Below, one piece after another: positions 1-64,000 of a DNA stretch of 64,000 nt (positions within the stretch are counted from its first letter, which is position 1; every line of letters begins with the position of its first letter). The stretch lies in the sequence record MH051335.1. One strand, written 5' to 3'. Below the pieces are notes generated by a model, which was given only the letters and a program-made list of their open reading frames with translations, did no database searches and was not told where the DNA came from. The translations under genes and the position numbers were made by a program. The stretch is from Escherichia phage vB_EcoM-Ro157lw.

Positions 1-135
1 ATTTTGAATTAATTTAAATTAATTTTTTCTACATCCTCATACTTATGTTAATTTATATATTTAACGTATTATCCGTAAGATATAAGTAAAAACAAAGACT
101 TGCGGCAATACGGATGATACGTCATGATACGCTTC
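1..135. repeat. AT-rich tract plus iteron-like decamer CGGATGATAC (111-120) with partial copies; inverted paralog of the element at 15866-15938
   Basis: Direct reading: 111-135 and flanks match the reverse complement of 15861-15885 (one mismatch over about 25 bp); shared AATTAATTTAAATTA-type AT tract. Confidence 0.5.
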
Positions 136-359
136 AACCAGCCAGCAGCGGCTAAGTCATTGATTTGCATAACACGCGGCGAAAGGGATGGATTTCTTTT
201 ATACGTATCAAACAGTACACCAAGCACCACGGTCCGCTATTCATTAAGCATTGTGATTTATGTACGTTTACAGCCAATTTGAACATCAATCTGCACTTGA
301 ATATAATGTTCAATCATTGTATAATTCACACTATTAATTTGCACTATGGGATTTGCACT

Positions 360-833
360 ATGAGTCAAGATTATGTAGCAATGCCTGAAGACTTTGAAGA
401 CCCGCGATTTGCAGAGCATAATCAGGCATTATTCGATGAGTTCATTGACCTTGTTATTCAGGGCCATGACATGCGCGCAGCTTTTGCACTAGTATTTGGC
501 ATGGAGGTTGCGACCGATAACTACACTGGCCAGCGAATCCTCTGCACGCAACGCAATCCGTACTACAAGATGCGCTACAAAAAGCGTATGGAAGAGATGC
601 CATTGAAGGAATTGTGGAGCGTAAAGAGTTCCATCCACAATTTAGTGAAGCTTGTGCGTGATCCAGAAGTCGCGGCATCAGCCAAGCTTAATGCCATTCG
701 TGAACTGAATATCATCTACGGCATTACGATGATTGATGAAAACGGCAATAGTAAAATGGGCCGTTCCATGGATGATTTCTACAAGGATTTTGGAGAGGCG
801 GCCAAAGAGGGTGAGCAATTCTCCCGCCACTAG
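360..833 (+). CDS. hypothetical protein (start uncertain; frame is open back to a TTG at 165)
   Basis: ORF track 165..833; first ATG-initiated stretch MSQDY at 360; region upstream is occupied by motif copies; no clear SD. Confidence 0.5.
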   Translation: MSQDYVAMPEDFEDPRFAEHNQALFDEFIDLVIQGHDMRAAFALVFGMEVATDNYTGQRILCTQRNPYYKMRYKKRMEEMPLKELWSVKSSIHNLVKLVRDPEVAASAKLNAIRELNIIYGITMIDENGNSKMGRSMDDFYKDFGEAAKEGEQFSRH

Positions 834-852
834 CCAATTTGCACTATAAAAC

Positions 853-886
853 GGCCCTAGAACACATTTTCTCCACTTCTAGGGCC
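853..886 (+). other. stem-loop (10-bp perfect stem GGCCCTAGAA/TTCTAGGGCC, 14-nt loop) downstream of CDS 360..833
   Basis: Inverted repeat read directly; no U-tract, so not a classic terminator. Confidence 0.4.
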
Positions 887-1261
887 ATCGGTAATACGAC
901 GGGGAAGGCTGCAACCATAAACGCGTTAGAAAGTGTATTATTATAAGTCATCTTTTAGTCACTTTACGTAACAATTTACGACCTTCAGCCGTCCAGTCGA
1001 ACGACTCCACCAGCAGATTTGCACTATAACCTAAGACGATGCGCCCTTTCTCGTTATCAACCCGCCAACAAGTCTCGAATAGCATTCGATTTGCACTATT
1101 AACTATCGCCGCAGCGCGCGTTGGGTAAGCGCAATTTGCACTATGGTCGTAAAGGGATAAGGTGCGACCACTTCCGATGGACAACGTAGCGATGAGAATA
1201 AGCGTATTCATAAGCCACCAATTTGCACTATGAAAAGCGACCCCGAAGGGCCGCCATTCGA

Positions 1262-1888
1262 TTAGATGATCTGGAAGGTGTAGGACTTGTTGCCGAACTC
1301 AAAGTTTAAGCGCCCAGCTTCCTTGAGCTTCATACGGAAGCGAATGTGCTTGCTATCCGGTAAGCCCAGCGCGGCGAACGCTACGCGGACTGATTTGAAC
1401 TCGCCTACACCCTCGACCATAACGGCGTTACGCGTGAGACGCTTTTGCGCCACTTCCTTGTTATCCCAACTTTTTGCAATACCTTCGCTATTCGAACGGC
1501 GATGGGAAGGACTGGCAATTTTATCCGCGCCAACCGGAGTATCATTCAGGCCGCTCTTGACGAATGCTTCATACTCTTCGTCGGTCATCGCGTCGAGTTC
1601 TTCCTGAGTCGGCTCGGCCTTTTTAACGACCGCACGCGCCTTATGCGTTTTTACATCGCTGGACACTTCCTCGCACGGCTTCGCGTCTGGAATGGGCGAT
1701 TCGTTGGACGGCTCATCGAGCGCGTTTAAGGACTCGATTAACGCGATGACGCGAGTCTCAGCGGTGCGACGGTCCGCAAACTTCTTAATCGGTTTTGAGC
1801 CGGAGTTAGCGTTATAGAACGCAACGAGGTCGGCGGTCTTAGTTGCGATAACGTCGCCGCTAGTAGAGAAACGATTCAAGCTAACCAT
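1262..1888 (-). CDS. hypothetical protein
   Basis: ORF track; ATG with AGGAG SD on minus strand; CpG-rich, CTG-poor codon usage; followed by a short UUCG-loop hairpin and T-run. Confidence 0.6.
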   Translation of the reverse strand: MVSLNRFSTSGDVIATKTADLVAFYNANSGSKPIKKFADRRTAETRVIALIESLNALDEPSNESPIPDAKPCEEVSSDVKTHKARAVVKKAEPTQEELDAMTDEEYEAFVKSGLNDTPVGADKIASPSHRRSNSEGIAKSWDNKEVAQKRLTRNAVMVEGVGEFKSVRVAFAALGLPDSKHIRFRMKLKEAGRLNFEFGNKSYTFQII

Positions 1889-2029
1889 AATAAACTCCTA
1901 GTTTGGGAGCGGCGTTAACGACCTATTCGCTAACTCATCCCGTCCCGATATGAGTACATTATAATATAGTGTAGAAAAAAGTAAAGCACTTTTTCGATAA
2001 AAATGCGATAAATTATTTTATCTTTTTTC

Positions 2030-2057
2030 TTTACTTCTTCGTACACTCGCGTATACT
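2030..2057 (+). promoter_or_regulatory. sigma70-like promoter TTTACT-N16-TATACT inside a conserved ~45-bp element
   Basis: Element CTTTACTT.TTCGTACACT...GTTTATATCGAGA repeated upstream of 2113 and 2523. Confidence 0.45.
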
Positions 2058-2112
2058 TGTTTATATCGAGACGGGCGATGGCCTTCCTTCTACTAGCATC
2101 GGGAGCTTTATT

Positions 2113-2415
2113 ATGACTACTTTAATCTCTTCCATCCTTACTTACGACGAAGACCGTTTAACCGTTCGCTCTCTTATCGCCGCCGTTAACGCGGAACTAG
2201 AATCCAGCGCCATTAAGGTCCGCGCGGTCGCCTTCGTCGGCCTCTCCTTCGACGAAATTAAATACGCCGAACGTAGCGCCATCCGCTTCGCGAAGACCGA
2301 CGACGAAGCCGTCACCCTTATCGAGACGGTTACGCCGCGCGACGAAGCGTTAATTATCGTCGAGTATATCGACGTAGAAGGCGATAATGCTTATAAATAT
2401 TTTATCGCAAAATAA
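2113..2415 (+). CDS. hypothetical small protein (acidic)
   Basis: ORF track; ATG with GGGAG SD; promoter-like element upstream. Confidence 0.6.
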   Translation: MTTLISSILTYDEDRLTVRSLIAAVNAELESSAIKVRAVAFVGLSFDEIKYAERSAIRFAKTDDEAVTLIETVTPRDEALIIVEYIDVEGDNAYKYFIAK

Positions 2416-2426
2416 CGAAAAAGTGC

Positions 2427-2455
2427 TTTACTTATTCGTACACTAAGACTATAAT
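2427..2455 (+). promoter_or_regulatory. sigma70-like promoter TTTACT-N17-TATAAT (second copy of the conserved element)
   Basis: Consensus -10 hexamer; leader contains an 8-bp stem hairpin at 2478-2498. Confidence 0.5.
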
Positions 2456-2522
2456 GTTTTATATCGAGAGGGGATGAGGTAGCGAATAGGTCGCTACCCT
2501 CCCGACTAACTAGGAGAATATT

Positions 2523-2813
2523 ATGATTACTTTATCCGCTATCCGTTCCGCTCGCGTCGAAACTTCCGAAAACTCTAACGTATTTGGCGAAACCTTAGAG
2601 AGCGTTTATCTCTCTAACGTAGACGCGATTATCGAGTCTATTTATGAGCCGATCAACTTTCTCGACCTTTACAAGTATCGCGACGAGGACATCGTATCCT
2701 ACCGCGTAACGATTAACGGCTTCGTCTATACGATTACCGAAATCGGCGGCGAATATATCGCTGTACCGCAACTCGGCGGCGAAGTAACTTACTTTAAAAT
2801 CGTAAGCCTTTAA
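2523..2813 (+). CDS. hypothetical small protein (acidic)
   Basis: ORF track; ATG with AGGAG SD. Confidence 0.65.
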   Translation: MITLSAIRSARVETSENSNVFGETLESVYLSNVDAIIESIYEPINFLDLYKYRDEDIVSYRVTINGFVYTITEIGGEYIAVPQLGGEVTYFKIVSL

Positions 2814-2824
2814 GGAGAAGAAAG

Positions 2825-3034
2825 ATGACTAATATGAATAACTCTCTTAACGCGCGCGCCCATCGCACCGCCGTAATCGATATGTTTCGCGAGCTTAAGG
2901 AATTATGCGATAATATGAACGCGATGTTATCCATCGGCGGCTGGGGATACGAAGAAGAAGTTAAATACGCGGTTATGCGTCGCCGTCGCGATAACGTCCT
3001 TGGGCAAATTAAACGCGCCGGATTATTCCTTTAA
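2825..3034 (+). CDS. hypothetical small protein
   Basis: ORF track; ATG with AGGAG SD. Confidence 0.6.
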   Translation: MTNMNNSLNARAHRTAVIDMFRELKELCDNMNAMLSIGGWGYEEEVKYAVMRRRRDNVLGQIKRAGLFL

Positions 3035-3060
3035 TTATAATCACCCACCGTTACTAATAG

Positions 3061-3082
3061 GCCGCGCTTAGTCGCGGCTTTT
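3061..3082 (+). terminator. intrinsic terminator (GCCGCG/CGCGGC stem, 6-nt loop, TTTT)
   Basis: Hairpin plus T-run 27 nt after the stop at 3034. Confidence 0.55.
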
Positions 3083-3204
3083 CTTCGTCCCTATCTCGAT
3101 GCGCTTCTCCTCGAAAACTCCTTTATCCTTCCCTTCTTCGTCGCATAATCTTCGTCGAGATGCGCCTTAGTTCGCATAACAGGTATTACGTTAAATGGAG
3201 AACA

Positions 3205-3278
3205 TCGCGTAAGTCGTTGTTTTATATAGACACCTATATCGGAACGTTAAGGCGGGTCGCGTAAGTCGTTGTTTTATA
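3205..3278 (+). repeat. 22-bp perfect direct repeat TCGCGTAAGTCGTTGTTTTATA x2 (3205-3226, 3257-3278)
   Basis: Direct reading, period 52 bp, non-coding region. Confidence 0.85.
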
Positions 3279-3402
3279 AAGGCGCAAAACTTTCCCTTCG
3301 TTCCGAACTAAAACGAGAAATATGCCGACCCTTCGCCCGAAAATAGTACGCATGCGAAATTACCGACATCTAGAATAATCCCCACCGATATTATTCTGCG
3401 CG

Positions 3403-3462
3403 CAATCATTCGCTTTCGAACTATTATGCTTCATATTATTATGCGTCGAATCATTCGCTTTC
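3403..3462 (+). repeat. 15-bp direct repeat (C/G)AATCATTCGCTTTC x2 (3403-3417, 3448-3462); adjacent 8-bp-stem hairpin at 3372-3397
   Basis: Direct reading, period 45 bp. Confidence 0.8.
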
Positions 3463-3555
3463 TAATTGTAACGCTGGAAACTGTAACGGCGATTGATTAT
3501 TGCGTTCGTGTGGTTTTTAGGGCATGGGTCTTTTGGTGCGTTTTGGTACTTGATG

Positions 3556-3668
3556 AAATTTGCAGTACACTAATCAAAATACGACACATTTGGCCCACTA
3601 ACTTTTCAAAGAAAAAGTCCTAGACAGTACCGTACTATTTTGTGCCCACAGTAAATTTGCAGTACACT
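3556..3668 (+). repeat. 16-bp perfect direct repeat AAATTTGCAGTACACT x2 (3556-3571, 3653-3668); shares the ATTTGCA core with the 337-1231 array
   Basis: Direct reading, period 97 bp. Confidence 0.85.
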
Positions 3669-3737
3669 CCTGCGCGGCAGGCAAAATAAAGGGCCGCCAC
3701 AGCGACCCACGATTCACGGTTAAATCAGCAACACCCA

Positions 3738-4133
3738 CTATTCACTCTTATGGGCATCACCAAAGCCATCCGCAATCTGACTGATCAATGATTCAATGGA
3801 CACAGTTTTACCAATTGATCGAGCGGTAATAGCAAGCATATTATCAATCAAACCATGATTAGACGCATATGGTCCAGGTTTTGAATCATCTTCAGGACAA
3901 CCAAAAAGCTGGTCGCGAAGACTTTCAAGAGAACGCTCAATATTTTCCAGCTTCTCTTCTAAATCGGATTGGCGACGTAAAACCCACGTTAAGTCGCGGT
4001 TGCCGACTTCCAATCCATCAGAATCGCAAGATGGAGCGTCAATTTTGATACTTCCACTAAAGGCCATTCCGCTGCCTTTAGTATATGTATTGTGAATAGA
4101 ATCATTTTTATTTGACATATCATTACCTTTCAT
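3738..4133 (-). CDS. hypothetical protein (alternative start at 4118 has the better SD)
   Basis: ORF track. Confidence 0.55.
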   Translation of the reverse strand: MKGNDMSNKNDSIHNTYTKGSGMAFSGSIKIDAPSCDSDGLEVGNRDLTWVLRRQSDLEEKLENIERSLESLRDQLFGCPEDDSKPGPYASNHGLIDNMLAITARSIGKTVSIESLISQIADGFGDAHKSE

Positions 4134-4213
4134 GAGGGTGATTAACTTGAATTATAATAAAGCCGCATAGCGCGACATTCAAATCGGTTTGTTAATTGTA
4201 ACGATTGGATTCA

Positions 4214-4408
4214 TCAATCGATACCAACTGAGCCGATGTGCTGAAAGAACTCTGAATAAACTTCCTTCCAGTATTTACGGGCTGCTTTCTGAGCCTGTCC
4301 TTTGCGCTTGAAGCTTTTACCTTGAAATATGAAGCGGTCTTTTGGTGCGTAATACTCCACCACACCTTCCAGCCATTGTAAGAACGCTACTGATTCATTT
4401 TTATTCAT
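4214..4408 (-). CDS. hypothetical small basic protein
   Basis: ORF track; ATG with GAGGT SD. Confidence 0.55.
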   Translation of the reverse strand: MNKNESVAFLQWLEGVVEYYAPKDRFIFQGKSFKRKGQAQKAARKYWKEVYSEFFQHIGSVGID

Positions 4409-4415
4409 ATTAACC

Positions 4416-4883
4416 TCAATATTTTAATAAGAAAGCGCCCAACCAACTCTCCTCAACCTCGCGGCCAGTAGCCACACGGTCGGTCTTTGCTATGGGCCTG
4501 GATTCGCCGCATGGCAATCCGTCTTGCAGTTGTGTACTATTGCCAATTCTCACCATGACCTTTCCATCAGGGTCGATATAAGCGCGACAACCCATTATTT
4601 CGAGTCGTTGTAGACACTGGCGAATCGTTTTCAGCCTTTCACCGGACCGGATAGAGCGCGGTCGCGACCTCTGACCGTTCTTATTCACTGTACGCTTGAA
4701 GACCGGAATCTCATTGGTGCGTTGCGCTTTCGGTCGGTAGTAGGCTTCCTCGCCAGGAGTCGCACCTGGTGTTAATTCTCGCTTGAGAGCCTTTTCAATA
4801 TCGATGATCATAATTATGCCGCTGCAGCGTAAACAATTGCATAAGCGATTCCAAACAGCGCGGCAATGCATACCGTGCCCCAA
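4416..4883 (-). CDS. hypothetical basic protein (start uncertain; TTG at 4883, ATG at 4871 or 4811)
   Basis: ORF track; no clear SD at any candidate start. Confidence 0.45.
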   Translation of the reverse strand: MGHGMHCRAVWNRLCNCLRCSGIIMIIDIEKALKRELTPGATPGEEAYYRPKAQRTNEIPVFKRTVNKNGQRSRPRSIRSGERLKTIRQCLQRLEIMGCRAYIDPDGKVMVRIGNSTQLQDGLPCGESRPIAKTDRVATGREVEESWLGAFLLKY

Positions 4884-4904
4884 AATGCAAAGCGTCGTGA
4901 CTCT

Positions 4905-5114
4905 TTATCCATTGTCCACCGCTCCAATATCCTTCAAGAACTTGTGCAAGTCGCCCTTCTTGTTAAGCTTTTGCATAGTTTTGATATCATCAAGTGATAT
5001 ACCTTGATCGCTTTGTTGTTTGTCAATGCAGACAATGCCGCCTTTCTTAGCCTTGATTGTCATGCCTTTGGCTTCAATACTTTTTACGAAATCGGACAAT
5101 AATTTAATTTCCAT
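4905..5114 (-). CDS. hypothetical protein
   Basis: ORF track; ATG overlaps upstream stop. Confidence 0.55.
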   Translation of the reverse strand: MEIKLLSDFVKSIEAKGMTIKAKKGGIVCIDKQQSDQGISLDDIKTMQKLNKKGDLHKFLKDIGAVDNG

Positions 5115-5395
5115 TAGAACCTTTCTCCAATATCCATAAAATTAAACACTAATTTGGCCATGTCATCTTGTGAAATCACGTTGTAGTGTTTAGGCAGATT
5201 GCTTTCTGACAATACTTTCTGGGCTTCTTCTGCTGTCTCAAACAAAGGGATACACCAATTAACTGCGTCGCCAGGATCATTGCTATCAACTTGTTTCAAG
5301 AAAACCAAGCGGTTGTCTTCAGGATCAATTCCGCAAATCACATATTTAGGCAGCGCCTTTGCTTTTTTGGCCTTATCGATGTCTTCAAATTTCAT
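5114..5395 (-). CDS. hypothetical protein (ATG at 5395 with GAGGTG SD; track extends to GTG at 5404)
   Basis: ORF track plus RBS inspection. Confidence 0.55.
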   Translation of the reverse strand: MKFEDIDKAKKAKALPKYVICGIDPEDNRLVFLKQVDSNDPGDAVNWCIPLFETAEEAQKVLSESNLPKHYNVISQDDMAKLVFNFMDIGERF

Positions 5396-5451
5396 TTCAT
5401 TCACCTCACTTGTTAACGTATAATGAGTATAACTTAATAGCGCATAAAGTA

Positions 5452-5471
5452 AAGGCGCTTTTCAGCGCCTT
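5452..5471 (-). terminator. hairpin terminator (8-bp stem AAGGCGCT/AGCGCCTT) downstream of the leftward tail-fiber gene
   Basis: Perfect inverted repeat 8 nt after the stop at 5479. Confidence 0.5.
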
Positions 5472-5478
5472 GAGTGAA

Positions 5479-7833
5479 TTATTTTGCTGATTTTAGCGCG
5501 GCTATCTCTGCCTTGAGTTCATCTATCTGATCCATCAATGCAAGAATAGCCTCGTGGTGCAGCGCCGCAGCCACTCCGTAAGTGTCGACTGATTTGATAT
5601 CCTCGACAATTGTGCCATCCTTTAGTTCCGTGTTTGAATATTTCAAAGTCTTTACTGCATCAGGGAATACGCCTTCTACGTCTTGGGCGATAAAGCCAAT
5701 TCCATTCGGTTTTTCTGATTTATCAAGACGCTCCCAAGTCACACCCTTGATCAACCTCATCTTCCCTAACGGGTCTGAAATCCTTTGAATGTTCGTCTTG
5801 ACCCTCTCATCAGACGTGCTAACCCAGTTCCCAGCACTGGCAGTCCCATCAGGGAAAAATCTGAAGTCAGCGGCTTGCCCTGCCCCGTTGTTGATTGATA
5901 TTTGCGCACGCTCTAAGGCTGTGCTGCCGCCGCGAACGCCGCCAAATGTATAGCTGCCATCATACCAATCTCCTGAAAAATATGACACATATCCAGGCGT
6001 TGATTGATTGAAGTTGACCATCCTCATGGCATTTCTTTCATGCGCTGAAACGCCTACTGAGTTCAACGGTTGCGCAACAAGGTCTTTTGGTCTGAGATAT
6101 GCATTAACAGTCAATGCGCCATCACTTCTCTGAGTCTCAATTTGCGTTATTGAGTCCGGGAAAGATAGTGCTCCATATTGGTTGAATGACCACTCTTGCA
6201 CACCATTTGAAACTATTGCTCCACATTCAGACGATGATCCATCAATCTTGCCGTATGCCTGCAAGAATGCTTGATACGCGATGTTCGTGCCAATCTTATA
6301 TTCAGATTTTACACTACCGCCTCTGACAAGCGTTCCGGTTGCAGGTTTTACTGCGTCGCCGTTGATAACGCTCCAAGACGTATTCGCGGCAACAAATCCA
6401 CCCGATGCACGAATCACCCAAACGCCTTCAAAGGCATTAGGTCGAACTTCATTTGCACCATCACGCCCATAAGCGCCATTGGAAAGGCTTGCATCAATGT
6501 TCAATCCGTTCCTATAGTTAAGGTTTGTTGCACCTCCGTCTGGACCAACTCTTAGGCCTGGAATAACAACAGGTGCTGGAACTATTGCCCCTGTCCCTGT
6601 GTTACCTGCCGTGTTATATTGCGTTGATATTGAAGTACCAATTGAACCGGTTATGTTTGGCGCTGCGTTTTGTCTTACGCGACCGTCAGAAGAAGACACT
6701 CCACCATCGCCTCGTCCAAATAAGCCTGGGATGGACCCCGCTTGGACACCGTTTCTGTCTGGTACGCGGAATGTTGTTGTTCCGTTGCCCAAAGAATATT
6801 TGCCGCGTTTTGCTGGGTCGGCAAGCCAGTCAGCATCGGCAATAGGGGAAAGCATTTGCGCATAAGCCCAAAGTTCAGGCCAGTCTGCACGATTTAACAA
6901 TTGTCCGTCAGAAACGACTTCATAAGGTTGAATATAAGCACGGCTGTCCCGTAAGTGGAAATCACCGACGCCATAGTTCATAACACCGTTCATGCTTGGG
7001 CCAACAGTTCCGGTGTTTACTAAGTTCTCAACCCAACGTTTAGTCGCGGCGTCATAATCATTTACAGGGTCGCCAGCAAGCGGAGTTGGGCCTATCGGTC
7101 GGATATTCAGCCATGCCTGCGCGTTATCACCTGATCCTGTGCCTCCCATCGAAGTAGGAACAATATTTTGATCAGCGACTTGCCCGAATCCAAAAGCGGA
7201 CTTCATCCCTTGGATGGTAGTTTGTCCTGTGCCGCCGTTGGCTACTGGGATGACAGATTCGCTGTTGTATATTTGCTCCCATCGACTCCAAACTCCATTT
7301 ACCGCGTTGTAAGTCCTTTGGTATGTAACATTGTTGTAGTATGTTGAGTATCTTTGTACACAACTTTCTATTGATGGTCCAGTTTTTAGAACTTCAAGGA
7401 CTCCTGCTTGTAAAACTGGGTAATTAAGAACAGGCTGAGCATCTGCATTGAAGTCTTGGAAATAATTTCCAAACCAAGAGCCTGTCAGAAAGTTGAGATT
7501 TATCCCAGAAGGAAGTTTGCCATAATTTCTTACAACCCCTGTTAAGGTCGCAGCAGTGTTACGAATGGAAAGCAGATCTCCAGTCGCCCATGCACGCGCT
7601 GCAGTCCCTTCCTGTGCACGCTGCACGGTCAGGACGTTCCCAACCACGGCTGTTACTGTGACGATTTCGAATTGAAGGCCTGTTGCAGCGTCAACGATTG
7701 TCGCCACTACGCTCTCGTTTGCGCCCAAGGTCGGAAAGTCCGACCCTGAGCGAATTGTGATTGTGGTGTCTGAAGTCGTCGTTGGTTGAGCCAGCGCGAC
7801 CTCAAAGTTGTTTTTGAATATTAGCCTTGGCAT
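5479..7833 (-). CDS. tail fiber protein with tail-collar domain and C-terminal intramolecular chaperone (peptidase S74-type)
   Basis: Collar-like motif LLNRADWPELWAYAQ...FRVPDRNG; C-terminal SDERVKTNI...GFIAQDVE plus terminal coiled coil typical of self-cleaving fiber chaperones; GAGGA SD. Confidence 0.75.
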   Translation of the reverse strand: MPRLIFKNNFEVALAQPTTTSDTTITIRSGSDFPTLGANESVVATIVDAATGLQFEIVTVTAVVGNVLTVQRAQEGTAARAWATGDLLSIRNTAATLTGVVRNYGKLPSGINLNFLTGSWFGNYFQDFNADAQPVLNYPVLQAGVLEVLKTGPSIESCVQRYSTYYNNVTYQRTYNAVNGVWSRWEQIYNSESVIPVANGGTGQTTIQGMKSAFGFGQVADQNIVPTSMGGTGSGDNAQAWLNIRPIGPTPLAGDPVNDYDAATKRWVENLVNTGTVGPSMNGVMNYGVGDFHLRDSRAYIQPYEVVSDGQLLNRADWPELWAYAQMLSPIADADWLADPAKRGKYSLGNGTTTFRVPDRNGVQAGSIPGLFGRGDGGVSSSDGRVRQNAAPNITGSIGTSISTQYNTAGNTGTGAIVPAPVVIPGLRVGPDGGATNLNYRNGLNIDASLSNGAYGRDGANEVRPNAFEGVWVIRASGGFVAANTSWSVINGDAVKPATGTLVRGGSVKSEYKIGTNIAYQAFLQAYGKIDGSSSECGAIVSNGVQEWSFNQYGALSFPDSITQIETQRSDGALTVNAYLRPKDLVAQPLNSVGVSAHERNAMRMVNFNQSTPGYVSYFSGDWYDGSYTFGGVRGGSTALERAQISINNGAGQAADFRFFPDGTASAGNWVSTSDERVKTNIQRISDPLGKMRLIKGVTWERLDKSEKPNGIGFIAQDVEGVFPDAVKTLKYSNTELKDGTIVEDIKSVDTYGVAAALHHEAILALMDQIDELKAEIAALKSAK

Positions 7834-7871
7834 TTTACGGTCCTCGTTTTGTCGACAACCGTATTATAACC

Positions 7872-8213
7872 TTAATTTCTTTTGAGAGGAATATGACGGT
7901 TGCTGTCATTATTTGGTTTAATAATGAGCATAAAAACGATTAGAAAGATGATGGCTGATATACTTAATTCAATCAGCGCCGCTTGAGATATGGATTGATC
8001 TTCATGATACTGCTTTTGCATTTCTGCTTTCTTCTGAGCGCAAACTTCAGGTGATATATAATCGCCTTTTGAGTTGCCATAATAAATCTCGCCATTCTCA
8101 GAAATAAGCCTGCCGCAAATATCCGTTTCAGCTTTTGCGCTTGAAATCATAATAACGGTGCCGATGATAGCGGCGATAGTCCAGATTAGCAGTTGTGATA
8201 AAGTATTGTTCAT
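7872..8213 (-). CDS. membrane protein (N- and C-terminal hydrophobic segments)
   Basis: ORF track; AGAGG SD. Confidence 0.55.
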   Translation of the reverse strand: MNNTLSQLLIWTIAAIIGTVIMISSAKAETDICGRLISENGEIYYGNSKGDYISPEVCAQKKAEMQKQYHEDQSISQAALIELSISAIIFLIVFMLIIKPNNDSNRHIPLKRN

Positions 8214-8408
8214 GATAACCTCTTTAATTCCCTTCCCATATCGGGAAGGGCAAATATTATTTTACGCGAAAGAATAGGCGCGTGCCACACAGCGAGTCCC
8301 AACGGCCCTCACCATCCCATATCGACCCAACACCAGCAGCGATTGGTCCAGCAGAATTGGCGGCATTGGCCCAGGCGAGTCGTTTAAGCTTCCAACTGCA
8401 CCAACGAT

Positions 8409-8642
8409 TCACAGTTCGCCTCCAGACTTCAAAATTAATCCCGCATAGATTATTGCCAGAGCTAAAGGCGCACCGTCGCCAGCCTCTCTATTCTCTTTGA
8501 TTTGAAGAGTATCTTTTAGGAATTGAAGCTGAACGTTGAATTCATTTTCAATTCCAAGCACTCCAGCTAATCCTTTTACAGAATCTGCATATGCCTTGTC
8601 TATCACTTCTTTTGGCACCGTTAAGGTTAATTCATTTGCCAT
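8409..8642 (-). CDS. hypothetical protein (ATG at 8642; track extends to TTG at 8660)
   Basis: ORF track. Confidence 0.5.
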   Translation of the reverse strand: MANELTLTVPKEVIDKAYADSVKGLAGVLGIENEFNVQLQFLKDTLQIKENREAGDGAPLALAIIYAGLILKSGGEL

Positions 8643-8853
8643 TTTCTTTCCACTCCACAAATGTACTGCTACTTGTTTCTCTATTTAGCAGGTATCTGCC
8701 GCGCATTCCACGAAGGCTGAATTCAACCGTCGATGGATTAGATTTTGAAAGCCACATCACTTGACCGTCGAACGGTCCGCCAACGCATGTGTATTTGGCC
8801 TTTGGCTCACTCCTTTTGGGCCTCTTTGCCCGCTCTTTGATTGATAGTCTCAT
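8632..8853 (-). CDS. hypothetical basic protein
   Basis: ORF track; AAGGTGA SD. Confidence 0.5.
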   Translation of the reverse strand: MRLSIKERAKRPKRSEPKAKYTCVGGPFDGQVMWLSKSNPSTVEFSLRGMRGRYLLNRETSSSTFVEWKENGK

Positions 8854-9068
8854 CAGTCTTCACCTTGAGATTCAAGACAAGTAAGAACAAGCCACGTCAT
8901 CGGAAGAATCAAAACCAGAGAAATAAGTGACCAAATGGACCAACACAAGATGACAGACTTGAATGTGTGAACGTCGCCAAACGCAGCAGTGAAACAAAAT
9001 CCCATTACGAAAGCAATCGCTGTGGAGTGATTATCAATGGCTTTGATGGCGCGGTCGATGAGTTTCAT
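8853..9068 (-). CDS. small membrane protein with two predicted TM segments (holin candidate, unproven)
   Basis: ORF track; GGAGGT SD; hydrophobic stretches. Confidence 0.5.
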   Translation of the reverse strand: MKLIDRAIKAIDNHSTAIAFVMGFCFTAAFGDVHTFKSVILCWSIWSLISLVLILPMTWLVLTCLESQGED

Positions 9069-9149
9069 ATTACCTCCGGTTTTGAGTTAATATGATTATA
9101 ATGCAGAATTTCAGAAAGGCAAACTTTTTGTGAATTTAAATTAAAAAAA

Positions 9150-9170
9150 TGGCCAGAAATAATCTGGCCA
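9150..9170 (-). terminator. minus-strand-oriented hairpin (7-bp stem, A7 before and A5 after on plus = U-tract on minus)
   Basis: TGGCCAG/CTGGCCA inverted repeat in the divergent region. Confidence 0.4.
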
Positions 9171-9246
9171 AAAAGATCACCCTTTATCCACTACTAAGCT
9201 GGAATCATAATTTTACTTGATATAGCTGTCTCAAGCAAACTATAAT

Positions 9247-10707
9247 ATGAATAAAATATTAACACATAATTGGAAAGTCATGTACCAGTTGAATCCTGCT
9301 TTAAGAGAAGTCTGGAAGACGAAAGCGCGATACAAAGTCATATACGGCGGTCGTGCATCTTCCAAATCGCACGATGCCGCTGGTTTTGCTATTTATTTGG
9401 CGGCAAACTTCAAATTAAAATTCCTTTGCGTTCGACAATTCCAGAACAAGATTTCTGAATCAGTATATACGCTATTAAAAGATAAAATAGAGATTTCTGA
9501 TTTTAAAGACGAGTTCAACTTATTAAAGAACTCTATTGAACACAAAAGAACAAAATCTGAATTTTTATTTTACGGTATCGCACGCAACGTTGACGAAATC
9601 AAATCAACAGAAGGTGTTGATGTTCTTTGGCTTGAAGAAGCGCATGCACTGACTGAAGAGCAATGGGACATCATTGAGCCGACAATTCGTAAGGAAGGGT
9701 CCGAAATATGGATCATATTTAACCCTGATGAAGAGGCTGATTTTGTCTACCAGAACTTTGTCATGCGACCGCCGAAGAATGCCATCGTTAAGAAGATTAA
9801 CTGGCAGGACAACCCATTCTTGTCGCAAACAATGCTGGATGTTATAGCTGGCATGTATGAGCGCGACCCGAAAAAGGCAGAACACGTTTATGGCGGAGTA
9901 CCGAAGACTGGCGGCGACAAGTCGGTCATCAACCGTGCATTTGTCAAGGCCGCGCTAAACCTCCACAAACACCCTACGCTGGGGTGGAGCTTGTCAGGGT
10001 CTAACCGTATAGGCTTCGACGTGGCGGACGACGGCGACGACTTAAACGCCACAGCGTTTGTCACAGGCAACGTATTACGTGGCATCAAGACATGGGAAGG
10101 TCTGGAAGATGAATTGCTTAAGTCCGCAAGCGGAGTTTGGAAAGACGCATTGACATTCGGCGCATCAATCACCTATGACGCCATCGGTGTTGGTGCATTT
10201 GCTGGTTCAAAATTTGATGAGCTTAATGAGTATGCAATCCATGAAAATCCAACATTCCCAAGAATCGAATTTAATGCGTTCAACGCGCAAGGTGCTGTTG
10301 ATGATCCTGATGACGTTTTCCTTGAGTTACCACACGTTGAAATACTCAATAAAGACCATTTCGCAAACATAAAAGCGCAAAAATGGACTGAGATTGCCGA
10401 ACGATTCAGAAAGACATATGAGTATGCGACAGGGCAAGCCGTATATCCGACCGATGAGTTGATTTCCATCGACACAGACGGCATCCCAGAACTTGGTATT
10501 CCCGCTTGGTCTGCCGAAGAAATTGAGACGTTTCTTTTTGAGATGTCAGCACCGCGCAAAGACACGTCTGTTCTTGGTAAGTTCAAAGTTGAATCGAAAA
10601 AAGATATGGCAAAGCGTGGAGTCAAATCGCCTAACAAAGCGGACGCAGCAATCATGGCATTGATGAAACCAATTGTTGCAGCATCCGGCTTCTTCTCTAA
10701 CCTTTAA
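9247..10707 (+). CDS. terL: terminase large subunit
   Basis: Deviant Walker A GGRASSKS, Walker B VDVLWLEEA; position ahead of portal. Confidence 0.8.
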   Translation: MNKILTHNWKVMYQLNPALREVWKTKARYKVIYGGRASSKSHDAAGFAIYLAANFKLKFLCVRQFQNKISESVYTLLKDKIEISDFKDEFNLLKNSIEHKRTKSEFLFYGIARNVDEIKSTEGVDVLWLEEAHALTEEQWDIIEPTIRKEGSEIWIIFNPDEEADFVYQNFVMRPPKNAIVKKINWQDNPFLSQTMLDVIAGMYERDPKKAEHVYGGVPKTGGDKSVINRAFVKAALNLHKHPTLGWSLSGSNRIGFDVADDGDDLNATAFVTGNVLRGIKTWEGLEDELLKSASGVWKDALTFGASITYDAIGVGAFAGSKFDELNEYAIHENPTFPRIEFNAFNAQGAVDDPDDVFLELPHVEILNKDHFANIKAQKWTEIAERFRKTYEYATGQAVYPTDELISIDTDGIPELGIPAWSAEEIETFLFEMSAPRKDTSVLGKFKVESKKDMAKRGVKSPNKADAAIMALMKPIVAASGFFSNL

Positions 10708-10710
10708 CAA

Positions 10711-10950
10711 TTAAAGCATTCCGTGCTGAAGGTCGAGCTTTCTTGCGGCAAACGACCTGGCACGGAATCGCTTACCCGCCCTTACTGCCTGTCGAATTTT
10801 CTTTTGCAAACACTTACGGTCAAAATCGTTGCGGTCGACGGCTTCGAGTAAATCGCGACGCAGTGCACCCAGTGTCGACTTATCGGAGACTTCGACGCCG
10901 AGCGCGGCTGCAACATCTTTCAAAACATCGAGTTCGGTTAAAGTTCTCAT
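10711..10950 (-). CDS. hypothetical protein with Rho-N/SAP-like N-terminus and basic tail
   Basis: ORF track; motif LTELDVLKDVAAALGV; AAGGGG SD. Confidence 0.5.
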   Translation of the reverse strand: MRTLTELDVLKDVAAALGVEVSDKSTLGALRRDLLEAVDRNDFDRKCLQKKIRQAVRAGKRFRARSFAARKLDLQHGML

Positions 10951-11363
10951 TTAATAATCCCCTTGATGTCTGATTCTGCCATGAAGATTGGAGTGCCGCC
11001 GCCAGGAACAATCGAGCGCGTAACTTTGTCAAACATATCGTTTTCTTCAACTTGAATACGATAAAATTTATTTTTGGATGAAGATGGGCACAATCCCATA
11101 AATTTGCCGATTCCGCGAACGCATTCATCTTCAAAGTATACTGTTTCACCTTGAATGGAGTCGATATTGTCTACTGGATAGACTTTGCGACCCAACAACC
11201 ACTCATCCAAAGTCGCCTGCAAGACGTTTCGCGCATCTAAAATCCACGGGTCAATAGTAGCACCTTCGTATCGCGCAGCAGTGGCCTTTGCCAGTTCTTC
11301 ATATTCGCATACGTTAACGACTTCGCCGTTGTGTAGGACGACAAATACAATTGTTGTGCTCAT
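10947..11363 (-). CDS. hypothetical protein
   Basis: ORF track; AGGAG SD; 4-bp overlap with downstream gene. Confidence 0.55.
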   Translation of the reverse strand: MSTTIVFVVLHNGEVVNVCEYEELAKATAARYEGATIDPWILDARNVLQATLDEWLLGRKVYPVDNIDSIQGETVYFEDECVRGIGKFMGLCPSSSKNKFYRIQVEENDMFDKVTRSIVPGGGTPIFMAESDIKGIIK

Positions 11364-11458
11364 TTCAATCTCCTTTCGTTTGGTTAACTAAAATATAACT
11401 CAAAATGATACAAAAGCAAAATATTTTATGAACTATTTATGATCACCATACATATCAT

Positions 11459-11487
11459 TTGCTTACAAACACATGAATATTTATAAT
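11459..11487 (+). promoter_or_regulatory. sigma70-like promoter TTGCTT-N17-TATAAT upstream of portal
   Basis: Hexamers read directly. Confidence 0.4.
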
Positions 11488-11525
11488 ATAGATTGATTCC
11501 CTTTCACTGTCAGGTGGCGTTAACA

Positions 11526-13901
11526 ATGAAAATTCTTGGCATAAAACTCTGGGAGAAGACGCAACCAGAAGCCGAACCAGCGGAGATGCCGCCAGGCGAC
11601 CCATTGGCACCGTTTGAACGCCTTGAAAGGCGCGGCAGCGGTCAACGCTGGGAAAAGACTGAAAGCAATCGACCGACCTTTAAAACGGTTGATGACTTCC
11701 CTTTATATGAGCCTGATATTAATGGCGATGGTGTTGCAATCATAAAAGGTCGTTCAGTCGATTCCGCAACAGTATCCAAAAAGGTTATGGATAATGCCTT
11801 AAAGAACATCAGTTCAGAAGGGCAAGTCAACCCATACACAGTACCTATTCAACTTCAAAACTGGTATTTGTCACAGTCATTCATCGGCTATCAAGCTTGC
11901 GCAATTATAGCGCAGCACTGGCTGGTGAACAAGGCTTGTTCCATGGTAGGCCGCGATGCGGTCCGTAAAGGCTGGGAAGTTAAATCCAGTTCTGAGTCAG
12001 AATTGTCAGTACAAGCCAGCGAACGCCTAAAGCAAATTGATAAAGAATTTAATATCAAAGAGCACTTAGTTGAAGCCGAACGATTCAAAAATATTTTTGG
12101 TATCCGCGTCATCATATTTGATGTGCGTAGCGATGACCCAGAATATTACAGCAAGCCTTTTAACATTGATGGTGTGACAAAGGGGTCTTATAAGGGAATC
12201 ATTCAGGTTGACCCTTATTGGATGATGCCATTTTTGACGTCTGAAAACACCGCCGACCCTGCATCACAGCACTTCTATGATCCAGAATACTGGGTGATCA
12301 GTGGACAACGTTATCATCGAAGTCACCTCATCATCTTGCGCAATGATGAGCCAGCTGATATTCTCAAGCCAACTTATATTTACGGCGGCATTCCTCTGAC
12401 TCAGCAGATTTATGAACGCATCTATGCCGCTGAACGTACCGCTAACGAAGCGCCATTGCTGGCGATGTCCAAGCGTACAACCACGCTGCGGACCGACGTT
12501 GACAAGGCTATTGCCAATGAGCGGTCTTTTGCAGAACGTCTGATGATGTGGATCAAGTACCGCGACAACTATGCAGTCAAAGTGCTTGGCCAAAAAGAAG
12601 AGATGGACCAGTTTGACATCAACTTGTCAGACTTCGACAGCATCATCATGAACCAGTACCAGCTTGTGGCCGCAATCGCAAAAGTTCCGTCGACCAAACT
12701 GCTTGGGACTTCGCCAAAAGGCTTTAACGCCACTGGTGAATTCGAGATGGTCAGCTATCACGAAGAGTTGGAAACGTGCCAGCAGCATGACCTGACAAAA
12801 ATTCTCGACCGCCATTACAAAATCCTTCTCAAATCAGAAGGGGTGGATGTCGATGTTAAGGTTGCATGGGAACCAGTTGGCTCACTTACTGCTACTCAAC
12901 TTGCAGAAATCAATGATAAGCGAGCCAACACTGGCAAAACTCTTATTGATGCTGGCGTCATTTCTCCTGATGAAGAGCGCGACCGCATCAAAGACGACAA
13001 AAACAGCGGCTACAACCGTCTGCCGGAAGACGCAGCAGAAGAAACCCCAGGGATGTCTCCAGAGAATATGGCATTGCTTGGCAAGTCTGCTGGTGAAGTC
13101 CTGCAAGGTAAGGCCGATATTGAACAGGCGAAAGCTGATGTCGTTAAGATGGGCGGCCAGTTCTATAGCGAAACAGGTATTATGCCAGAGGGTGCCGCGC
13201 GTGGTGAGTTGGCGGAAAACCCTGACAAGGCGCCTGTCGAAATCAACATGGACGATACCGATGATGAATCAAGCCATCAGGTTGATGTCCTAACGCAGTT
13301 GAAAGAAGGGCTGGAGGGTATTGCGGATTACTACCTGAAAGAAGGTCAGGATGTGGATTTTGACCCTCAAAAAGATTCACGGTCGGTGCAACCGTCTACC
13401 CTTCCAAGCGTTAAAGGACACGTCGTCAACTTACGCCACAACGTGGGTAAAATGGACGCAGCATCATTACCTAAGATGAAGTTGCACGGAATGATTCTTG
13501 GCATTGAGAATCCGCGAAACAGCATTCGTAGAGGAAACAGCCTTGACGGTGAATGGGCCGTGAAGATGCCGCACCACTACGGATTCATCAAGGGCACCAA
13601 GGGCGCAGACGGTGATGAAGTCGACTGCTTTGTGGGTCCAAATCTGAAGTCGCCGAAAGTCTTTATCGTGAACCAAAACGATAACTACTCTGGCGAGTTT
13701 GATGAACACAAGTGTATGCTTGGATTCGATTCAGCAGAAGAAGCGAAAGAAGCTTATCAAGCATCATTTGGTAACGGTTGGAACGGATTCGACTCAATCC
13801 ACGAATTAGATGTGAACTCATTCAAGGAGTGGTTGAAGGGTGATTGCTCTCAAGCATACGGAGCACTCAATAATCCTACTAATTCACCGAAGCAAGGTTG
13901 A
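11526..13901 (+). CDS. portal protein with ~250-aa C-terminal extension
   Basis: Position between terminase and MuF-like gene; portal-like N-terminal two-thirds; ATG at 11526 with AGGTGG SD (track extends to TTG 11493). Confidence 0.65.
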   Translation: MKILGIKLWEKTQPEAEPAEMPPGDPLAPFERLERRGSGQRWEKTESNRPTFKTVDDFPLYEPDINGDGVAIIKGRSVDSATVSKKVMDNALKNISSEGQVNPYTVPIQLQNWYLSQSFIGYQACAIIAQHWLVNKACSMVGRDAVRKGWEVKSSSESELSVQASERLKQIDKEFNIKEHLVEAERFKNIFGIRVIIFDVRSDDPEYYSKPFNIDGVTKGSYKGIIQVDPYWMMPFLTSENTADPASQHFYDPEYWVISGQRYHRSHLIILRNDEPADILKPTYIYGGIPLTQQIYERIYAAERTANEAPLLAMSKRTTTLRTDVDKAIANERSFAERLMMWIKYRDNYAVKVLGQKEEMDQFDINLSDFDSIIMNQYQLVAAIAKVPSTKLLGTSPKGFNATGEFEMVSYHEELETCQQHDLTKILDRHYKILLKSEGVDVDVKVAWEPVGSLTATQLAEINDKRANTGKTLIDAGVISPDEERDRIKDDKNSGYNRLPEDAAEETPGMSPENMALLGKSAGEVLQGKADIEQAKADVVKMGGQFYSETGIMPEGAARGELAENPDKAPVEINMDDTDDESSHQVDVLTQLKEGLEGIADYYLKEGQDVDFDPQKDSRSVQPSTLPSVKGHVVNLRHNVGKMDAASLPKMKLHGMILGIENPRNSIRRGNSLDGEWAVKMPHHYGFIKGTKGADGDEVDCFVGPNLKSPKVFIVNQNDNYSGEFDEHKCMLGFDSAEEAKEAYQASFGNGWNGFDSIHELDVNSFKEWLKGDCSQAYGALNNPTNSPKQG
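13476..13898 (+). other. inorganic-pyrophosphatase-like segment within the portal C-terminal extension
   Basis: KMPHHYGFIKGTKGADGDEVDCFV matches the family-I pyrophosphatase signature D-[SGDN]-D-[PE]-[LIVMF]-D-[LIVMGAC] and the preceding YPxNYGxI..T pattern (recalled, not searched). Confidence 0.4.
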
Positions 13902-13902
13902 T

Positions 13903-14754
13903 ATGGCTTTTAAAGCTTCGAAAAAACGTGAACGCCGCTCACCCGATAGAATCGGGCGCGGCAGTCCGATAATCCCATCAAACGCTATTGCGATGGCCTA
14001 CCGTCGTGAGATGAAAGGTCTTTGCTATGCGATGATTGATGACTATCAGGCAGGAATTTCAGAGTGGCTTGAAAAGAAGCAGGTGCAGAAGTTCTTTGCG
14101 CAAGACTCTGCTGATTCAACATTCCAAACTCTTATGAAACGTCTGCAGCTGAAATGGGCAAAGGCGTTTGCTCGTGTTGGGTCGAAGATTGCCGCTGATT
14201 TTATCAAGTCGGTTGAAAAGGGTGCTACTTCTGCTACATTCGCCAGCCTTAAGTCCGCAGGCATAGAAGCGCCAAAGGCCACATATAACAAATTCGTTGA
14301 GAACACTCTTAGAACAAGCGAGACGTTTAACACGACTCTAGTGACTAAGGTCGGCGAGGATATTCACAACAGAGTGTACGAAGCAGTCATGCTTTCGCTG
14401 ACTTCGCCCGACCCAGCCCAGCAAGGCACGTCAGGCATTCAGGCGGCGCTGCGAAACGTAAAACACTTCTCTGCAAAGAGAGTCGACTTAATCGCTAAAG
14501 ACCAGACAAGCAAATTGTATTGCGTTCTAAGCGATGAAAGGATGCGCCAGAATGGAGTTGAAGAATTTGAATGGGCGCACTCAGGAGCAGGAAAGGAGCC
14601 GCGAATCTCTCATGAACACGTCGACGGAATGAGATTTAAACTTGATGACAAGCGCCTATGGGAAGTTGGCGGAGAATTGAAGTTCAAAAAGGGTGACATC
14701 GGTCCTCCTGGATGGGCAATACACTGCAAGTGCAGGAAAATACCAATCATTTGA
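13903..14754 (+). CDS. head morphogenesis protein (MuF / SPP1 gp7-like)
   Basis: Position directly after portal; ATG at 13903. Confidence 0.55.
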   Translation: MAFKASKKRERRSPDRIGRGSPIIPSNAIAMAYRREMKGLCYAMIDDYQAGISEWLEKKQVQKFFAQDSADSTFQTLMKRLQLKWAKAFARVGSKIAADFIKSVEKGATSATFASLKSAGIEAPKATYNKFVENTLRTSETFNTTLVTKVGEDIHNRVYEAVMLSLTSPDPAQQGTSGIQAALRNVKHFSAKRVDLIAKDQTSKLYCVLSDERMRQNGVEEFEWAHSGAGKEPRISHEHVDGMRFKLDDKRLWEVGGELKFKKGDIGPPGWAIHCKCRKIPII

Positions 14755-14761
14755 GGTCATT

Positions 14762-15682
14762 ATGACGATACCAATCAGCACGTTTCCTATATCTGGACAA
14801 ACGCCAGTATTACCTGCTGTATATGCGAACGGTTTGGCGATTGTTTCAGAATTTACATCCGATAAAAATTTGATTGTTCCATTGAGTCCGCCATTGGCAT
14901 CTGGATACAATTCAGTCGGCCAATTCTTTATGATCGGTAATGATGGCGATTCTACCAGCAAGCCGAATCTGACACTTTCAGTTCCCAAAATGGACATAAC
15001 AGACGTGCAGACTGGTTTAACTGCATCTACAATCACCATCGCTTTTGGAGAAGCGGTGATTATAGGCATGGAGTCTGGAGGGTCCAAGAATGCTGTCGCC
15101 GTTAAGGTAGTCAAATCCAGCGGCAACCAATACACGTTACCAGCGGCAACGGCTTCTGTTCTCGGCGGCGTCAAGATAGGAAGTGGCATAAGTGTTGCAG
15201 GTGACGGTACAATTAGTGTTACTCAATACTCGTTACCGATTGCATCAGCATCAACCTTGGGTGGCGTAAAAGTAGGAACGACACTATCAATTGATGGTTC
15301 TGGCGTCCTTAATGCTGCTGCAAGCACTGTGCAGAACGCAAGCAACAGCGTAAGCAATCCTCCGACAACTCTGGTGAATCTGGCAACCTTAAACCTGCCT
15401 GCAGGGAAATGGCTTGTGACAGCAAGTCAGTTGACTGTCGCGACAGAAGGAGTTCAAGCGAATACCGGAATTACAGTAAAATTGTCAACAAGTAATTCAG
15501 ATATTACGGATGATGCATTCACGATGTCTGCTGGCATTCGGGCTGCAGGTCGTTTCGGCGGCAATATTCCAACAAAGATAATTACTCTTGCCGCGCCTGG
15601 CAACGTGTATCTAAACTATCAATGCACAGACGCATTGACATCTACCGTTTACGGACAGATCACCGCAATTAAGTTGAACTAA
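14762..15682 (+). CDS. fiber-like protein with tandem ~25-aa repeats
   Basis: Repeats ATASVLGGVKIGSGISVAGDGTISV / ASASTLGGVKVGTTLSIDGSGVL; ATG at 14762 with GAGGT SD. Confidence 0.55.
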   Translation: MTIPISTFPISGQTPVLPAVYANGLAIVSEFTSDKNLIVPLSPPLASGYNSVGQFFMIGNDGDSTSKPNLTLSVPKMDITDVQTGLTASTITIAFGEAVIIGMESGGSKNAVAVKVVKSSGNQYTLPAATASVLGGVKIGSGISVAGDGTISVTQYSLPIASASTLGGVKVGTTLSIDGSGVLNAAASTVQNASNSVSNPPTTLVNLATLNLPAGKWLVTASQLTVATEGVQANTGITVKLSTSNSDITDDAFTMSAGIRAAGRFGGNIPTKIITLAAPGNVYLNYQCTDALTSTVYGQITAIKLN

Positions 15683-15692
15683 AGAGGAAGTT

Positions 15693-15830
15693 ATGCAAAA
15701 GATTATTCAGTCACGTTACGTTAAAGTGCGAAATATTAATTGCAACTCTTTGCTTTCTTGGAAATGGGCTGTTTACGACTCGATGCTGATTGGCGTTTTA
15801 GTTGCTGGAGTGCTTTTTAATATTCACTGA
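15693..15830 (+). CDS. small hypothetical membrane peptide (45 aa); below ORF-track size cutoff
   Basis: ATG with AAGAGGA SD; hydrophobic C-terminus MLIGVLVAGVLF. Confidence 0.4.
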   Translation: MQKIIQSRYVKVRNINCNSLLSWKWAVYDSMLIGVLVAGVLFNIH

Positions 15831-15865
15831 ATCGCCTGGCAATGGATTGCCGCAGGATTTTACGC

Positions 15866-16136
15866 GTATAATGACGTATCATCCGTATCAAGTAAGTAGT
15901 TGTTTTCAAAAGAATCTTACGGATGATACGGATGATACGCGTTGCCGCGATAATTTATAGGAATTCAAATAAATTAATTTAAAATTATATATCTAATTTA
16001 ATTTTATTTTTTTATAAACTCTTATATATGAAAAGTATCCGTATCATCCGTATCATCCGTAGCACACCAGTGATAGCGCGGCTTATACACCGATACGGAT
16101 AAAAATACGCCTCATTTTATCCGTATCATCCGTATC
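15866..16136. repeat. iteron-like region: GTATCATCCG at 15876, 16041, 16050, 16123; inverted tandem CGGATGATAC at 15920 and 15929; ~90-bp AT-rich tract at 15951-16040
   Basis: Direct reading; coordinates anchored to ORF-track boundaries. Confidence 0.85.
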
Positions 16137-16194
16137 ACACTAATTAAGGCGCGGCTATATCGGTTGTTATACATATTCAAACCATAATTATTGT

Positions 16195-16223
16195 TTGCCT
16201 AAGTTTTTTTCATTAGATATAAT
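16195..16223 (+). promoter_or_regulatory. sigma70-like promoter TTGCCT-N17-TATAAT upstream of the scaffold/capsid genes
   Basis: Hexamers read directly, just after the iteron region. Confidence 0.4.
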
Positions 16224-16246
16224 ACACAATACTTATTTGAGGGTGG

Positions 16247-17665
16247 ATGCGAATGCAAACGGCACGCGAAATTGACAAAAATGGATTCTTGACGATTGTG
16301 GGTTGTCCCATTTCGTCATTTGGCATTTTTGATTATTCTGCAGGTCAGGTTGGACTTGATGGTGATCCGAATCGCATCGTAAAAGTTTATCGCCCAGAGT
16401 CAGCGGTGAAAGACCCCGAAGCGATAGATTCATTCAAAAATATCCCTTTCATCGACAATCACGAAATGCTTTCTGGATTCGAAGGTGATGAGGATAACAC
16501 AGCACCCGAAGAGTATGGCGTTGATGGCGTTCTGACTGGCAATGTTTATTATGACAAGCCATGGATGCGCGGCGACCTTAAAGTTTTTAGCCGTCGTCTG
16601 AAGAAGGCCATCGATTCTGGAAAGGTTGACTTGTCTTTGGGCTATGACTGTGAATTCATCATACAGTCTGGAGAGTTTGACGGGCAGCCGTATGAAGTGG
16701 TACAGACAACTCTTCGCGGCAACCACATTGCTCTCGTGGACGTTGGTCGAGTACCAGGTGCACGGGTGCTGGATGGTCGTTGCTTTGACCATCTTTGTTT
16801 GACGACTGTAACACCATCCAACGAGGATTTAGACATGCCAAAACCGTTAAAAGGTAAAGCGCGTGATAATGCTGTTGAACAGCTGAAATCACTGATCCCT
16901 GCGCTCGAACAATTTCTGAATGAAGAGAGCACCGAAGCTGCTCATCAGGACGAAGTTGAAGTGAAAGCAGAAGAGAAGGATTCAACCGAAGAACGTGAAG
17001 AAGTGATGGTTGATCCAGAAGTCAAAGCAGAAGCTGAAGAGACTCCAGAAGGTGAAGAGAAGTTTGAAGTTGAAACTGAATCTCACGCTGGCGGCGAGCT
17101 TCCGCAACTGATCAGCCAAATCGAAGCACTTATTGCAAAACTGAAAGGTGGCGCGGTAGGTGATGAAGAAGAAGTTGAAGCCGAAGTCAAAGACGAAGAA
17201 GTTGAAGTCAAGGCTGAAGATGTATCACCTTGCGACAAAGCTGAAGATGTGGTTAGCGGCCTGCAAAACAGCAACGTAAAGGGGGCTTCGGTCGAAAAAG
17301 ATGACAAACCGACAAAAGCGGCGAAAGCGTCGCCAGGTCCAGCAAAAGGGGAACACTCAATGGCATCTGATTCAGCAGTTGCTGCTTTCTACGCTGATTC
17401 TGCTCGTAAGAATAGCCTCTACCAGCGCCTGTCTAAAGTTGTTGGTGCCTTTGATCATGCAACTATGGACTCCAAGTCCGTAGCGAAATATGGCGCTAAA
17501 AAGTTAGGCTTGAAGTGCGTTGATGGTGCTGAGTTTGACGTGGTGGATAATTATCTGCGCGGCGTTGAACACGGTCAAAAACAGCGTGTAGTCGCAAAAC
17601 AAAAGGCCGCTGCGGATTCTGCAGCAACTGACGAAGCATTTGAAGCTTGGTTGAAAGGGGAATAA
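16247..17665 (+). CDS. capsid scaffolding protein (N-terminal domain possibly prohead-protease-like; acidic central region)
   Basis: Position before capsid gene; E-rich low-complexity centre. Confidence 0.5.
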   Translation: MRMQTAREIDKNGFLTIVGCPISSFGIFDYSAGQVGLDGDPNRIVKVYRPESAVKDPEAIDSFKNIPFIDNHEMLSGFEGDEDNTAPEEYGVDGVLTGNVYYDKPWMRGDLKVFSRRLKKAIDSGKVDLSLGYDCEFIIQSGEFDGQPYEVVQTTLRGNHIALVDVGRVPGARVLDGRCFDHLCLTTVTPSNEDLDMPKPLKGKARDNAVEQLKSLIPALEQFLNEESTEAAHQDEVEVKAEEKDSTEEREEVMVDPEVKAEAEETPEGEEKFEVETESHAGGELPQLISQIEALIAKLKGGAVGDEEEVEAEVKDEEVEVKAEDVSPCDKAEDVVSGLQNSNVKGASVEKDDKPTKAAKASPGPAKGEHSMASDSAVAAFYADSARKNSLYQRLSKVVGAFDHATMDSKSVAKYGAKKLGLKCVDGAEFDVVDNYLRGVEHGQKQRVVAKQKAAADSAATDEAFEAWLKGE

Positions 17666-17667
17666 AC

Positions 17668-18285
17668 ATGACTTTCCAAACTAGTGTAGGCCGTCAATAT
17701 ACAACTGGCTTTCCTGGCGACATCGTTCGCGACGGCCCACAGCGTGGGAAGCCAGGCCGAATTGCCAACGCTAACGAAGGCGCAAACGTAAACGCCATCA
17801 GCCGTGTGTTCGGTTTTAAGACTGACGTATCCTTAATGGGTACTGGTCAAACCAAAACTTTGGGCGCGCAGGACTTTGAAGTTGAGCTGGGCGGCACTAA
17901 CTACTACGGCATCCTCGGCAATAGCAAGCGTTACGCGCTGTATGGCAACTCTACTGGTCCTTTGGGTGCCAGCATGGTTCTGCCTCAATATAGCGAAGGC
18001 GAGTTCTATGATATGTGCACGGGCCTCGTAGTTGAAGTATTCAACCCAAGCACCAGTCCGCAGACGCTTAACTATGGCGACCTGCTTGCTTATGTACCTA
18101 AAGGCATTTCCAGCGGTAACAACCCGAACAACTTGCCTATTGGTGCAATTATCGCCTATACTGGCTCATTGCCAACTGGCATGGTTGCCATCCCAGGCGG
18201 TATTGTGATTGACCCGACGACTATTGCCCTTTCCGGCCCAAGCGTCCAGTCTTCCACTTATACCATTGTACAATTGACTCGTTAA
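17668..18285 (+). CDS. hypothetical head protein (decoration candidate)
   Basis: ATG at 17668 with AAAGGGG SD; between scaffold and capsid genes. Confidence 0.5.
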   Translation: MTFQTSVGRQYTTGFPGDIVRDGPQRGKPGRIANANEGANVNAISRVFGFKTDVSLMGTGQTKTLGAQDFEVELGGTNYYGILGNSKRYALYGNSTGPLGASMVLPQYSEGEFYDMCTGLVVEVFNPSTSPQTLNYGDLLAYVPKGISSGNNPNNLPIGAIIAYTGSLPTGMVAIPGGIVIDPTTIALSGPSVQSSTYTIVQLTR

Positions 18286-18299
18286 TAGGCAGGTGAATA

Positions 18300-19439
18300 A
18301 TGACTCGCATTAGCCAAACACACTCTCGCCTCCCAGCGAGCAAGGTGCGCCCTTTTGATATGCAATCCGTGACCGACGCGGCTGTTTCCCAGCTTGCGCG
18401 TATCGGTATTGTGTTTGATTCCGCGATTGTGCGTGATCAGATTGAGCACTTAAACCGTGCAGGCGCTTTCCGCGTAGGTGACGCCGCATTTACTGCGCCG
18501 CAGACCACGCCATCAATCCCGACCCCGCTGCAGTTCCTGCAACAGTGGCTGCCTGGCTTCGTCAAAATCATGACCGCTGCCCGTAAAATTGACGAGCTGG
18601 TTGGTATTGACACCGTTGGTCAGTGGGAAGATGCAGAAATCGTTCAGGGCATCGTTGAACCAGCTGGCACCGCAGTTGAATATGGTGATTTCACCTCTAT
18701 TCCTCTGGCAAGCTGGAACGTGAACTTTGAACGCCGTTCCATCGTTCGCGGTGAAATGGGCATGGCAGTCGGCATGCTGGAAGAAGGCCGCGCGTCTGCG
18801 ATGCGTCTGAACTCTGCAGAGACCAAGCGCCAGCAGGCTGCTGTATCTCTGGAAATCATGCGTAACGCAATCGGCTTCTATGGTTGGTATAACGGGAACA
18901 ACCGCACGTTCGGCTTCCTGAATGATCCAAACCTGCCAGCGGCAATGACTTCAAACACCACTTCCGGCTGGGCTACTGCGACCTTCCAACAGGTGACTGC
19001 AGACATCCGTTTGATGGTTCGTCAAATCCGTGTCAACTCTCAGGACCAGATTGATCCAGAGAAGGTTGATATGACTCTGGCGCTGCCGACCAACTCTATT
19101 GATTGGCTGTCAAACACCACCGACTTCGGTATTTCTGTACGTGACTGGATCACCCAGACTTATCCGAAGATGAAGATCAAATCCGCACCGGAACTCAACG
19201 GCGCACTTGGCAGTGACCCGACTTTCCTGAACGTGGCATATCTGTACGCTGATCACATCGATTCCTCAATTGATGGCTCAAGCGATGATGGTTCCGTATT
19301 CAGTCAGCTGGTCCAGACTAAGTTTATGACTCTGGGCGTTGAGAAACGCGCTAAGAGCTACGTTGAAGACTACGCAAACGCAACAGCAGGCGTTCTGCTC
19401 AAGCGTCCTTTCGCAGTCGTCCGTATGACTGGTATCTAA
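18300..19439 (+). CDS. major capsid protein
   Basis: Position, size 379 aa, AGGTGA SD, strong hairpin downstream. Confidence 0.55.
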
Positions 19440-19464
19440 TTGCTGTGATTACACAGTAAAACAC

Positions 19465-19494
19465 ATGGGGCGTGGTCGAAAGGCTTCGCCCCAT
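19465..19494 (+). terminator. stem-loop after capsid gene (8-bp stem ATGGGGCG/CGCCCCAT)
   Basis: Inverted repeat 26 nt after stop; weak U-tract. Confidence 0.4.
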
Positions 19495-19554
19495 ATCAAT
19501 AGACCTCAAGGGCTGTAGGGGCTTATCTGAGGCTTATATAAATAGGACTACAAA

Positions 19555-20019
19555 ATGCCAAAATACATCGTTTCAACTATGTCTATGTCAGTCAACTACA
19601 CTTTCTATACGGAAGTGAAAGAAAACCCGAATGCAAAAGCTGGTTCAGGCGCTCTTCCAAATATTCGCAAACAGATTCTGATCAAGGGCGGTGCTGGTCT
19701 TACTTCGGCAACTTCCGGCTTTGGTGAAATGGCAAAAGGCGCTGATGGTGCACCTTTGTGGACTCCTGAAGGAATCGTCACCGTTGTAAGCGATGCTGAT
19801 TTTGAACATTTAAAAGATCATCACGTATTCAAGCAGCACCTTGAAAAAGGTCTGGTTAAAGTGGTTAACCACGACATCGTTGGCAATCATAAAGCTGTCG
19901 CTAAAGAAGTGCGCGGCATGTCAGATGACCCGTTCGCACCTATGACGCGTGAGACGGCTGACAAGCGCATCAAGGTTAAATTGAGCGGCGAACAAGAAGA
20001 TGATTTGTTCCGCGTTTAA
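19555..20019 (+). CDS. hypothetical structural protein
   Basis: ORF track; AGGA SD. Confidence 0.55.
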   Translation: MPKYIVSTMSMSVNYTFYTEVKENPNAKAGSGALPNIRKQILIKGGAGLTSATSGFGEMAKGADGAPLWTPEGIVTVVSDADFEHLKDHHVFKQHLEKGLVKVVNHDIVGNHKAVAKEVRGMSDDPFAPMTRETADKRIKVKLSGEQEDDLFRV

Positions 20020-20033
20020 ATAAGGTGAATGCC

Positions 20034-20489
20034 ATGTCATTAGATTACGAAAAGTTCAGAATAAAATTTCCACAGTTTGCTGATCAGGTAAAATTCCCTG
20101 ACACAATGCTTCAAGTATTCTATGACATGGCATGTGAATTTATTGAATCACAAGACAGTCCTTGTCGTGTTTTAAATGGCAGTAAATTGGAGCTGGCATT
20201 GGAATATATGACGGCTCATCTTTTATGCATAGCCACAGACCAACAGGTGTCTGTGTCTTCTGGTGACGGAGTTGAACAAGGCGGCTTCGTGACTGGTGCA
20301 ACAATCGGTGACATCACCGTGAATAAGGTAGCGCCGCCTGCAAGTGATGGTTGGGAATACTGGCTTTCAAGCACTCCTTATGGCATGGCGCTTTGGGCGC
20401 TTCTGCAAGCACTGGCTGTCGGCGGCTTGTCGTTTGGCGGTCTTCCAGAGCGCGAAGGATTTCGTAAAATTGGTGGGGTATTCTGGTGA
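20034..20489 (+). CDS. hypothetical structural protein (head-tail joining region)
   Basis: ATG at 20034 with AAGGTGA SD. Confidence 0.55.
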   Translation: MSLDYEKFRIKFPQFADQVKFPDTMLQVFYDMACEFIESQDSPCRVLNGSKLELALEYMTAHLLCIATDQQVSVSSGDGVEQGGFVTGATIGDITVNKVAPPASDGWEYWLSSTPYGMALWALLQALAVGGLSFGGLPEREGFRKIGGVFW

Positions 20490-20872
20490 GGATTCCTGGC
20501 GTGAACTTATATCGAGTTGCGACAAAGGTCATCGGTCGCCAACCGATTCAATATTACATGTACAAGGGGCGCACTCTTGATAAAATGCGCAACTACGTTA
20601 CCACTTATGAAGAACCAATCACGCTACTTGCTTCGGTGCAGGCTGTTCTTCGAAATCAATACGTCGAGCTTGGATTGGAGCTTCAAAAGAACTATGTCAA
20701 AATCTGGGTAGACAAAGACATTGTTGACCTTGACCGCGACGCTTCCGGCGACTATTTTGTGTTTGGTGGGAAAACGTATAAAATGGAAGATGAAACGACA
20801 TGGTTTGACCAAGATGGTTGGACGACTTGCCTTGCCGTGGAAATAAAACAAAGCTTTCCAGTGTCTACTTGA
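20486..20872 (+). CDS. hypothetical structural protein
   Basis: ORF track; GTG start overlapping upstream stop. Confidence 0.5.
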   Translation: MRIPGVNLYRVATKVIGRQPIQYYMYKGRTLDKMRNYVTTYEEPITLLASVQAVLRNQYVELGLELQKNYVKIWVDKDIVDLDRDASGDYFVFGGKTYKMEDETTWFDQDGWTTCLAVEIKQSFPVST

Positions 20873-20879
20873 GGTGTAT

Positions 20880-21455
20880 ATGACAGATGTCGACCTGATT
20901 GACATGCTGGCAACGCGAATTGAAGAAGGTCTGGCGGCGTATAGTCGTGCAGACCTTTCTGCTGTTCCGGTCCAGAAAAAGTATCAACCGACTCAACAGG
21001 GTATTCCGACTGGTGACCAAATTTGGTTTAACCTTTTATTCTCAGTTCCGTTTGGATGGTCCATGAGGAAAAGTGAATTTGTCAATGATGAGTCTCAATT
21101 TGTAAACGGAAAATTCAAAGATATTGAAGATCAAATATACGCTACACGTTTTCAAATCAGCGGCTTATTTCCAGAAGTTCCTGGCAATCCAGAAAAGCCT
21201 ACTGCTAATGACGTATTGACTTATTTGGCAAGATTCATAACTCATAAAGCGAATTTGAGGGATTGGTTCAAAAAGCATCAGGCATCAGTATATCGAATCG
21301 ACATGAATAATAATGAAAAGTTTTATGATGACATGTCGCAATTTGAATCATTCCCTTCTTTTGATTTGGTAATACTTCACAGAAACGCAATTTCAATTGA
21401 TACTCCTGCTGTTGCAAGAGCTGTTAATAATGATTTGGGTGATATTCCGGTGTAA
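20880..21455 (+). CDS. hypothetical structural protein
   Basis: ATG at 20880 with GAGGTG SD. Confidence 0.55.
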   Translation: MTDVDLIDMLATRIEEGLAAYSRADLSAVPVQKKYQPTQQGIPTGDQIWFNLLFSVPFGWSMRKSEFVNDESQFVNGKFKDIEDQIYATRFQISGLFPEVPGNPEKPTANDVLTYLARFITHKANLRDWFKKHQASVYRIDMNNNEKFYDDMSQFESFPSFDLVILHRNAISIDTPAVARAVNNDLGDIPV

Positions 21456-21456
21456 T

Positions 21457-21942
21457 ATGACAAAATCAAAAATGATAGAAAAACAGATTAAGGCGCTTCA
21501 GTCTATGAAGGGTCTTACTGTTGAGGCAGGATGGTTTGATTCTACCAGATACCCTTCAGAAACTGGTGGAGAAGGAATACTGGTGTCAGAAGTCGCGCGG
21601 CTTAACGAGTTTGGTCACATAGCCGTTTTGAACTTTGGACAAGGCCCAGTCAGGGTAGAAGTGCCACCCAGACCATTCATGAGATATGCCTATGAATTAT
21701 TCGTTAGTGAGCGCAGTGAAATAGAGAATAAAATTGCTAAAAAGATTTTTTCCGGTAAAATAGACGCTAGACAGGCATTGGGTCAAATTGGGCTTGCGAT
21801 GGAAGCAAAGATTGTCGAATCAATTAAAAACGGACCGTGGCAACCAAATGCCAGATATACTGTACGTGTGAAGGGATTCGACAAGCCTTTGATTCACACT
21901 AGCCTCATGTGGCAATCTGTCAGCAGCCAAGTCATTAAATAA
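21457..21942 (+). CDS. hypothetical structural protein (tail completion candidate)
   Basis: ATG at 21457. Confidence 0.5.
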   Translation: MTKSKMIEKQIKALQSMKGLTVEAGWFDSTRYPSETGGEGILVSEVARLNEFGHIAVLNFGQGPVRVEVPPRPFMRYAYELFVSERSEIENKIAKKIFSGKIDARQALGQIGLAMEAKIVESIKNGPWQPNARYTVRVKGFDKPLIHTSLMWQSVSSQVIK

Positions 21943-21954
21943 GAGGACACCGAC

Positions 21955-23493
21955 GTGATCAGTCAATCTCGTTATATTAAAATTGTATCAGGGGTCGGAG
22001 CAGGCGCGGCTGTTGCAGTTCGCAAACTGTCGCTTCGCGTCATGACTTCTAATACAGTTCTGCCGCCGGGCATTGTAGCAGAATTTTCAACGGCTGATGC
22101 TGTTGGATCATATTTCGGTTATTCTTCCGAAGAATATAAGCGCGCAGCATTATATTTTGGATTCATCAGCAAGCAAATTAACTCGCCTGATTCAATCAGC
22201 TTCTCGCGTATTGTTTCAACTGCGATTCCAGCAATGGTAATCGGTGATACTGAGCCTAAAGTGCTTGCTACGTTTCAAGCATTCACTGGCGCTATTTTAA
22301 GCATCACTTATGATGGCACAGACTACCTGACTGACGCAATTAACCTTTCAGCGGCAACAAGTCTGGCGAATGTGGCTGAACTTCTGGAAACGGCAATCAA
22401 TACTAAATTTGCAGCAGAAGGTGGCACGTCGGTGCCTGCACTTGCTGATGCAGAAGTGTATTGGAACGCTAATACTCAGCAGTTCACGCTGGAAGCAGCG
22501 CCGTCGACCGCTGGCGCAGGCAACCTGTCTATCAACGTCACAGGCCAACCGACCGACCCGTCTCAAGCATTGGGTTGGACCACCACTGGCACCGTAACCG
22601 TTGCAGGCCAGGGCGTTTCAAGTCCGGTAGAAGCAATCGCAGCATCTGTGGAAATCTCCAACAACTTCGGCTCATTCCTTTTTGCTGGGGCTGACCGAAC
22701 TCTGGAAGAAATTACCGCTGTGGCAGCGTGGAATCATTCGCAGAATAATATGTACATGTATTTATTCTCGACTTCGTTCGCTAATATCGGGTCATACTAC
22801 ACCGCTCTGAAAGGGTACTCAGGCGTTGGCATGATGATTCGCGCCACTAACCTTGCAAACGATTACATCGACCAAGCGCCTGCTGAAATCCTCGCGGCGA
22901 CGAACTATAATACTGTGAATGCGACTCAAAACTACATGTATTATCAGTTTGATACTCGCAACGTGACTGTTTCAACTGACTCTCGCGCAGATACTGCTGA
23001 TCAAAATCGTGCTAACTACATCGGTGCAACTCAGCAGGCCGGACAAACCTTGGCATTCTTCCAGCGCGGCGTATTGATGGGCGGGTCTACCGCAGCAGTT
23101 GACATGAATACTTATGCCAACGAGATGTGGCTTAAATCTGCTATCACTTCTCAGCTGTTCAGCATGTTCTTGAATCTTGGTCGCGTGCCTGCAAACGAAG
23201 AAGGTAAAGCGACTGTACAAGCCATGATTCAAGTTGCTGTTGACAATGCGAAGGTTAACGGCACCATCTCTGTTGGCAAGGCGCTGACTGAGATTCAGAA
23301 ACAATACATCACGCAAACTTCCGGTGACAACACTGCTTGGCGGCAGGTTGAAACTATCGGTTACTGGCTGACTGTAGATTTTGATACTGAAACCACTTCC
23401 GATGGGCGCACCGAATACTATGCAACATACACGCTAATCTACTCTAAAGATGATGCTGTGCGTCGCGTTGAAGGTCGTGACGTCCTTATCTAA
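21955..23493 (+). CDS. tail sheath protein
   Basis: 512 aa, directly upstream of tube-like genes; GTG start with AAGAGGA SD. Confidence 0.5.
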   Translation: MISQSRYIKIVSGVGAGAAVAVRKLSLRVMTSNTVLPPGIVAEFSTADAVGSYFGYSSEEYKRAALYFGFISKQINSPDSISFSRIVSTAIPAMVIGDTEPKVLATFQAFTGAILSITYDGTDYLTDAINLSAATSLANVAELLETAINTKFAAEGGTSVPALADAEVYWNANTQQFTLEAAPSTAGAGNLSINVTGQPTDPSQALGWTTTGTVTVAGQGVSSPVEAIAASVEISNNFGSFLFAGADRTLEEITAVAAWNHSQNNMYMYLFSTSFANIGSYYTALKGYSGVGMMIRATNLANDYIDQAPAEILAATNYNTVNATQNYMYYQFDTRNVTVSTDSRADTADQNRANYIGATQQAGQTLAFFQRGVLMGGSTAAVDMNTYANEMWLKSAITSQLFSMFLNLGRVPANEEGKATVQAMIQVAVDNAKVNGTISVGKALTEIQKQYITQTSGDNTAWRQVETIGYWLTVDFDTETTSDGRTEYYATYTLIYSKDDAVRRVEGRDVLI

Positions 23494-23540
23494 ATAATTG
23501 CCGCCGTAACTGGCGGCCATCTCTCTGAGAGGAATCTGTA

Positions 23541-24008
23541 ATGATTAACGTTTCCGGTTTTGGCGCTTCGATTCGTTTAGTGGCATCAAACACTTTTCCA
23601 AATGGTGTAACTCTTTCTGATTTCGCAGATGATGCTGATCCGATTGACGCGCCTGATCTTCAAATCTCTGAAGCCGCAATGGGGTTGAACGGTGACCTGG
23701 TAGTCTGGAACCGTGCCAACCCTCTTGAAGTAGGCGTCAACATCATCCCTACTTCTGAAAGCGATGTAAACTTAGATGTTCTGGCAGCGGCTAACCGTGT
23801 AGGCAAGCGCAAGAACTCTGCGAAAGACGTGATCACCCTTATTCTGACCTACCCTTCTGGCATGGTCATCACACTGAACAAGGGAACTTTGACGACTGGT
23901 TCAGTGATTCCTGGCATCCAGTCTCAGGGTCGTGTAAAAACACGTCAATATCGCTTTAAGTTTGAGAACGTAGTCAAAACTGGCGTGAGCAACCAAGAGA
24001 TTTTATAA
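23541..24008 (+). CDS. tail tube protein
   Basis: 155 aa after sheath; paralog of 24959..25456. Confidence 0.5.
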   Translation: MINVSGFGASIRLVASNTFPNGVTLSDFADDADPIDAPDLQISEAAMGLNGDLVVWNRANPLEVGVNIIPTSESDVNLDVLAAANRVGKRKNSAKDVITLILTYPSGMVITLNKGTLTTGSVIPGIQSQGRVKTRQYRFKFENVVKTGVSNQEIL

Positions 24009-24337
24009 TGTATCAAATACCACTTGACAGCGTACCTAACCAGAATATCAGCTTTAACGTTGACGGTGCTTATTGGCAGCTGCACATATTCGCCGCAATT
24101 GAGCACATGTGCGCAGATGTTTACCGCAATGGCGAATTGTTGATTCAGGGGGTACGTTGTTTTGGTGGTATACCAATGGTGCCTTATAAATATCTCATGA
24201 TTGGGTACGGCAACTTTATTTTTGACAGCGTACCCGATTATGAGCATTTTAACTCTGGCGGCTGTAATTTATATTACATGTCAGAATCTGAGTTGGCTGA
24301 ATTCCAGAAAACTGCTGAAGCGGAGTTTGCAATTTGA
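24008..24337 (+). CDS. hypothetical tail protein
   Basis: ORF track. Confidence 0.5.
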   Translation: MYQIPLDSVPNQNISFNVDGAYWQLHIFAAIEHMCADVYRNGELLIQGVRCFGGIPMVPYKYLMIGYGNFIFDSVPDYEHFNSGGCNLYYMSESELAEFQKTAEAEFAI

Positions 24338-24690
24338 CAACTCTAACGATTGAAGTTAATGATAACAATGACCTGTTTCTGCCTGATGGAAGAAATTTGA
24401 ATATTCTGTCAGGAGAAAAGGCCATGGTACAAGTTATCAAGGCGGCGCATCAAATGCGACTTGGTGAAGACTTGTACGATGTTGAAAACGGAGTCGATTA
24501 TTTAGGCACTGTTTTCAAATCGCCCGTTGATGAAGACGGTGCGAGAAAGTCGATTGCAGATGCTATTCTGAAGAAAGCAGACGTTGCCGGAATCGACTCA
24601 TTGACTGTCACCATCCAAAACGGTATTCTTGGATTCACCGCTGAAGTGGTGACTATTTATGGCGAACGTATAAAGGTGAGTAATCAATAA
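24334..24690 (+). CDS. hypothetical tail protein (TTG start)
   Basis: ORF track. Confidence 0.45.
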   Translation: MTTLTIEVNDNNDLFLPDGRNLNILSGEKAMVQVIKAAHQMRLGEDLYDVENGVDYLGTVFKSPVDEDGARKSIADAILKKADVAGIDSLTVTIQNGILGFTAEVVTIYGERIKVSNQ

Positions 24691-24956
24691 TGGCACAAGT
24701 AATTCATTTTGCTAATGGCGTCATGAAATTTGGCGAAAAATTTGAAGACGCATCGGAATTATTCAAAAAGACTTCAAACCCTGTTGCGGAGAAGAAAGAA
24801 CAGGTTGAAGAGAAGGCAGTAGAATCGAAAGTTGATTTTGATTCAATGAGCGTCTCTGAATTGAAGGCTTATGCAAAGGAACATGAGATTGACATCAAAG
24901 GTCTTTCTTATAAGGATGAAATTCTTGCAGCAGTTAAATCTGCATCTGCGGAGTAA
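24690..24956 (+). CDS. hypothetical small acidic protein
   Basis: ORF track; AAGGTGAG SD. Confidence 0.5.
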   Translation: MAQVIHFANGVMKFGEKFEDASELFKKTSNPVAEKKEQVEEKAVESKVDFDSMSVSELKAYAKEHEIDIKGLSYKDEILAAVKSASAE

Positions 24957-24958
24957 AC

Positions 24959-25456
24959 ATGGTCAATATTAGTGGATTTGGCACAAGCATTAGAATTGTC
25001 GCTCTCCAATCTTTTCCTGTTGGGCTGAATATCAGTTCTTTGTCTGATGACCAGGATTCGCTAATTATTGAGGAAGTTGAATCAGTAGGCTATCAACTTA
25101 CTTATGACGGCGGCATTTGTATTTATGACAAGGCCGCCGTCGTTCGCGTATCCATTGCAGTGATCCCAAACACTGAAGACGACATAAACCTAAAGCTTTT
25201 GCTTTCCGCTCGTAAAGGCGGATTCAAGTGGCTTCCTATACAGGATGTCACATCAATGCTTATTACATATCCTGATGGCGGCAGAGTAGCATTTTCGAAC
25301 GGGACCATAATCAGCGGTCCGCTTGGCGACTCCATTGAGCAATCCGGTCGTCGTAAGACAAACAGATATACATTTGTGTTTGCCAGCTACGGCGGCGCAC
25401 AGAGCACATCACAAATTGCAAAAGGCGTGGTGCAGAGCATATTGGGGTCAATTTAA
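24959..25456 (+). CDS. tail tube protein paralog
   Basis: N-terminus MVNISGFGTSIRIVA versus MINVSGFGASIRLVA in 23541..24008; similar length and conserved blocks. Confidence 0.5.
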   Translation: MVNISGFGTSIRIVALQSFPVGLNISSLSDDQDSLIIEEVESVGYQLTYDGGICIYDKAAVVRVSIAVIPNTEDDINLKLLLSARKGGFKWLPIQDVTSMLITYPDGGRVAFSNGTIISGPLGDSIEQSGRRKTNRYTFVFASYGGAQSTSQIAKGVVQSILGSI

Positions 25457-25989
25457 TGGCTATCGATTTATTGTCATATAGTCTTTCCAACAGAAGCTTC
25501 ACAATAAGAAGCTTCAACCTTGGGGAAGTGTCAACGCTTGGTTGGGCGATTGTTAACGTTAAAATAAGACTCCAAGCAAAGATATTCAAGAACCAAAGGG
25601 AGGATGGAAGCTATATTGTCGATGGCAGGGTCAAAATGCCTAGAATATTGACTGTGACTGTAATAGCACAGACAAAAAGCGCGTCCGAAGCAATCGCAAA
25701 GATGCTGCAAAATAGGTCCACTATATACACAATAAATTCTCGTGGGCTAATATTTGAACGTATGGTGCTGCAAAATAACAATTTCAGCCAAGATGCTGAC
25801 AATATAACTTCACAACCCATACAACTGGTCTTCCACGAGATATTAACACAGCAGGATGTGTCTATTCAAACAGCGCAAGCAGCCGACTCCACTGTCATTG
25901 AGCGCGGCATCGCTTATATAAAAGAGACTACTGCCAGCGTCACTGGCGTTGCAACAAAGGTGATGAATGGCATCAAGGGGATGCTCTGA
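25456..25989 (+). CDS. hypothetical tail protein
   Basis: ORF track. Confidence 0.5.
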   Translation: MAIDLLSYSLSNRSFTIRSFNLGEVSTLGWAIVNVKIRLQAKIFKNQREDGSYIVDGRVKMPRILTVTVIAQTKSASEAIAKMLQNRSTIYTINSRGLIFERMVLQNNNFSQDADNITSQPIQLVFHEILTQQDVSIQTAQAADSTVIERGIAYIKETTASVTGVATKVMNGIKGML

Positions 25990-26549
25990 TGGACTTTGTT
26001 TCGATTCTGCTTTCTGGTCAATCTCTGACCATAACGAATGAGTCGACAGGGCTTCCTGTCTGGACAAGGCTTTCTCCAGTGTCTGCAGAAATAACATCAC
26101 CAGCAGAAACTACTCAATTTCCACTTGCTGGAACGGCGATGCAGGTGGTGGAAGTATCAAGCACATCCTCAGTAAGTAATTTACAGGCGGCAAAAGTAAT
26201 AATGCCAGCGCACATGGCGCTAAACGTAATTTGCAACGACCAATCGACTATTGAAAACATAATTAATACATTCGACAATGATGAAGTCACATTTTCAATA
26301 ACTTCTCGAAGCATAATTGCAAGCAAAATGTCGATGTCTGATGTCGAAATAACTCAGTCAGAAGAAAACCTGAATGGAGTCTCAATTGTAATAACATTTG
26401 AACAGACGTCATTTAGTATTCAAGGAAGCTTTGACCCTAAACAGTCCGCAGATGAATCGTCAAATGGCGTGGCTATTAAAGAGCCAGTCAGTTTGACTAC
26501 AACTGTGAGTTCGTTATATAATAAAATAAAATCAACAGTAGGAATATAA
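25989..26549 (+). CDS. hypothetical tail protein
   Basis: ORF track. Confidence 0.5.
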   Translation: MDFVSILLSGQSLTITNESTGLPVWTRLSPVSAEITSPAETTQFPLAGTAMQVVEVSSTSSVSNLQAAKVIMPAHMALNVICNDQSTIENIINTFDNDEVTFSITSRSIIASKMSMSDVEITQSEENLNGVSIVITFEQTSFSIQGSFDPKQSADESSNGVAIKEPVSLTTTVSSLYNKIKSTVGI

Positions 26550-26550
26550 A

Positions 26551-26967
26551 ATGAAGATCACCAATAAACAAACCGGTCGTAAAGTAGAAATTAAAATCAG
26601 CAAAATGACTGCGATGGAAGGCTGGAACATCCAGCGCCGATTTATCGAATTTGCAATGTCAAAAGACCCTGCATTCCGTTCAGAATACACAATGGAAGTA
26701 TTAAGCTTTGCAAAGGTTGAACTTGATGTCGGGCAAGAAATTCCGCTGAGCACTGGCGCACTTATTGACAACCATCTTGGCGACTGGGAAAACTTGAAAT
26801 TGGTTTTCGAAGCGGTGTTGATGGAAAACGGAATCAACCCAGAGACTCACGCTGAACGTGAAGGATACTGGGAACAAGCCGGCGGCGAAATGGCTGCAGC
26901 ATTTATTGGCGAATCGATGCGATTAATCGCGCCATTCCTCAGCGGCGAGACTCCAAACAAGGGGTAA
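26551..26967 (+). CDS. tail assembly chaperone candidate
   Basis: Immediately upstream of tape measure gene; AGGAA SD. Confidence 0.4.
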   Translation: MKITNKQTGRKVEIKISKMTAMEGWNIQRRFIEFAMSKDPAFRSEYTMEVLSFAKVELDVGQEIPLSTGALIDNHLGDWENLKLVFEAVLMENGINPETHAEREGYWEQAGGEMAAAFIGESMRLIAPFLSGETPNKG

Positions 26968-26970
26968 ACT

Positions 26971-29151
26971 GTGTCTGACTCATTAGAAAAATTTGTTCTT
27001 CAATATACGGTGGACTTGAAAGAGTCCATCAATCGTCTTGAGCAATTGCAAGATAAGGTTGATCAGACAAATAAAAAGGCAAAGGCCGCTGGTAAGGACT
27101 TCACCGGAGCATTCAAAGATGTGTTTGGTGAGCTGAAGCCTCTCACAGCTGAACTGGGGTCCATTGACGGAATCCTTGCGCGGCTTACTTACCGCTTTGC
27201 CGCGCTCGTTCCTGTTGTCGCAGGATTGGCCGTCGTCGTCAAATCCATTGTTGATGTTCGAAAAGAATATGAAGCGCAAAGGAAGCTGGGATTTGAAGCA
27301 GGTCTTTCACCAATTGGCGTGGAGCAATTACAGCGACAATTGAATGAAAGTTCAGGTGGCATTCTTGGTGCGCAGGGGTCAAGGGATTTGATCAGCAAAG
27401 CTTCTAATCTCGCATTCAACGCATACACCAACCCAGATGTGATGAACAAGGACAACTTGTTACTGAACAAGATGGGCACTAGTCCTTTCAACAGTAACGG
27501 CGGCATCAAAGACACAAACCAGCTTCTTGATGAAATTGGCACAAAGCTGAGAAGTGTGAATGAGCAAACCGCTCGTGCTATTGGTGCTCTGGCAGGTTTT
27601 ACCGCCGATGAAGTCCGTGCGCTTCGTGAGCGAAATCAATCAGTCAAAGAAAGCACCCGTATAAGCGACGAAGAAACCGCGAAGCTGCAAAGACAGCAGG
27701 CCGCTCTTGAAACGATACGAAACAGCATGGGCCAAATTCAAGAAGACTGGCGACGCATTGAACTGGTAATCGGTGAGAACGTGATGCCTGCATTCTCGAC
27801 GCTTGTCAGCAAAACCGCCGATACAGTCGAAGGATTCCAGATGATGTTCCAAAGAATGTCTGATGGATGGTCCGAATTTGTCGACAATTTCATTGCTGAC
27901 TTGAAGCACCCGTTTGATAAACAGGCGGCTGTCAACGAGCGCCACGAGCGTGCCGTTGACAGATGGATCACTCAGATGGCTGACGGCGATGTGAAACGCC
28001 AGAGGAATCAGGAGCAAAACGCGGCTGAACAACGTTCTGCGCAAGCACTTTTCACTCGCGATATAAACCTGTTTTCAAGCGCCGTTTCAACCTTTGCTGG
28101 TGTTATTGATGAGCGACAAGCGTGGGCTGCATGGGCTGGTGAGATAGGACGAAGCGCAGGCCAATCCGCAATGCCTGGCACGCCAGCACTAAGCACTGGT
28201 GCGACCGTAGGCAACAACTTGGGGTCAGGAAATCCGACTGCATATGACTCAATCTATGAGGAAGCCTCCAAGCGTTATGGAATCCCTGTTGCGATGATGA
28301 AGGCCGTCACAGAAGTCGAATCTGGATTCAACCCTAATGCCGTAAGCGGAGCAGGCGCGACCGGACTGATGCAAATAATGCCTTCCAACTTCAAGGGACT
28401 TGGTATCACAGACGGTAATGACCCAAGACAAAACATTATGGGCGGCGCTCAACTTCTCAAGGAATATTTAACTGCTGCCAATGGCGATTGGAATCTTGCA
28501 CTGACTATGTATCACGGCGGATATGACCGCAGCGGATGGGGAAAGAACACCCGTGCATACCCTGGCAAGGTGATGGCCGCTCTCGAACGACAGGCGAATG
28601 GAGAATACGCCACGGGAGCGCCGCAAGGTGCACCAGTTACTCCAGTGCTTAGCGGTAGCGGAGTAGAAGCGCCAAAAGGCAGCTACGCTCCAGTACAGGG
28701 CCAATCCCGCCAAACGGTGCAATACAGACAGTTGCAAGAAGCAATTGCAGGATACCTAAACGTGCCAGTTGAGCAGCTGATGCAAGGACAAGTCAACAAA
28801 GGTGATATTGACTTTGCTCAAACTTACCTTAAACTTGGAACGCAAAGGGATTATATTAAAAACATGCAGCTGGCTTCAACTCCAGGTGTAAGGCCGAACA
28901 TTCAGGCCGAAGCCATGAAGAATGCTCGTCTCGCGGCATTCCAGCTTGAAGCATTCCAGAAATACGGCGGCGACCTTTCCGCGAATAGTCGACCTGGTGG
29001 GCGTGATATTACTATGGGTCAGAAAAACGTTGTCATCAACGTCAACGGCGCTCAAGACCCAAGAAGCACGGCGATTGAGACTAAGCGTGTGCTTGAACAA
29101 GATGATATCAACGACATAAACAACCTTACTGCTACACCTTTGAAGTGGTGA
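26971..29151 (+). CDS. tail tape measure protein with C-terminal lytic transglycosylase domain
   Basis: Transglycosylase motifs AMMKAVTEVESGFNPNAVSGAGATGLMQIMPS; coiled-coil N-terminal half; GTG start with AAGGGG SD. Confidence 0.65.
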   Translation: MSDSLEKFVLQYTVDLKESINRLEQLQDKVDQTNKKAKAAGKDFTGAFKDVFGELKPLTAELGSIDGILARLTYRFAALVPVVAGLAVVVKSIVDVRKEYEAQRKLGFEAGLSPIGVEQLQRQLNESSGGILGAQGSRDLISKASNLAFNAYTNPDVMNKDNLLLNKMGTSPFNSNGGIKDTNQLLDEIGTKLRSVNEQTARAIGALAGFTADEVRALRERNQSVKESTRISDEETAKLQRQQAALETIRNSMGQIQEDWRRIELVIGENVMPAFSTLVSKTADTVEGFQMMFQRMSDGWSEFVDNFIADLKHPFDKQAAVNERHERAVDRWITQMADGDVKRQRNQEQNAAEQRSAQALFTRDINLFSSAVSTFAGVIDERQAWAAWAGEIGRSAGQSAMPGTPALSTGATVGNNLGSGNPTAYDSIYEEASKRYGIPVAMMKAVTEVESGFNPNAVSGAGATGLMQIMPSNFKGLGITDGNDPRQNIMGGAQLLKEYLTAANGDWNLALTMYHGGYDRSGWGKNTRAYPGKVMAALERQANGEYATGAPQGAPVTPVLSGSGVEAPKGSYAPVQGQSRQTVQYRQLQEAIAGYLNVPVEQLMQGQVNKGDIDFAQTYLKLGTQRDYIKNMQLASTPGVRPNIQAEAMKNARLAAFQLEAFQKYGGDLSANSRPGGRDITMGQKNVVINVNGAQDPRSTAIETKRVLEQDDINDINNLTATPLKW

Positions 29152-29155
29152 TAAT

Positions 29156-30028
29156 TTGAAAAAGAGAATCCTTAAGGTCACCTTATCTATGCCGGATGGC
29201 ACAAGCCAAGTTCTTGATGAAGGATTGATGCTCAGATGCCGAATCAAAAAGGCAGCACTTTCCGTTCAGAATAAGGCCACGATTGAAGTCGCAGGATTAA
29301 CAGGGTACTTGAGAGAGTACCTGCTTTCCAACTTCACGGCATTCAACAAACGTCTGCGTGATCAAGGTCAGTTGGCGGCGAACTACGTTAATGTGACTAT
29401 TGAAGCTGGATACAGAGAAGGGAGCGTAATCAGCAGCAACTTGGTATACAAGGGACAGGTGACTACGGTGGAGATAACAGCGCCGCCGCCGAATATCGTC
29501 ATCAGAATCACGTGTTATACAAACCAAATAAACAGAACGAAGTTCATAACTCAAGCCGCGCCATCCAACCCGACTTTCAAAGAGTTTGTGGAATGGTCTG
29601 CAAAGCAAATGGACATTGATACTGTTATTTGCGACACGTCGATTAACAATCAGCGCCTTGTAAACCCAGGAAGAACGACATATGTTGCTGCTGCGCTGCT
29701 GCTTGAGATCCAGAACTATCAACGCAACTCCATCGCGGCATACATTGATGACGATACGTTAATTGTTAAGGATAAAGACAAAATTCTAAATCCAGACCAG
29801 ATTACGGTCATTGAGGAATTTGTCGGAATACCGATGTGGAACGAGTGGGGTGCAGACTTCACTTGTATGTATAACGCAGATTTGAAGCTTGCACAAGGTG
29901 TTAAATTCAAATCAGTCTTAAACCCAAGCTTGAACGACACCACATTTGTCATCATGCAACTTGAATATGATTTAGCGAGTCGTGATGACATATTTACGGT
30001 GACGGGCGGCGTTGCACCATCGGCATAA
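29156..30028 (+). CDS. baseplate/distal tail protein
   Basis: Position after tape measure; TTG start (alternative ATG at 29189). Confidence 0.45.
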   Translation: MKKRILKVTLSMPDGTSQVLDEGLMLRCRIKKAALSVQNKATIEVAGLTGYLREYLLSNFTAFNKRLRDQGQLAANYVNVTIEAGYREGSVISSNLVYKGQVTTVEITAPPPNIVIRITCYTNQINRTKFITQAAPSNPTFKEFVEWSAKQMDIDTVICDTSINNQRLVNPGRTTYVAAALLLEIQNYQRNSIAAYIDDDTLIVKDKDKILNPDQITVIEEFVGIPMWNEWGADFTCMYNADLKLAQGVKFKSVLNPSLNDTTFVIMQLEYDLASRDDIFTVTGGVAPSA

Positions 30029-30030
30029 AT

Positions 30031-30552
30031 ATGAGAAAGAATAAAATAATCGACTTGTTTGGCGTAACTTATGAAATTCATCAATTCAGCGCAATAGATG
30101 CATTTGAAATGGTCGATGACATAAGTATATTAACCCCACTTGAATTATTGAGTGAATGTTATGTAATAAAATACGACGGGTCCAAAGTAAGGCTTAATTC
30201 TGAAAAAGTAATTAGTGAAGAAGTGAAAAGTATTCCTAATCACTTGCCGCCTAATCTTGTGTTGAAAGTGTTAATGGAAGCCGTTAAAAAGCACAACTTT
30301 GGATTCCTTAGCGATTGGAAAAGCACCAAAATTCCAAATAGATTCTTGGCGGATGCACCGACAGTAGAGCCTAATTATCTTGAGCCAATGGTTGCAAGTC
30401 TAATAAATAACGGCCTTGCATCTTTAAAGGAGTTGGAAGAATACTATTCACTGCGTGATGCATTTGCTATGTTTGATGGTTTAATAGCAAAATCACTTAA
30501 TGAAGCCTACTCAAACGAAGCTGCCATTAAAGAATCAAAGTCAAATCGCTAA
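30031..30552 (+). CDS. hypothetical baseplate protein
   Basis: ORF track. Confidence 0.5.
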   Translation: MRKNKIIDLFGVTYEIHQFSAIDAFEMVDDISILTPLELLSECYVIKYDGSKVRLNSEKVISEEVKSIPNHLPPNLVLKVLMEAVKKHNFGFLSDWKSTKIPNRFLADAPTVEPNYLEPMVASLINNGLASLKELEEYYSLRDAFAMFDGLIAKSLNEAYSNEAAIKESKSNR

Positions 30553-30556
30553 AATA

Positions 30557-30611
30557 TTGCTTATAGACTCCTTATAGATTATAATTTGTTGATCAGATAT
30601 AAGGAGTCTAT
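30557..30611 (+). promoter_or_regulatory. promoter TTGCTT-N17-TATAAT (30557-30585) overlapped by a 13-bp perfect inverted repeat ATAGACTCCTTAT / ATAAGGAGTCTAT (30563-30575, 30599-30611) whose right arm contains the SD and first A of the ATG
   Basis: Direct reading. Confidence 0.5.
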
Positions 30612-31338
30612 GATGGCAGAAAAGTTAACCCAACTTACAAGCCCCAACCAAACTGACAAATCAAGTATGTTTGCCGCGCTTCAGGGAATGCTGGACCGTG
30701 GCAAGTATACCACTGATGGCATGATTCCTGCGCAAGTAATATCTTATGACCGCAAGAAAAATTTAGCAGTCATAAAACCTGTTATTCATTTCGTAAGTCT
30801 TGATGATAAGCCAGTGGAGCGTCAACCTTTGGTGTCAATTCCGGTACTGGCAATCGGCGGCGGCGGATTCGTGATCAACTTCCCTTTGAAGGAAGGCGAC
30901 TTGGGCTGGATATTCGCTGGCGACCGCGAGTTGTCGACATTCCTTGAAGAATTGAAGCCGACCGCGCCTACCAATGGCCGTGTAAAAACTTTCGCTGATG
31001 GACTGTTCATACCGGATGTATTCCGAAAATACACCATAAGCGGAGAGGATGCAGGGTCAATGGTAATTCAATCCCTCAGCGGCGCTGTGAGAATTGCACT
31101 AAGCGATGACTCAATAAACATAACTGCGTCTTCTGGAGTAAACGTCAAGACCCCGATAACCACTATCGATCAACAACTGATAGTAAATGGAAAGGCAACA
31201 TTCAATGGTGGGATAGAAGGCAAAGAAGGAACGACGGCAACGCTTCCGACTGGCACAACGGTCGGCGGCATTGATGTATCCACTCACGGGCATATCGGTA
31301 ACGGGCCTGGAAACAGAACTGGGAATATGATAGAATGA
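30610..31338 (+). CDS. baseplate central spike protein (gpV/gp5-like)
   Basis: Spike-like size and a C-terminal His-rich tip (VSTHGHIG); ATG at 30610 with AAGGAG SD. Confidence 0.45.
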   Translation: MMAEKLTQLTSPNQTDKSSMFAALQGMLDRGKYTTDGMIPAQVISYDRKKNLAVIKPVIHFVSLDDKPVERQPLVSIPVLAIGGGGFVINFPLKEGDLGWIFAGDRELSTFLEELKPTAPTNGRVKTFADGLFIPDVFRKYTISGEDAGSMVIQSLSGAVRIALSDDSINITASSGVNVKTPITTIDQQLIVNGKATFNGGIEGKEGTTATLPTGTTVGGIDVSTHGHIGNGPGNRTGNMIE

Positions 31339-32606
31339 GTGCACAATATTCTTACATAGTAAGCACTGGTGTGATCACCATTGACACGGCAGATTTATTG
31401 GCTGATGTTCAAGGTGAATGGATTGAGTCTTTAGGGGTCGGGCTTGATGTTGATGCTTCGACGCCGCAAGGCACGCTAATCGCAACAGAGACGTTGGCAA
31501 GAACTTCAGTGATGAAGAATAATGCCGAATTGGGAAGTCTCATCAACCCTAACTACTCATATGGAGTATACCTTGATGCAATCGCGGCGCTTCTTGGCAT
31601 CGAGCGCACAAAGAATGTAAGCACAATGTTGAAAGGTGTGACTGCAGAGGGAACGCCGCTGCTGGAAATTCCTGCTGGAAGTCTTCTTACTGATTCAAAT
31701 GGTACATACTGGTATGTGCTGGAAGACGTTCAAATCACTTCGACTGGCAAGACAAGCAACATGACTCTTGCGTCAAAAGATTATGGCTCATTTACCGTTG
31801 CGCCTGATGAAGAGTTTACAGTGGTGCAAGGTTATGACGTCATCGGATGGTCAAGAACGTATTCAACATCAGCAACGACGACCGTGCCAGGCACCCAATA
31901 CATGGGCGACGGAGCATTAAAGGCCGCTCGCGTTAAGCGTCTTTACCAGCAGGGCATCGCATCACTTGGTGCCATCCGCGCTCGCGCCATGTCTGTCGAC
32001 GGTGTAGAGTCTGTGATGGTCGTGGAGAATGACACAGGAGCGCCTGGAACGGTGCGCGGCATTACCTTCTCAACGCCTAACGGTGTTTGGGTATGCGCAA
32101 GCGGAACATTTGACAAGCAAGTGTTTGCGGAGACGATATTCAAGGCGAAGATGGGTGGTCAACCTTGGGACTTTGGCGCTACTAATCAAGGAAATCCGGT
32201 AAACTCGCCTGATGGAATCGAAGTGGTCGATGCAGAATCACAGTTGTCTTATTTCGTCAAATTTAACACTGCAGTGATATATGATTTGTATGTTGACATA
32301 ACCGTTTCAAGAGGAACGGCGACCGCTGATGCAGAGTCCATTATTGCCGCTGTACTAAATTACGGAAATGGCAATTTTAACGGTGAGCAGGGATATACAG
32401 TAGGCCAATCTCAATCTTCTTTTGAAATTGCTTCGGCAGTATCCTGCGAATATCCAGGACTTTATATCAAAGATTGCAAAATTGCAGCAGTTAAAAGCGG
32501 ACAGGCAGCGCCAACTTATCCTTCCGATTATGGCAGCGAGTGGATTGCCAATCCTTGGGACAAGGCCAATACTATGCGCGGCTTCATCAACGTTAAATTT
32601 GTGTGA
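31335..32606 (+). CDS. baseplate wedge protein (gpJ-like by position)
   Basis: ORF track; ATGA overlap with upstream gene. Confidence 0.4.
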   Translation: MSAQYSYIVSTGVITIDTADLLADVQGEWIESLGVGLDVDASTPQGTLIATETLARTSVMKNNAELGSLINPNYSYGVYLDAIAALLGIERTKNVSTMLKGVTAEGTPLLEIPAGSLLTDSNGTYWYVLEDVQITSTGKTSNMTLASKDYGSFTVAPDEEFTVVQGYDVIGWSRTYSTSATTTVPGTQYMGDGALKAARVKRLYQQGIASLGAIRARAMSVDGVESVMVVENDTGAPGTVRGITFSTPNGVWVCASGTFDKQVFAETIFKAKMGGQPWDFGATNQGNPVNSPDGIEVVDAESQLSYFVKFNTAVIYDLYVDITVSRGTATADAESIIAAVLNYGNGNFNGEQGYTVGQSQSSFEIASAVSCEYPGLYIKDCKIAAVKSGQAAPTYPSDYGSEWIANPWDKANTMRGFINVKFV

Positions 32607-32612
32607 GGAACT

Positions 32613-35351
32613 ATGCAAAAGTTTGACACAAACCTGTTGCAAAACCTTAAGTGGATGCAGAACAACGCGCCAAACATCACATCTTTGGTTCAGAAGAAGA
32701 GTGATTGGTATGAGCGATATCAAGATCAGTTTTGGATTGACTGGTACAAAAACATATTCAACATTGATACTTGTGATGCAATGGGCATCTATATTTGGTG
32801 CGACATCCTATGCATACCAAGAGACTTTGTTGACTTAAGTAACTATGAGCACAACTGGGCATTCGGGCCAACACGCGACAACTTTGAAGGGCCGGACAAT
32901 ATCGGCGGCAACTTCTTTGGTGCTGGCGGAAAGGTTGTGAAAAACATTGAAGAAGCGCGCATCCTTCTGAAGCTTCGTTATCTGACGCTTACAAGTGATG
33001 GCCGCATCGAAAGCATCAACCGTATGCTTAAGTGGATTTTTAACCGTGGGGAAGCTTGGGATTACTCTTCATCCAGATACGCATATGTGACAGACAATAC
33101 TCAAGGCGCGGTGTCTTCTTCTGAATCAACAAACGGTTCATTCCTTCTGTATGACTGGCAGGGGTCGACTGAGATTCAGCACGATTATAAACAAATTCTT
33201 TTGAGTCACGGCAACAACGCAGGACTTACCATAAGTGGGGTGGCAGGGACTGTTTCGCGAATGGCACACCCAGACTGGTATTCATGGGGTAATGGCTCCG
33301 GCGCTGGTATTGTCGGCGGTGATACGCGCCAATATGGCGGCCCTGACTATTACGGCCAACTGTGTGGTGATTACCCAGGAGAGGCCATAGAGAATTTCGC
33401 CAACGCAGTACGGGTCATCAAGACCGCTTCCAGCGGCGAGCCTGTGTATTCTTTGGCCAGTAATCCAAGCGCCCAATCTATTGCGCTTCCTTCTCAGGCT
33501 GGTGTCAATGTTTGCTATAGCTTCTACATAAAAGTGCTTTCTGAAAACGTGGCTTCTGTTTCCGTAACAGAGAACAGTGATGCATCGAGTAATGGAAAAC
33601 TTTTCGACCCAGTGACTGGGCAGTTCAACCTTGACTCTTCTTTGAGTTATTTCATCACAGGCAAGTTCGACGGTGTGAGAAGGGAATCAAACCGTGGTGG
33701 CATCAAGGCAATCGGCGGCGATTGGTACAGAATCTGGATTGTAGAACAAACTGCGAACGCGACAGCTGGGGTAAACACAAGCTTTTCAATTGAGTTGAAA
33801 GCAACTGCCGCTGGATCAACTCAGACTCGCGAATTGCCTGAAGGGTCTGATGCGCTTCTTTTTGGATACTCAATTTGTGTTTGCGACCCTGTTCAGAATC
33901 CTAATGGGCCTGAGCCTTATTTCTATGGGACTCAAAATCCGCCTGCAGATGGCACAGCAATTTTGTCTGTTACGGCAGGAACGCTCAACAACATTTCTTG
34001 CGCAAACGGTCCGTTGACGACAAGAAATGGCGTGGTGGGCGAGTCATTTATGCAGCCTGGGTCATCACTTGCGTACTCTGGTTCAATCGGCGGCTACCCG
34101 TACCCAGGAAACGCCACTCTAATCGCAGAAACAGACGGAATCAGACGCTCATGGAACGTTAGCCGATTGGACGGAGTACCGCCGCCGCCGACCGCTGACT
34201 ATTACATGGAATATGTCATCGGGCCTTATTTCGCCAACAACTTGTCTGATAACTTTAAGACGCTAGTTGGCGACAGGAATGAAGGATTCTTGCCAGCCAA
34301 TGCCGGAATACGTTGGCAGCTTTACCAAGAAGTCGCAGACTTATCCGATATTGATTTGACTGTCAGCAACATAACAGACACGCGAGTAGGATTCGAAACG
34401 GAAGGTGTCGCATGGATTAACACTGACGGGATCATCAGAGTTGGCGGCATAAACGAGTGGCCGTTGAACAACTTTAATGGTGTTATAAGACAGCTTGAAT
34501 CTCTGAAAGGTGTGAACCAAGTCATCGACGGCGCACTTGTCAACGACTATTCAATCTCAAAAGCTTCAAGAGATGACTTTGGTCGTGAAATTCCACGCGC
34601 GGCAATCACTAACTACTGGCGATACACACAGCCCAATGACGGCACATCTTTTGGCAATATCGTCAAGGACGGAGCTAACACGGTAACGGCGACGCCAATC
34701 AGCGGTGTGCCCAACCAGTTCCCATCATTCAAGCTTTCCGCTACAATAGGGACTGTGCCAGCGTCCGGTTATGCACGCGCTGTACTTGCTACTAAATACA
34801 CTGGCACCTTGACTGGTCCTTTGTCATTTATCGCAATAGTTAAAAACAACACGGTAAACGGTCAAAAACTTTTCGTAACCGTACCGGATGGTATGGGCGG
34901 CTATATCCCTAAATTCTACAGCATAGGCGCAGGTGATTTGCAACGTATCGAAATTGACCTTGCTGCTGAGATTGTTGCAGGAACGACTTGGGATGGTTCG
35001 ACAGGTGGAATCAGCATTGGTTTGATATCAGGGAAAGACTTGCCGACCGAAGTTGGTACGACTCTTGAACTTGATATTTTAAGCTTGATGCTTGTTTCTG
35101 GTAATACGATGAATGCGCTTGCGATTTCAACAAGCGAAGACTTTACAAAGAAAACTGCAACTTCTATATACATCAAAAACCCAGGGTCACTGGCGACTGG
35201 AGTTCAATTGATAGCTTCGAATGGGGATGTTGTAGCGACAGTAAACTTTCCAAGAAGTGCTGCTGGCGGTTATGTTTCAAGCATGAATATAACTGACTTA
35301 ACTGGTGATTGGGCATCAACCCTTTTATCAAAAATTAAATACATCGTGTAG
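32613..35351 (+). CDS. large baseplate/tail fiber protein
   Basis: 912 aa; GAGGA SD; position in tail module. Confidence 0.5.
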   Translation: MQKFDTNLLQNLKWMQNNAPNITSLVQKKSDWYERYQDQFWIDWYKNIFNIDTCDAMGIYIWCDILCIPRDFVDLSNYEHNWAFGPTRDNFEGPDNIGGNFFGAGGKVVKNIEEARILLKLRYLTLTSDGRIESINRMLKWIFNRGEAWDYSSSRYAYVTDNTQGAVSSSESTNGSFLLYDWQGSTEIQHDYKQILLSHGNNAGLTISGVAGTVSRMAHPDWYSWGNGSGAGIVGGDTRQYGGPDYYGQLCGDYPGEAIENFANAVRVIKTASSGEPVYSLASNPSAQSIALPSQAGVNVCYSFYIKVLSENVASVSVTENSDASSNGKLFDPVTGQFNLDSSLSYFITGKFDGVRRESNRGGIKAIGGDWYRIWIVEQTANATAGVNTSFSIELKATAAGSTQTRELPEGSDALLFGYSICVCDPVQNPNGPEPYFYGTQNPPADGTAILSVTAGTLNNISCANGPLTTRNGVVGESFMQPGSSLAYSGSIGGYPYPGNATLIAETDGIRRSWNVSRLDGVPPPPTADYYMEYVIGPYFANNLSDNFKTLVGDRNEGFLPANAGIRWQLYQEVADLSDIDLTVSNITDTRVGFETEGVAWINTDGIIRVGGINEWPLNNFNGVIRQLESLKGVNQVIDGALVNDYSISKASRDDFGREIPRAAITNYWRYTQPNDGTSFGNIVKDGANTVTATPISGVPNQFPSFKLSATIGTVPASGYARAVLATKYTGTLTGPLSFIAIVKNNTVNGQKLFVTVPDGMGGYIPKFYSIGAGDLQRIEIDLAAEIVAGTTWDGSTGGISIGLISGKDLPTEVGTTLELDILSLMLVSGNTMNALAISTSEDFTKKTATSIYIKNPGSLATGVQLIASNGDVVATVNFPRSAAGGYVSSMNITDLTGDWASTLLSKIKYIV

Positions 35352-35361
35352 AGGAACGGCA

Positions 35362-37149
35362 ATGCCAACACTTATTAACAGACCTTTCGCGCAAAGCGGT
35401 GATGTATCCGTGGTGCCGGATGCAAGCCCAAGCGGTTATGTAAACTTCCAGCGCGGCTACACCCCTGACTATGCGCTTGCTCTGGAGGCCGGAAACGTCG
35501 CCGCGAAAGCTGTTGAGCGCGAATCGATGAACTGGTTGCTGAATTTGATTACAGACAACCTTATGTTTATTCAAGATCATGGTGCTCAACAATATTTCTC
35601 TTCTGACTTGAAGCCGGATGGATACCCGAAAAATGCCATTGTTGTCAGCAACTCTGGAACGCCTTCAGCGCCTGAGTGGCGCATCTTTCAAAGCGTGGTC
35701 GACGGCAACACAAGCGCCGTACCAGCTAACGGAGAAACGGAATCTTGGCAGGAATTAACGCTGCCCAGCGAAGCGCGAAAATACATTCCGATGCCTGCCG
35801 GAGGCGATGCGCAAAACCCGTACTTCGTTCGCGGATTGATTTCAAGCTTTGTGGACTTCGATAATATTACGACTTCCACAACTATCGTCATTCAATCCGA
35901 TGCCGTCGCCGCTCTGTGCTCTAACATCCCGAATGCGGTTGGCGCGACGAAGGTTGCAGGTCGCCTTCAGGTTTGCGCTTGGCAGGTCGATGCGCAAACC
36001 TTTGCCTTGCAGCAATATACATCAATGAATGGCTATTTGTTTACCCGCTCTTACACTTCTGGTGCTTGGAGTGCTTGGATTCAAAATGCCACTGTTCAAG
36101 ACGTGCAAATTGGAACGCCGAATCTTGCATCAGGTAAAGGAGCGCAAGACATAATCCTTACCGTCCCAGCAGGTTATTCATGGCCTCCGTCAGCAGGTAG
36201 TCGCCTGACAATCGTCAATGATGTAACGACTACCGGACCTGTCACCGTGACCATTGGTGTAAACAAAGTTGCCGTTCTTGGATTCGACGGCGGCGAGTTG
36301 CCAGCTGGCGCTATCGTAGGCTTGCTGCCATTCACCATCATTTATGACGGCACTGTTTGGCGTCTCCTTCAGGCGTTTGGCGCGGCGCAAATCGGCGTTG
36401 ATGCTACTGAGGCGCAACAGTTTGTTACAAAGCGCCAACTCGATGCTTTGGCTGCGAAATTGATCACTATGGGCGACGTATTCGAAGTCGGTGAGACTCG
36501 ATTCCTCACCAACGGAACAGACCCGAATACTAAACTGGGCGCTTACGGCCAGGTATGGACACGACTTCCTGATAACATGGTCATCAGAACATCTGGCACG
36601 GCGCGAAACGGTCTTGCCACTGGCGGCGCGGACTCTGTTACTCTCACCGCTGCAATGCTTCCTCTCCACAATCACAGCGTGAACATTACCACGCGACAAA
36701 GTGGTCCATGGTCTAATACCACTGGAGATGCTGGAAATCACAACCACACAGGTGATACAAGTCAAAACGGTGCTCACGTGCATGGAATGGATACGGCAGG
36801 CAACCATCACCATGACAGCAGCTGGGGTGAAGCCAATACTAGCGATGCGCGGTACGGCGTTTATGATGGGACACACAACAACTTCGGAAGTCGCAAAGGC
36901 GGCGACTGGGATAACTACAAATACAACACTTCGACTAACGGCAACCACGTCCATAATATTCAATCTTCTGGATCACACACCCATGGGTTGAATATAAATT
37001 ACGCTGGCAATCACAGCCACAGTTATACCCTTCCCGCTCACACTCATGATGTGGTCGGTAACACTGGCGATGCAGGACAGTCGGTGCCAACGGCTGTTGC
37101 GACTTTGCCGCGATACGTTGTTTTGAATGGCTGGTACAGAAGCGCATAA
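35362..37149 (+). CDS. tail fiber protein with His-x-His repeat tip domain
   Basis: Repeated HNH/HVH/HTH/HSH motifs in the C-terminal third, as in lambda Stf and T4 gp37-type tips; GAGGAA SD. Confidence 0.6.
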   Translation: MPTLINRPFAQSGDVSVVPDASPSGYVNFQRGYTPDYALALEAGNVAAKAVERESMNWLLNLITDNLMFIQDHGAQQYFSSDLKPDGYPKNAIVVSNSGTPSAPEWRIFQSVVDGNTSAVPANGETESWQELTLPSEARKYIPMPAGGDAQNPYFVRGLISSFVDFDNITTSTTIVIQSDAVAALCSNIPNAVGATKVAGRLQVCAWQVDAQTFALQQYTSMNGYLFTRSYTSGAWSAWIQNATVQDVQIGTPNLASGKGAQDIILTVPAGYSWPPSAGSRLTIVNDVTTTGPVTVTIGVNKVAVLGFDGGELPAGAIVGLLPFTIIYDGTVWRLLQAFGAAQIGVDATEAQQFVTKRQLDALAAKLITMGDVFEVGETRFLTNGTDPNTKLGAYGQVWTRLPDNMVIRTSGTARNGLATGGADSVTLTAAMLPLHNHSVNITTRQSGPWSNTTGDAGNHNHTGDTSQNGAHVHGMDTAGNHHHDSSWGEANTSDARYGVYDGTHNNFGSRKGGDWDNYKYNTSTNGNHVHNIQSSGSHTHGLNINYAGNHSHSYTLPAHTHDVVGNTGDAGQSVPTAVATLPRYVVLNGWYRSA

Positions 37150-37157
37150 GGTGATTT

Positions 37158-37802
37158 ATGATTAACGCAAACGTAATATCTAAAGGGACCGGATGCAGCA
37201 TGGATGTTGCAGAGAAATGGGTGGACCCTTTCAAGCAGGCTTGTGAGCACTACGGAATCAAAAGCAAGAGTGCCATCGCGGCATTCCTTGCAAACGTAGG
37301 AGTAGAGACAGGCAGCTTGAAAACATTTGTGGAAAATCTCAACTACTCTGCACAGGGTCTTGCCAACACGTGGCCTAGTCGTTACAGCGTCAACGGTCGC
37401 TCTGGAAGTTCCCCGAACTCATTGGCCCTGTCGATTGCCCGTAAACCAATGGAAATCGCCAATAATACATATGCAAACCGCATGGGAAATGGTTCGGTAG
37501 CATCTGGCGACGGCTGGAAGTACCGTGGCCGTGGTGCCATTCAGCTGACTGGCAAGGCGAACTATGCGGAATATACGCGCCAATCAGGCTATGATGCGTT
37601 GAACAATCCTGATATTCTGACTGAACCAAAATACATTGCCGACAGCGCGGCATGGTTCTTTAAGAATAGCGGTTGTATCCCTCTTGCGGATGCAGGAAAT
37701 TTTGATTCAACCGTTAAGCGAATTAACGGGGCCGCGCCGAACGCAGCAAACCACGGTGAGTTGCGAAGAAAGCGTTACAAAGATGCACTAGCAGTTATGT
37801 AA
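37158..37802 (+). CDS. endolysin, glycoside hydrolase family 19 (chitinase-like lysozyme)
   Basis: Motif YRGRGAIQLTGKANY typical of GH19 catalytic core. Confidence 0.7.
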   Translation: MINANVISKGTGCSMDVAEKWVDPFKQACEHYGIKSKSAIAAFLANVGVETGSLKTFVENLNYSAQGLANTWPSRYSVNGRSGSSPNSLALSIARKPMEIANNTYANRMGNGSVASGDGWKYRGRGAIQLTGKANYAEYTRQSGYDALNNPDILTEPKYIADSAAWFFKNSGCIPLADAGNFDSTVKRINGAAPNAANHGELRRKRYKDALAVM

Positions 37803-37805
37803 GAA

Positions 37806-37825
37806 AAAGGCCCATATGGGCCTTT
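37806..37825. terminator. bidirectional hairpin terminator (AAAGGCCC/GGGCCTTT, loop ATAT) between convergent genes
   Basis: Perfect 8-bp stem flanked by A-run and T-run. Confidence 0.6.
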
Positions 37826-37827
37826 GT

Positions 37828-38040
37828 TTATTTTACGGCTTCAACTTGGACGGGCGGAGCGGAACTTGTATCAATGTCTGGCAAGTCGAAGTAATACCCC
37901 GCCATACCAATCACACCCACAATCGCGGCCCGTGCCACCTTGCTGCTAATTGACTCCCCAATAAGCTTTACCAACAGGGATAAGATTTGAGACGTCAAAG
38001 CCTTTTTCAGCCTTTTGTTTTCTTCCAAATCTTTCTGCAT
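37828..38040 (-). CDS. small protein with C-terminal TM segment (ATG at 38040; track extends to TTG 38058)
   Basis: ORF track; GGGTGG SD. Confidence 0.45.
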   Translation of the reverse strand: MQKDLEENKRLKKALTSQILSLLVKLIGESISSKVARAAIVGVIGMAGYYFDLPDIDTSSAPPVQVEAVK

Positions 38041-38054
38041 AACTACCACCCATG

Positions 38055-38597
38055 TCAACGCACTTCCTGTGTCTTAACATTACCTGAAGCATCTCTCAAG
38101 GGCAGTGGATAGTAGGCCATTTGGTAGTCTGATACGCCTTCAATGTGATAAAACACGATTACGTCTTTGCTGTTGATGAGCATGTTAACGACATCTGATT
38201 TATCTTCTGGAGTGAGTATTAGTGCGCCGCCTGTCCTGCTGTCTACTGCAACAGGGTATGTCTTGTCGACAAGGCCGCTGTCCAATGTATTATACCTGAC
38301 AACGATTTCAGGGGCATCAACTTTTGCCATTGACATTCCGAACACAAACGACACTACTTGTCGACCGCGATCATTCATTACGCACATCTTTTCTTTGTCA
38401 AATCTTTCTTTTATTACGTCGTATTTGTTCCAGCAGAACTCAAAGGATTGCCCATTGTTGAAATATCTTGTCAAAACTTTTGCACTTCCATTCGGCGGCG
38501 TAAACATATTTTCAGCCGATGCAGTCTTGGTGAAGAATATAACTGTCAGCATAGCCATGATGATGATCAAAACAATCTTTAATTTGTTCGCTTTCAT
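38055..38597 (-). CDS. secreted/periplasmic protein (N-terminal signal peptide)
   Basis: Signal-like N-terminus MKANKLKIVLIIIMAMLTVIFFTKTASA; AAGGTGA SD. Confidence 0.55.
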   Translation of the reverse strand: MKANKLKIVLIIIMAMLTVIFFTKTASAENMFTPPNGSAKVLTRYFNNGQSFEFCWNKYDVIKERFDKEKMCVMNDRGRQVVSFVFGMSMAKVDAPEIVVRYNTLDSGLVDKTYPVAVDSRTGGALILTPEDKSDVVNMLINSKDVIVFYHIEGVSDYQMAYYPLPLRDASGNVKTQEVR

Positions 38598-38678
38598 TAT
38601 AATTCACCTTTTGATTATGAATATTAATAGTATAGGCTCAAGGTTTTGAAAGTAAATACGCCGAAAGTAAATAAAAGA

Positions 38679-38700
38679 AAAGCCGGAAATTTCCGGCTTT
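38679..38700. terminator. 22-bp perfect palindrome AAAGCCGGAAATTTCCGGCTTT, bidirectional terminator-like
   Basis: Direct reading downstream of ligase gene. Confidence 0.55.
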
Positions 38701-38772
38701 ATGTATACACTGTATATTAAATTCTAGAAAACAGCGCGATAGATTATACGCACCAATTATTTATCCAGTGTG

Positions 38773-39747
38773 TTAAAAATACTCCATATCGGTGATATCA
38801 CGGAAGCACTTATACAAGGCAGAGCGCGGCACGTCAACTATGCCAAAGTTAAAGAATTTATATGTCAGATACTTGTTTCGATAATTCTCGCGATTCTCCC
38901 AAAGCATTTTTCTCTCTGCCATAGGCATTGAACCAGCGGAGACGCGGAAGGGAATCATTTCACCTTTCTCATCAACATATTTTGGATTGACAACCACAAA
39001 TGATCCAAGGTATCCTTTTGCAACTAAGCCTTCAGCCTCTTTCGAACGCTTAGTGCGACCCAGCTCATCAATGAATGCTTCGTTGTTGTTCTCCATCATC
39101 TCAACGAAGTCTATGATCAGTCCTTCTTCATCGGTCCACGGCTTGTCCTTCCACACATCACGTGACTTTGGCGTCGCGCGGCCATGCTTGTATTTGCCCG
39201 TCCAAGACTTGCCATACAAGCCTTCATAGCCAAGCTGGTCTGCTTCGATTTGCATCGCCGCGTACTGTTCCATATTTTCGATGTTTCGATATTCGAGAGC
39301 GCGAAGGAATGGGCGTCGACCATGGTTGATGAGGTGCTGATTGACTTCAGCAACTCTAGCGCGATAGTTTGCATAACGTTTTTCAAAAGGCAAATCAGGG
39401 TCGCTGAAGTCATCAAACACCCACCATGTAAAGTTAGTGATTGCATCAGTGTTCATGCATGCAGTATAGGCCTGTTGCATGACGTTCTTGTCGTTCGGAT
39501 TGCCGTCAATTAGCTCTCCATCAAGGCCGTGAATCAATTCACCCAAAAAGAGGAACTCTTTCTTGATTTGAATGTTGCGCAACGCCATGCCGGACGTGCC
39601 CATTGGCAAATTGTCATATGCCATCGCGCGTATGCCATCGACCTTGAATGACAGTCCGCAAGGCAGCGGCACATCTTCGCCGCGCTCGATGATTTGTTTA
39701 CGCTGGCACCCTTTCATTGGTTTTAATGCTTTGATTTCTCCTGCCAT
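38773..39747 (-). CDS. ATP-dependent DNA ligase (small phage type)
   Basis: Motif I KVDGIR, motif III LDGELI, EGLYGK/EGLVAK motifs; ATG at 39747 (track extends to GTG 39750). Confidence 0.65.
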   Translation of the reverse strand: MAGEIKALKPMKGCQRKQIIERGEDVPLPCGLSFKVDGIRAMAYDNLPMGTSGMALRNIQIKKEFLFLGELIHGLDGELIDGNPNDKNVMQQAYTACMNTDAITNFTWWVFDDFSDPDLPFEKRYANYRARVAEVNQHLINHGRRPFLRALEYRNIENMEQYAAMQIEADQLGYEGLYGKSWTGKYKHGRATPKSRDVWKDKPWTDEEGLIIDFVEMMENNNEAFIDELGRTKRSKEAEGLVAKGYLGSFVVVNPKYVDEKGEMIPFRVSAGSMPMAERKMLWENRENYRNKYLTYKFFNFGIVDVPRSALYKCFRDITDMEYF

Positions 39748-40340
39748 CACTCAAACTCCTTATTCATCACTTGTTCCATTGCATAGGCGTAAGCCTGATC
39801 AGTCGATTTGATAAACGTTCCGTTGTACATCACTCCTTTACGGTCCTTGATGTCTTCATAGGCGGCTTGAGCGCAATCAGACAGTCGAAGTCCATAATCA
39901 TGCGCTACGCCGGAAAGATAATCGACTGCGGCCATGATGGTGACATCAATATCCATACTCTGATTTTTAGCAATGGCGTCACCAAGCCGTCCGAGAGTCT
40001 TTGCCAAGCGAAGGATAAACGAGTGAGGGTGGGCACCTTTGTCAGCGCAACCGCCGCCGTTGATGTCTTCGATTTTTGCACCATTTTGCGCGGCAAGAAT
40101 AGTTAACACAACAAGGCAATCGCCGATGTCATCCTTGATTGCGGCTTGTAAATCACAGATGGCCTGCTCTGTATATCCGATTTCAGGGTCAAAGAACACA
40201 AGGTCATGTAATTGATCAATGTGGTCGGTCAACTCCCCAAACTCGCTAATAAGCTTCGGGTATTGGTCCTTAAGGTCGCAGCCTTGGATGATGTTACGGT
40301 CAGAAGCCCACTGGCGAATGTTTGCATAAATCTGGTTCAT
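39747..40340 (-). CDS. MazG-like nucleotide pyrophosphohydrolase (tentative)
   Basis: Acidic helical motifs ISEFGELTD and DDIGDCLVVLTILA; AAAGGA SD. Confidence 0.4.
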   Translation of the reverse strand: MNQIYANIRQWASDRNIIQGCDLKDQYPKLISEFGELTDHIDQLHDLVFFDPEIGYTEQAICDLQAAIKDDIGDCLVVLTILAAQNGAKIEDINGGGCADKGAHPHSFILRLAKTLGRLGDAIAKNQSMDIDVTIMAAVDYLSGVAHDYGLRLSDCAQAAYEDIKDRKGVMYNGTFIKSTDQAYAYAMEQVMNKEFE

Positions 40341-40855
40341 TTATTTTCCTTTGATGCATTGAATTGATCGATTTTAATTTTAGCCTGATTATAAGTATCA
40401 ATCAAGCTATTAACCTTCTCTTTTAATCGGTTTGTTTCTGCGGCGAACTGAACAAGAAAACTGACATCTTCTTCTGATAGTCCACAGTTTCCTTCTGGGA
40501 TAGAGAGGCGTCCAGTGGTCGCAGAGTCGGGCATACTCCTGAGTAATTCACGGGAGCAGCTGAGTTGCTCGCGCAGCTTGATATTCCCAGACTTGTAACG
40601 AGCAATAGTGTCATCAGCAACCAGTTGCGCTTCCTGGCGACCCTTCTCATATGCCGATGCCGATTCAACCTGTAAAGATGCAATTTGCTCTTCGAGTGCA
40701 TTTATCTTGTCCTTACGCTCATTGAGCGATGTCAGATATTGATTATCCTTGGCCAGTGATGCGTTGGTTTGCTGAAGGTCTTCAACGTATGATCCAGCGG
40801 CGAACGCGCCAACAAGGGCCAGAATCTTCAGAAGCGGCACAATTCTTTCTATCAT
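40337..40855 (-). CDS. i-spanin (Rz-like)
   Basis: N-terminal TM then long coiled coil; contains an embedded lipoprotein ORF in another frame. Confidence 0.5.
   Translation of the reverse strand: MIERIVPLLKILALVGAFAAGSYVEDLQQTNASLAKDNQYLTSLNERKDKINALEEQIASLQVESASAYEKGRQEAQLVADDTIARYKSGNIKLREQLSCSRELLRSMPDSATTGRLSIPEGNCGLSEEDVSFLVQFAAETNRLKEKVNSLIDTYNQAKIKIDQFNASKENK
40423..40650 (-). CDS. o-spanin (Rz1-like lipoprotein) embedded in the i-spanin gene
   Basis: Alternate-frame ORF: MRRVARKRNWLLMTLLLVTSLGISS then Cys (lipobox-like ISSC); mature part has Pro and a second Cys. Confidence 0.45.
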   Translation of the reverse strand: MRRVARKRNWLLMTLLLVTSLGISSCASNSAAPVNYSGVCPTLRPLDASLSQKETVDYQKKMSVFLFSSPQKQTD

Positions 40856-40912
40856 GATGCACCAGATAAATAAAAGGCCGCCAATCGGCAGCCTTGTTGA
40901 TTTGATTGTCGA

Positions 40913-41773
40913 TTAAAACTCTTCTGCGTCGGTCGGAGTTTCATTAACAGGGCCAGCGGCACCGCTTGCTTCTTCCTGCTTGCTGCGGTCAATGTTAACG
41001 TTGCCGCCAACTACATCGTTGTGGAATGCTTTGGCGACTTCATACAGACCTTTGTCCTGCACCAGACCTTCCAGCTCAAACTTCAGAACTGACCAGGTGT
41101 TGCCATCTTTAGACTGAGACGCAGTACCCATGCGAACGATGTTCATGAAGGTCGGCGGAGTTTTCAGGCCCTGCGGAGTCTGAACTTTCTTCTGCTGCAG
41201 AGCGGTCATCAGCATGCGAGACGGCTTGATCATGGAAGAAGTCAGAGACAGCATTGCGCTACCAAATTCACCAGTTTCTTCGTTCAACAGGATCACAAAG
41301 TGGTTACGTGTATCTGCGTAGTAAGGTGATTTCTTCTCGTGCACCTTGCCGTTTTCGTCTGGCACAAACACCTTACCGTTGATTTCAACAGCGCGGCCTG
41401 CTGCGACTTCTGCATCAACGTGCTCTTTGGTGAATTCACCTTTAAAGCCTTTATCGTCGGACTCGCGACCGCCCCAAAGGATGAAGGTGCGTTTGAATGC
41501 GCAAGGGATGATCTGCACACCTTTCTTGCCGTCATACAATTCACCAGTAACGGTGTTGTACAACATACCAGCTTTTGCGCCAGGAACGTGTTTTGGATCA
41601 TCTTCGTCGACCATCGGAGACATCTTTTGCAGTACGACGATAAAAGGAATGGCATAAGCGTCGGCATCGGCACCTTCAAAGCCAGCGCCAAAATCGGTCA
41701 TGTCGACAAAATCAGCCATAGCGGACATCTGGGTGTTTTTCACTGCAACTTCGGTAGTTTCTTTCTTAGACAT
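40913..41773 (-). CDS. hypothetical protein with acidic C-terminal tail ending in Phe (SSB-like feature)
   Basis: C-terminus ETPTDAEEF. Confidence 0.4.
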   Translation of the reverse strand: MSKKETTEVAVKNTQMSAMADFVDMTDFGAGFEGADADAYAIPFIVVLQKMSPMVDEDDPKHVPGAKAGMLYNTVTGELYDGKKGVQIIPCAFKRTFILWGGRESDDKGFKGEFTKEHVDAEVAAGRAVEINGKVFVPDENGKVHEKKSPYYADTRNHFVILLNEETGEFGSAMLSLTSSMIKPSRMLMTALQQKKVQTPQGLKTPPTFMNIVRMGTASQSKDGNTWSVLKFELEGLVQDKGLYEVAKAFHNDVVGGNVNIDRSKQEEASGAAGPVNETPTDAEEF

Positions 41774-41832
41774 TTGATGTTTTCCTATAGTATCAAGTTT
41801 CGTGGCAACCTGATTTCAAGATAAAGGTTAAA

Positions 41833-42390
41833 TTACTTTTTGCTTTTAGGCAAGGTTATTTTAGCTTCTTTATACTCAAAAACGCTAATATCTTCACTAA
41901 CTGGATTACCCGCTTCCAGCTGTTCTTTTACAAATGACTTCAGTGTAGCAGAGTGAACGCCTTGTTTCAACGTGGCTTCAACACCATCTTCACGCAGCGC
42001 GGCAACAATCTCTTGCGCTTGCTCGATTTCTTCGCGACCGAACTCAGCCGTGACGCTGGACTTGATCAAGCCGCCGTAACCGTTGTTGACAAGCCAATCG
42101 AATACCTTCAATTCATTTTCTTTCTTGATTGAAGCATTGACTTTTGACTCGACCTTGATTTTGGTCTTGTCTTCAAGCTTGATTTCGGACACGCCAAGCT
42201 CATCCATGACGCCAGGAAGCAGAACAGTTTTGATTTCACTGATGCGCTGCTTTTGCATATCAGCTTCATCTTCAAGCTCTGTCAAAGCTTCTTGGCGCTC
42301 TGCCAATTCCGATACTAAGCGCGCAAGGCGCTCTTGGATGCTCTCAGGAGCGACCTGCGGCAAATCATCTTCCCAATTAATATTGCTCAT
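41833..42390 (-). CDS. hypothetical coiled-coil protein
   Basis: ORF track. Confidence 0.55.
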   Translation of the reverse strand: MSNINWEDDLPQVAPESIQERLARLVSELAERQEALTELEDEADMQKQRISEIKTVLLPGVMDELGVSEIKLEDKTKIKVESKVNASIKKENELKVFDWLVNNGYGGLIKSSVTAEFGREEIEQAQEIVAALREDGVEATLKQGVHSATLKSFVKEQLEAGNPVSEDISVFEYKEAKITLPKSKK

Positions 42391-42650
42391 ATTTTACCTT
42401 CTTGCATTAGCCCTTCAACACGGGTCATTTGATAACGTTCAGGTTTCCAAGCCGCCAAAGCCTTCTCAGCGCCTTTTAAGGTTTTATATGCCTTGATGCC
42501 AGGCATAATAACGGTATTCACCCCAGCACCGTTGCCATAATCAAACTCTTTTACAACGCGGAACATGCCGTCAATTTCTTTGACCAAAAGACGTTTGAAC
42601 GCGATTGCGCCAGTAGCTTCATTTTTGTAACGTTCAAGGATGCGTACCAT
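42387..42650 (-). CDS. hypothetical protein
   Basis: ORF track; AGAGGA SD. Confidence 0.55.
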   Translation of the reverse strand: MVRILERYKNEATGAIAFKRLLVKEIDGMFRVVKEFDYGNGAGVNTVIMPGIKAYKTLKGAEKALAAWKPERYQMTRVEGLMQEGKI

Positions 42651-42724
42651 TTTGTATTCCTCTATTTCGTTTCGATGAAGTAATTATGACTCATCTTCCG
42701 TGACAAGTCAAATTATTTTTGATA

Positions 42725-44248
42725 TTAATTCATCTTTTTGCCGTCGAGGATGTGATCAGCAAGCATTGACTTCATACTGAGTGAACGCTGAATTTCTTCG
42801 TCGATGGTATCAACACCAATAAAATCAACATACAACACGCTTGATTTGGTGCCGATGCGGTGATTTCGGTCTTCGGATTGCTTGCGCAACTCGTTATCGT
42901 AGTTGCAAGAATAATAAATTGCCAAGTCGGCGGCGGTAAGCGTGATGCCGATGCCTGCCGCTGCAGCGTGGCAAACCAAGACTTGCGTTCCGCCGTTCTC
43001 GACTGTATTCTTCTGGAAGTCATCAATTAAGAACTCTCGCTGCTCTTTGGACGTTTCACCATTGTATACACCAGTGACCACGCCTTCAGACTCAAGCCAG
43101 TCCTTAATCTGGTTCATCTCTTCCTTAAAGATGGCCCAAACGATGAATTTGCGCTCTGGGTCGTCTTCCAGCACACCTTCCACATAATCCTTAAAGGCCG
43201 TGAATCGTGGGTTGTCTTCCATGTAGACCATCTCATCATACACCTTAACAAAGCCGGATGTAACCTGCTTCATCTTAGTGCGAGACGCGATCATCTCAAA
43301 CTTGACGTTTTCTTCTTCGCCCTTGTATTCCATCAAATAGTTGTACTCATTCTTGAGTTCATCGTAAACATCACGTTGTTTAGGCGACAACTCGAAGTCG
43401 ATAAACTTGTACACCTTCTCTGGAAGGTCCGGCAAGTATTCCGCTTTTGTCGCACGAAAATAGTGCGGTTCCATCAGCCGGATAAGCTTGTCAAGGTTTT
43501 TGTACATCGGTCGACCAAACTGGTCTTTGCGCGGCACTTGCGGAATCCCATAACCATTGCCGCCGATTTTCTTGAGGATGGCTTGCATCTCTGGGTCGTG
43601 CGCTTCAAGTAGCACTGTAAATTCAGAGTTAAAGGCACGGAATGATTTGGTGCCGAGCAATCCTGCTTCAAGGAAGTGGTATTGCATGTAAATATCCGCA
43701 GGCGAGCGCGGCAACGGCGTGCCAGAAAGGATTCGACGGGCCTTTGCCAGCCGTCCCAATTCCACAACCTTGATGGAGCGTTTGGCTGTGTTATTCTTGA
43801 TGCGCGTTGATTCGTCGATGATCATCAGGCAGCGGTACTTCTTCAAGACCGACTCGATGTGTTGATAACCGACTGGTGTGTTGACAGTATCGATGTTGAA
43901 TGAGAAGATGCGCGCAGGCACTTCGCCTTCGGGGTAGTGATCAGCAAACATCTTCTCCCAAAGCGCCTTGCCCTTTTTAGTTTTCATCTTATCGTTGCCG
44001 CACCAGTAGTGCCCAATCCACTTGATGGAAAGGTGCTCTGGCGCTTCACGACGAATCCAGTTTGAGTGGACCCCGTTTGGAGCGATGACGACCATGGCGT
44101 CGAAAGCGCCAGCGGTGAAGTGCTTTTCAAACTCTGCCAAAGCGGTCCAAGTTTTACCAAGACCCTGTTCCATGAAATAGGCAAAGTATTTTCTGCGGCC
44201 TGCTTTATCAAGCGCCAGAAGCTGGTGGCGCATCCCTTGTGTTTTCAT
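42725..44248 (-). CDS. SNF2-family helicase
   Basis: DExx box MIIDESTRIKN, motif III ILSGTPL, motif VI QSEDRNHRIG. Confidence 0.8.
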   Translation of the reverse strand: MKTQGMRHQLLALDKAGRRKYFAYFMEQGLGKTWTALAEFEKHFTAGAFDAMVVIAPNGVHSNWIRREAPEHLSIKWIGHYWCGNDKMKTKKGKALWEKMFADHYPEGEVPARIFSFNIDTVNTPVGYQHIESVLKKYRCLMIIDESTRIKNNTAKRSIKVVELGRLAKARRILSGTPLPRSPADIYMQYHFLEAGLLGTKSFRAFNSEFTVLLEAHDPEMQAILKKIGGNGYGIPQVPRKDQFGRPMYKNLDKLIRLMEPHYFRATKAEYLPDLPEKVYKFIDFELSPKQRDVYDELKNEYNYLMEYKGEEENVKFEMIASRTKMKQVTSGFVKVYDEMVYMEDNPRFTAFKDYVEGVLEDDPERKFIVWAIFKEEMNQIKDWLESEGVVTGVYNGETSKEQREFLIDDFQKNTVENGGTQVLVCHAAAAGIGITLTAADLAIYYSCNYDNELRKQSEDRNHRIGTKSSVLYVDFIGVDTIDEEIQRSLSMKSMLADHILDGKKMN

Positions 44249-44667
44249 GACAATTCCTCTAAATACTTGATGATGTGATGGATGGACCCGCTCGCGGCGA
44301 CCATATCCAAAATCTCACCCTTAGTATATTCTTTTAATCGCAATGAAGGGTGAACTAAATAATAAGCCTTTTCAGAATCTACCTTCAGCAGCACAAATGA
44401 CGAGAACTTCCAATCATTCCAAGAAGTCAAAAAGCTTTGTTGGCCTTTCTCAAATGCACTTTTAAAAGGAAGAGTGGTGGCCCTTGCAGGCCACGATTCA
44501 AAAAACTTCATTTCAAGCCAAAAGCCGCGCCCTTTCCGGTTGGTGCCGATTACATCCGGCACACCATCACCCGTCATGGATTCGATTCTTTGAAGCTTCA
44601 GTACTGATTCTGAATGCTTCTTCAAAGGAACGAAAATGTATTTTTGTTCACGGTTATTTGTTGCCAT
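44245..44667 (-). CDS. VRR-NUC domain nuclease
   Basis: PD-(D/E)xK-type motif GVPDVIG...WLEMK; paired with SNF2 helicase. Confidence 0.6.
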   Translation of the reverse strand: MATNNREQKYIFVPLKKHSESVLKLQRIESMTGDGVPDVIGTNRKGRGFWLEMKFFESWPARATTLPFKSAFEKGQQSFLTSWNDWKFSSFVLLKVDSEKAYYLVHPSLRLKEYTKGEILDMVAASGSIHHIIKYLEELS

Positions 44668-45310
44668 CTGGATACACCTGTTTGATCACGTCGACTATAA
44701 ACATGTCAATGCCTTCAAGCTTTCGACCTTTCATCAGGAAGAATGCACCGTTCCCGACGTTCTCTGCAATGTATTTCCCGTATTTCTGGAACTTCTCTGG
44801 ACGAATCCTGAAGCGCATTGGCGAGTCGGTCGAGTCGTCCTTGCACATAAGGTCGATGAACTGAGTTTCAAGCTTGTTTCCATACTGATCAAACTCTGCG
44901 TAGCGGCCATCGGCCTGAAGACCCTTTTTAAGCTTGCCGTGCTTTGTATAAATGCCGCGCTCAAGACGTTTACGGATGCGTGTTGCTTCGTTCTCGTCAG
45001 CCAGCACTTTCTTGGTCAACTTGCCGATTACTATTGCACGCTCGTCATCGCCGACTTCCTTCATCTGACGTATTGAAGCACCGGAAGTAACGCCAATCAG
45101 ATAGGGGTCATTATACGCCCAGCCAAACTTGGTGTGCATCTCTGTAAGGTCGCCGTATTTGACTTCAGCATTGGCCAATGCATCCTTTTGTTTTTGCGTT
45201 AAGGTTCCGGCTTCACGTGCTTCGATGTACTTCATCGCTTTCACCATTCCGTACCCTTTAGCGTTCATGATGCCGCCAATTAGCTTTCCGTTAGCGATTG
45301 GCCAATGCAT
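44654..45310 (-). pseudogene. C-terminal fragment of the DnaE-like polymerase, separated from the main ORF by a frameshifting 127-bp tandem duplication
   Basis: N-terminus repeats the last 42 aa of ORF 45291..47678 (IANGKLIGGIMNAKGYGMVKAMKYIEAREAGTLTQKQKDALAN); no usable SD at its ATG. Confidence 0.65.
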
Positions 45311-45424
45311 CCTTTTGTTTTTGCGTTAAGGTTCCGGCTTCACGTGCTTCGATGTACTTCATCGCTTTCACCATTCCGTACCCTTTAGCGTTCATGATGC
45401 CGCCAATTAGCTTTCCGTTAGCGA
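45171..45424. repeat. perfect tandem direct duplication, 2 x 127 bp (45171-45297 and 45298-45424)
   Basis: Identical copies read directly; consistent with the ORF-track break. Confidence 0.9.
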
Positions 45425-47678
45425 TGGTCCAGTTCATTGAAGAGTGATCAGGGTCGATTGGCACATAATCCACGCCTTCCTTTGCAAGTTCACGTAATAT
45501 CGCAATCGTCTGGTCTTCGTCCTTGGCAGCGCGTAAGCAAGCAGCGGCAAATTCCAACGGATAGTGTCGTTTAAGCCACAAGGTCCAGTAGGTCACGACC
45601 GCGTATGATACGGAGTGTGACTTGTTAAATCCCCATGACCCGAACGTCGCCATTGCTTGCCAAAGCTTTCTTGCATCAGCTTCCGGTACGCCGTTATTTA
45701 TTGCGCCTGCAACGAAGTCTTCGCCAAGCTTGTTAAAGTATTCCTCACCCTTACGGCCTGACATCGCCTTACGTACAGCGGATGTCTTCGCCCAGTCAAA
45801 TGAACCAATCTCTTTAACCACGGCCATGATTTGCTCTTGGTAAAGAAACACGCCGTAAGTCTCTTTTAAGTACGGCTCAAGCTGCGGCACGTCGTACTCA
45901 ATCGGCGCACGTCCTGCCGCGCGTTCGATGTATTTCTGGGCCATACCGGATGACAACGGGCCAGGTCGGCCAAGTGCTGTCAGGTTATCGATTTTGTTAA
46001 AGTTATCAACGTGCACAAAGTTGGTTACTGAGCGTACAGCGTCGCCTTCGAACTGGAAGATTCCTGACATCTTATTTTCGTTAAGGATGTCAAGGACGCT
46101 TTGATCATTGAGCTTGATTCCGTACAGTGTTTCAGCATCTATCACGCCAGTATCAGAAATGATGCCGAGGGTACGAAGGCCCAATGCATCAAGCTTCAAA
46201 AGGTTAAGGTATTCGCTGTCAGGCTTATCAATTTGTGCAATCCCTTCCGCCGTTACCGTACAGTAATCAGAGATTGGATCATTACACACGATGATTCCCG
46301 CTGCGTGAACGCCAGTGTGGGAAGGGTGAATTTCAAGGTCACCCATGCATCGCGCGGCATCAGGATATTTAGCCACAAACTCTTGGCCCGTGGTCGTTGT
46401 TGCAAAGGTGTCCTCCAGGCCGTGGCCATAACGGGCGTCACCGGATGAGTATTCAAGCAATGCGTTTTTAATGTTGGCCGTTTCGTGATATCCAATGTTG
46501 AATTTCTTACCAACCTGAGCCATTACTGAGTTGGCCTTAAGCGTGTTGATGTTGCCAAGCTTTGCAACGTTCATTTCGCCGTATTTTTCTTTAAGGTAAT
46601 CAAACACCATATAGCGTTTGGTATCCTCAAAGTCAATATCAATATCAGGAAGGTCTGCGCGGCTTACGTCAATGAATCGGGCAAACAGTAGCTTATACGG
46701 GATTGGGTCAACTTCCGTGATGCCGAGGCAATAACAAACCAGTGAACCAGCCGATGAGCCGCGAGCGGGTCCGACGAGCATTTTTGTTTTTGCGAATCGT
46801 ACAAGGTCCGCTACCACCAGAAAGTATGAGTCGAAATCTTTCAGCTGAATCTGGTGAATCTCTTCGTTGAATCGGTCCTCATATTCCTGAGTCCATTCTT
46901 TGATGTGGCCTGCCTTAAGGCGGTACTCCATCCCCTCACGAGCAAGCTTTACCATGTCACCAGCAAGGTGGATAATCGGTGCCTTGCGCAGCTTCAGGTC
47001 AAGTCCCACGATTCCGTTTGCAATGTCAACTGCATTGGCCGTTGCTTGATTCAACTCATCTTCGGTCAATATTCCTTTAAGCTGTTTGCGCAAGTCTTCC
47101 GCGTCAACGATACAGTGCGGCTTGACCGTGTCGCGCACTTCCCAAGCATAAGCAAAGTCAACGTGCTCAGGTGAAGGCATGTGGTTGTATCCGGTTAAAA
47201 CCAGCGGCCTTCCGTTGCTGCGGTGAGCCAATACCTGGCGCTTGGCCAAAAGGAACGATGATGGGTTGACGTCTATATAATCGTAGTCCTCTGGCCGCAG
47301 CAACTCCACGGCCCCGCCACAGAATTTAACGACGCCATCGAGCGCCCCGAACTCTGCACGGGTCAGTCCGCCGCGCTGTGTTGCAAGCGTGGTCGCGTTG
47401 TAAAAGGATTTCAGGTCAAGCGCCAATATCCAAGCCTTCGGTTTGAATCCCTTTTTCGGGTCCGCATCAGGGTCGATGATTGGAATTTCCATGCCGAACA
47501 TAGGCTTAATATCATTTTTCTGGCACTCCTTTTCCCATCGAACGTGACCCCATGTATTGTTATCAACTAATGCCGCGACTTCGCAGCCCAACTCTTTGAG
47601 CCGTGCTATAATTTCAGGATGCCGTCCATATACTTCTTTGAACGTGTAACCGCTGCGAACTCTCAATTGTGGAAACAT
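45291..47678 (-). CDS. dnaE: DNA polymerase III alpha-like (DnaE, C-family) catalytic subunit, interrupted at its 3' end
   Basis: Motifs GPARGSSAGSLVCYCLGITEVDP, GIFQFEG, FNKSHSVSYA; PHP-like N-terminus. Confidence 0.8.
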   Translation of the reverse strand: MFPQLRVRSGYTFKEVYGRHPEIIARLKELGCEVAALVDNNTWGHVRWEKECQKNDIKPMFGMEIPIIDPDADPKKGFKPKAWILALDLKSFYNATTLATQRGGLTRAEFGALDGVVKFCGGAVELLRPEDYDYIDVNPSSFLLAKRQVLAHRSNGRPLVLTGYNHMPSPEHVDFAYAWEVRDTVKPHCIVDAEDLRKQLKGILTEDELNQATANAVDIANGIVGLDLKLRKAPIIHLAGDMVKLAREGMEYRLKAGHIKEWTQEYEDRFNEEIHQIQLKDFDSYFLVVADLVRFAKTKMLVGPARGSSAGSLVCYCLGITEVDPIPYKLLFARFIDVSRADLPDIDIDFEDTKRYMVFDYLKEKYGEMNVAKLGNINTLKANSVMAQVGKKFNIGYHETANIKNALLEYSSGDARYGHGLEDTFATTTTGQEFVAKYPDAARCMGDLEIHPSHTGVHAAGIIVCNDPISDYCTVTAEGIAQIDKPDSEYLNLLKLDALGLRTLGIISDTGVIDAETLYGIKLNDQSVLDILNENKMSGIFQFEGDAVRSVTNFVHVDNFNKIDNLTALGRPGPLSSGMAQKYIERAAGRAPIEYDVPQLEPYLKETYGVFLYQEQIMAVVKEIGSFDWAKTSAVRKAMSGRKGEEYFNKLGEDFVAGAINNGVPEADARKLWQAMATFGSWGFNKSHSVSYAVVTYWTLWLKRHYPLEFAAACLRAAKDEDQTIAILRELAKEGVDYVPIDPDHSSMNWTIANGKLIGGIMNAKGYGMVKAMKYIEAREAGTLTQKQKDALANR

Positions 47679-48220
47679 TATTTACTCCAGATGTCATATA
47701 CGCCAATTTGTTGGCAGACTTTGTGCAGTAATATTACGTCGTCTAATGCACGGTGCTTCTGTTCATATTTTCCGAAATATAATTCATACAGCTCTTGAAG
47801 CTTAACTCTTCGGCCAAAAATAGGCAAGGTTTGCTCGACTGTACAAATGTTTATTTCTGGAAAATTAACATCACCAAGTGTAAGACCTTCGCGCTGTAAT
47901 GCATAATCAAGGATGTTCTTATCGAATGCATGGTTGTGCGCGATAGTGGCATCAGTCTTCTTGAAGATGTCTTTTAGTTGCGGAACGAAATGAATAAAGG
48001 GTGGATTGCACTCAAGGTCTTCATTGGTTAATCCGGTAATCTTTGTGATGATTTCTTCAATCACAATTTCAGGATTAATTATGAACTCGAACGTTTCAAG
48101 AATCTCTTTGCCGTCCGTCAACAGGCCTGCAAATTCAATAGGGCGCGGCTGCATCCCAAGCGGTGCTTTCGGGTGCACGGTTAATCCGGTTGTTTCGAAG
48201 TCATAAGGGAGAAATAACAC
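47678..48220 (-). CDS. DnaQ-like 3'-5' proofreading exonuclease
   Basis: Exo I YDFETTGL, Exo II AHNHAFD, Exo III HRALDD; GTG start with AGGAGG SD. Confidence 0.8.
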   Translation of the reverse strand: MLFLPYDFETTGLTVHPKAPLGMQPRPIEFAGLLTDGKEILETFEFIINPEIVIEEIITKITGLTNEDLECNPPFIHFVPQLKDIFKKTDATIAHNHAFDKNILDYALQREGLTLGDVNFPEINICTVEQTLPIFGRRVKLQELYELYFGKYEQKHRALDDVILLHKVCQQIGVYDIWSK

Positions 48221-48273
48221 ATTGGCCTCCTACAAAAGGCCGCCCATTAGGACGGCCACAGATTCAAGATTCG

Positions 48274-48825
48274 TTATGCAGTGTACGGAGTACCATCTTG
48301 ATTCAACCGCACGATGAACTTAAGGTCGACGCCGATGATTTCACGCGTATCAAAGATCACATAGTTGTAACGACGCTGACCAGCAATATTTGGGTTGGTG
48401 TGAGAGTCAGTTACAACTTCCTGCGCAACCTGAATGCCTTCTTCTTTAAAGAACTTGCGCCATTCAGCGAGTTCAGCGGCAGTCACGTGCATACCAAGAT
48501 GGCTAACCTGATTGTCGTGTGCATCAATATATTCGATGTTTTCGTTAATCCAGTTGCGACCTTTCGTGTAGTCAAGAATTTCAAGTTCAAGAGGCTTACC
48601 AGCGCCGCCATCGGTGCCGTTGCCAGCTTGATAGTTGAAGCGCAAGTCAGCTTCGTTGGTGCAATCGCCGCGCTGACCTTTAAAGTCATCAGCTTCAAAT
48701 ACGCGACCAGTAGCAACAACATGATCATGGAACCATTCTGTCAGGCCGATTTTAGCCAGAAAATCCTGTGCGCGCTGAGCATCTGGAATTGACAGGGCGA
48801 TTTGTTCAATTTTAAAGTGTGGCAT
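48274..48825 (-). CDS. VOC/glyoxalase-fold protein (tentative)
   Basis: N-terminal pattern KIEQIALSIPDAQRAQDFLAKIGL. Confidence 0.35.
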   Translation of the reverse strand: MPHFKIEQIALSIPDAQRAQDFLAKIGLTEWFHDHVVATGRVFEADDFKGQRGDCTNEADLRFNYQAGNGTDGGAGKPLELEILDYTKGRNWINENIEYIDAHDNQVSHLGMHVTAAELAEWRKFFKEEGIQVAQEVVTDSHTNPNIAGQRRYNYVIFDTREIIGVDLKFIVRLNQDGTPYTA

Positions 48826-48845
48826 TTTGTTTCCTTAATTAAATA

Positions 48846-49016
48846 TTATTGATTAATTACTGTGTTGCCTTCGATGGAATAAGTCTCAATGGAACCGACG
48901 CGCTCGTGGTTAATCTTTGCGTTTTCGATTCTTATTACTTCAAATCCAACGCCTTCTTGATCAATCTTCACTTCTGCCACGTCGCCAATCACTTCTACAA
49001 CAACTTTGATAGTCAT
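48846..49016 (-). CDS. small hypothetical protein (56 aa); below ORF-track size cutoff
   Basis: ATG 3 nt downstream of SDR stop; GGGAAA SD-like. Confidence 0.35.
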   Translation of the reverse strand: MTIKVVVEVIGDVAEVKIDQEGVGFEVIRIENAKINHERVGSIETYSIEGNTVINQ

Positions 49017-49019
49017 GAT

Positions 49020-49703
49020 TTATTTCCCAAATGGAATATCAGTACCAGACATAAAGCGCCATGCGCCCGTAATTAAGATATGGCGAATGAAGTCAGCAAT
49101 TACTTGCGGCTCAGTCTCCAATCCGTTCATCAATGCCTTTTTCTGGTATTCAGCGGCATACTCAGGAGTCCAGCCGCGAGTCGCGCAAACAGCATCTTCA
49201 ATCTGTTTGGACATGCCAGTACCACGTAGCTTGTTAGGACTAATAGAGAATACCGTGATCCCGTATTTAGGCGTAAGCTCGTGAGCCATCTGCTTGCTAA
49301 TCATAAGCGCAGCAGCCTTGGATGCATTATAACACAAGCTGGACGTCATAGGAATATGCGCAGCATTAGAAACGATATTGATCACAAAACCTTTGTTGTC
49401 GATAAGACTTTTCAGCGCGGCCTGAGTCGTGTTGACGAAAGAGAAGGCGTTGGTGTGCATAACGCGATTGAACTCTTCGTAGTTAACATCTTCGAACCAG
49501 TTGTTGGAGTTGACGCCAGCGCAGTTGATCAAGCCTTCTACGTCGTATTGAGAGAGAAGCTCTTTCATCTGTTTCGCGTTACGGATGTCATAGCCGTTCT
49601 CCAAATCAATACCGACAACTTCATGACCGTAAGCGCCAAGGGTGTCAAAAATGGATTTACCAAGACCGGAATTGCAGCCAGTTACAACAATTACTTTTTT
49701 CAT
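49020..49703 (-). CDS. short-chain dehydrogenase/reductase (SDR)
   Basis: TGxxxGxG (VTGCNSGLGKS), NCAG, YNASK catalytic motif. Confidence 0.7.
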   Translation of the reverse strand: MKKVIVVTGCNSGLGKSIFDTLGAYGHEVVGIDLENGYDIRNAKQMKELLSQYDVEGLINCAGVNSNNWFEDVNYEEFNRVMHTNAFSFVNTTQAALKSLIDNKGFVINIVSNAAHIPMTSSLCYNASKAAALMISKQMAHELTPKYGITVFSISPNKLRGTGMSKQIEDAVCATRGWTPEYAAEYQKKALMNGLETEPQVIADFIRHILITGAWRFMSGTDIPFGK

Positions 49704-49724
49704 TTATTTATCCTTTTTGGACTT

Positions 49725-49758
49725 CGTTTCGATGAGATAAATATAACTCATCGAAACG
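49725..49758 (-). promoter_or_regulatory. 12-bp perfect inverted repeat CGTTTCGATGAG / CTCATCGAAACG with 10-bp spacer in the SDR gene leader
   Basis: Direct reading; 13-mer TTCGTTTCGATGA also at 42666-42678. Confidence 0.5.
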
Positions 49759-49768
49759 CACAAGTAAA

Positions 49769-50641
49769 CTATTTATTGAAATTAATATTATGGGTGTTAA
49801 CAAGACGTTCACACATGGCGCTGTAAACACCATCATCGTGTATAGAGTCTTCGTGCTTCAGGCCGCTGATTGCGAAGCGTGTAAGCTTGACAATCTTAAG
49901 CTCGAACAGATGCCACATGTGGTAGTCTTCCGGCGTTTTCAACGTCACGCCATTAGGGAAAAGCACTTGCATAACCTGACCTACCATCACAGCGTTATCG
50001 CCATAGACAGCGTTGCGCTCACGGAAGGTTGCTGCCATTGCATCAAGAATATCGGCGGCAGTTGCCGGAGATTGTTCAACTTCCACAGCCTTAGTCTCTT
50101 CTTGCCCTGTTGCGCTTGGATCAATTGCTAATTGTTGCACCACTTCACCTGCCTTGCAAAGATTAAATGTAAAAGCGATTTTATTTTGAGCAACGGAATT
50201 ATAATACAATGCTTCATCTTGCATCCGCGCGAGTACGTCTTGTCGGTCGTCGAATACATTGATGATTCGATAATCGCCGTGCCGCAATGCGTGCGATAGC
50301 CATGCAGATTTCATAATAGTTGATGGACGTTTGTCGCCATAGTCTCTCATCTTGATTGTAAATTCATCAAAAGGAAAAACATTATCCAGACGTTCAAAAG
50401 TCACTTGTCTGTATTTTTCTGGCCTTGCAGTCCAATATTCAACCGCCTCACCGCGAAGAGATGCCGACTCTACTGCTGATGCAATGTGAGGATAGAACTG
50501 ATCATAACCAATACCGCTGTGATAGTCATCATAGTCTGACGACGGACCTGCCACCTTTATGCGGTCTAAGCGCCAACGGTCATCAAACAGCGTTCCGTCA
50601 AGGTCGAATACATTTAAGATTTCGCTGTTTTTAATGCTCAT
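49769..50641 (-). CDS. HAD-superfamily phosphatase-like protein with extra C-terminal domain
   Basis: Motif I VFDLDGTLFD and later DD motif. Confidence 0.55.
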   Translation of the reverse strand: MSIKNSEILNVFDLDGTLFDDRWRLDRIKVAGPSSDYDDYHSGIGYDQFYPHIASAVESASLRGEAVEYWTARPEKYRQVTFERLDNVFPFDEFTIKMRDYGDKRPSTIMKSAWLSHALRHGDYRIINVFDDRQDVLARMQDEALYYNSVAQNKIAFTFNLCKAGEVVQQLAIDPSATGQEETKAVEVEQSPATAADILDAMAATFRERNAVYGDNAVMVGQVMQVLFPNGVTLKTPEDYHMWHLFELKIVKLTRFAISGLKHEDSIHDDGVYSAMCERLVNTHNINFNK

Positions 50642-51468
50642 CCTTTTGATACTCCATCTTTAGCAACTGGATTGTTGGTGATTGGCATCGCACTCCAAAA
50701 CTGGATGCGCAACTCTTCTTGCTGTGCCGTGGTATCCATCCAATCACGATACCAAGGGCAATGGGCTTTGCCATGACGAGGAAACGCGCATTTACCCATA
50801 CCGATGCATTGCGGCTGTAATAATGGATTTGCCCACGGGTGCACCTTGAGGACTTCCGCAACCATTGCGCGGAATACTTCTTGATACTCGCCTTGAGTGC
50901 GCGTGCACAAGCGGTTTGACGCCATCTGCTGCAGCGTGCGCAAGTTGAACTTTGCCATGATATGCGTTTGCATATTAGAAGGCAACACGGCACGTGCATC
51001 TTGAATCTCTGCGCCAGCCGCGCGAAGCTCTTGATACAAAGCATCGATAGTCGCCATCGCATCATCCCACTTCTCTGCTAAGTATTGCTTTTGAAGTAAA
51101 GATTGGTGCTCTTCATCAGTCCCAAACGCTTCACATTGATCAATCAACTCTGGATTTTGGTGTGAGAATGCCTTCGGACGAATCGCATCAAATGCAGACG
51201 ACTCCTGAGCGCGGCTGGTACGTTCTTGATATGCGCCTGTGCGTGTGCGCACCATCTGATGGGTCATGTTCTTTGAAACATCGGTGATGTCAAAGATATA
51301 GTCCACAAAGTCAAAAGGCGACTTGATTGTATCAAGCATGTAGCGCCAGTGCTCTTGCTTCTCTGATTCCGTCATCTCAGAGACAGGCTTGCCAGTCATG
51401 CGCGTGTTCTTTGTTTCCAGCAAAAGGTCAAGTGCATCTTGGGTGTATCGAATTAATTTAACTTTCAT
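50638..51468 (-). CDS. ThyX-like flavin-dependent thymidylate synthase homolog (divergent RTR in place of RHR)
   Basis: VRTRTGAYQERTSR aligns to the ThyX RHRxxxxxxxS region. Confidence 0.5.
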   Translation of the reverse strand: MKVKLIRYTQDALDLLLETKNTRMTGKPVSEMTESEKQEHWRYMLDTIKSPFDFVDYIFDITDVSKNMTHQMVRTRTGAYQERTSRAQESSAFDAIRPKAFSHQNPELIDQCEAFGTDEEHQSLLQKQYLAEKWDDAMATIDALYQELRAAGAEIQDARAVLPSNMQTHIMAKFNLRTLQQMASNRLCTRTQGEYQEVFRAMVAEVLKVHPWANPLLQPQCIGMGKCAFPRHGKAHCPWYRDWMDTTAQQEELRIQFWSAMPITNNPVAKDGVSKG

Positions 51469-51481
51469 TTTAATTATCCTA

Positions 51482-51928
51482 TTAACGGTAGTTCACTAGT
51501 TGCTGATCACCAGAGAAGGTGCAATGATAAACAAATTGTGCATTATAAAGCAACTGAAAACTTTTCTTTGGTTCACTATTAGCACTCATCGATGTGAATA
51601 CTTCTGCACCGGAACGGTTTTCACCGATTAAGTTGACAAAGCCGCCAGTTGTGCGAGGTTGAACGAAAGTGAAACGTTGCATCCACGGAGTCCGGTTGAC
51701 ACCTTTTCCGGTGAATCCTTGAATCTGAATATTCAGACCTTCTTGCTCATTCACACCGATGTAAGTGGTAATCTTCGCACCAGTCGTTGCTGCGGTCTTA
51801 CCGTCCATCGCTTCGCAATCATAAACAGCGATTGAATCGGAAGTACGGATGGCAGCTTCAGTCGCTTCCATATACATGGTGCCGAGAATAGCAGTTGCGG
51901 CAAGCGCGATTCCAGTGATTCGTTTCAT
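51482..51928 (-). CDS. secreted protein (signal peptide, two Cys)
   Basis: N-terminus MKRITGIALAATAILG. Confidence 0.5.
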   Translation of the reverse strand: MKRITGIALAATAILGTMYMEATEAAIRTSDSIAVYDCEAMDGKTAATTGAKITTYIGVNEQEGLNIQIQGFTGKGVNRTPWMQRFTFVQPRTTGGFVNLIGENRSGAEVFTSMSANSEPKKSFQLLYNAQFVYHCTFSGDQQLVNYR

Positions 51929-51993
51929 TTTCGTTTCCTCTATGAGTTCTGCTTCAATGATTAAAGTATACGCCCATTGAAGCAGAAAGCAAA

Positions 51994-52989
51994 TTATTTA
52001 TTAGCAATATAAGCAAATTTTTGATAGTTATTTGCTTTGATGAGTTTTTCAACTTCAACAAGATCATGAGCGACGTCATCAAGCAAAATGTTTCGCCAGG
52101 TAGCAAATCGACCGACACTAAACACGTTCAAATCCATAGTCAGCTGCAGGAGTAAGGCGTGTCGCAAGTCTTTCGGAATGTCGACAATCTTTCCATATTT
52201 CTGGTCGACCTTTTCAACTTCTTCAAGAGCGATGTCACTCCATGAGAGGCCAAATGCCGTCAGCACCTCGTCGACTTCTGCGCGCAGCTTGATGTCACGG
52301 TAACGAGTGATGCCGCCAGCGGCTTCAACTGCAGCTTCACTTACGCTGACCAAAGGAATTGTTTCAATGATAAGCGTGTCACCAGTAATTGATGCGCGGT
52401 AAGTTCTGACGGAGTAGTCAGGGAAGTAAATTGTCTGATACAAATCACACTTACGTTTAATCTTAAAGCGGTAAACACGAATGTTTGCTTTATCAAATGA
52501 GAAATCAAGCTTTTGATCAATCCCAGCCAGCTTCATCATGACTGGCAGCGGCGACGTGTTGATGATTGGCGTCTCGCTATAGCCGCAAAGAGTATCAACC
52601 GGAGTATTAAAGAATATGCGGTCACCCAGTTTGTCGACAAGCTGATCATAAAAGTCATCAGGCGCAATATAACGCGTTGCAGTCTTAAGATTCATGATTG
52701 AACGGCTGCCAAACTGATTGGTGACCTTCATGGAATACATATTGGCAAGGTTGATTGGGCAATGGTCGTGGTAGTAGTTGCCGCGAAAATACACAGCCTT
52801 GTCAACTGTCACTGCCTTAAAAGGGATTCCGGTAATACGGCTTACTTCTTCGCCACGGAAGCGTAGCAGCGCCTTGTGCTGTTGCGCTCGCTCCCCTGCT
52901 TCGTACACAACAGAGTTCGGGAAGTGACACGCTGTGATAAGTCCTGCCAATCCGCCGCCGATAATCATTACAGGTTGTTTCATGTTCAT
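51994..52989 (-). CDS. FAD/NAD(P)-binding oxidoreductase (possibly UDP-galactopyranose-mutase-like)
   Basis: N-terminal GxGxxG MIIGGGLAGL; C-terminal GRFATW motif. Confidence 0.5.
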   Translation of the reverse strand: MNMKQPVMIIGGGLAGLITACHFPNSVVYEAGERAQQHKALLRFRGEEVSRITGIPFKAVTVDKAVYFRGNYYHDHCPINLANMYSMKVTNQFGSRSIMNLKTATRYIAPDDFYDQLVDKLGDRIFFNTPVDTLCGYSETPIINTSPLPVMMKLAGIDQKLDFSFDKANIRVYRFKIKRKCDLYQTIYFPDYSVRTYRASITGDTLIIETIPLVSVSEAAVEAAGGITRYRDIKLRAEVDEVLTAFGLSWSDIALEEVEKVDQKYGKIVDIPKDLRHALLLQLTMDLNVFSVGRFATWRNILLDDVAHDLVEVEKLIKANNYQKFAYIANK

Positions 52990-53121
52990 TTGTCCTTTGT
53001 GGGTGATATGAGAAGTATAATAGCTAAATTATTTTACAGCAACAAGTCATTTTATTTAGTACAGATGAAAAAAGACCCACAACAAGTGTGGGTCAATTAC
53101 CGCTGCATAACCGTCCTAAGG

Positions 53122-53967
53122 TTATTCCGCTTGATCACCGTCTTCGGCATCTTCGTTGGATTCAACATCGACAAACTCGATGTGGCCCATCTCTTCCAGC
53201 TTGCTCAGGTAGGAGCGAACGGAAGCGCCAAACAGTTGATCTTTAACTTTTTCGCCCAGCTCATCGATAGACTGCGCCACGCCAACTTCGCCTTCTTTGA
53301 TCGCCGCCAGAACGCGTCCACGGGTGGAATGCTCTTGCGGCTGGCTCAGGCCATTGCCAGTGTAGATGAAGTGGGTTGCTTTTGCGCGACGCTGACCGTT
53401 TGCCTTTTTAGCAGCCTTACGTTCTGCGATGGCTTTGCGACGTTCTTCAGCTTCTTTCTTACGCTGTTCTTTCTGCTTTTCTGCAGCTTCTTTAGCCGCA
53501 ATCTTAGCAGCTTCACGCTCTGCCTTGCGTTTCGCTTTAGCTTCTTCTTTGGCCTTCTCTTTTTCGGCCTTCGCTGCAGCACGGGCTTGATCACGCTCTG
53601 CTTTCTTAGCAGCAGCTTGTTCAGCTTTCAGGCGCTTGGCTTCTTCTTTGGCCTTTGCCTTTTCGATTTCTTTTGCTGCTTTAGCGGCTTCACGCTCTGC
53701 TTTCTTAGCAGCTGCTTTTTCTGCACGCTCTTTGGCTTTCTTCGCTGCTTCTTCAGCACGTTTCTGTGCTTTCTCATCAGCGGCCTGCTTGCGTTTCAGT
53801 GCAGCTTCTTCACGCTTGGCTTGTTTTTCCTGCTCACGCTTCTGGCGTTTTTCTTCGGCTTCTTTCTTTTTAGCCAGGCGTTTTTCTTCAGCCACGCGAC
53901 GACGTTCTGCTGCAGCTGCTTGTTTTTCTTCTTTAGATAATACTTTGATTGCTTCGGCCATATTCAC
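53122..53967 (-). CDS. Lys/Glu/Ala-rich charged-helix protein with C-terminal globular domain
   Basis: ~190 aa of KAE-rich low-complexity sequence; AAGGA SD; same strand as all neighbours. Confidence 0.6.
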   Translation of the reverse strand: MNMAEAIKVLSKEEKQAAAAERRRVAEEKRLAKKKEAEEKRQKREQEKQAKREEAALKRKQAADEKAQKRAEEAAKKAKERAEKAAAKKAEREAAKAAKEIEKAKAKEEAKRLKAEQAAAKKAERDQARAAAKAEKEKAKEEAKAKRKAEREAAKIAAKEAAEKQKEQRKKEAEERRKAIAERKAAKKANGQRRAKATHFIYTGNGLSQPQEHSTRGRVLAAIKEGEVGVAQSIDELGEKVKDQLFGASVRSYLSKLEEMGHIEFVDVESNEDAEDGDQAE

Positions 53968-54120
53968 AGTCCTTAAATAAATTAGTTTATTTTATATTCC
54001 CCGTTTGGGATAACTTAATTATGCCTTCAGTCGCCGCCAGTAGCAACTAAAAACTCTGGCGGCAATGCCACTTTAATTAAACTGATTTTCAGTTTTATTT
54101 TTCGTAAATTTACGTCAACA

Positions 54121-55305
54121 TTAACGCGCTTTCAAATCACGGTACACAGTCAGATTCTTCTTAGCGCGGGTAATAGCTGTATACATCATCTTGGCATACG
54201 GAACGCCGCGCAAGATTTCTTCCAGCACGCACACATTGTCCCACTCGCTGCCTTGAGATTTGTGCACCGTTATGACATAGCCATAGTCCATTCCTCCAAC
54301 AGCGCGTTGGGCCTCTTTGCGCACTTCCTGATCAGTAGAGAAGGAAAGAGGATTTATCTTAACCTTTATATCTTTGCCATCGGTAAGCGAGCGCAAATTT
54401 ACATACATTATTTCATTGGACTCATCTTCATCCCTTTCAAAGTCCGGTACTGGCTCATAACTAATAACAATCCCTTGCTCGCCATTACAGAATCCTGGAC
54501 CGTGTTGGTTGAATGTACAAATAACTTTCTCGCCGATTCCTGGCATTGGCGTTATACGTCCGCTCACTTGTCGCAATAATGAATTCCATTTATCTTTAGT
54601 GCTATTATATGAGCAAATAATTTGATCATCTTCGCCCATGAATTTCTTCAGTGCGGTAACGCGCGGCGATTCAGCCAACACCTTTACGTCATCGTATTCA
54701 CGCGGAGGAAGTCGGTTGCCCTGTCGCACGAAGAAGGAAGCGCGGATTATGTTGGACTCTTTTCCCTGCCGCATGATTTCGGTTAACAGTACGTCAACGG
54801 CATCTTCAGTAAAGTAGGCGGCGGCTTTTACCGGAGGGACTTGCCCAATGTCGCCTAATGCCAGCACAGGGATGCGGTGATCAAGAAGGCGCTCTGTGTC
54901 CCACTCGCCAACCATTGAAGCTTCATCAAGGACTACAAGATGCGGCTTTTCGTCCAGCTTTGACTTTCTCGAAAATATTGGCTCATTGTCGTCATTTACG
55001 CCGCGAACGTTATAGATGAACTGGTGAAGGGTCTTCGCGCCACGACACCCTTTCTGCTTCAATCGGCTGGCGGCCTTTCCGGTCGGCGCAATATAAATGG
55101 CACCGTACTCACCGACACAACGGCGCACAATCTCACGCGCAATAGAGGTTTTACCTGTTCCTGCATAGCCAGCGATGAAAAACACGCGCTTCGTCGTTTT
55201 ACCGTCCTGCAATCGCTTGTACCATGCAACGGCCTTTTCGATGGCATCAATCTGTTGCGCGTTAAACTGAATCGCTGGCTCATTATTAAATTCTGGAATG
55301 TTCAT
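54121..55305 (-). CDS. Dda/RecD-like SF1 DNA helicase
   Basis: Walker A GYAGTGKT, Walker B VVLDEASMV, VHKSQGSEWDNV. Confidence 0.75.
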   Translation of the reverse strand: MNIPEFNNEPAIQFNAQQIDAIEKAVAWYKRLQDGKTTKRVFFIAGYAGTGKTSIAREIVRRCVGEYGAIYIAPTGKAASRLKQKGCRGAKTLHQFIYNVRGVNDDNEPIFSRKSKLDEKPHLVVLDEASMVGEWDTERLLDHRIPVLALGDIGQVPPVKAAAYFTEDAVDVLLTEIMRQGKESNIIRASFFVRQGNRLPPREYDDVKVLAESPRVTALKKFMGEDDQIICSYNSTKDKWNSLLRQVSGRITPMPGIGEKVICTFNQHGPGFCNGEQGIVISYEPVPDFERDEDESNEIMYVNLRSLTDGKDIKVKINPLSFSTDQEVRKEAQRAVGGMDYGYVITVHKSQGSEWDNVCVLEEILRGVPYAKMMYTAITRAKKNLTVYRDLKAR

Positions 55306-55631
55306 TATAACTCCACTACGCTTTCAAGGTCCAGATATACTGGAATAAAATGGCAATCTTCTTTTCGTTCAAACATCTCACCGTCAACGTGACTGAAGAA
55401 AACAGTCGTGTTTGGTATCTTCCACCCTTGCTCGTCTCGCACCAGGTACGCCATGGATTCAACAGGGATGTAAAGCGATACCGGATTTGCGGCAAAGATG
55501 AATTTGATTCTGTCTGGTTGACCCAGGAATCGCATAATTGTAAGACTTGAATTCAGTCTTGTATTAAGGAAGGACTCAACGATGCCGACGTGTGTTGCAC
55601 GTTCGCGTTGCTTCGTATCTTTTTCGTTCAT
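55305..55631 (-). CDS. hypothetical protein
   Basis: ORF track. Confidence 0.55.
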   Translation of the reverse strand: MNEKDTKQRERATHVGIVESFLNTRLNSSLTIMRFLGQPDRIKFIFAANPVSLYIPVESMAYLVRDEQGWKIPNTTVFFSHVDGEMFERKEDCHFIPVYLDLESVVEL

Positions 55632-55669
55632 TTCAGGCGACCTTTGTTAGTGCGGAAATATTTTTTGAT

Positions 55670-55698
55670 AGTATAATTGCAGATATAGTATAAAGCAA
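55670..55698 (-). promoter_or_regulatory. leftward sigma70-like promoter TTGCTT-N17-TATACT
   Basis: Hexamers read on the minus strand, ~30 nt upstream of the 55631 start. Confidence 0.4.
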
Positions 55699-55734
55699 AG
55701 TAAATCGAAATTGTGAACTAAATGGTAAATATTG

Positions 55735-55762
55735 TTGACTTTGCATCACTCAATATTATACT
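55735..55762 (+). promoter_or_regulatory. rightward sigma70-like promoter TTGACT-N16-TATACT
   Basis: Near-consensus hexamers upstream of 55792. Confidence 0.5.
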
Positions 55763-55791
55763 GCAGGTATTGATCACCGAAGGAAAGAAAG

Positions 55792-56874
55792 ATGGCTAGT
55801 TTAAGAGAAGAAGCAAAAATAATCGAAGAGTTTTTGACGGAACTCCAAAGAGGCATTCCAGAAGATGAACGCGTCATGACCGTGTTTGCGCCTGAAGCAA
55901 CGGTGCAGACCGACGAGCGCGGCAAAAAGATTAACAGCAGCTTCTGGCCTAAGCCTTGGAAGCTTGGCAAGCCGCTGATGCAACATCAGAACGGTTACGC
56001 CTGCATAAGTTCAATGCGTAAGTCTCCCAACCCAAAGACAGGCGAGATGCGATACTGGCGCACGGAATCGGCTTTCGGTCATGGCATGGCGATGATGGTC
56101 GACGACATCGGACACGGTAAAGGGTCAAAGGGCGATTTAGATTTGGAGTTCTTTTTCGAGCGCCTAAAACCAACCGTCATCGTCGAGACTTCGCCGAACA
56201 ACCATCAGCTGTGGTACTTCTTTAAAGAACCGATTGACCATCTTATTCAGTTCAAAGCATTCCTTGGGTCTTTCGTAAACATGGTACTCAAGAAGGGCGG
56301 CGACAACACGATTAAAGACGTGACGCGCGTGGGCCGTGTTCCTGGGTGCATCAACAACAAGCGTGTGACTCACGACGGCCCCTATAAATATGTCGATGAG
56401 AACGGCGACCCGTTCCGCTGCCGACTTGTCCATGCAGACTATTCCTTGCGCTACACAATCGAAGAGATTTGCCAAGCCTTCGGTTTCCACGTCGTTATGC
56501 CGCAAAAGCGTGAAATTCAAATCGACGTTGACGAATACAAATATGACGCTGTTTGGTATAAGATAGCCCAGCAAATCCTTGCGCGCAATAAGATGGGCGA
56601 AGGGTCAGATGGCGATGTGGTTGAAAACATGTCAGGTAAATGTCGCATCATCTGTCCTTGGGGTGAAGAGCACACCAACGGCGACCCATACGGCGCTTAT
56701 TTTCGCGGCCCAATCCCTGGCGCTGAACATGAATTCGTTTTCGGTTGCGCTCACGACTGTCACCGGAAAGGGGAAGGCAAGAAAGGATGGACCGCTTTTG
56801 TTGAAGCAGTAGTCATGCCTTATATTGAGAATCAACTTGATATGATAAATCGTCGCGCAGGTGGCATAAAATAG
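55792..56874 (+). CDS. primase-polymerase-like replication protein with Cys/His zinc-binding C-terminus (tentative)
   Basis: Acidic VDDIG and SPNNHQLWYF motifs; CPWGEEH...CAHDCH cluster; AAGGAAAG SD. Confidence 0.4.
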   Translation: MASLREEAKIIEEFLTELQRGIPEDERVMTVFAPEATVQTDERGKKINSSFWPKPWKLGKPLMQHQNGYACISSMRKSPNPKTGEMRYWRTESAFGHGMAMMVDDIGHGKGSKGDLDLEFFFERLKPTVIVETSPNNHQLWYFFKEPIDHLIQFKAFLGSFVNMVLKKGGDNTIKDVTRVGRVPGCINNKRVTHDGPYKYVDENGDPFRCRLVHADYSLRYTIEEICQAFGFHVVMPQKREIQIDVDEYKYDAVWYKIAQQILARNKMGEGSDGDVVENMSGKCRIICPWGEEHTNGDPYGAYFRGPIPGAEHEFVFGCAHDCHRKGEGKKGWTAFVEAVVMPYIENQLDMINRRAGGIK

Positions 56875-56875
56875 T

Positions 56876-56903
56876 TTGCTTTTATTTTTCTAGCAACTAT
56901 AAT
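56876..56903 (+). promoter_or_regulatory. sigma70-like promoter TTGCTT-N16-TATAAT
   Basis: Hexamers read directly. Confidence 0.4.
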
Positions 56904-56932
56904 CATTTTATGAACTGAAGCAGAGGTTATTT

Positions 56933-57079
56933 ATGCAAAGCGAAGAATTGAACATCGAGCTTGAAGGTCTGTTAAATTCGTTAGAACCTAAGCACGTAGA
57001 GCTTCCCACCCTTGAAGGTGTCATGGCTCACCACCAATCGGCTGCGGCCAAACAATACTCTGAATTTGTTAAGGAATAA
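56933..57079 (+). CDS. small hypothetical protein (48 aa); below ORF-track size cutoff
   Basis: ATG with AGAGG SD. Confidence 0.35.
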   Translation: MQSEELNIELEGLLNSLEPKHVELPTLEGVMAHHQSAAAKQYSEFVKE

Positions 57080-57081
57080 AA

Positions 57082-57372
57082 ATGAACGAACCAAAAATGA
57101 TGACCACTGAAGAAGCGCAAAAACTTCGCGTGGAGAACGAGCTGAAGCTTGTCAATGAAATTCTTCCTCTGTTTAAAGGCTATGCGGTTGAAGAAGTTGT
57201 TGGCGCAATCCTTAATGTTTCGACTCACGTGGCGATGAATCTGAATGCAGAGCGTTTCAATACTTTGCTGACGATTAACAACTTCACTGTCAGTGCAACG
57301 TTTACCGTTGAGCCAGTGAATTTTGAAGAAGCTGCAGCCGCGATTCAACAACGGCGAGATCAAGAGGTGTAG
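57082..57372 (+). CDS. hypothetical protein
   Basis: ORF track. Confidence 0.55.
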   Translation: MNEPKMMTTEEAQKLRVENELKLVNEILPLFKGYAVEEVVGAILNVSTHVAMNLNAERFNTLLTINNFTVSATFTVEPVNFEEAAAAIQQRRDQEV

Positions 57373-57373
57373 C

Positions 57374-57637
57374 ATGGGTGCTTTCCGCAACGAGTTTGTT
57401 TGGAACGTCACAAGCAGTCTTTCGACTTGTCCTAACTGTGCAAGCGATGTGATCAAGGTGCGGCAGCATCGCAATGCAGAGGAAGGTGCCTGGGAGGACG
57501 GCGACCTTGTAGAGTGCCAGTGTTGCTCTCACGAAGGCGTGGTGGAGCTTTACGCCGGAGAAGGTTGTCCACCAGCAGAACGTACAGCACGCGTTGAATG
57601 GGATGCGACAGACTCCATCGGTGATCCTCAACAGTAA
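57374..57637 (+). CDS. small Cys-rich (zinc-ribbon-like) protein
   Basis: CPNC...CQCC pattern; ATG at 57374 with GAGGTG SD. Confidence 0.5.
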   Translation: MGAFRNEFVWNVTSSLSTCPNCASDVIKVRQHRNAEEGAWEDGDLVECQCCSHEGVVELYAGEGCPPAERTARVEWDATDSIGDPQQ

Positions 57638-57649
57638 ATTTAGGTATAG

Positions 57650-57760
57650 ATGCATATGAAAGCCGTAAAGAAATACACATTAATCATTTCCCTTGTTATC
57701 ATCCTGGGGCTATTATATGTATTGGATATGGCATATTATTTGGCAGGGGTGAGTAAATGA
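57650..57760 (+). CDS. small hydrophobic peptide (36 aa, single TM); holin or membrane modulator candidate
   Basis: AGGT SD; hydrophobic core LIISLVIILGLLYVL; ATGA overlap with next gene. Confidence 0.3.
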   Translation: MHMKAVKKYTLIISLVIILGLLYVLDMAYYLAGVSK

Positions 57761-58047
57761 ATATTGTAATTCTTTATGGTGAGAATATCAGCGATGACGA
57801 CATCGAAGTTGCCGTTGATGTTTACGGTATCGATGAGGTGAAACGTGTTGAAGAAATTAATGGCTCAAATCTTAATGAGATTGCCAAAGAAGCTGGTTGC
57901 CCTTCGGAAGAGATTCTGGTGGTTACTAACGATGACCTGTCTTCTATGGATTGTTTGCGCCGCATCTTCACCGATTGCCAATACCTTCATTCTGTTCAGT
58001 CAGTAAACAAATTGAGAAAGGCATACGCTGACCAATTTCCTTGCTGA
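57757..58047 (+). CDS. hypothetical protein
   Basis: ORF track; GGGGTGAG SD. Confidence 0.55.
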   Translation: MNIVILYGENISDDDIEVAVDVYGIDEVKRVEEINGSNLNEIAKEAGCPSEEILVVTNDDLSSMDCLRRIFTDCQYLHSVQSVNKLRKAYADQFPC

Positions 58048-58097
58048 TAGTTCACCAGTTATATTGCTTTAAACTGAGTTTTACTATATTAATATAC

Positions 58098-58117
58098 AAC
58101 GCCAGATTTCTGGCGTT
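58098..58117 (+). terminator. intrinsic terminator (AACGCCAG/CTGGCGTT, loop ATTT, T-rich tail)
   Basis: Direct reading. Confidence 0.55.
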
Positions 58118-58183
58118 TATTTACCGCACCCTGAAAGGATATATCCATGCAACAATATAACAAAGCCGTATCAGGAGGATTAA

Positions 58184-59854
58184 ATGTCAATTGAACATGA
58201 CAATCTTCCAGAGGATACAGGTGATGAATTTGGTGCAATCTTTGACGAAATTCAAGACGCTGGTGTTTCAGAAGAGATGCAAGCGGCAGAGCAGCAAGGC
58301 ACCAGAGCTAAAATCAGCCTCCAGCATAAGGCTGTTGAGAAAGATGCAGAGCGCATGGAGTGCTACGGTGAAGAAGACTTGGTTGAAAGAGCACGTTTGC
58401 TCGCCTCACTTCAGGTAATCAAGTTCCCTCACTACAAACCGACGAAAGATGATTTTGTTCTTCAGGCGGACCGGACGAGTGACATGAACCGTTATGCGGT
58501 TTTCGACGCGTTGTTTGATAAGGGAAGCGGCATTGTCCCATTCCCTCACAAAGATACTTTTCGTGGACGCTTAGTCGACCATCGCGGCGAAACATTCACC
58601 GACCGGACGTTGGAAGTCACAGAGATAGTTGCCGCTGTAGACGCAGCAGGTCTGTCCAACCCAAACTCACGTCAGGTCGCTCAATCCTATAAGGAATGGG
58701 CTATGCGTTATCAGCGCGACGACCTGATGGACTTCTTCTACAAGAAGCTGCCTGAATGGGACGGTACTGCGCGCATTGAAAAATACCTTATCGAGCTATT
58801 CCGACCGTTCGATACAGAGTTAAACCGACAAATCGGTGTGTATTTTTGGCTATCGCTCTATAACCGCCTGACCAATCCTGGCTGTCAAGCGCCAATCTCC
58901 ATTGCGCTCATCGGCGGCCAGAACGCAGGGAAGAGTTATTTTAGTAAGCTGCTTTGCGAAGCTATTATGAACGACCGCCACGCAACACCGATTCCGTTGA
59001 ACTTGGCCGCGCAGAACTTCAACCCGTTCTTGCGAGCTATTACGGGTCGCTCAATTATCGCGAACGTTGGTGAGATGACAGGCTTTAAAAAGGCCGACAT
59101 CGAAAACATGAAAGCATTCCTGACTAAGACGGAAGATGACCTGGACTTCAAATTTGAAGATACGCAGGTTAAACCACGCCAGTGGATTGCTATCATGGAC
59201 GGCAACGAATACGCAGGCATGCAGCGTGACGATACGGGCAACCGTCGTGTGTATCCTATCTTTGTTGGCCAACTCGCCGACAAGGACGGGCAACCGAACT
59301 GGTCGAAAGACTTCCAAGCTGACCTTTCCACTTTGAAAGAAGACGTTTGGCAACTGATGGCTGAGTGTGCTGCGTGGATGGAGAAGCACGGCGAAGCAGG
59401 TTACAACGCGTTTGTCGGTGAAACATCTCGCATGCTTACTGAGTTCAGCAAGAACGAAATGGAACGCGCTCGCGGCGTTATCCGTGATGAGATGGTCGAC
59501 AACGACCTTGTTGAAGTCGTCATCACCGCGCCTTATGACCGACATCACAGCGGACGCTGGCACATCACCAGTGGTGCAATCGCTATGGGATTCAGAGCTA
59601 AGTGCGGCAAGTCGCCTTTCTCACGTACCCTTGCGCCGCACATGTCGAAGCTTGGATTTGAGCCTGCAACCTATCGCAACCAGCGTGGCTACTTTACGCC
59701 GCTGATTAAGAATGAAGCAGGGGAATACATTTCTGACTTGATGACTATCTTAGCGTATCTTATCCGCGACGAGTCTGACCCTGAAGATATTGAATTCTTG
59801 AAGAAGGTTATTGAACGCAAACGTTCTTTAGGAAGAGATAAGGATGAATTCTGA
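58184..59854 (+). CDS. VirE/D5-like P-loop NTPase (primase-helicase C-terminal type)
   Basis: Walker A GGQNAGKS; AGGAGG SD. Confidence 0.5.
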   Translation: MSIEHDNLPEDTGDEFGAIFDEIQDAGVSEEMQAAEQQGTRAKISLQHKAVEKDAERMECYGEEDLVERARLLASLQVIKFPHYKPTKDDFVLQADRTSDMNRYAVFDALFDKGSGIVPFPHKDTFRGRLVDHRGETFTDRTLEVTEIVAAVDAAGLSNPNSRQVAQSYKEWAMRYQRDDLMDFFYKKLPEWDGTARIEKYLIELFRPFDTELNRQIGVYFWLSLYNRLTNPGCQAPISIALIGGQNAGKSYFSKLLCEAIMNDRHATPIPLNLAAQNFNPFLRAITGRSIIANVGEMTGFKKADIENMKAFLTKTEDDLDFKFEDTQVKPRQWIAIMDGNEYAGMQRDDTGNRRVYPIFVGQLADKDGQPNWSKDFQADLSTLKEDVWQLMAECAAWMEKHGEAGYNAFVGETSRMLTEFSKNEMERARGVIRDEMVDNDLVEVVITAPYDRHHSGRWHITSGAIAMGFRAKCGKSPFSRTLAPHMSKLGFEPATYRNQRGYFTPLIKNEAGEYISDLMTILAYLIRDESDPEDIEFLKKVIERKRSLGRDKDEF

Positions 59855-60501
59855 TGAATAAAGCAATCAACATCGCTAAATTCTTTCAACATCTTGGTGA
59901 ACTGAACAAAGAGAGTGACGTTCACGGAGAAGAAATGAACCGGATGATTTCAACCGTGTTGCGTGGTTTTGGTTACGATAAGGACTCCATCAACTGTAAG
60001 CGCACGAAGCTTGTCGATGAGACATACCTTTACTATGTTGAATTGCGCGTAGGCAAAGATTTGATGATCATCGACCCAAAACTGGAAGGGGCGCACTGCT
60101 TTGGTGCTCACCCTCGTGCGAGTGAATTCAAGGGTCGCGGTCGCAACCGACTCCAGAAGCTTGATGATGCAGGCGACCTGAACATCTCGATGTTCCTCAA
60201 AGAGTTCCTTGCTCTGCCGAAGGTTGCATCTTCAACGGGCCGTGATGACCTGTGCAAGATTGGATTCAGAACTAAAGATTTGCGCAATGCGCTACGCAAG
60301 AAGGGATTTGTGCCTTCTTATGATAACGTCGCCGCGCTGATGGCTTCCATGGAGGAAGCTGAAGCAATGGACAAGGTGCGCGGCTATTTCCTGAATACAG
60401 GCTACACAATGTATGAGTGGCACACCAAAGGATTGACGGTCGCCGACTTCATCTATTCATTAGAGCAGAAGTATGTACGCAATATGCAGGCCACAGGATA
60501 A
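59854..60501 (+). CDS. hypothetical protein
   Basis: ORF track. Confidence 0.55.
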   Translation: MNKAINIAKFFQHLGELNKESDVHGEEMNRMISTVLRGFGYDKDSINCKRTKLVDETYLYYVELRVGKDLMIIDPKLEGAHCFGAHPRASEFKGRGRNRLQKLDDAGDLNISMFLKEFLALPKVASSTGRDDLCKIGFRTKDLRNALRKKGFVPSYDNVAALMASMEEAEAMDKVRGYFLNTGYTMYEWHTKGLTVADFIYSLEQKYVRNMQATG

Positions 60502-60540
60502 TTATCATCAAAATATTTGCTTTTCTGACGAGGTGATATT

Positions 60541-60765
60541 ATGATTAATTTAGACAGGATTGAGTTAGCACTTAGTACCTTAATCAAATATTACCAGTTT
60601 GCTTTTAAGGCTAGTTTGTTTGGCTTGTTCAATCCTCATCAAGCAGCAAAGGCGCGAAGCAATGCAAACCGTCTTCGCTGTGCTGGTATAGTCATCCACG
60701 ACCGGATATTGACAGAGGGTAGATTCAGCCATGAATACACAAGGGAGAATAACAAAGCAACGTAG
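60541..60765 (+). CDS. hypothetical protein
   Basis: ORF track; GAGGTGA SD. Confidence 0.5.
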   Translation: MINLDRIELALSTLIKYYQFAFKASLFGLFNPHQAAKARSNANRLRCAGIVIHDRILTEGRFSHEYTRENNKAT

Positions 60766-60940
60766 AGCTTTACAAGTTCTCATCCACTACCTGACACGCC
60801 TTTATCCAACGGCGCACGAGCAGAATCCATCAACGGGTCACCTGTTTAAGCGCCGTAACCTTTCGTTGAAAACATTCGCTTTAATCCAATACGACCGCTA
60901 CCTGGACGGGCGCTACTGCGGCCCGAAGGACTCACTATGA
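60731..60940 (+). CDS. hypothetical basic protein (overlaps upstream gene by 35 bp)
   Basis: ORF track; ATG with GAGGGT SD. Confidence 0.4.
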   Translation: MNTQGRITKQRRALQVLIHYLTRLYPTAHEQNPSTGHLFKRRNLSLKTFALIQYDRYLDGRYCGPKDSL

Positions 60941-61215
60941 TTACTACATACAAAGTGTTCTTTGTCAAGTGCACGTCATCGATTGATGACCAGTTTACTG
61001 CTGGAAAGAATTATCCCGTGATTTCTGAGTCAAGAATAGATATAATCTTGAACGATCATGAAATCTATGAGCCGATGCCAGCGACTGCGTTTGATGTTAT
61101 CGGTCACGTTCGGATTAAGACGAATGTTGAAACGATGCATGACCCGTTGTTCAAGAAGCAAATTAAGAATGCCATGCAGGACTTTTGCGCGGCTATGTTT
61201 AAATACTATAAGTGA
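60937..61215 (+). CDS. hypothetical protein
   Basis: ORF track. Confidence 0.5.
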   Translation: MITTYKVFFVKCTSSIDDQFTAGKNYPVISESRIDIILNDHEIYEPMPATAFDVIGHVRIKTNVETMHDPLFKKQIKNAMQDFCAAMFKYYK

Positions 61216-61222
61216 GTTGAAG

Positions 61223-61444
61223 ATGAGAAAGAAAACTCTTAAGGCTGGGGACCGCATCCGTTGGATGTCAGGACAGAATATGCGCGCAGGCACCATCCTT
61301 GAGCTGGATCAATACCTTACTGATTCGCGTGGTCGCAATCACTATCGCGTTCGAATCGATACGGTAAAAGAAGATGACAAGTCAATTGTTGGTGAAGTGG
61401 TCATCGTTACTCCACATCAAATTAAGGCGGCTTGTGAAGCATGA
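61223..61444 (+). CDS. hypothetical protein (ATG at 61223; track ORF extends upstream into previous gene)
   Basis: ORF track plus start inspection. Confidence 0.5.
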   Translation: MRKKTLKAGDRIRWMSGQNMRAGTILELDQYLTDSRGRNHYRVRIDTVKEDDKSIVGEVVIVTPHQIKAACEA

Positions 61445-61704
61445 ACAGCAAATTCGGAATCAAAGATAAATGCCAATTACTTTTTGAAATGAGAGTTGCT
61501 GAGAAAGAGCGTTTAGATTTTGAAGCAGAATTGAGAGAAGAGGAAGAGATGAATAAATTTCAGTTCAACGATAAAAAGATCAGTAAAGCAGACGCAATCA
61601 AGCAGCTTCGCCGCGTACTTGAAGCCAGCGGCCATACGAAAGAGCGTGCACGCGTCCTGGCCAAAGAACATTATAAACGTTTTGTGTCACAAATCAGAGG
61701 TTAA
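61441..61704 (+). CDS. hypothetical protein
   Basis: ORF track. Confidence 0.5.
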   Translation: MNSKFGIKDKCQLLFEMRVAEKERLDFEAELREEEEMNKFQFNDKKISKADAIKQLRRVLEASGHTKERARVLAKEHYKRFVSQIRG

Positions 61705-61706
61705 TT

Positions 61707-62198
61707 ATGATCATCCATCGCCCTTTAATGTTAAACAGAGAAGAGTGTGAAGAAATTTTACACGCATTGAGACGTGCAGAGGCAGATGTCAACATTCGTG
61801 TAAAGGTAAGAAACTTTATCATGAATGAGTTTAAAAGTGATGATGTTGGCTATGCCATCGATGAATTACTGAAGCGAAACGTCAAGGGTGCAACAAGACC
61901 TATTCACCATCAATCACGTTGCGTAAGAGTTCCTATTCAAACTTATGTTGATAAAAAGCCGCGCCTTAAGCCAATTGACATATTTGACATCAAGAACGGC
62001 GACTCAATCATAAGCAAGGACGCGGAAGAGGGCGCAATTCCTATTAATGGCCGGGTGATTTACGTGTCGCACGATGCTGACCAGACTTTAATTCAATGGG
62101 TAAGGTTTGATAAAACTGCCGGCGGCAAGTATCGCTACTATGGCGATGAGCGATTCACCACTAAATTCTATAAGGTACTCGATCATGGCTCATGTTAA
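61707..62198 (+). CDS. hypothetical protein
   Basis: ORF track; AGAGG SD. Confidence 0.55.
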   Translation: MIIHRPLMLNREECEEILHALRRAEADVNIRVKVRNFIMNEFKSDDVGYAIDELLKRNVKGATRPIHHQSRCVRVPIQTYVDKKPRLKPIDIFDIKNGDSIISKDAEEGAIPINGRVIYVSHDADQTLIQWVRFDKTAGGKYRYYGDERFTTKFYKVLDHGSC

Positions 62199-62532
62199 AG
62201 ATGAAACGCTGTATGGCGCAGAGATTAAGAAGCGCGTGCGTGAGATGGCTGAAGGCGGTACGTTGATACCGTCGCGAGTCCGTTGCGACCACGTGATTGG
62301 CGTATCCGGTACGAAGGAGATGGGTGTGTTGGTAAAAGACATTCGCGTTGGGGATGTCATGGTCATCGACCGACAAGCGCGAGTCGTTATCCAGGTGCAA
62401 CCGAACGATGATGAAGGATGTGTCCTATTGAAGCTGAAGAAGCTTTCATCCAGCCCAGCAAAAGCCGTCATCAAGAAGGTCTGGCCCGAAGGATTACGCA
62501 AACTCATTCGTCGACCCGTGGAAAATGTATAA
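62185..62532 (+). CDS. hypothetical protein
   Basis: ATG at 62185 with AAGGT SD. Confidence 0.5.
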   Translation: MAHVKDETLYGAEIKKRVREMAEGGTLIPSRVRCDHVIGVSGTKEMGVLVKDIRVGDVMVIDRQARVVIQVQPNDDEGCVLLKLKKLSSSPAKAVIKKVWPEGLRKLIRRPVENV

Positions 62533-62768
62533 TGGAAGATTATATCAATGCGATGTACATGGCATTCTATGTCGTGCAGCTTCCCAATGGCGCGGTATTT
62601 TATGGCGAGTACACCTTTGACGTTCAATATGACGTCTCAGAGCGTACAGTGTTAACAAGGGAGTTGATTGCGGACCTTAAGGACGACATCAAGCGCGTCG
62701 CGCGGCAGCAGTTCAATTTGGATGACACCGTAATTGTTCGCATCACCGGAATAACAGAGGTGCAGTGA
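62532..62768 (+). CDS. hypothetical protein
   Basis: ATG at 62532. Confidence 0.5.
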   Translation: MEDYINAMYMAFYVVQLPNGAVFYGEYTFDVQYDVSERTVLTRELIADLKDDIKRVARQQFNLDDTVIVRITGITEVQ

Positions 62769-63097
62769 TGACCCGTGATCAGATACTCGCCGCGCATGAG
62801 CGTGAAAAGGTTAAAGATATTTGTAAAAGGCACAGATTATTTGCTGACTCTTACGTCTTCTTAAAGTCCTGCATCAAGCAAAACGCAAGGATGGATAACA
62901 CCGTATTGACATTCAACCTTTTGTCTAACGGAGCAAAGCTTGATGCGATATGCGGATGCAGAATTGCCAGCAATAACTTCGCCCAAAGAGAGAGGAAAGA
63001 TGCATTCATCTACCGATTCTCTTACCGGATTGGAGACACAAAGATAACAAGGACAAGGCACGAGATAGAGATTGACCTACTCCACTATGTAAAATGA
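62768..63097 (+). CDS. hypothetical protein
   Basis: ATG at 62768 with AGAGGTG SD. Confidence 0.5.
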   Translation: MTRDQILAAHEREKVKDICKRHRLFADSYVFLKSCIKQNARMDNTVLTFNLLSNGAKLDAICGCRIASNNFAQRERKDAFIYRFSYRIGDTKITRTRHEIEIDLLHYVK

Positions 63098-63182
63098 ATA
63101 TCAAAAAGGTGAGCTAAATGCTTGCCTTTTCTTTTATCAATACTTATACTCTTTTCATCAAGACTGACAAGCGAGGTGAATT

Positions 63183-63500
63183 ATGATTTACTTAGGCATC
63201 GACAAGGAACAAGACGAGCGGTTAGGAAGCGTGTTAAACTTAGACTTGAACACAGCTGTACACACCAAGCCTTGGCCAGAGGCGCACCCCGACGTAGTTG
63301 TACCCGTTGCACCTTGGGCGCGTTACGTTGCCATTGACGATAACGGCCTTGTCCATTGTTATTCAGAAAGGCCAACGTATTTCGAGCTTCACCGCGAATG
63401 GCTGATGACTGGATGGGCAAAGGTGCGCTGCTGCGGCGAAGTCGGTCTGGAAGGATGGGGATTCAAGGCTAGTGAATCGTGTGTCGAGGTGCAATTATGA
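63183..63500 (+). CDS. hypothetical protein
   Basis: ORF track; GAGGTGA SD. Confidence 0.55.
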   Translation: MIYLGIDKEQDERLGSVLNLDLNTAVHTKPWPEAHPDVVVPVAPWARYVAIDDNGLVHCYSERPTYFELHREWLMTGWAKVRCCGEVGLEGWGFKASESCVEVQL

Positions 63501-63715
63501 ATGCCGCGCTGGGTAAGTTGTCTTTTAACAAGCGCAATGAGTTGCGCATGGTGTCTCGTTTTCAGTTTTTATTAAATGCTATGTCAAGCGTTGCCATAAC
63601 AATGCTTCGCGCCGATTGCCCTGCTGAAAAGCGTGAGACTTTATTTGAACGTCATAAACAATTACAAAAGGCTGCGTTTAAGCTGCAGCAATACGCTATG
63701 GAGTATGCAAAATGA
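63497..63715 (+). CDS. hypothetical protein
   Basis: ATG at 63497 with GAGGTG SD. Confidence 0.5.
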   Translation: MNAALGKLSFNKRNELRMVSRFQFLLNAMSSVAITMLRADCPAEKRETLFERHKQLQKAAFKLQQYAMEYAK

Positions 63716-63996
63716 AGGTGCAACGCTGCCCACATTGCTTGTTAACTATGCGACTTCCTGTTGAAGAATATTTACATCACGTTAATGTTTGTGAAGCTAA
63801 TCCTGAAAATTCGACGCGTTACTATTATCACTATCACGCAGAAGCGGAAGATGGATCAGGCGCAACAGGAATCGTTACCACGAAAGAAATGGTTATCACC
63901 AAAAAGGCGTATGAAAGCCTGCTGGATACAATAAAGGAAGTATCTGGAAAAGAAATAATCTGCATCAAATCTTTGTCTTTCTTACACGAGGTGTAA
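63712..63996 (+). CDS. hypothetical Cys/His-containing protein
   Basis: ORF track. Confidence 0.5.
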   Translation: MKVQRCPHCLLTMRLPVEEYLHHVNVCEANPENSTRYYYHYHAEAEDGSGATGIVTTKEMVITKKAYESLLDTIKEVSGKEIICIKSLSFLHEV

Positions 63997-64000
63997 AATG

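What the first reader, a model, noticed from the sequence alone, without database searches (positions are those of the whole stretch)
40913..41773. Protein with an acidic C-terminal tail ending in Phe, a hallmark of phage single-strand DNA-binding proteins
The last residues (ETPTDAEEF) resemble the acidic tails of T7 gp2.5-type and bacterial SSBs, which recruit polymerase and helicase. The rest of the protein does not obviously match a known SSB fold by eye.
Basis: inference. Interest (0 to 1): 0.3.

Follow-up and report, generated by a model that had tools for sequence, protein, structure and literature searches.

The report
Likely unrecognised phage single-strand DNA-binding protein
This gene of an E. 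coli Wifcevirus phage belongs to a very large phage protein family of unknown function that looks like an abundant SSB-type DNA-replication protein with a conserved acidic tail ending in Phe, but it shows no detectable homology to any known SSB family.

Summary
Window 40913-41773 (minus strand) encodes a 286-aa protein ending ETPTDAEEF. The tail is not chance: 108 of 143 relatives that are at most 50% identical end in Phe, against 1.5% of neighbouring ORFs, and the tail is preceded by acidic residues. Some relatives end in the bacterial SSB tip, DDDIPF. The protein belongs to Pfam PF23977 (Pam3_Gp34) and PHROG 2402, both of unknown function, with 4,756 clusters at 50% identity. It sits in a conserved cassette of nuclease, SNF2 helicase, DUF7307 and PF23977, next to primase, helicase and polymerase genes. 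This is the slot held by the gp2.5-type SSB in phage Enc34. It has the strongest codon optimisation of all 73 window ORFs, above the capsid gene, and ranks 2nd of 51 genes in a Pseudomonas Pbunavirus. No other SSB is recognisable in the genome. However, a pLDDT-90 model has no significant PDB match, only weak hits to RPA, phiC31 gp3 and SsbB. No sequence link to known SSB families was found, and two phage groups also carry a canonical SSB. Verdict: SSB or gp2.5-like function is likely (about 0.5), an OB fold is unproven, and family membership is not shown.

The parts
40913..41773 (-). CDS of the 286-aa PF23977 (Pam3_Gp34-like) protein, the candidate SSB-like protein
   Evidence: ORF listing and sequence; Pfam PF23977 at 289 bits against a cutoff of 27; PHROG 2402; highest Fop of 73 window ORFs
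41651..41773 (-). Acidic N-terminal segment (residues 1-41). Residues 1-20 are low-confidence. A conserved D-x-x-D-F-G-x-G-F-E-G motif (G31 invariant, E33 at least 90% conserved) is predicted to pack on the core
   Evidence: Alignments A1 and A2; pLDDT 59-62 for residues 1-20 and 87-91 for residues 21-40; pI 4.05
40994..41650 (-). Folded, mainly beta core (residues 42-260) with near-neutral pI. It holds the only two Trp residues (W100, W227), both at least 90% conserved, plus conserved D154-T155-R-x-H158 and S179-x3-K183-x-S185 motifs
   Evidence: AlphaFold2 model m53c9aebfcb45 with pLDDT 94-98 across the core; conservation; composition
40916..40993 (-). Disordered acidic C-terminal tail (residues 261-286): a variable Gly/Ala/Ser/Pro linker followed by the conserved tip D-A-E-E-F (40916-40930)
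   Evidence: pLDDT 54 falling to 45; F286 invariant and A283 at least 90% conserved in A1; family statistics
41783..41786 (-). Ribosome-binding site AGGA, 9 nt upstream of the ATG
   Evidence: Upstream sequence; annotated at the same place in phage Mansfield
40864..40895 (-). Intrinsic terminator (9-bp stem with 6 G-C pairs, then a T-run) 18 nt after the stop codon
   Evidence: Terminator scan; annotated in Mansfield
41833..42390 (-). DUF7307 (Pam3 gp33-like), 185 aa: N-terminal coiled coil plus an alpha/beta domain. It is the obligate upstream neighbour and probable partner
   Evidence: Pfam PF23984 E=3e-37; directly upstream on the same strand in 42 of 45 viral loci and in phages QH, pB23 and MW2; alignment A4
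42387..42650 (-). 87-aa protein (PHROG 27467) between the helicase and DUF7307. It is highly codon-optimised (rank 5 of 73)
42725..44248 (-). SNF2-type SF2 helicase, called UvsW-like in the Mansfield annotation. It is a constant member of the cassette
   Evidence: Pfam SNF2-rel_dom plus Helicase_C; present in 45 of 45 viral loci and in QH and MW2; Mansfield note
44245..44667 (-). 140-aa protein (PHROG 2165, with a weak match to a Holliday-junction-resolvase PHROG). It may be the nuclease component of the cassette
   Evidence: By analogy only: a PD-(D/E)XK nuclease occupies position -3 in 33 of 45 viral loci

Best explanation
The gene encodes an abundant, non-enzymatic ssDNA-coating protein of the phage replication and recombination machinery. 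It is a functional analogue of T7 gp2.5 or Enc34 ORF6, acting as an SSB and possibly also as an annealing protein. The proposed mechanism is inferred. The near-neutral beta-rich core would bind ssDNA, with the two conserved Trp residues (W100, W227) and conserved basic and Ser/Thr residues as candidate contacts. The disordered acidic tail ending in an invariant Phe would serve as a docking peptide for partner proteins: the co-inherited SNF2 helicase and DUF7307, and/or the polymerase. In relatives ending DDDIPF the partners could be the host proteins that bind the SSB tip. The tail probably also folds back on the DNA-binding surface to regulate binding, as reported for gp2.5. What is shown: the tail conservation, the tripartite architecture, the cassette, the codon optimisation, and the lack of another recognisable SSB. 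What is inferred: ssDNA binding, the partners of the tail, and the fold class.
For: (1) Tail: F286 is invariant in A1. 108 of 143 diverse members end in F, acidic residues dominate positions -4 to -7, 29 members end in PF, and some members end DDDIPF, DADDIPF or TDFDDDVGF, against a background of 1.5%. (2) Architecture: acidic, partly disordered N-terminus, confident core, disordered acidic C-tail, as described for phage and bacterial SSBs (PMC5686142, PMC11795197). (3) Context: the cassette is PD-(D/E)XK nuclease, SNF2 helicase, DUF7307 and PF23977, followed by AEP primase, UvrD-like helicase and PolA in 45 viral loci. The same core is found in Wifcevirus, Vibrio phage QH, Acinetobacter phage pB23 and Bordetella phage MW2. 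The crystallographically defined Enc34 SSB sits in a module with the same parts: DUF2800 exonuclease, SSB, PolA, a small nuclease and an SNF2 helicase. (4) Abundance: the highest Fop of 73 window ORFs (0.716, against a mean of 0.497 and SD of 0.071), above the capsid gene at 0.684. The Pbunavirus Ab27 ortholog ranks 2nd of 51 genes. A dedicated terminator follows the gene. (5) No SSB is annotated in the curated Wifcevirus genomes, and no window ORF resembles T7 gp2.5, Enc34 SSB, phiC31 gp3 or a bacterial-type SSB. (6) Weak fold signals: the PDB top list includes RPA (E=8e-3), phiC31 gp3 RDF/SSB (prob 0.63) and S. coelicolor SsbB. BFVD hits with prob 0.92-1.00 carry the names SSB, DNA-binding protein and RDF. 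The gp3-type RDF family binds ssDNA experimentally (PMC11795197). (7) The same reasoning was used to predict DUF669 as an SSB family (PMC4889955).
Against: No PDB match reaches E<=1e-3 with a pLDDT-90.7 model, all TM-scores are below 0.3, and T7 gp2.5, Enc34 SSB and T4 gp32 do not appear in the top 50. None of 143 members matches any SSB family in Pfam. Profile-profile comparisons were negative, although the positive control also failed, so those comparisons are uninformative. Phages QH and pB23 carry a separate canonical SSB ending DDDIPF or DDDLPF close to the family member, so the protein is not always the only SSB. The core is neutral rather than basic, and the whole protein is acidic (pI 5.1). 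The names attached to the BFVD hits are submitter annotations that I could not verify. Codon optimisation shows abundance, not DNA binding.
Confidence: 0.5

Rival explanations
1. It is a single-strand annealing or recombination-mediator protein that works beside an SSB (host or phage) rather than being the general SSB. Together with DUF7307 and the UvsW-like SNF2 helicase it would drive recombination-dependent replication, and the tail would couple it to those partners.
For: In phage QH the gene order is SNF2 helicase, DUF7307, PF23977, canonical SSB (ending PPMDFDDDIPF), PolA. Phage pB23 also has a canonical SSB within 5 kb. From general knowledge, an annealase sitting next to an SSB is the usual phage arrangement. 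A PD-(D/E)XK nuclease lies in the cassette in 33 of 45 loci, and exonuclease-annealase pairs are typical. No other recombinase is annotated in Wifcevirus. T7 gp2.5 itself both binds ssDNA and anneals it (annotation).
Against: No Rad52, RecT, Red-beta or Erf structure appears among the top PDB hits. Codon optimisation above the capsid gene fits a stoichiometric coating protein better than a mediator. Tails ending in the exact SSB tip (DDDIPF), in loci with no separate SSB within 7 kb, suggest that the protein itself plays the SSB role there.
Confidence: 0.22
2. It is an accessory or loader subunit of the SNF2 helicase/DUF7307 complex, or a polymerase processivity or scaffold factor. It would bind protein or duplex or branched DNA rather than coating ssDNA.
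For: It co-occurs strictly with the SNF2 helicase (45 of 45 loci) and with DUF7307 (42 of 45), irrespective of polymerase type (DnaE-type in Wifcevirus and Pbunavirus, PolA elsewhere). No known SSB fold was detected.
Against: Its codon optimisation is far above that of the helicase (rank 1 against rank 25), which argues against a 1:1 enzyme subunit. The tail type is characteristic of SSBs (PMC5686142).
Confidence: 0.12
3. It is a decoy or hub protein that does not bind DNA. Its SSB-tip-like tail would sequester host proteins that normally dock on host SSB, as part of host takeover or counter-defence.
For: A subset of relatives end in the exact bacterial SSB tip, DDDIPF or DADDIPF. The protein is abundant.
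Against: The tails in Wifcevirus and Pbunavirus (DAEEF, EAEGF) are not host-like, yet the terminal Phe is still conserved. A large conserved 220-residue core is not needed for a decoy peptide. The gene sits within replication genes, not among early host-takeover genes. There are no PADLOC matches.
Confidence: 0.06
4. It is a structural, scaffolding or lysis protein. Some GenBank records call it 'putative holin'.
For: Codon optimisation is comparable to that of virion proteins. The 'putative holin' label appears in phage phiLCL12. The adjacent downstream genes are spanins.
Against: There is no hydrophobic segment (maximum Kyte-Doolittle value 1.14 over 19 residues). The gene is conserved across myo-, sipho- and podoviruses together with replication genes, not with structural genes. 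It is separated from the spanin genes by a terminator.
Confidence: 0.02

Closest known systems
T7 gp2.5 / Enc34 ORF6 'T7-type' SSBs (Pfam PF21265, PF10991; PHROG 112)
   Same: They are phage-encoded and 200-290 aa long, with a mainly beta core followed by a disordered acidic C-terminal tail. T7 gp2.5 also ends in Phe. They are encoded among nuclease, SNF2 helicase and polymerase genes. The order of predicted secondary-structure elements, with a helix directly after the first long hairpin, is compatible with the T7-type hallmark described in PMC5686142.
   Different: There is no Pfam, PHROG or profile match, and Foldseek does not return 1JE5 or 5ODL in the top 50. The target is larger, with extra hairpins and a C-terminal helix. 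Its tail is much less acidic. It always travels with DUF7307, which T7-type SSBs lack.
Bacterial SSB (E. coli type) and phage copies such as Vibrio phage QH gp29
   Same: Both have an acidic disordered tail ending in a hydrophobic tip. Some family members carry the identical tip, DDDIPF.
   Different: There is no sequence similarity. The core is twice as large. The window protein's own tip is DAEEF. The family coexists with a canonical SSB in phages QH and pB23.
phiC31 gp3 / TG1 gp25 RDF-SSB family (Pfam PF18897)
   Same: It gives the best non-trivial PDB hit (9teh_I, prob 0.44-0.63) and a BFVD hit named RDF of Microbacterium phage Armstrong. It is of similar size, is a replication-module protein, and binds ssDNA experimentally (PMC11795197).
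   Different: TM-scores are only 0.23-0.29. hhalign gives a probability of 2%. The gp3 family has conserved Cys/His residues for zinc, whereas the target has a single Cys. The gp3 interaction peptide is N-terminal.
DUF669 / phage N4 SSB (predicted divergent OB-fold SSBs)
   Same: The status and the logic are the same: an orphan phage family with acidic C-tails, genomes lacking a known SSB, and only weak OB-fold matches (PMC4889955).
   Different: It is a different family. No relationship was tested here.
T4 gp32 with UvsW / UvsW.1 / UvsY
   Same: Both have a tripartite SSB architecture: an N-terminal segment, a core and an acidic C-terminal interaction tail. Both are associated with a UvsW-like helicase, a small adjacent protein and a mediator-sized helical protein (T4 gene order from my own knowledge).
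   Different: There is no zinc site, no gp32 hit in the fold search, and no sequence similarity. The analogy between DUF7307 and UvsY is speculative.

Membership tests
Pfam PF23977 (Pam3_Gp34-like) / PHROG 2402 | Full-length match to the family HMM above the curated threshold | tested here: met
   289.1 bits against a cutoff of 27, residues 15-259 covering profile positions 3-234 of 235; PHROG 2402 E=3.6e-105
T7-type SSB (gp2.5 / Enc34; PF21265, PF10991, PHROG 112) | Sequence or profile similarity to the family | tested here: inconclusive
   There was no Pfam or PHROG hit for the target or for any of 143 relatives. hhalign gave probabilities of 0.1-0.2%. However, the positive control (T7-like against Enc34-like, known structural homologs) also scored only 0.5%, so the test lacks power
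T7-type SSB (gp2.5 / Enc34; PF21265, PF10991, PHROG 112) | OB-type five-stranded barrel with a long capping helix directly after beta2 (PMC5686142) | tested here: inconclusive
   Foldseek with a pLDDT-90.7 model found no hit at E<=1e-3, and 1JE5, 5ODL and 4JG2 were not in the top 50. There were only weak hits to other OB ssDNA binders. The secondary-structure order is compatible.
T7-type SSB (gp2.5 / Enc34; PF21265, PF10991, PHROG 112) | Disordered acidic C-terminal tail used for partner binding | tested here: met
   The tail at residues 261-286 has pI 4.05, with pLDDT below 55 from about residue 271. The terminal Phe is invariant or conserved. Partner binding itself was not tested
T7-type SSB (gp2.5 / Enc34; PF21265, PF10991, PHROG 112) | Preferential binding to ssDNA through aromatic stacking and a basic cleft | not testable with these tools
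   Only indirect evidence is available: the protein's two Trp residues (W100, W227) are both at least 90% conserved
Bacterial-type SSB (E. coli SSB family) | Roughly 110-residue OB domain recognisable by sequence | tested here: not met
Bacterial-type SSB (E. coli SSB family) | C-terminal tip D-D-D-I-P-F | tested here: not met
   The window protein ends DAEEF. The motif is present in only some relatives: 17 of 143 end in [IVLM]PF
gp3-like RDF/SSB (PF18897) | HMM or profile match, and the conserved Cys/His zinc site | tested here: not met
   There was no Pfam hit, and hhalign gave a probability of 2%. The gp3 family has invariant H115, H116, C117, C135 and C137, while the target has one Cys. The only positive signal is a weak fold hit to 9teh_I at prob 0.63
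Rad52-like single-strand annealing proteins (RecT / Red-beta / Erf / Sak) | Rad52-type beta-beta-beta-alpha DNA-binding fold, or a family HMM match | tested here: not met
   No such structure is in the top 50 PDB hits for either model, and there is no Pfam or PHROG match
Whirly / PUR-like ssDNA binders (considered because of three apparent hairpin-hairpin-helix units) | Repeated beta-beta-beta-beta-alpha modules | tested here: not met
   No internal repeat was found by profile-profile comparison (prob <=0.5%). WHY2 appears only at noise level (prob 0.06-0.09)

The most novel reading that the evidence does not exclude
PF23977 is a previously unrecognised, very widespread class of phage SSB/annealing protein. 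It would be built on a fold with no counterpart in the PDB (not a recognisable OB fold), would work as an obligate pair with DUF7307 and an SNF2 helicase, and would have convergently acquired the bacterial SSB terminal docking peptide. In some lineages the tip is the exact DDDIPF, which would let the phage plug into the host SSB interactome. This would make it the missing SSB of the Pbunavirus therapy phages.
Probability: 0.2. Interest if true: 0.75.

Novelty: new variant of a known kind. Interest (0 to 1): 0.5.

Why it matters
The family is very large: 4,756 clusters at 50% identity and about 500 sequenced phages. [quoted passage not shown] It is annotated 'hypothetical', or wrongly as 'holin', almost everywhere. 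If it is the SSB or annealase of these phages, three things follow. It fills the gap in their replication machinery, since no SSB was known in them. It defines a conserved three-gene module (SNF2 helicase, DUF7307, PF23977) as a testable recombination and replication unit. It adds a further independent case of the SSB-type acidic tail with a terminal aromatic docking residue. Phage SSBs are also reported triggers of several bacterial defence systems (paper titles listed), so recognising a new SSB class is relevant to predicting phage sensitivity.

Tried and rejected
(1) Searches of the PDB with the single sequence and with profiles A1 and A2 found nothing.

(2) hhalign of A1 and A2 against phiC31 gp3, T7 gp2.5 and Enc34 ORF6, as single sequences and as alignments, gave no signal. 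The T7-versus-Enc34 positive control also failed, so these negatives carry no weight.

(3) I considered a Whirly/PUR-like triplicated hairpin-hairpin-helix architecture and rejected it. There is no internal repeat and only noise-level Whirly hits.

(4) A Pfam scan of all 143 diverse members, looking for recurrent weak secondary families, found none.

(5) Searching for relatives in bacterial genomes failed with A2 because it has no conserved stretch, and found none with A1. The query P0169 found nothing in viral contigs.

It is invalid and should be ignored.

(7) Literature searches for PF23977, DUF7307 and PHROG 2402 returned no papers. A Pbunavirus plus SNF2 search was uninformative. The supplement of PMC4889955 is not held. 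The Pam3 genomics paper assigns no function to gp34.

(8) The most codon-biased gene in Ab27 (ORF85) was checked as an alternative SSB. Its window ortholog is a Lys/Ala/Glu low-complexity protein, not an SSB type.

(9) A profile search of the PDB with DUF7307 gave only coiled-coil noise.

(10) The cassette being a defence system was ruled out. PADLOC returned only generic SNF2 hits for the helicase.

(11) No convincing sigma-70 promoter was found directly upstream of the gene.

Full report
**1. The observation**

Window 40913-41773 on the minus strand is an ATG-initiated ORF of 286 aa ending ...GPVNETPTDAEEF. It has an AGGA ribosome-binding site 9 nt upstream. A strong intrinsic terminator (9-bp stem, 6 G-C pairs, T-run) starts 18 nt after the stop, and both features are annotated at the same places in phage Mansfield. 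The window is a Wifcevirus, an E. coli myophage 96-97% identical to RCIP0363, WFH, Mansfield and ECML-117 and distantly related to the Pseudomonas PB1-like Pbunaviruses (PMC11990801). The ORF is a real gene: Pfam PF23977 'Pam3_Gp34' (E=4e-86, 289 bits against a cutoff of 27) and PHROG 2402 (E=4e-105), both without a known function. tblastn finds it in 509 phage records, annotated 'hypothetical' nearly everywhere and once 'putative holin'.

**2. The tail is a conserved feature, not chance**

- In 51 relatives at 50-79% identity, the terminal Phe is invariant and A283 is nearly invariant, although the 20 residues before them cannot be aligned.
- An exhaustive profile search found 4,756 family representatives at E<=1e-3 among clusters at 50% identity.
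- Of 143 such diverse members, 108 end in Phe and 130 end in F/Y/M/L/I/W. Asp and Glu dominate positions -4 to -7, and 29 members end in 'PF'.
- All 45 metagenomic viral loci examined end in Phe.
- Only 1.5% of 342 neighbouring ORFs end in Phe.
- A subset end in ...DDDIPF...DADDIPF or ...TDFDDDVGF. This is the tip of bacterial SSB, as seen in the canonical SSB of Vibrio phage QH...PPMDFDDDIPF.
- The Wifcevirus and Pbunavirus subfamily uses x-A-E-[GE]-F instead.

**3. Architecture and fold**

A first AlphaFold2 model built on 51 sequences reached pLDDT 78. A second model built on 143 diverse sequences reached pLDDT 90.7 and pTM 0.85 with identical topology.

- Residues 1-20 are low-confidence.
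- A conserved D-F-G-x-G-F-E-G motif packs on the core.
- The core (residues 42-260) is mainly beta: three long hairpins, three short ones and three helices.
- The tail is disordered from about residue 271.
- The two termini are acidic (pI 4.05 each) and the core is neutral (pI 7.2).
- There is no hydrophobic segment, so the 'holin' label is wrong.
- The only two Trp residues, W100 and W227, are both at least 90% conserved across the family.

Foldseek against the PDB found nothing at E<=1e-3 with either model, and all TM-scores were below 0.3. T7 gp2.5, Enc34 SSB, T4 gp32, Rad52 and RecT are absent from the top 50. Against BFVD there are 33 hits at E<=1e-3. The strongest are uncharacterised homologs. 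The distant ones include proteins named SSB, DNA-binding protein, RDF (Microbacterium phage Armstrong), and an iridovirus DUF5895 protein.

The gp3-type RDFs are experimentally shown ssDNA-binding proteins (PMC11795197) and are common in Microbacterium phages. T7-like SSBs are reported in Megavirales (PMC4889955). These links are suggestive only, because the names are submitter annotations and I could not superpose coordinates.

**4. Sequence-level membership tests**

No member of the family hits any SSB family in Pfam. hhalign against the gp3, T7 gp2.5 and Enc34 profiles is negative. My positive control, T7-like against Enc34-like, also failed (prob 0.5%). These two are accepted structural homologs with about 15% identity (PMC5686142). 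The negatives are therefore uninformative. An internal-repeat (Whirly/PUR-like) idea was tested and dropped.

**5. Genomic context**

Across unrelated phages the gene is immediately preceded by DUF7307 (Pam3 gp33-like: a coiled coil plus an alpha/beta domain) and accompanied by an SNF2-type helicase, often with a Pam3 gp32-like protein. This holds for the window and for Vibrio podophage QH, Acinetobacter phage pB23 and Bordetella phage MW2.

The census of 45 IMG/VR loci gave these neighbours:

| Position relative to PF23977 | Gene | Loci (of 45) |
|---|---|---|
| -3 | PD-(D/E)XK nuclease | 33 |
| -2 | SNF2 helicase | 45 |
| -1 | DUF7307 | 42 |
| +1 | AEP primase | 27 |
| +2 | UvrD-like helicase | 40 |
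| +3 or +4 | PolA | 11 |

The Enc34 module, whose SSB was solved by crystallography, has the same parts list: DUF2800 exonuclease, SSB, PolA, a small nuclease and an SNF2 helicase. PF23977, together with DUF7307, therefore occupies the SSB slot of a common phage replication and recombination module.

Curated Wifcevirus genomes annotate Pol III alpha and epsilon, two helicases, a RepB-type primase and a ligase, but no SSB or recombinase. No window ORF resembles any reference SSB.

**6. Abundance**

The gene has the highest fraction of E. coli-optimal codons of all 73 window ORFs: 0.716 against a mean of 0.497 and SD of 0.071. That is above the major capsid gene (0.684) and the sheath gene (0.619). 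The optimal-codon set was taken from my own knowledge.

In Pbunavirus Ab27, with a different host, I used a reference-free index built on the phage's own capsid, sheath and tube genes. The ortholog ranks 2nd of 51 genes (0.756 against a mean of 0.507 and SD of 0.103). This marks a stoichiometric, very abundant protein, as expected for a DNA-coating protein and not for an enzyme subunit. The helicase ranks 25th.

**7. Counter-evidence**

Phages QH and pB23 each carry a separate small canonical SSB, with tips DDDIPF and DDDLPF, within a few kb of the family member. The family member's own tail there still ends hydrophobically (...DFPDEM and ...GGEF). The family therefore has a role that a canonical SSB does not make redundant, which favours an annealing or mediator component, as in gp2.5. 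Only 2 of 83 loci show such an SSB within 7 kb. The members with an exact DDDIPF tip are in loci without one.

**8. Conclusion**

The functional reading is the best-supported explanation at about 0.5: an abundant SSB or gp2.5-like ssDNA-binding, and possibly annealing, protein whose terminal-Phe acidic tail docks partners. The main rival, at about 0.2, is an annealase or mediator that works beside an SSB. Membership in any known SSB family, and an OB fold, are not demonstrated. The fold may be a strongly elaborated OB variant or something new. No paper mentioning the family was found.

Noticed in passing
window 53122-53967 (-): A 281-aa protein whose first ~200 residues are almost entirely Lys/Ala/Glu low-complexity sequence (AEEKRLAKKKEAEEKRQKREQEK...). 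It has a small C-terminal globular part and an acidic end, and it lies next to the RecD/Dda-like helicase. Its Pbunavirus ortholog (Ab27 ORF85) has no Pfam hit and the highest capsid-relative codon index in that genome, which may be a composition artefact. It may be a histone-H1-like DNA-coating protein.
   Followed up: partly
window 42387-42650 (-): An 87-aa protein (PHROG 27467, no Pfam hit) lies between the UvsW-like SNF2 helicase and DUF7307. It is unusually codon-optimised (Fop 0.63, rank 5 of 73). Its position recalls T4 UvsW.1 next to UvsW (from my own knowledge). In other phages a Pam3 gp32-like protein (PF23992) occupies this position.
   Followed up: partly
window 41833-42390 (-) and alignment A4: DUF7307 (Pam3 gp33-like) is an obligate upstream neighbour of the PF23977 gene. 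It has an N-terminal coiled coil, a conserved I-P-E-x-M motif, an alpha/beta domain with an invariant W-L, and a basic C-terminal end. Its function is unknown and it has no relative in the PDB by sequence.
   Followed up: partly
window 44245-44667 (-): A 140-aa ORF between the Pol III alpha gene and the SNF2 helicase matches PHROG 2165, which is labelled 'DNA helicase' although the protein is far too small for one. It also matches a Holliday-junction-resolvase PHROG weakly. It is probably a small nuclease, and the PHROG label is doubtful.
   Followed up: no
GenBank records found: Two annotation errors are propagating. The PF23977 homolog in Pseudomonas phage phiLCL12 is named 'putative holin', and it represents a cluster of 115 member sequences. 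The gp3-type RDF/SSB of Arthrobacter phage SWEP2 is also named 'holin'.
   Followed up: partly
L007 (Vibrio phage QH) 11450-12402 and context: The QH-type phages that carry the cassette also encode PurZ, annotated '2-aminooxy adenylosuccinate synthetase'. That is the marker of 2-aminoadenine (Z) genomes. The cassette therefore also operates in phages with modified DNA.
   Followed up: no
window 38773-40855 (-): Directly downstream of the target's terminator lie an i-spanin gene with an embedded o-spanin gene (40337-40855 and 40423-40701), a MazG-like pyrophosphatase and an ATP-dependent DNA ligase. Lysis genes are thus interleaved with replication genes on the same strand.
   Followed up: no

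What the first reader, a model, noticed from the sequence alone, without database searches (positions are those of the whole stretch)
45171..45424. Perfect 127-bp tandem duplication frameshifts the DnaE-like polymerase gene
Two identical 127-bp copies lie head-to-tail at 45171-45297 and 45298-45424. Because 127 is not a multiple of 3, the polymerase ORF (45291..47678, minus strand) ends prematurely and its C-terminal ~170 aa continue in another frame as ORF 44654..45310, which repeats the same 42 aa at its N-terminus. This is either an assembly or sequencing artifact, a recent inactivating duplication, or an unusual split-gene arrangement. The downstream fragment has no usable ribosome-binding site.
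Basis: seen in the sequence. Interest (0 to 1): 0.7.

Follow-up and report, generated by a model that had tools for sequence, protein, structure and literature searches.

The report
Assembly artefact splitting a phage polymerase gene
The perfect 127-bp tandem duplication that breaks this phage's DNA polymerase gene is almost certainly a leftover of genome assembly (the untrimmed 127-base overlap between the two ends of a SPAdes contig, joined when the genome was re-oriented), not a feature of the phage itself.

Summary
Two identical 127-bp copies lie head to tail at 45170-45423 and split a DnaE-type polymerase gene into a 795-aa ORF and a 218-aa ORF. The window is Escherichia phage vB_EcoM-Ro157lw (Wifcevirus, GenBank MH051335).

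Five results point to a finishing artefact:
1. 127 is the largest k-mer SPAdes allows. The genome was assembled from 250-bp reads with Unicycler/SPAdes and then re-oriented to PhageTerm termini.
2. GenBank protein accessions run AVZ45605 (gene just right of dnaE), around the genome, to AVZ45707 (C-terminal dnaE fragment). The 795-aa CDS has a later-series number. So the first-submitted contig began and ended inside dnaE.
3. Deleting one copy restores a 965-aa ORF with one amino-acid difference from phage WFH (80 synonymous, 1 non-synonymous change).
4. All 28 related phage records and three Logan contigs have one copy.
5. An independent k=31 assembly of run SRR8692289 matches the strain over 17.9 kb with one mismatch. 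It runs straight through the site with one copy, which a real duplication would not allow.

Caveats: Unicycler normally trims overlaps, two sister genomes lack the artefact, and raw reads could not be mapped.

Verdict: not a real feature. The only interest is correcting the database record.

The parts
45170..45296 (.). Copy 1 of the 127-bp unit. Inferred to be the last 127 nt of the originally submitted linear contig.
   Evidence: 100% identical to copy 2; the original accession series ends with AVZ45707, CDS 44654..45247, whose start lies inside this copy.
45297..45423 (.). Copy 2 of the 127-bp unit. Inferred to be the first 127 nt of the originally submitted contig. This is the redundant copy, and deleting either one restores the gene.
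   Evidence: In the alignment, WFH and Logan contigs L003, L004 and L005 all show a 127-column gap against one copy.
45424..45425 (.). 2-bp 'AT' that extends the shift-127 identity to 129 positions. Most simply a chance match rather than slippage microhomology.
   Evidence: The probability of a chance extension of 2 bp or more is 0.16.
45291..47678 (-). 795-aa ORF, deposited as 'DNA polymerase III alpha subunit' AXY65046.1. It is the N-terminal 794 aa of DnaE plus one frameshifted residue, and its stop codon (45291-45293) lies across the artificial join.
   Evidence: Pfam on the restored protein: PHP 5-91, DNA_pol3_alpha 243-500, DNA_pol3_finger 519-663. It carries a later accession series than every neighbouring gene.
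44654..45310 (-). 218-aa ORF holding the C-terminal part of DnaE (restored aa 752-965) after 4 out-of-frame residues. Deposited in shorter form (44654..45247, 197 aa) as 'putative DNA polymerase III alpha subunit' AVZ45707.1.
44654..47678 (-). The real gene: one dnaE-type (C-family) replicative polymerase gene, 2,898 nt / 965 aa once one 127-bp copy is removed.
   Evidence: the collapsed ORF is 965 aa with 1 aa difference from WFH DnaE (QBQ77347, 965 aa); 80 synonymous and 1 non-synonymous difference, with 18:0 in the 172 codons downstream of the unit.
47678..48220 (-). DEDDh (RNase_T family) 3'-5' exonuclease gene immediately upstream of dnaE. Its stop overlaps the dnaE start (TAATG). Lowest accession number I recovered in the original series (AVZ45605, annotated as a 158-aa form).
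44245..44667 (-). 140-aa ORF immediately downstream of dnaE (14-nt overlap). AVZ45706, second-to-last of the original accession series. Its exact sequence led to Logan contig L005.

Best explanation
This is a genome-finishing artefact in the deposited sequence of Escherichia phage vB_EcoM-Ro157lw (MH051335). The phage has a 3.5-kb direct terminal repeat, so short reads assemble into an apparently circular contig. A SPAdes-type de Bruijn assembler writes such a circle as a linear contig whose first and last k bases are identical, and k = 127 is the SPAdes maximum. This contig happened to be opened inside dnaE. The record was later re-oriented to start at the PhageTerm-predicted terminus and given its terminal repeat. 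In that step the two contig ends were joined without removing the overlap, which created a perfect 127-bp tandem duplication. Because 127 is not a multiple of 3, the annotated polymerase falls into a 795-aa piece and a C-terminal piece. The phage itself most likely carries a single intact 965-aa dnaE. Shown here: the repeat's length and perfection, the original contig ends lying within dnaE, restoration of the gene on collapse, and a single copy in all relatives and in an independent assembly of the same strain. Inferred: the exact software or manual step that failed to trim the overlap, and that k = 127 was the k-mer graph actually used.
For: (1) Length equals k. The unit is exactly 127 bp and 100% identical. 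[quoted passage not shown] 127-bp artificial end overlaps of SPAdes phage contigs are documented (PMC5923482, PMC7372960). (2) Re-orientation. Window position 1 aligns to position 1 of WFH and of Mansfield, whose record carries a PhageTerm direct-terminal-repeat annotation. (3) Original contig ends. Protein accessions rise steadily with genome position: AVZ45605 (47678-48220), 45606, 45608, 45616, 45622, 45623 (59.9 kb), then 45651 (1.3 kb), 45661, 45665, 45674, 45694, 45698, 45702, 45705, 45706 and AVZ45707 (44654-45247). The 795-aa CDS (AXY65046) and a right-DTR gene copy (AXY65042) belong to a later series. The 795-aa ORF's stop codon lies across the join, so it could not have been called before the join. 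(4) Collapse restores a 965-aa ORF with 1 aa difference from WFH DnaE. There are 80 synonymous and 1 non-synonymous change overall, and 18:0 in the supposedly orphaned C-terminal part. (5) All 28 Wifcevirus records have one copy: their matched spans are 4,172-4,175 bp against 4,298-4,301 bp of query (AV128's is 4,330 bp because of an unrelated 153-nt ORF), and a junction-centred query always splits into 2 pieces. The listed full-length members of the 161-member protein cluster are 965-967 aa. (6) Logan contigs from run SRR8692289 carry Ro157lw-specific proteins, including a tail fibre found in no other Logan sample. They match the collapsed window over 17,856 bp with 1 mismatch. Contig L005 crosses the site with one copy and contains none of the 28 diagnostic junction 31-mers. 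A k=31 graph of the duplicated sequence has branch nodes at 45170, 45268, 45297 and 45395 that would break such a contig, and the collapsed sequence has none.
Against: Unicycler's documented behaviour is to remove SPAdes end overlaps, so the overlap must have survived through an intermediate file, a linear contig or a manual step that I cannot identify. Two sister genomes from the same paper and pipeline (Ro111lw, Ro145lw) have no tandem repeat scoring at least 100, although Ro145lw's accession order shows it was also rotated. The k actually selected is not reported. The provenance of SRR8692289 is not documented in the paper or in the searchable literature, so it may be a re-sequencing rather than the original library. 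Logan assemblies discard low-abundance k-mers, so a minority variant with the duplication is not excluded. The 2-bp 'AT' at the junction is also what slippage microhomology would look like, although chance gives it 16% of the time. That accessions follow the original CDS order is my knowledge of GenBank practice, supported here by the monotonic order of 16 mapped proteins.
Confidence: 0.96

Rival explanations
1. A genuine, very recent tandem duplication (replication slippage or microhomology-mediated) fixed in the sequenced Ro157lw stock, which inactivated or truncated dnaE.
For: 2-bp AT identity at the junction. The copies are perfect, as expected for a recent event. The same pipeline did not produce such repeats in Ro111lw or Ro145lw. 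Unicycler normally trims overlaps.
Against: The unit length would have to equal the SPAdes maximum k by coincidence, and the event would have to lie where the original contig ends were. dnaE is the phage's only replicative polymerase catalytic subunit and is under strong purifying selection (80 syn: 1 nonsyn), so a stock fixed for a frameshift should not form plaques as described. An independent assembly of an indistinguishable strain has one copy and no junction k-mers. No relative has it.
Confidence: 0.02
2. The duplication is real but present only in a sub-population of virions (heteroplasmy), and the assembler happened to incorporate it.
For: Logan's abundance filtering means L005 cannot exclude a rare variant (inference). 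Tandem duplications do arise in phage stocks (general knowledge).
Against: A minority 127-bp duplication would again need to match k exactly. A consensus assembler would not normally write a minority loop into the main contig. The accession order explains the position without invoking any biology.
Confidence: 0.015
3. A functional split-gene arrangement: the polymerase is made as two polypeptides, or by programmed frameshifting across the repeat.
For: Both ORFs are intact and together cover the whole protein. Split or frameshift-controlled replication genes exist elsewhere (intein-split DnaE in cyanobacteria and dnaX -1 frameshifting, from general knowledge).
Against: Not conserved: 28 of 28 relatives and all listed cluster members encode one 965-967-aa protein. 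There is no spaced Shine-Dalgarno before the fragment. No intein or slippery-site features were seen. The 43-aa repeated peptide duplicates a structural element, which a designed split would not need. All the artefact evidence applies as well.
Confidence: 0.005

Closest known systems
SPAdes / de Bruijn k-mer end overlap of circular or circularly assembling contigs (127-bp 'artificial overlap')
   Same: Exact length 127 (the SPAdes maximum k), perfect identity, location at the ends of the original contig, a SPAdes-based assembly of 250-bp reads, and removal restoring colinearity with relatives.
   Different: Here the overlap is internal rather than at the record's ends, because the genome was rotated to the PhageTerm terminus and extended by the DTR after assembly. 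The stated wrapper (Unicycler) normally trims such overlaps.
Genuine tandem duplications from replication slippage in phage genomes
   Same: Head-to-tail perfect copies with a short (2-bp) identity at the junction.
   Different: Absent from an independent assembly of the same strain. The length equals the assembler's k. It would disrupt an essential gene that shows no relaxation of selection.
Bacterial-type DNA polymerase III alpha (DnaE, C-family) with a separate epsilon-like DEDDh exonuclease, as in other Wifcevirus phages
   Same: The restored 965-aa protein has PHP, Pol III alpha core and finger domains. It differs from WFH DnaE at one residue and is preceded by an RNase_T-family exonuclease gene with a TAATG stop/start overlap.
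   Different: Nothing once the artefact is removed. The deposited annotation shows it as two CDSs (AXY65046.1, AVZ45707.1).
Naturally split or recoded replication genes (intein-split DnaE; dnaX programmed frameshift)
   Same: Superficially, a replicative polymerase gene read in two frames or two pieces.
   Different: No conservation in relatives, no RBS, and no intein or slippery-site features. The split is created by a 127-bp repeat unique to one database record.

Membership tests
Assembler k-mer end-overlap artefact (SPAdes k=127) | Repeat length equals a k-mer size used by the assembler | tested here: met
   The unit is exactly 127 bp. 127 is the SPAdes maximum and the top of Unicycler's ladder for reads of 134 nt or more. 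The assembly used Unicycler/SPAdes on 250-bp reads. The k actually selected is not reported.
Assembler k-mer end-overlap artefact (SPAdes k=127) | The two copies are 100% identical | tested here: met
   127/127 identical. Both copies carry the same 5 differences from WFH.
Assembler k-mer end-overlap artefact (SPAdes k=127) | The copies correspond to the two ends of the assembler's linear contig | tested here: met
   The protein accession series starts at AVZ45605 (47678-48220) and ends at AVZ45707 (44654-45247). The CDS spanning the join has a later-series accession. This places the original ends between 45247 and 47678. The exact base could not be read because MH051335 and its version history are not available here.
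Assembler k-mer end-overlap artefact (SPAdes k=127) | The genome was rotated or joined after assembly | tested here: met
   Window position 1 equals position 1 of the WFH and Mansfield records. The paper used PhageTerm and reports a 3,533-bp DTR. A DTR gene copy has a later accession, AXY65042.
Assembler k-mer end-overlap artefact (SPAdes k=127) | Sequencing reads do not support the copy-to-copy junction | tested here: inconclusive
   Proxy only. Logan k=31 contig L005 from SRR8692289 (same strain; 17,856 bp with 1 mismatch) crosses the site with one copy and has 0 of 28 diagnostic junction 31-mers. A simulated graph shows a real duplication would break the contig. Raw reads cannot be mapped with these tools.
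Assembler k-mer end-overlap artefact (SPAdes k=127) | Removing one copy restores colinearity and intact genes | tested here: met
   A 965-aa ORF with 1 aa difference from WFH DnaE. Relatives show one copy.
Assembler k-mer end-overlap artefact (SPAdes k=127) | The same pipeline leaves the same artefact in sister genomes (supportive, not defining) | tested here: not met
   Ro111lw (L006/L007) and Ro145lw (L008) have no tandem repeat scoring at least 100. Ro121lw was not examined.
Genuine inactivating duplication / pseudogene | The junction is present in independent data from the same strain | tested here: not met
Genuine inactivating duplication / pseudogene | Relaxed selection or further lesions in the disrupted gene | tested here: not met
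   80 synonymous and 1 non-synonymous difference from WFH, and 18:0 downstream of the unit. A very recent event would also show this, so this feature is weak on its own.
Functional split or recoded polymerase gene | The arrangement is conserved in related genomes | tested here: not met
   None of 28 Wifcevirus records or 3 Logan contigs has it. Listed cluster members are 965-967 aa apart from partial contig-end fragments.
Functional split or recoded polymerase gene | Translation-initiation signal for the downstream part | tested here: not met
   The upstream sequence AAACAAAAGG abuts the ATG with no spacing.
DnaE-type (C-family) DNA polymerase III alpha | PHP domain, Pol III alpha core and finger domains | tested here: met
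   Pfam PF02811 (26.7 bits, just above the 26.4 cut-off), PF07733 (E = 3e-63) and PF17657 (E = 1.6e-37) on the restored protein.

The most novel reading that the evidence does not exclude
The 127-bp duplication is real in at least part of the Ro157lw population: a spontaneous microhomology-mediated duplication in an essential polymerase gene, carried along by co-infection with wild-type genomes. Its length matching the SPAdes maximum k, and its position matching the contig ends, would arise because a repeat of exactly k forces a k=127 graph to break there.
Probability: 0.02. Interest if true: 0.25.

Novelty: not a real feature. Interest (0 to 1): 0.04.

Why it matters
There is no new biology here. 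The value is in database hygiene and method. GenBank MH051335 is probably 127 bp too long (72,179 should be 72,052 bp). It presents the phage's replicative polymerase as two CDSs (AXY65046.1 and AVZ45707.1), and the truncated 795-aa form has propagated to UniRef (UniRef100_A0A494RIE8). Anyone using this record for polymerase phylogeny, pseudogene counts or phage-therapy safety screening would be misled. For genome scans, a perfect tandem duplication whose unit equals a common assembler k-mer should be treated as an untrimmed contig overlap until reads say otherwise. Common values, from my own knowledge, are 127, 99, 77 and 55 for SPAdes and 141 for MEGAHIT. The order of protein accession numbers can reveal where the original contig ends were.

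Tried and rejected
1. Exact search for the copy-to-copy junction (41-mer) in IMG/VR viral contigs: 0 hits.
2. Exact-product look-ups of the 795-aa ORF and the helicase in the assembly index: not on record. The source was found instead through the cluster look-up.
3. Pipeline control: I expected sister genomes from the same paper to carry the same artefact, but Ro111lw and Ro145lw do not. This does not support a systematic pipeline fault and is kept as evidence against. Ro121lw (150 kb) was not checked.
4. Direct retrieval of MH051335 and its annotation: not in the collection.
5. Literature search for SRR8692289: nothing. The Ro157lw paper mentions no SRA or BioProject, so the run's provenance rests on sequence identity only.
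6. AV128's longer matched span (4,330 bp against about 4,172-4,175 bp) looked like a possible second case. It turned out to be an unrelated 153-nt ORF between dnaE and the exonuclease gene.
7. I considered whether a wrapped or concatenated window could explain the repeat. It cannot: there are no other long repeats in the window.
8. I ran no further search on the junction. The 161-member protein cluster and 28 phage genomes already sample the family broadly.

Full report
**1. The observation.** Tandem Repeats Finder reports a single array at 45170-45425 with period 127, 2.0 copies, 100% matches and no indels. It is the only tandem repeat scoring at least 100 in the whole 64-kb window. The repeat finder gives copies at 45170-45296 and 45297-45423. 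Identity at an offset of 127 extends over 129 positions (45170-45298). On the minus strand, ORF 45291..47678 (795 aa) stops inside copy 1. ORF 44654..45310 (218 aa) carries the rest of the protein in another frame. The two share a 43-aa peptide, and the fragment's ATG is directly preceded by AAACAAAAGG with no spacing.

**2. What the window is.** Megablast places the region in the Wifcevirus phages of E. coli and Shigella, at 92-96% identity to 28 records. Exact-sequence look-up identifies the window as Escherichia phage vB_EcoM-Ro157lw, a 72,179-bp record. The 795-aa product is AXY65046.1, 'DNA polymerase III alpha subunit'. The record, MH051335, is not in the searchable phage collection.

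The source paper (PMC6454146) states that the phage was sequenced on a MiSeq with 250-bp paired reads. [quoted passage not shown] Termini were predicted with PhageTerm, giving a 3,533-bp direct terminal repeat and a 72,179-bp genome. Window position 1 coincides with position 1 of the WFH and Mansfield records (Mansfield carries a PhageTerm direct-terminal-repeat annotation), so the deposited sequence was deliberately re-oriented.

**3. The gene underneath.** In WFH, dnaE is a single 2,898-nt (965-aa) CDS flanked by the same neighbours. In the window the two fragments span 3,025 nt, which is 2,898 + 127.
- Deleting one copy yields a 965-aa ORF that differs from WFH DnaE at one residue (N524D), despite 81 nucleotide differences.
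- There are 80 synonymous codon differences and 1 non-synonymous. In the 172 codons downstream of the unit, which would be orphaned if the frameshift were real, the count is 18 to 0.
- Both copies carry the same five differences from WFH, so the duplication post-dates strain divergence.
- The restored protein has PHP (5-91), Pol III alpha core (243-500) and finger (519-663) domains. The unit encodes aa 752-794, C-terminal to these.
- The upstream gene is an RNase_T-family exonuclease whose stop overlaps the dnaE start (TAATG).

**4. Relatives.**
- All 28 Wifcevirus records match about 4,172-4,175 bp where the window has 4,298-4,301 bp. The one exception, AV128, is longer because of an unrelated 153-nt ORF.
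- A 140-bp query centred on the copy-to-copy junction never aligns in one piece.
- A direct alignment shows a 127-column gap in WFH and in three Logan contigs.
- Listed members of the 161-member 90%-identity protein cluster are 965-967 aa, apart from contig-end fragments and the two Ro157lw pieces.
- The junction 41-mer is absent from IMG/VR.

The duplication is therefore unique to this one database record.

**5. [quoted passage not shown] With 250-bp reads the ladder tops out at 127. A phage genome that assembles as a circle is written by SPAdes as a linear contig whose ends repeat k bases. [quoted passage not shown] If such a contig is circularised or rotated without trimming, the overlap becomes an internal perfect tandem duplication of 127 bp.

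**6. Where the original contig ends were.** GenBank issues protein accessions in the CDS order of the submission. This is my knowledge of GenBank practice, and the data here support it. I mapped 16 Ro157lw proteins, and the numbers rise steadily with genome position:
- **Right of dnaE, moving rightward:** AVZ45605 (exonuclease, 47678-48220), 45606 (48.3 kb), 45608 (49.0 kb), 45616 (55.8 kb), 45622 (58.2 kb), 45623 (59.9 kb).
- **After the wrap-around:** 45651 (1.3 kb), 45661 (5.5 kb), 45665 (9.2 kb), 45674 (18.3 kb), 45694 (32.6 kb), 45698 (38.1 kb), 45702 (40.9 kb), 45705 (helicase, 42.7 kb), 45706 (140-aa ORF, 44.2 kb).
- **Last number recovered:** AVZ45707, a 197-aa 'putative DNA polymerase III alpha subunit' at 44654..45247.
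- **Later series:** only the 795-aa polymerase CDS (AXY65046) and the right-DTR copy of gene _00004 (AXY65042, locus tag _00106).

The details fit. The C-terminal fragment was called from an internal ATG at 45247, within copy 1. The N-terminal part could not be called at all, because its stop codon (45291-45293) exists only across the join. It appears as a CDS only after the record was rotated and extended by the DTR.

**7. Independent assembly of the same strain.** The 140-aa neighbour's exact sequence occurs on Logan contig L005 from run SRR8692289. The same run is the only Logan sample carrying Ro157lw's strain-specific 784-aa tail fibre, and it also carries the strain-specific 183-aa protein. 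The three contigs align to the collapsed window over 17,856 bp with a single mismatch, 6 bp from a contig end. The next-closest contig is 98.6% identical.

L005 spans window 43277-47382, is 100.000% identical to the sequence with one copy removed, and contains none of the 28 diagnostic junction 31-mers. A k=31 graph built from the duplicated sequence has branching nodes at 45170, 45268, 45297 and 45395, which would terminate any unitig. The collapsed sequence has none across L005's span. So the junction k-mers were absent, or at error-level abundance, in that run. This is a proxy for read mapping and not a substitute. The run's provenance is undocumented.

**8. Caveats.**
- Unicycler is designed to trim SPAdes overlaps.
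- Two sister genomes from the same paper have no such repeat, although Ro145lw's accession order shows it too was rotated. The failure was therefore specific to this genome's handling, and I cannot name the step.
- The 2-bp 'AT' could be read as slippage microhomology, but chance gives an extension of 2 bp or more 16% of the time.
- A minority variant cannot be excluded by an abundance-filtered assembly.

**9. Verdict.** The duplication is real in the deposited sequence but almost certainly not in the phage. It is an untrimmed k=127 contig-end overlap made internal by re-orientation (confidence about 0.96). A genuine fixed duplication (about 0.02), a minority variant (about 0.015) and a functional split gene (about 0.005) are not supported. 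The underlying biology is an ordinary, highly conserved Wifcevirus dnaE with an upstream, translationally coupled epsilon-like exonuclease gene. Novelty: not a real feature. Interest is low, limited to correcting MH051335 and UniRef100_A0A494RIE8, and to the general rule that perfect tandem duplications of assembler k-mer length should be screened out.

Noticed in passing
L002 (OR352958.1, phage AV128) 4053-4205: AV128 carries an extra 153-nt annotated ORF (WPK38479.1, hypothetical) between dnaE and the exonuclease gene. The window and the other relatives lack it, and it explains AV128's longer matched span.
   Followed up: partly
window 47678-48220 (-): The exonuclease ORF is 180 aa from a GTG start, as in relatives, but is deposited for Ro157lw as a 158-aa form (AVZ45605.1). 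This is probably a start-codon mis-call. Its stop overlaps the dnaE start (TAATG), which suggests translational coupling of the epsilon-like and alpha-like subunits.
   Followed up: partly
clusters (no window coordinates): Near-identical Wifcevirus proteins sit on about 67-69-kb contigs inside many NCBI and Logan assemblies labelled Escherichia coli or Salmonella enterica (e.g. EDX5637767.1, EOO1304672.1, HDL9566508.1). The major capsid protein was seen on 201 contigs. A supposedly strictly lytic phage is frequently co-assembled with bacterial isolates, which could mean a carrier state or contamination.
   Followed up: no
window 3388-3475: Two adjacent 43-nt direct repeats (79% identical, 45-nt spacing) lie just inside the reported 3,533-bp DTR boundary. 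Logan contig L009 from SRR8692289 ends at 3428, inside them.
   Followed up: no
window 47383-47394: SRR8692289 contigs L005 and L010 end 12 nt apart here, inside the 5' part of dnaE, without the usual k-1 overlap. This may mark a site of read heterogeneity or low coverage in that run.
   Followed up: no
L008 (MH051334.1, Ro145lw): Protein accessions in this sister record are also out of order: AVZ45536-45555 for locus tags _00052-_00071, then AVZ45557 onward for _00001 onward.
   Followed up: partly
window 9247-10707 (+): The terminase large subunit is deposited as 486 aa in Ro157lw and ECML-117 but as 475 aa in WFH, AV128 and most Logan calls, so the start-codon annotation is inconsistent across the genus.
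   Followed up: no

What the first reader, a model, noticed from the sequence alone, without database searches (positions are those of the whole stretch)
45291..48220. Replicase is a C-family (DnaE-like) polymerase with a separate DnaQ-like exonuclease
Most phages that encode their own polymerase use family A or B enzymes. Here the catalytic subunit has clear DnaE motifs and is followed by a stand-alone epsilon-like proofreading exonuclease, with Dda-like and SNF2 helicases, ligase and a VirE-like NTPase nearby. This is a less common replication-module architecture.
Basis: partly seen in the sequence, partly recalled or inferred. Interest (0 to 1): 0.4.

Follow-up and report, generated by a model that had tools for sequence, protein, structure and literature searches.

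The report
Known phage DnaE-type polymerase plus proofreading exonuclease
This E. coli phage (genus Wifcevirus) does copy its DNA with a bacterial-type (family C, DnaE-like) polymerase and a separate proofreading exonuclease, but the pair is already annotated in about 360 related phage genomes, and in this sequence the polymerase gene is cut short by a perfect 127-base duplication that is most likely an assembly artefact.

Summary
ORF 47678..45291 (-) is a family C, DnaE-type polymerase (Pfam DNA_pol3_alpha 2e-63, finger 1e-37; PDB DnaE about 1e-84). ORF 48220..47678 (-) is a complete DEDDh, epsilon-like 3'-5' exonuclease. The ligase, SNF2, Dda-like and VapE/VirE-like neighbours are real too.

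Three corrections:
- The window is a Wifcevirus (95.8% nt identity to FEC19/WFH). The exonuclease-polymerase pair is annotated as Pol III epsilon/alpha in these records and in PB1-like Pseudomonas phages. It is not new.
- The exonuclease lies upstream of the polymerase and is translationally coupled to it (TAATG). It does not follow it.
- The 795-aa ORF is truncated. A perfect 127-bp tandem duplication (45170-45296 / 45297-45423) shifts the frame. Removing one copy restores a 965-aa ORF ending at 44654, 964 of 966 aligned positions identical to phage Mansfield's.

All seven relatives checked carry one copy of the 127-bp unit. 127 is SPAdes's largest default k-mer, and window base 1 matches base 1 of the WFH and Mansfield records. 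The source record was therefore probably re-opened with an untrimmed contig overlap.

The intact enzyme has a degenerate PHP domain, palm, thumb, fingers, a helical domain and a C-terminal OB fold. It has no tau-binding domain and no canonical clamp-binding motif.

The parts
47678..48220 (-). Stand-alone DEDDh (DnaQ/epsilon-like) 3'-5' exonuclease, 180 aa, GTG start. Catalytic residues D7 and E9 (DFETTG), D99 (HNHAFD), H156 and D161 (HRALDD).
   Evidence: Pfam RNase_T 3e-21. PHROG 192 1e-37. Alignments to E. coli DnaQ and to the Thermotoga PolC exonuclease domain 2p1j. Homologues in 362 phage records.
48226..48231 (-). AGGAGG ribosome-binding site 5 nt upstream of the exonuclease GTG start.
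   Evidence: Read directly from the sequence. It supports the long start, which keeps the ExoI motif.
48234..48257 (-). Terminator-like hairpin (GGCCGTCC-TAAT-GGGCGGCC followed by TTTT) between the glyoxalase-like gene and the exonuclease.
   Evidence: Read from the sequence. A terminator is annotated at the matching place in phage Mansfield.
47676..47688 (-). Coupling junction: GGAG (47688-47685), then TAATG, in which the exonuclease stop (47680-47678) and the polymerase ATG (47678-47676) share one base.
   Evidence: Read from the sequence.
45291..47678 (-). DnaE-like polymerase ORF as it stands in the window: 795 aa, truncated. It holds a degenerate PHP domain (about 1-235), then palm, thumb and fingers, with catalytic D345 and D347 (PDIDIDF) and D497 (LKLDALG).
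45297..45423 (.). Copy 2 of the perfect 127-bp tandem duplication. The gene reads this copy first, in the correct frame.
   Evidence: the repeat finder and TRF: 100% identity, period 127.
45170..45296 (.). Copy 1 of the perfect 127-bp tandem duplication. The upstream ORF reads it out of frame and stops after one codon. ORF2 reads it in the correct frame.
   Evidence: The duplication junction is absent from IMG/VR while the wild-type junction is present in 4 contigs. Each of 7 relatives has a single copy.
44654..45310 (-). 218-aa ORF that is the displaced C-terminal part of the polymerase (residues about 752-965 of the intact protein): a helical domain plus an OB fold.
44654..47678 (-). Full extent of the dnaE-like gene. 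With one 127-bp copy removed it is 2898 nt, 965 aa.
   Evidence: The reconstruction gives one ORF, identical to phage Mansfield's at 964 of 966 aligned positions and 99.9% identical to FEC19's.
42725..44667 (-). Two-ORF helicase directly downstream: a 140-aa ORF (44245-44667, PHROG 2165) and a 507-aa SNF2/UvsW-like helicase (42725-44248).
38773..39750 (-). ATP-dependent DNA ligase.
   Evidence: PHROG 114 5e-42. Weak Pfam ligase hits. Annotated in relatives.
54121..55305 (-). Dda/RecD-like SF1 helicase.
   Evidence: Pfam AAA_30 1e-22 and UvrD_C_2 3e-13. PHROG 325 3e-100.
55792..56874 (+). RepB-type primase.
   Evidence: Pfam RepB_primase 1.6e-36. PHROG 4861.
58184..59854 (+). VapE/VirE-like NTPase, the candidate replicative helicase.
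   Evidence: Pfam VapE-like_dom 1.6e-28. PHROG 4630 and PHROG 256.

Best explanation
The region encodes the two-subunit replicase of a Wifcevirus, a lytic E. coli myophage related to the PB1-like Pseudomonas phages. The catalytic subunit is DnaE-like. In its intact form it is 965 aa, with a degenerate and probably non-catalytic PHP domain, a Pol-beta-like palm with three catalytic aspartates, thumb, fingers, a helical domain and a C-terminal OB fold. A 180-aa DEDDh exonuclease homologous to Pol III epsilon is translated just ahead of it from an overlapping stop/start (TAATG). It presumably supplies 3'-5' proofreading. By analogy with the E. coli alpha-epsilon core it may sit on the PHP domain. 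The pair would work with the phage's own RepB-type primase, VapE-like helicase, ligase and accessory helicases. In this particular sequence the polymerase gene is interrupted by a perfect 127-bp tandem duplication. The most likely cause is a SPAdes k=127 end overlap that was left in when a circular contig was re-opened at the conventional genome start. If so, the real phage has the intact 965-aa gene. Shown: family, domains, catalytic residues, gene order, conservation of the pair, and the duplication with its effect on the frame. Inferred: the physical alpha-epsilon complex, the roles at the fork, and the artefactual origin of the duplication.
Against: No reads or assembly metadata are available, so the artefact origin of the duplication remains an inference; a real, very recent duplication would look the same. 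The exonuclease lacks the C-terminal tail through which E. coli epsilon binds alpha, so a physical complex is unproven. No biochemical characterisation of this phage polymerase family turned up in the literature searches.
Confidence: 0.85

Rival explanations
1. The 127-bp duplication is real in this isolate. The phage is then either a defective or variant genome, or it works with a split polymerase: a 795-aa catalytic core plus a separately made C-terminal OB fragment.
For: The sequence as given contains the duplication. An ATG-initiated 218-aa ORF covers the missing C-terminus. Two bases of microhomology (AT) flank the repeat, as replication slippage can produce.
Against: The copies are 100% identical, while relatives differ from the window's unit at up to 9 of 127 positions. 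The length is exactly SPAdes's largest default k-mer. The record was evidently re-opened. None of 27 records with at least 99% amino-acid identity, and no IMG/VR contig, has the junction. The ORF2 ATG has AAAGG directly against it, with no spacer. All 60 aligned homologues are single chains.
Confidence: 0.1
2. The polymerase is an error-prone DnaE2/ImuC-type or a PolC-type enzyme rather than a replicative DnaE-type one.
For: Like DnaE2, it lacks a tau-binding C-terminal domain. It reaches no DnaE1 equivalog cut-off. Some GenBank records label the adjacent exonuclease 'polC'.
Against: The DnaE1 model scores 494 bits, against 331 for DnaE2 and 44 for PolC. PolC carries its exonuclease inside the PHP domain, whereas here it is a separate gene. 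It is the only polymerase annotated in the fully annotated relative Bas99. It is paired with a proofreader.
Confidence: 0.04
3. The gene is a recent capture of the host dnaE and dnaQ, not a long-standing phage lineage.
For: The host E. coli has both genes, and the family is bacterial in origin.
Against: Identity to E. coli DnaE is only 33% over the core, and to DnaQ only 25%. Across one genome for each of 185,579 bacterial and archaeal species, chromosomal DnaE homologues reach only about 33-36% over the core. There is no match in 5,426 E. coli genomes at the DNA level. The pair is shared at 56-58% amino-acid identity with Pseudomonas PB1-like phages.
Confidence: 0.01

Closest known systems
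DNA polymerase III alpha-like and epsilon-like gene pair of other Wifcevirus phages (FEC19, WFH, WFC, ECML-117, Mansfield, BASEL Bas98-101)
   Same: Same genes in the same order, with 93-96% nucleotide identity. The polymerase is 99.9% and the exonuclease 99.4% identical in protein sequence to FEC19's. They are annotated as DNA polymerase III alpha and epsilon or as DNA polymerase and exonuclease subunit.
   Different: Only this window carries the 127-bp tandem duplication that splits the polymerase ORF.
PB1-like phages of Pseudomonas aeruginosa (Pbunavirus): Pol III alpha/epsilon homologues within a ligase, helicase, polymerase, ThyX and primase module
   Same: The exonuclease is directly upstream of the polymerase. 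Identity is about 58% for the polymerase and 56-57% for the exonuclease. The surrounding module is the same, as described in PMC3008698 and PMC12390725.
   Different: Different host and GC content. The Pbunavirus polymerase gene spans about 150 nt more than the query.
E. coli Pol III core (alpha = DnaE, epsilon = DnaQ; PDB 2hnh, 5fku, 4gx8)
   Same: Same fold through PHP, palm, thumb, fingers and OB. The catalytic Asp triad is conserved. The PHP domain is inactive, and the DEDDh proofreader is a separate polypeptide.
   Different: Only 33% and 25% identity. The phage alpha is 195 aa shorter, with no tau-binding C-terminal domain and no QADMF-type clamp motif. The phage exonuclease (180 aa) lacks epsilon's C-terminal alpha-binding tail and clamp motif. 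No theta, clamp or clamp loader is annotated in the phage.
DnaE-like polymerases of actinobacteriophages (Mycobacterium, Gordonia, Streptomyces phages) and PolC-like enzymes of SPbeta-type Bacillus phages
   Same: They are also family C polymerases encoded by phages (PMC11348598).
   Different: They are only 26-38% identical, and usually only over the core (residues about 245-780). The homologous exonuclease appears only in records of phages of Gram-negative hosts, chiefly Pseudomonas and Escherichia.

Membership tests
Family C DNA polymerase, DnaE type | Pol-beta-like nucleotidyltransferase palm with three catalytic aspartates (E. coli D401, D403, D555) | tested here: met
   D345 and D347 in PDIDIDF and D497 in LKLDALG align with the E. 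coli residues. They are invariant in 60 homologues. Pfam DNA_pol3_alpha 2e-63.
Family C DNA polymerase, DnaE type | Fingers domain of Pol III alpha | tested here: met
   Pfam DNA_pol3_finger 1.2e-37. The Foldseek alignment to full-length DnaE structures has TM 0.73.
Family C DNA polymerase, DnaE type | N-terminal PHP domain | tested here: met
   The Pfam PHP match is only just above the cut-off (27.0 against 26.4 bits). The fold matches the PHP part of alpha-epsilon chimeras and RNase AM. Canonical metal-binding histidines are replaced (R6, R8, N40/N41), so the domain is present but probably inactive.
Family C DNA polymerase, DnaE type | C-terminal OB fold after the fingers and helical domains | tested here: met
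Family C DNA polymerase, DnaE type | Score above a curated NCBIfam cut-off | tested here: met
   The superfamily model TIGR00594 scores 473.9 against a cut-off of 434.35.
Bacterial replicative DnaE1 (Pol III alpha equivalog) | Equivalog-level score, tau-binding C-terminal domain and beta-clamp-binding motif | tested here: not met
   The best equivalog model, PRK05673, scores 494 bits against a cut-off of 1002. The protein ends at the OB fold. No QxxLF, QLxLxL or QxxLxF motif is present.
PolC-type family C polymerase | DEDDh exonuclease inserted in the PHP domain of the same chain; PolC HMM match | tested here: not met
   The exonuclease is a separate ORF. The PolC models score only 41-45 bits against cut-offs of 873 and 1043.
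DnaE2 / ImuC error-prone polymerase | Best match to the DnaE2 subfamily model | tested here: not met
   NF004225 scores 331 bits against a cut-off of 939, below the DnaE1 models.
DnaQ/epsilon-type DEDDh 3'-5' exonuclease | ExoI (DxE), ExoII (D) and ExoIII (H-x4-D) catalytic residues | tested here: met
   D7 and E9, D99, and H156 and D161 are seen in alignments to E. coli DnaQ and to 2p1j. Pfam RNase_T 3e-21.
Pol III epsilon subunit proper | C-terminal segment that binds the alpha PHP domain, and a clamp-binding motif | tested here: not met
   The protein is 180 aa and ends with the exonuclease domain, whereas E. coli DnaQ is 243 aa. The alignment stops at about DnaQ residue 174. No NCBIfam epsilon model reaches its cut-off.
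Pol III epsilon subunit proper | Physical complex with the polymerase subunit | not testable with these tools
   Only indirect support: translational coupling and near 1:1 co-occurrence with adjacency in about 360 phage genomes.
Genus Wifcevirus | High nucleotide identity and collinearity with the genus members WFC and WFH | tested here: met
   95.8% identity over 5 kb to WFH and FEC19. The window is collinear with Bas99 at 84-95% over nearly its whole length. The window start coincides with the WFH record start.

The most novel reading that the evidence does not exclude
The Wifcevirus/Pbunavirus alpha-epsilon pair may be a self-sufficient, clamp-independent minimal family C replicase. It has no tau-binding domain and no canonical clamp-binding motif. 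The exonuclease lacks epsilon's tether, so it would have to dock in a different way. No clamp or clamp loader is annotated in the genome. [quoted passage not shown] Nothing here tests whether it uses the host beta clamp.
Probability: 0.25. Interest if true: 0.5.

Novelty: already known. Interest (0 to 1): 0.15.

Why it matters
For biology it matters little, because this is a correct re-identification of a replication module already annotated in GenBank and described in papers on PB1-like phages. It matters more for data quality. The polymerase gene in this record is broken by what is very probably an untrimmed 127-bp assembly overlap. An automatic annotator would then call a truncated polymerase plus a spurious extra gene. 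The domain analysis also records that this phage DnaE clade is a trimmed enzyme, with no tau-binding domain and no recognisable clamp motif. No biochemical characterisation of it turned up in the literature searches run here.

Tried and rejected
- I looked for the exact truncated 795-aa protein and the exact SNF2 protein in the 153-billion-gene index, hoping to find the source contig. Neither is on record.
- I searched IMG/VR for the duplication junction and found no hits. The control search with the wild-type junction gave 4 hits.
- I searched E. coli genomes for the region as a prophage or host gene and found no match.
- A regular-expression search for canonical beta-clamp-binding motifs in the polymerase returned none. 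This is weak negative evidence, because such motifs are degenerate.
- I considered a programmed frameshift or an intein/intron at the ORF break. I rejected both because the break is an exact tandem repeat and relatives have a continuous ORF.
NCBIfam model scores, fold ranking and identity levels served in its place.
- I did not use the search of protein representatives, because its library carries no names and would not have settled the subfamily.
Full report
**What is at the coordinates.** On the minus strand there are two abutting ORFs, 48220..47678 (180 aa, GTG start) and 47678..45291 (795 aa).
- The 795-aa protein matches Pfam DNA_pol3_alpha (2.2e-63), DNA_pol3_finger (1.2e-37) and, just above the cut-off, PHP.
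- It also matches PHROG 405 'DNA polymerase' (5.8e-267) and the solved DnaE structures of Thermus, E. coli and Mycobacterium (about 1e-84 to 1e-78).
- The 180-aa protein matches Pfam RNase_T (3e-21) and PHROG 192 'DNA polymerase exonuclease subunit' (1.2e-37).
A RepB-type primase (55792-56874) and ThyX (50638-51468) are there as well.

**Source of the window.** The region is 95.8% identical in DNA to Escherichia phages FEC19 and WFH, and 92.8-95.4% identical to the other listed members of the genus Wifcevirus, such as ECML-117, Mansfield and BASEL Bas98/99. The window is collinear with Bas99 over nearly its whole length. In those records the two genes are already annotated. Mansfield calls them 'DNA polymerase III alpha' and 'DNA polymerase III epsilon'. 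Bas99 calls them 'DNA polymerase' and 'DNA polymerase exonuclease subunit'.

**Correction 1: gene order.** Both genes are on the minus strand, so the exonuclease comes first. Its TAA stop shares a base with the polymerase ATG (TAATG), and a GGAG lies 6 nt upstream of that ATG. This arrangement suggests translational coupling. The exonuclease GTG is preceded by AGGAGG and by a terminator-like hairpin. The shorter start used in the Bas99 annotation would delete the ExoI motif, so the GTG start is the better call.

**Correction 2: the polymerase ORF is truncated by a duplication.**
- Relatives have a single 2898-nt (965-aa) gene.
- In the window, a perfect 127-bp tandem duplication occupies 45170-45296 and 45297-45423 (100% identity, period 127).
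- Because 127 = 3 x 42 + 1, the frame shifts after residue 794 and the ORF stops one codon later.
- The remaining C-terminal part appears as a separate 218-aa ORF (45310..44654), which matches positions 857-1073 of PHROG 405.
- Deleting one copy restores a 965-aa ORF. It is identical to phage Mansfield's at 964 of 966 aligned positions and 99.9% identical to FEC19's.

**Why the duplication is most likely an assembly artefact.**
- All seven fetched relatives have exactly one copy of the unit. Their copies differ from the window's at 0-9 positions, whereas the window's two copies are identical.
- The copy-copy junction is absent from IMG/VR, while the normal junction is present in 4 contigs.
- The truncated protein is not on record anywhere.
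- It is the only long perfect repeat in the window.
- 127 is the largest default SPAdes k-mer. [quoted passage not shown]
- Window base 1 aligns with base 1 of the WFH, ECP_WGS_SA1 and Mansfield records, where Mansfield annotates a direct terminal repeat predicted by PhageTerm. The source sequence was therefore re-opened after assembly, which is exactly how an untrimmed end overlap becomes an internal tandem repeat.

I put about 85-90% on the artefact and about 10% on a real, very recent duplication. Only reads or PCR can decide.

**Anatomy of the intact polymerase.**
- The catalytic triad is present. D345 and D347 (PDIDIDF) and D497 (LKLDALG) align with E. coli D401, D403 and D555, and the GSxAGS loop is conserved. 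These residues are invariant in 60 homologues.
- The PHP domain is degenerate. The canonical H-x-H is R6-x-R8 (E. coli has R10-x-H12), and the histidine of the TDHG motif is missing. R6 and R8 are nearly invariant in the family. A PHP-based proofreading activity is therefore unlikely, which fits the need for a separate exonuclease.
- An AlphaFold2 model of a 99%-identical homologue (pLDDT 86.8, pTM 0.81) is most similar to full-length DnaE structures: M. tuberculosis DnaE1 7pu7 at E 1e-49 and TM 0.73, then Thermus and E. coli. PolC scores 1e-27.
- The chain ends there, so there is no tau-binding domain. No canonical clamp-binding motif was found.
- No sliding clamp or clamp loader is annotated in the complete Bas99 genome.

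**Classification.** NCBIfam places the protein above the cut-off only for the superfamily model TIGR00594 (473.9 against 434.35). The best equivalog model is DnaE1 PRK05673 (494 bits, cut-off 1002), followed by DnaE2 (331 bits) and PolC (about 44 bits). It is therefore a DnaE-type family C polymerase, but not an equivalog of any bacterial subfamily. It is not a recent host capture:
- 33% identity to E. coli DnaE over the core;
- about 33-36% to chromosomal DnaE across one genome for each of 185,579 bacterial and archaeal species;
- no DNA match in 5,426 E. coli genomes.

**The exonuclease.** All DEDDh residues are present: D7 and E9, D99, H156 and D161. At 180 aa it lacks the C-terminal extension by which E. 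coli epsilon (243 aa) binds alpha, so how it binds the phage polymerase, or whether it does, is unknown.

**How widespread and how well known the pair is.** tblastn finds homologues of the polymerase in 1376 of 50,697 phage records. Of these, 376 are full-length, mostly Pseudomonas PB1-like phages at about 58% identity. The exonuclease is found in 362 records, 360 of them full-length. It lies directly upstream of the polymerase wherever I checked: FEC19, CEB_DP1, TropicalSun and a Logan contig.

**Likely mechanism (inferred).** The two translationally coupled products probably form a minimal Pol III-core-like replicase, with alpha synthesising and the DEDDh subunit proofreading. Primers would come from the RepB-type primase and unwinding from the VapE-like NTPase. 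Okazaki fragments would be sealed by the ligase. The Dda-like and SNF2/UvsW-like helicases would act as accessory motors, and ThyX would supply dTMP. Whether the enzyme uses the host beta clamp is open.

**Verdict.** The observation and its interpretation are essentially correct, but the feature is already known and annotated. The only thing particular to this window is a probable assembly artefact that truncates the gene. Interest is low.

Noticed in passing
window 45170-45423: A perfect 127-bp tandem duplication sits inside the polymerase gene. Its length equals SPAdes's largest default k-mer, so it is probably an untrimmed circular-contig overlap in a re-opened record. It creates a truncated polymerase ORF and a spurious 218-aa ORF.
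   Followed up: yes
window 48274-52989 (-): A run of metabolic-looking genes sits between the exonuclease and the Dda-like helicase. They are a glyoxalase-like protein (48274-48825), a FabG-like short-chain dehydrogenase (49020-49703), a PNKP-type HAD phosphatase (49769-50641), ThyX (50638-51468) and a 331-aa protein that the Mansfield annotation likens to UDP-galactopyranose mutase (51994-52989). They might be a nucleotide or DNA-modification pathway. BASEL reports considerable resistance of these phages to restriction (PMC11990801).
   Followed up: no
proteins P0115 (1232 aa) and P0094 (1215 aa), homologues: Two metagenomic homologues of this phage DnaE are 250-270 aa longer than the rest. 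P0115 carries a Pfam intein-splicing domain (PF14890), so it appears to carry an intein; P0094 has no such hit on record.
   Followed up: no
window 48155-48220; Bas99 locus L002 15552-16028: The Bas99 GenBank annotation starts the exonuclease at an internal Met (477 nt), which would remove the ExoI residues D7 and E9. The GTG at 48220, with an AGGAGG ribosome-binding site, is the better start.
   Followed up: partly
window 1878-2018 / 2395-2532, and 53533-53622 / 53633-53721: There is an imperfect inverted repeat of about 140 bp (79% identity) near the left end. There is also an imperfect direct repeat of about 90 bp (77%) inside the 281-aa ORF of unknown function at 53122-53967.
   Followed up: no
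window 1-1500: Window base 1 coincides with base 1 of the WFH, ECP_WGS_SA1 and Mansfield records. WFH, ECP_WGS_SA1, WFC and SP13 each match this stretch at two places, as expected of a terminal repeat, and Mansfield annotates a direct terminal repeat predicted by PhageTerm. The window therefore starts at the physical left end of the genome.
   Followed up: partly
window 40913-42390 (-): Two conserved proteins of unknown function with recent Pfam families named after cyanophage Pam3 (Pam3_Gp34 at 4e-86 and DUF7307/Pam3 gp33-like at 3e-37) lie between the SNF2 helicase and the spanin genes.
   Followed up: no
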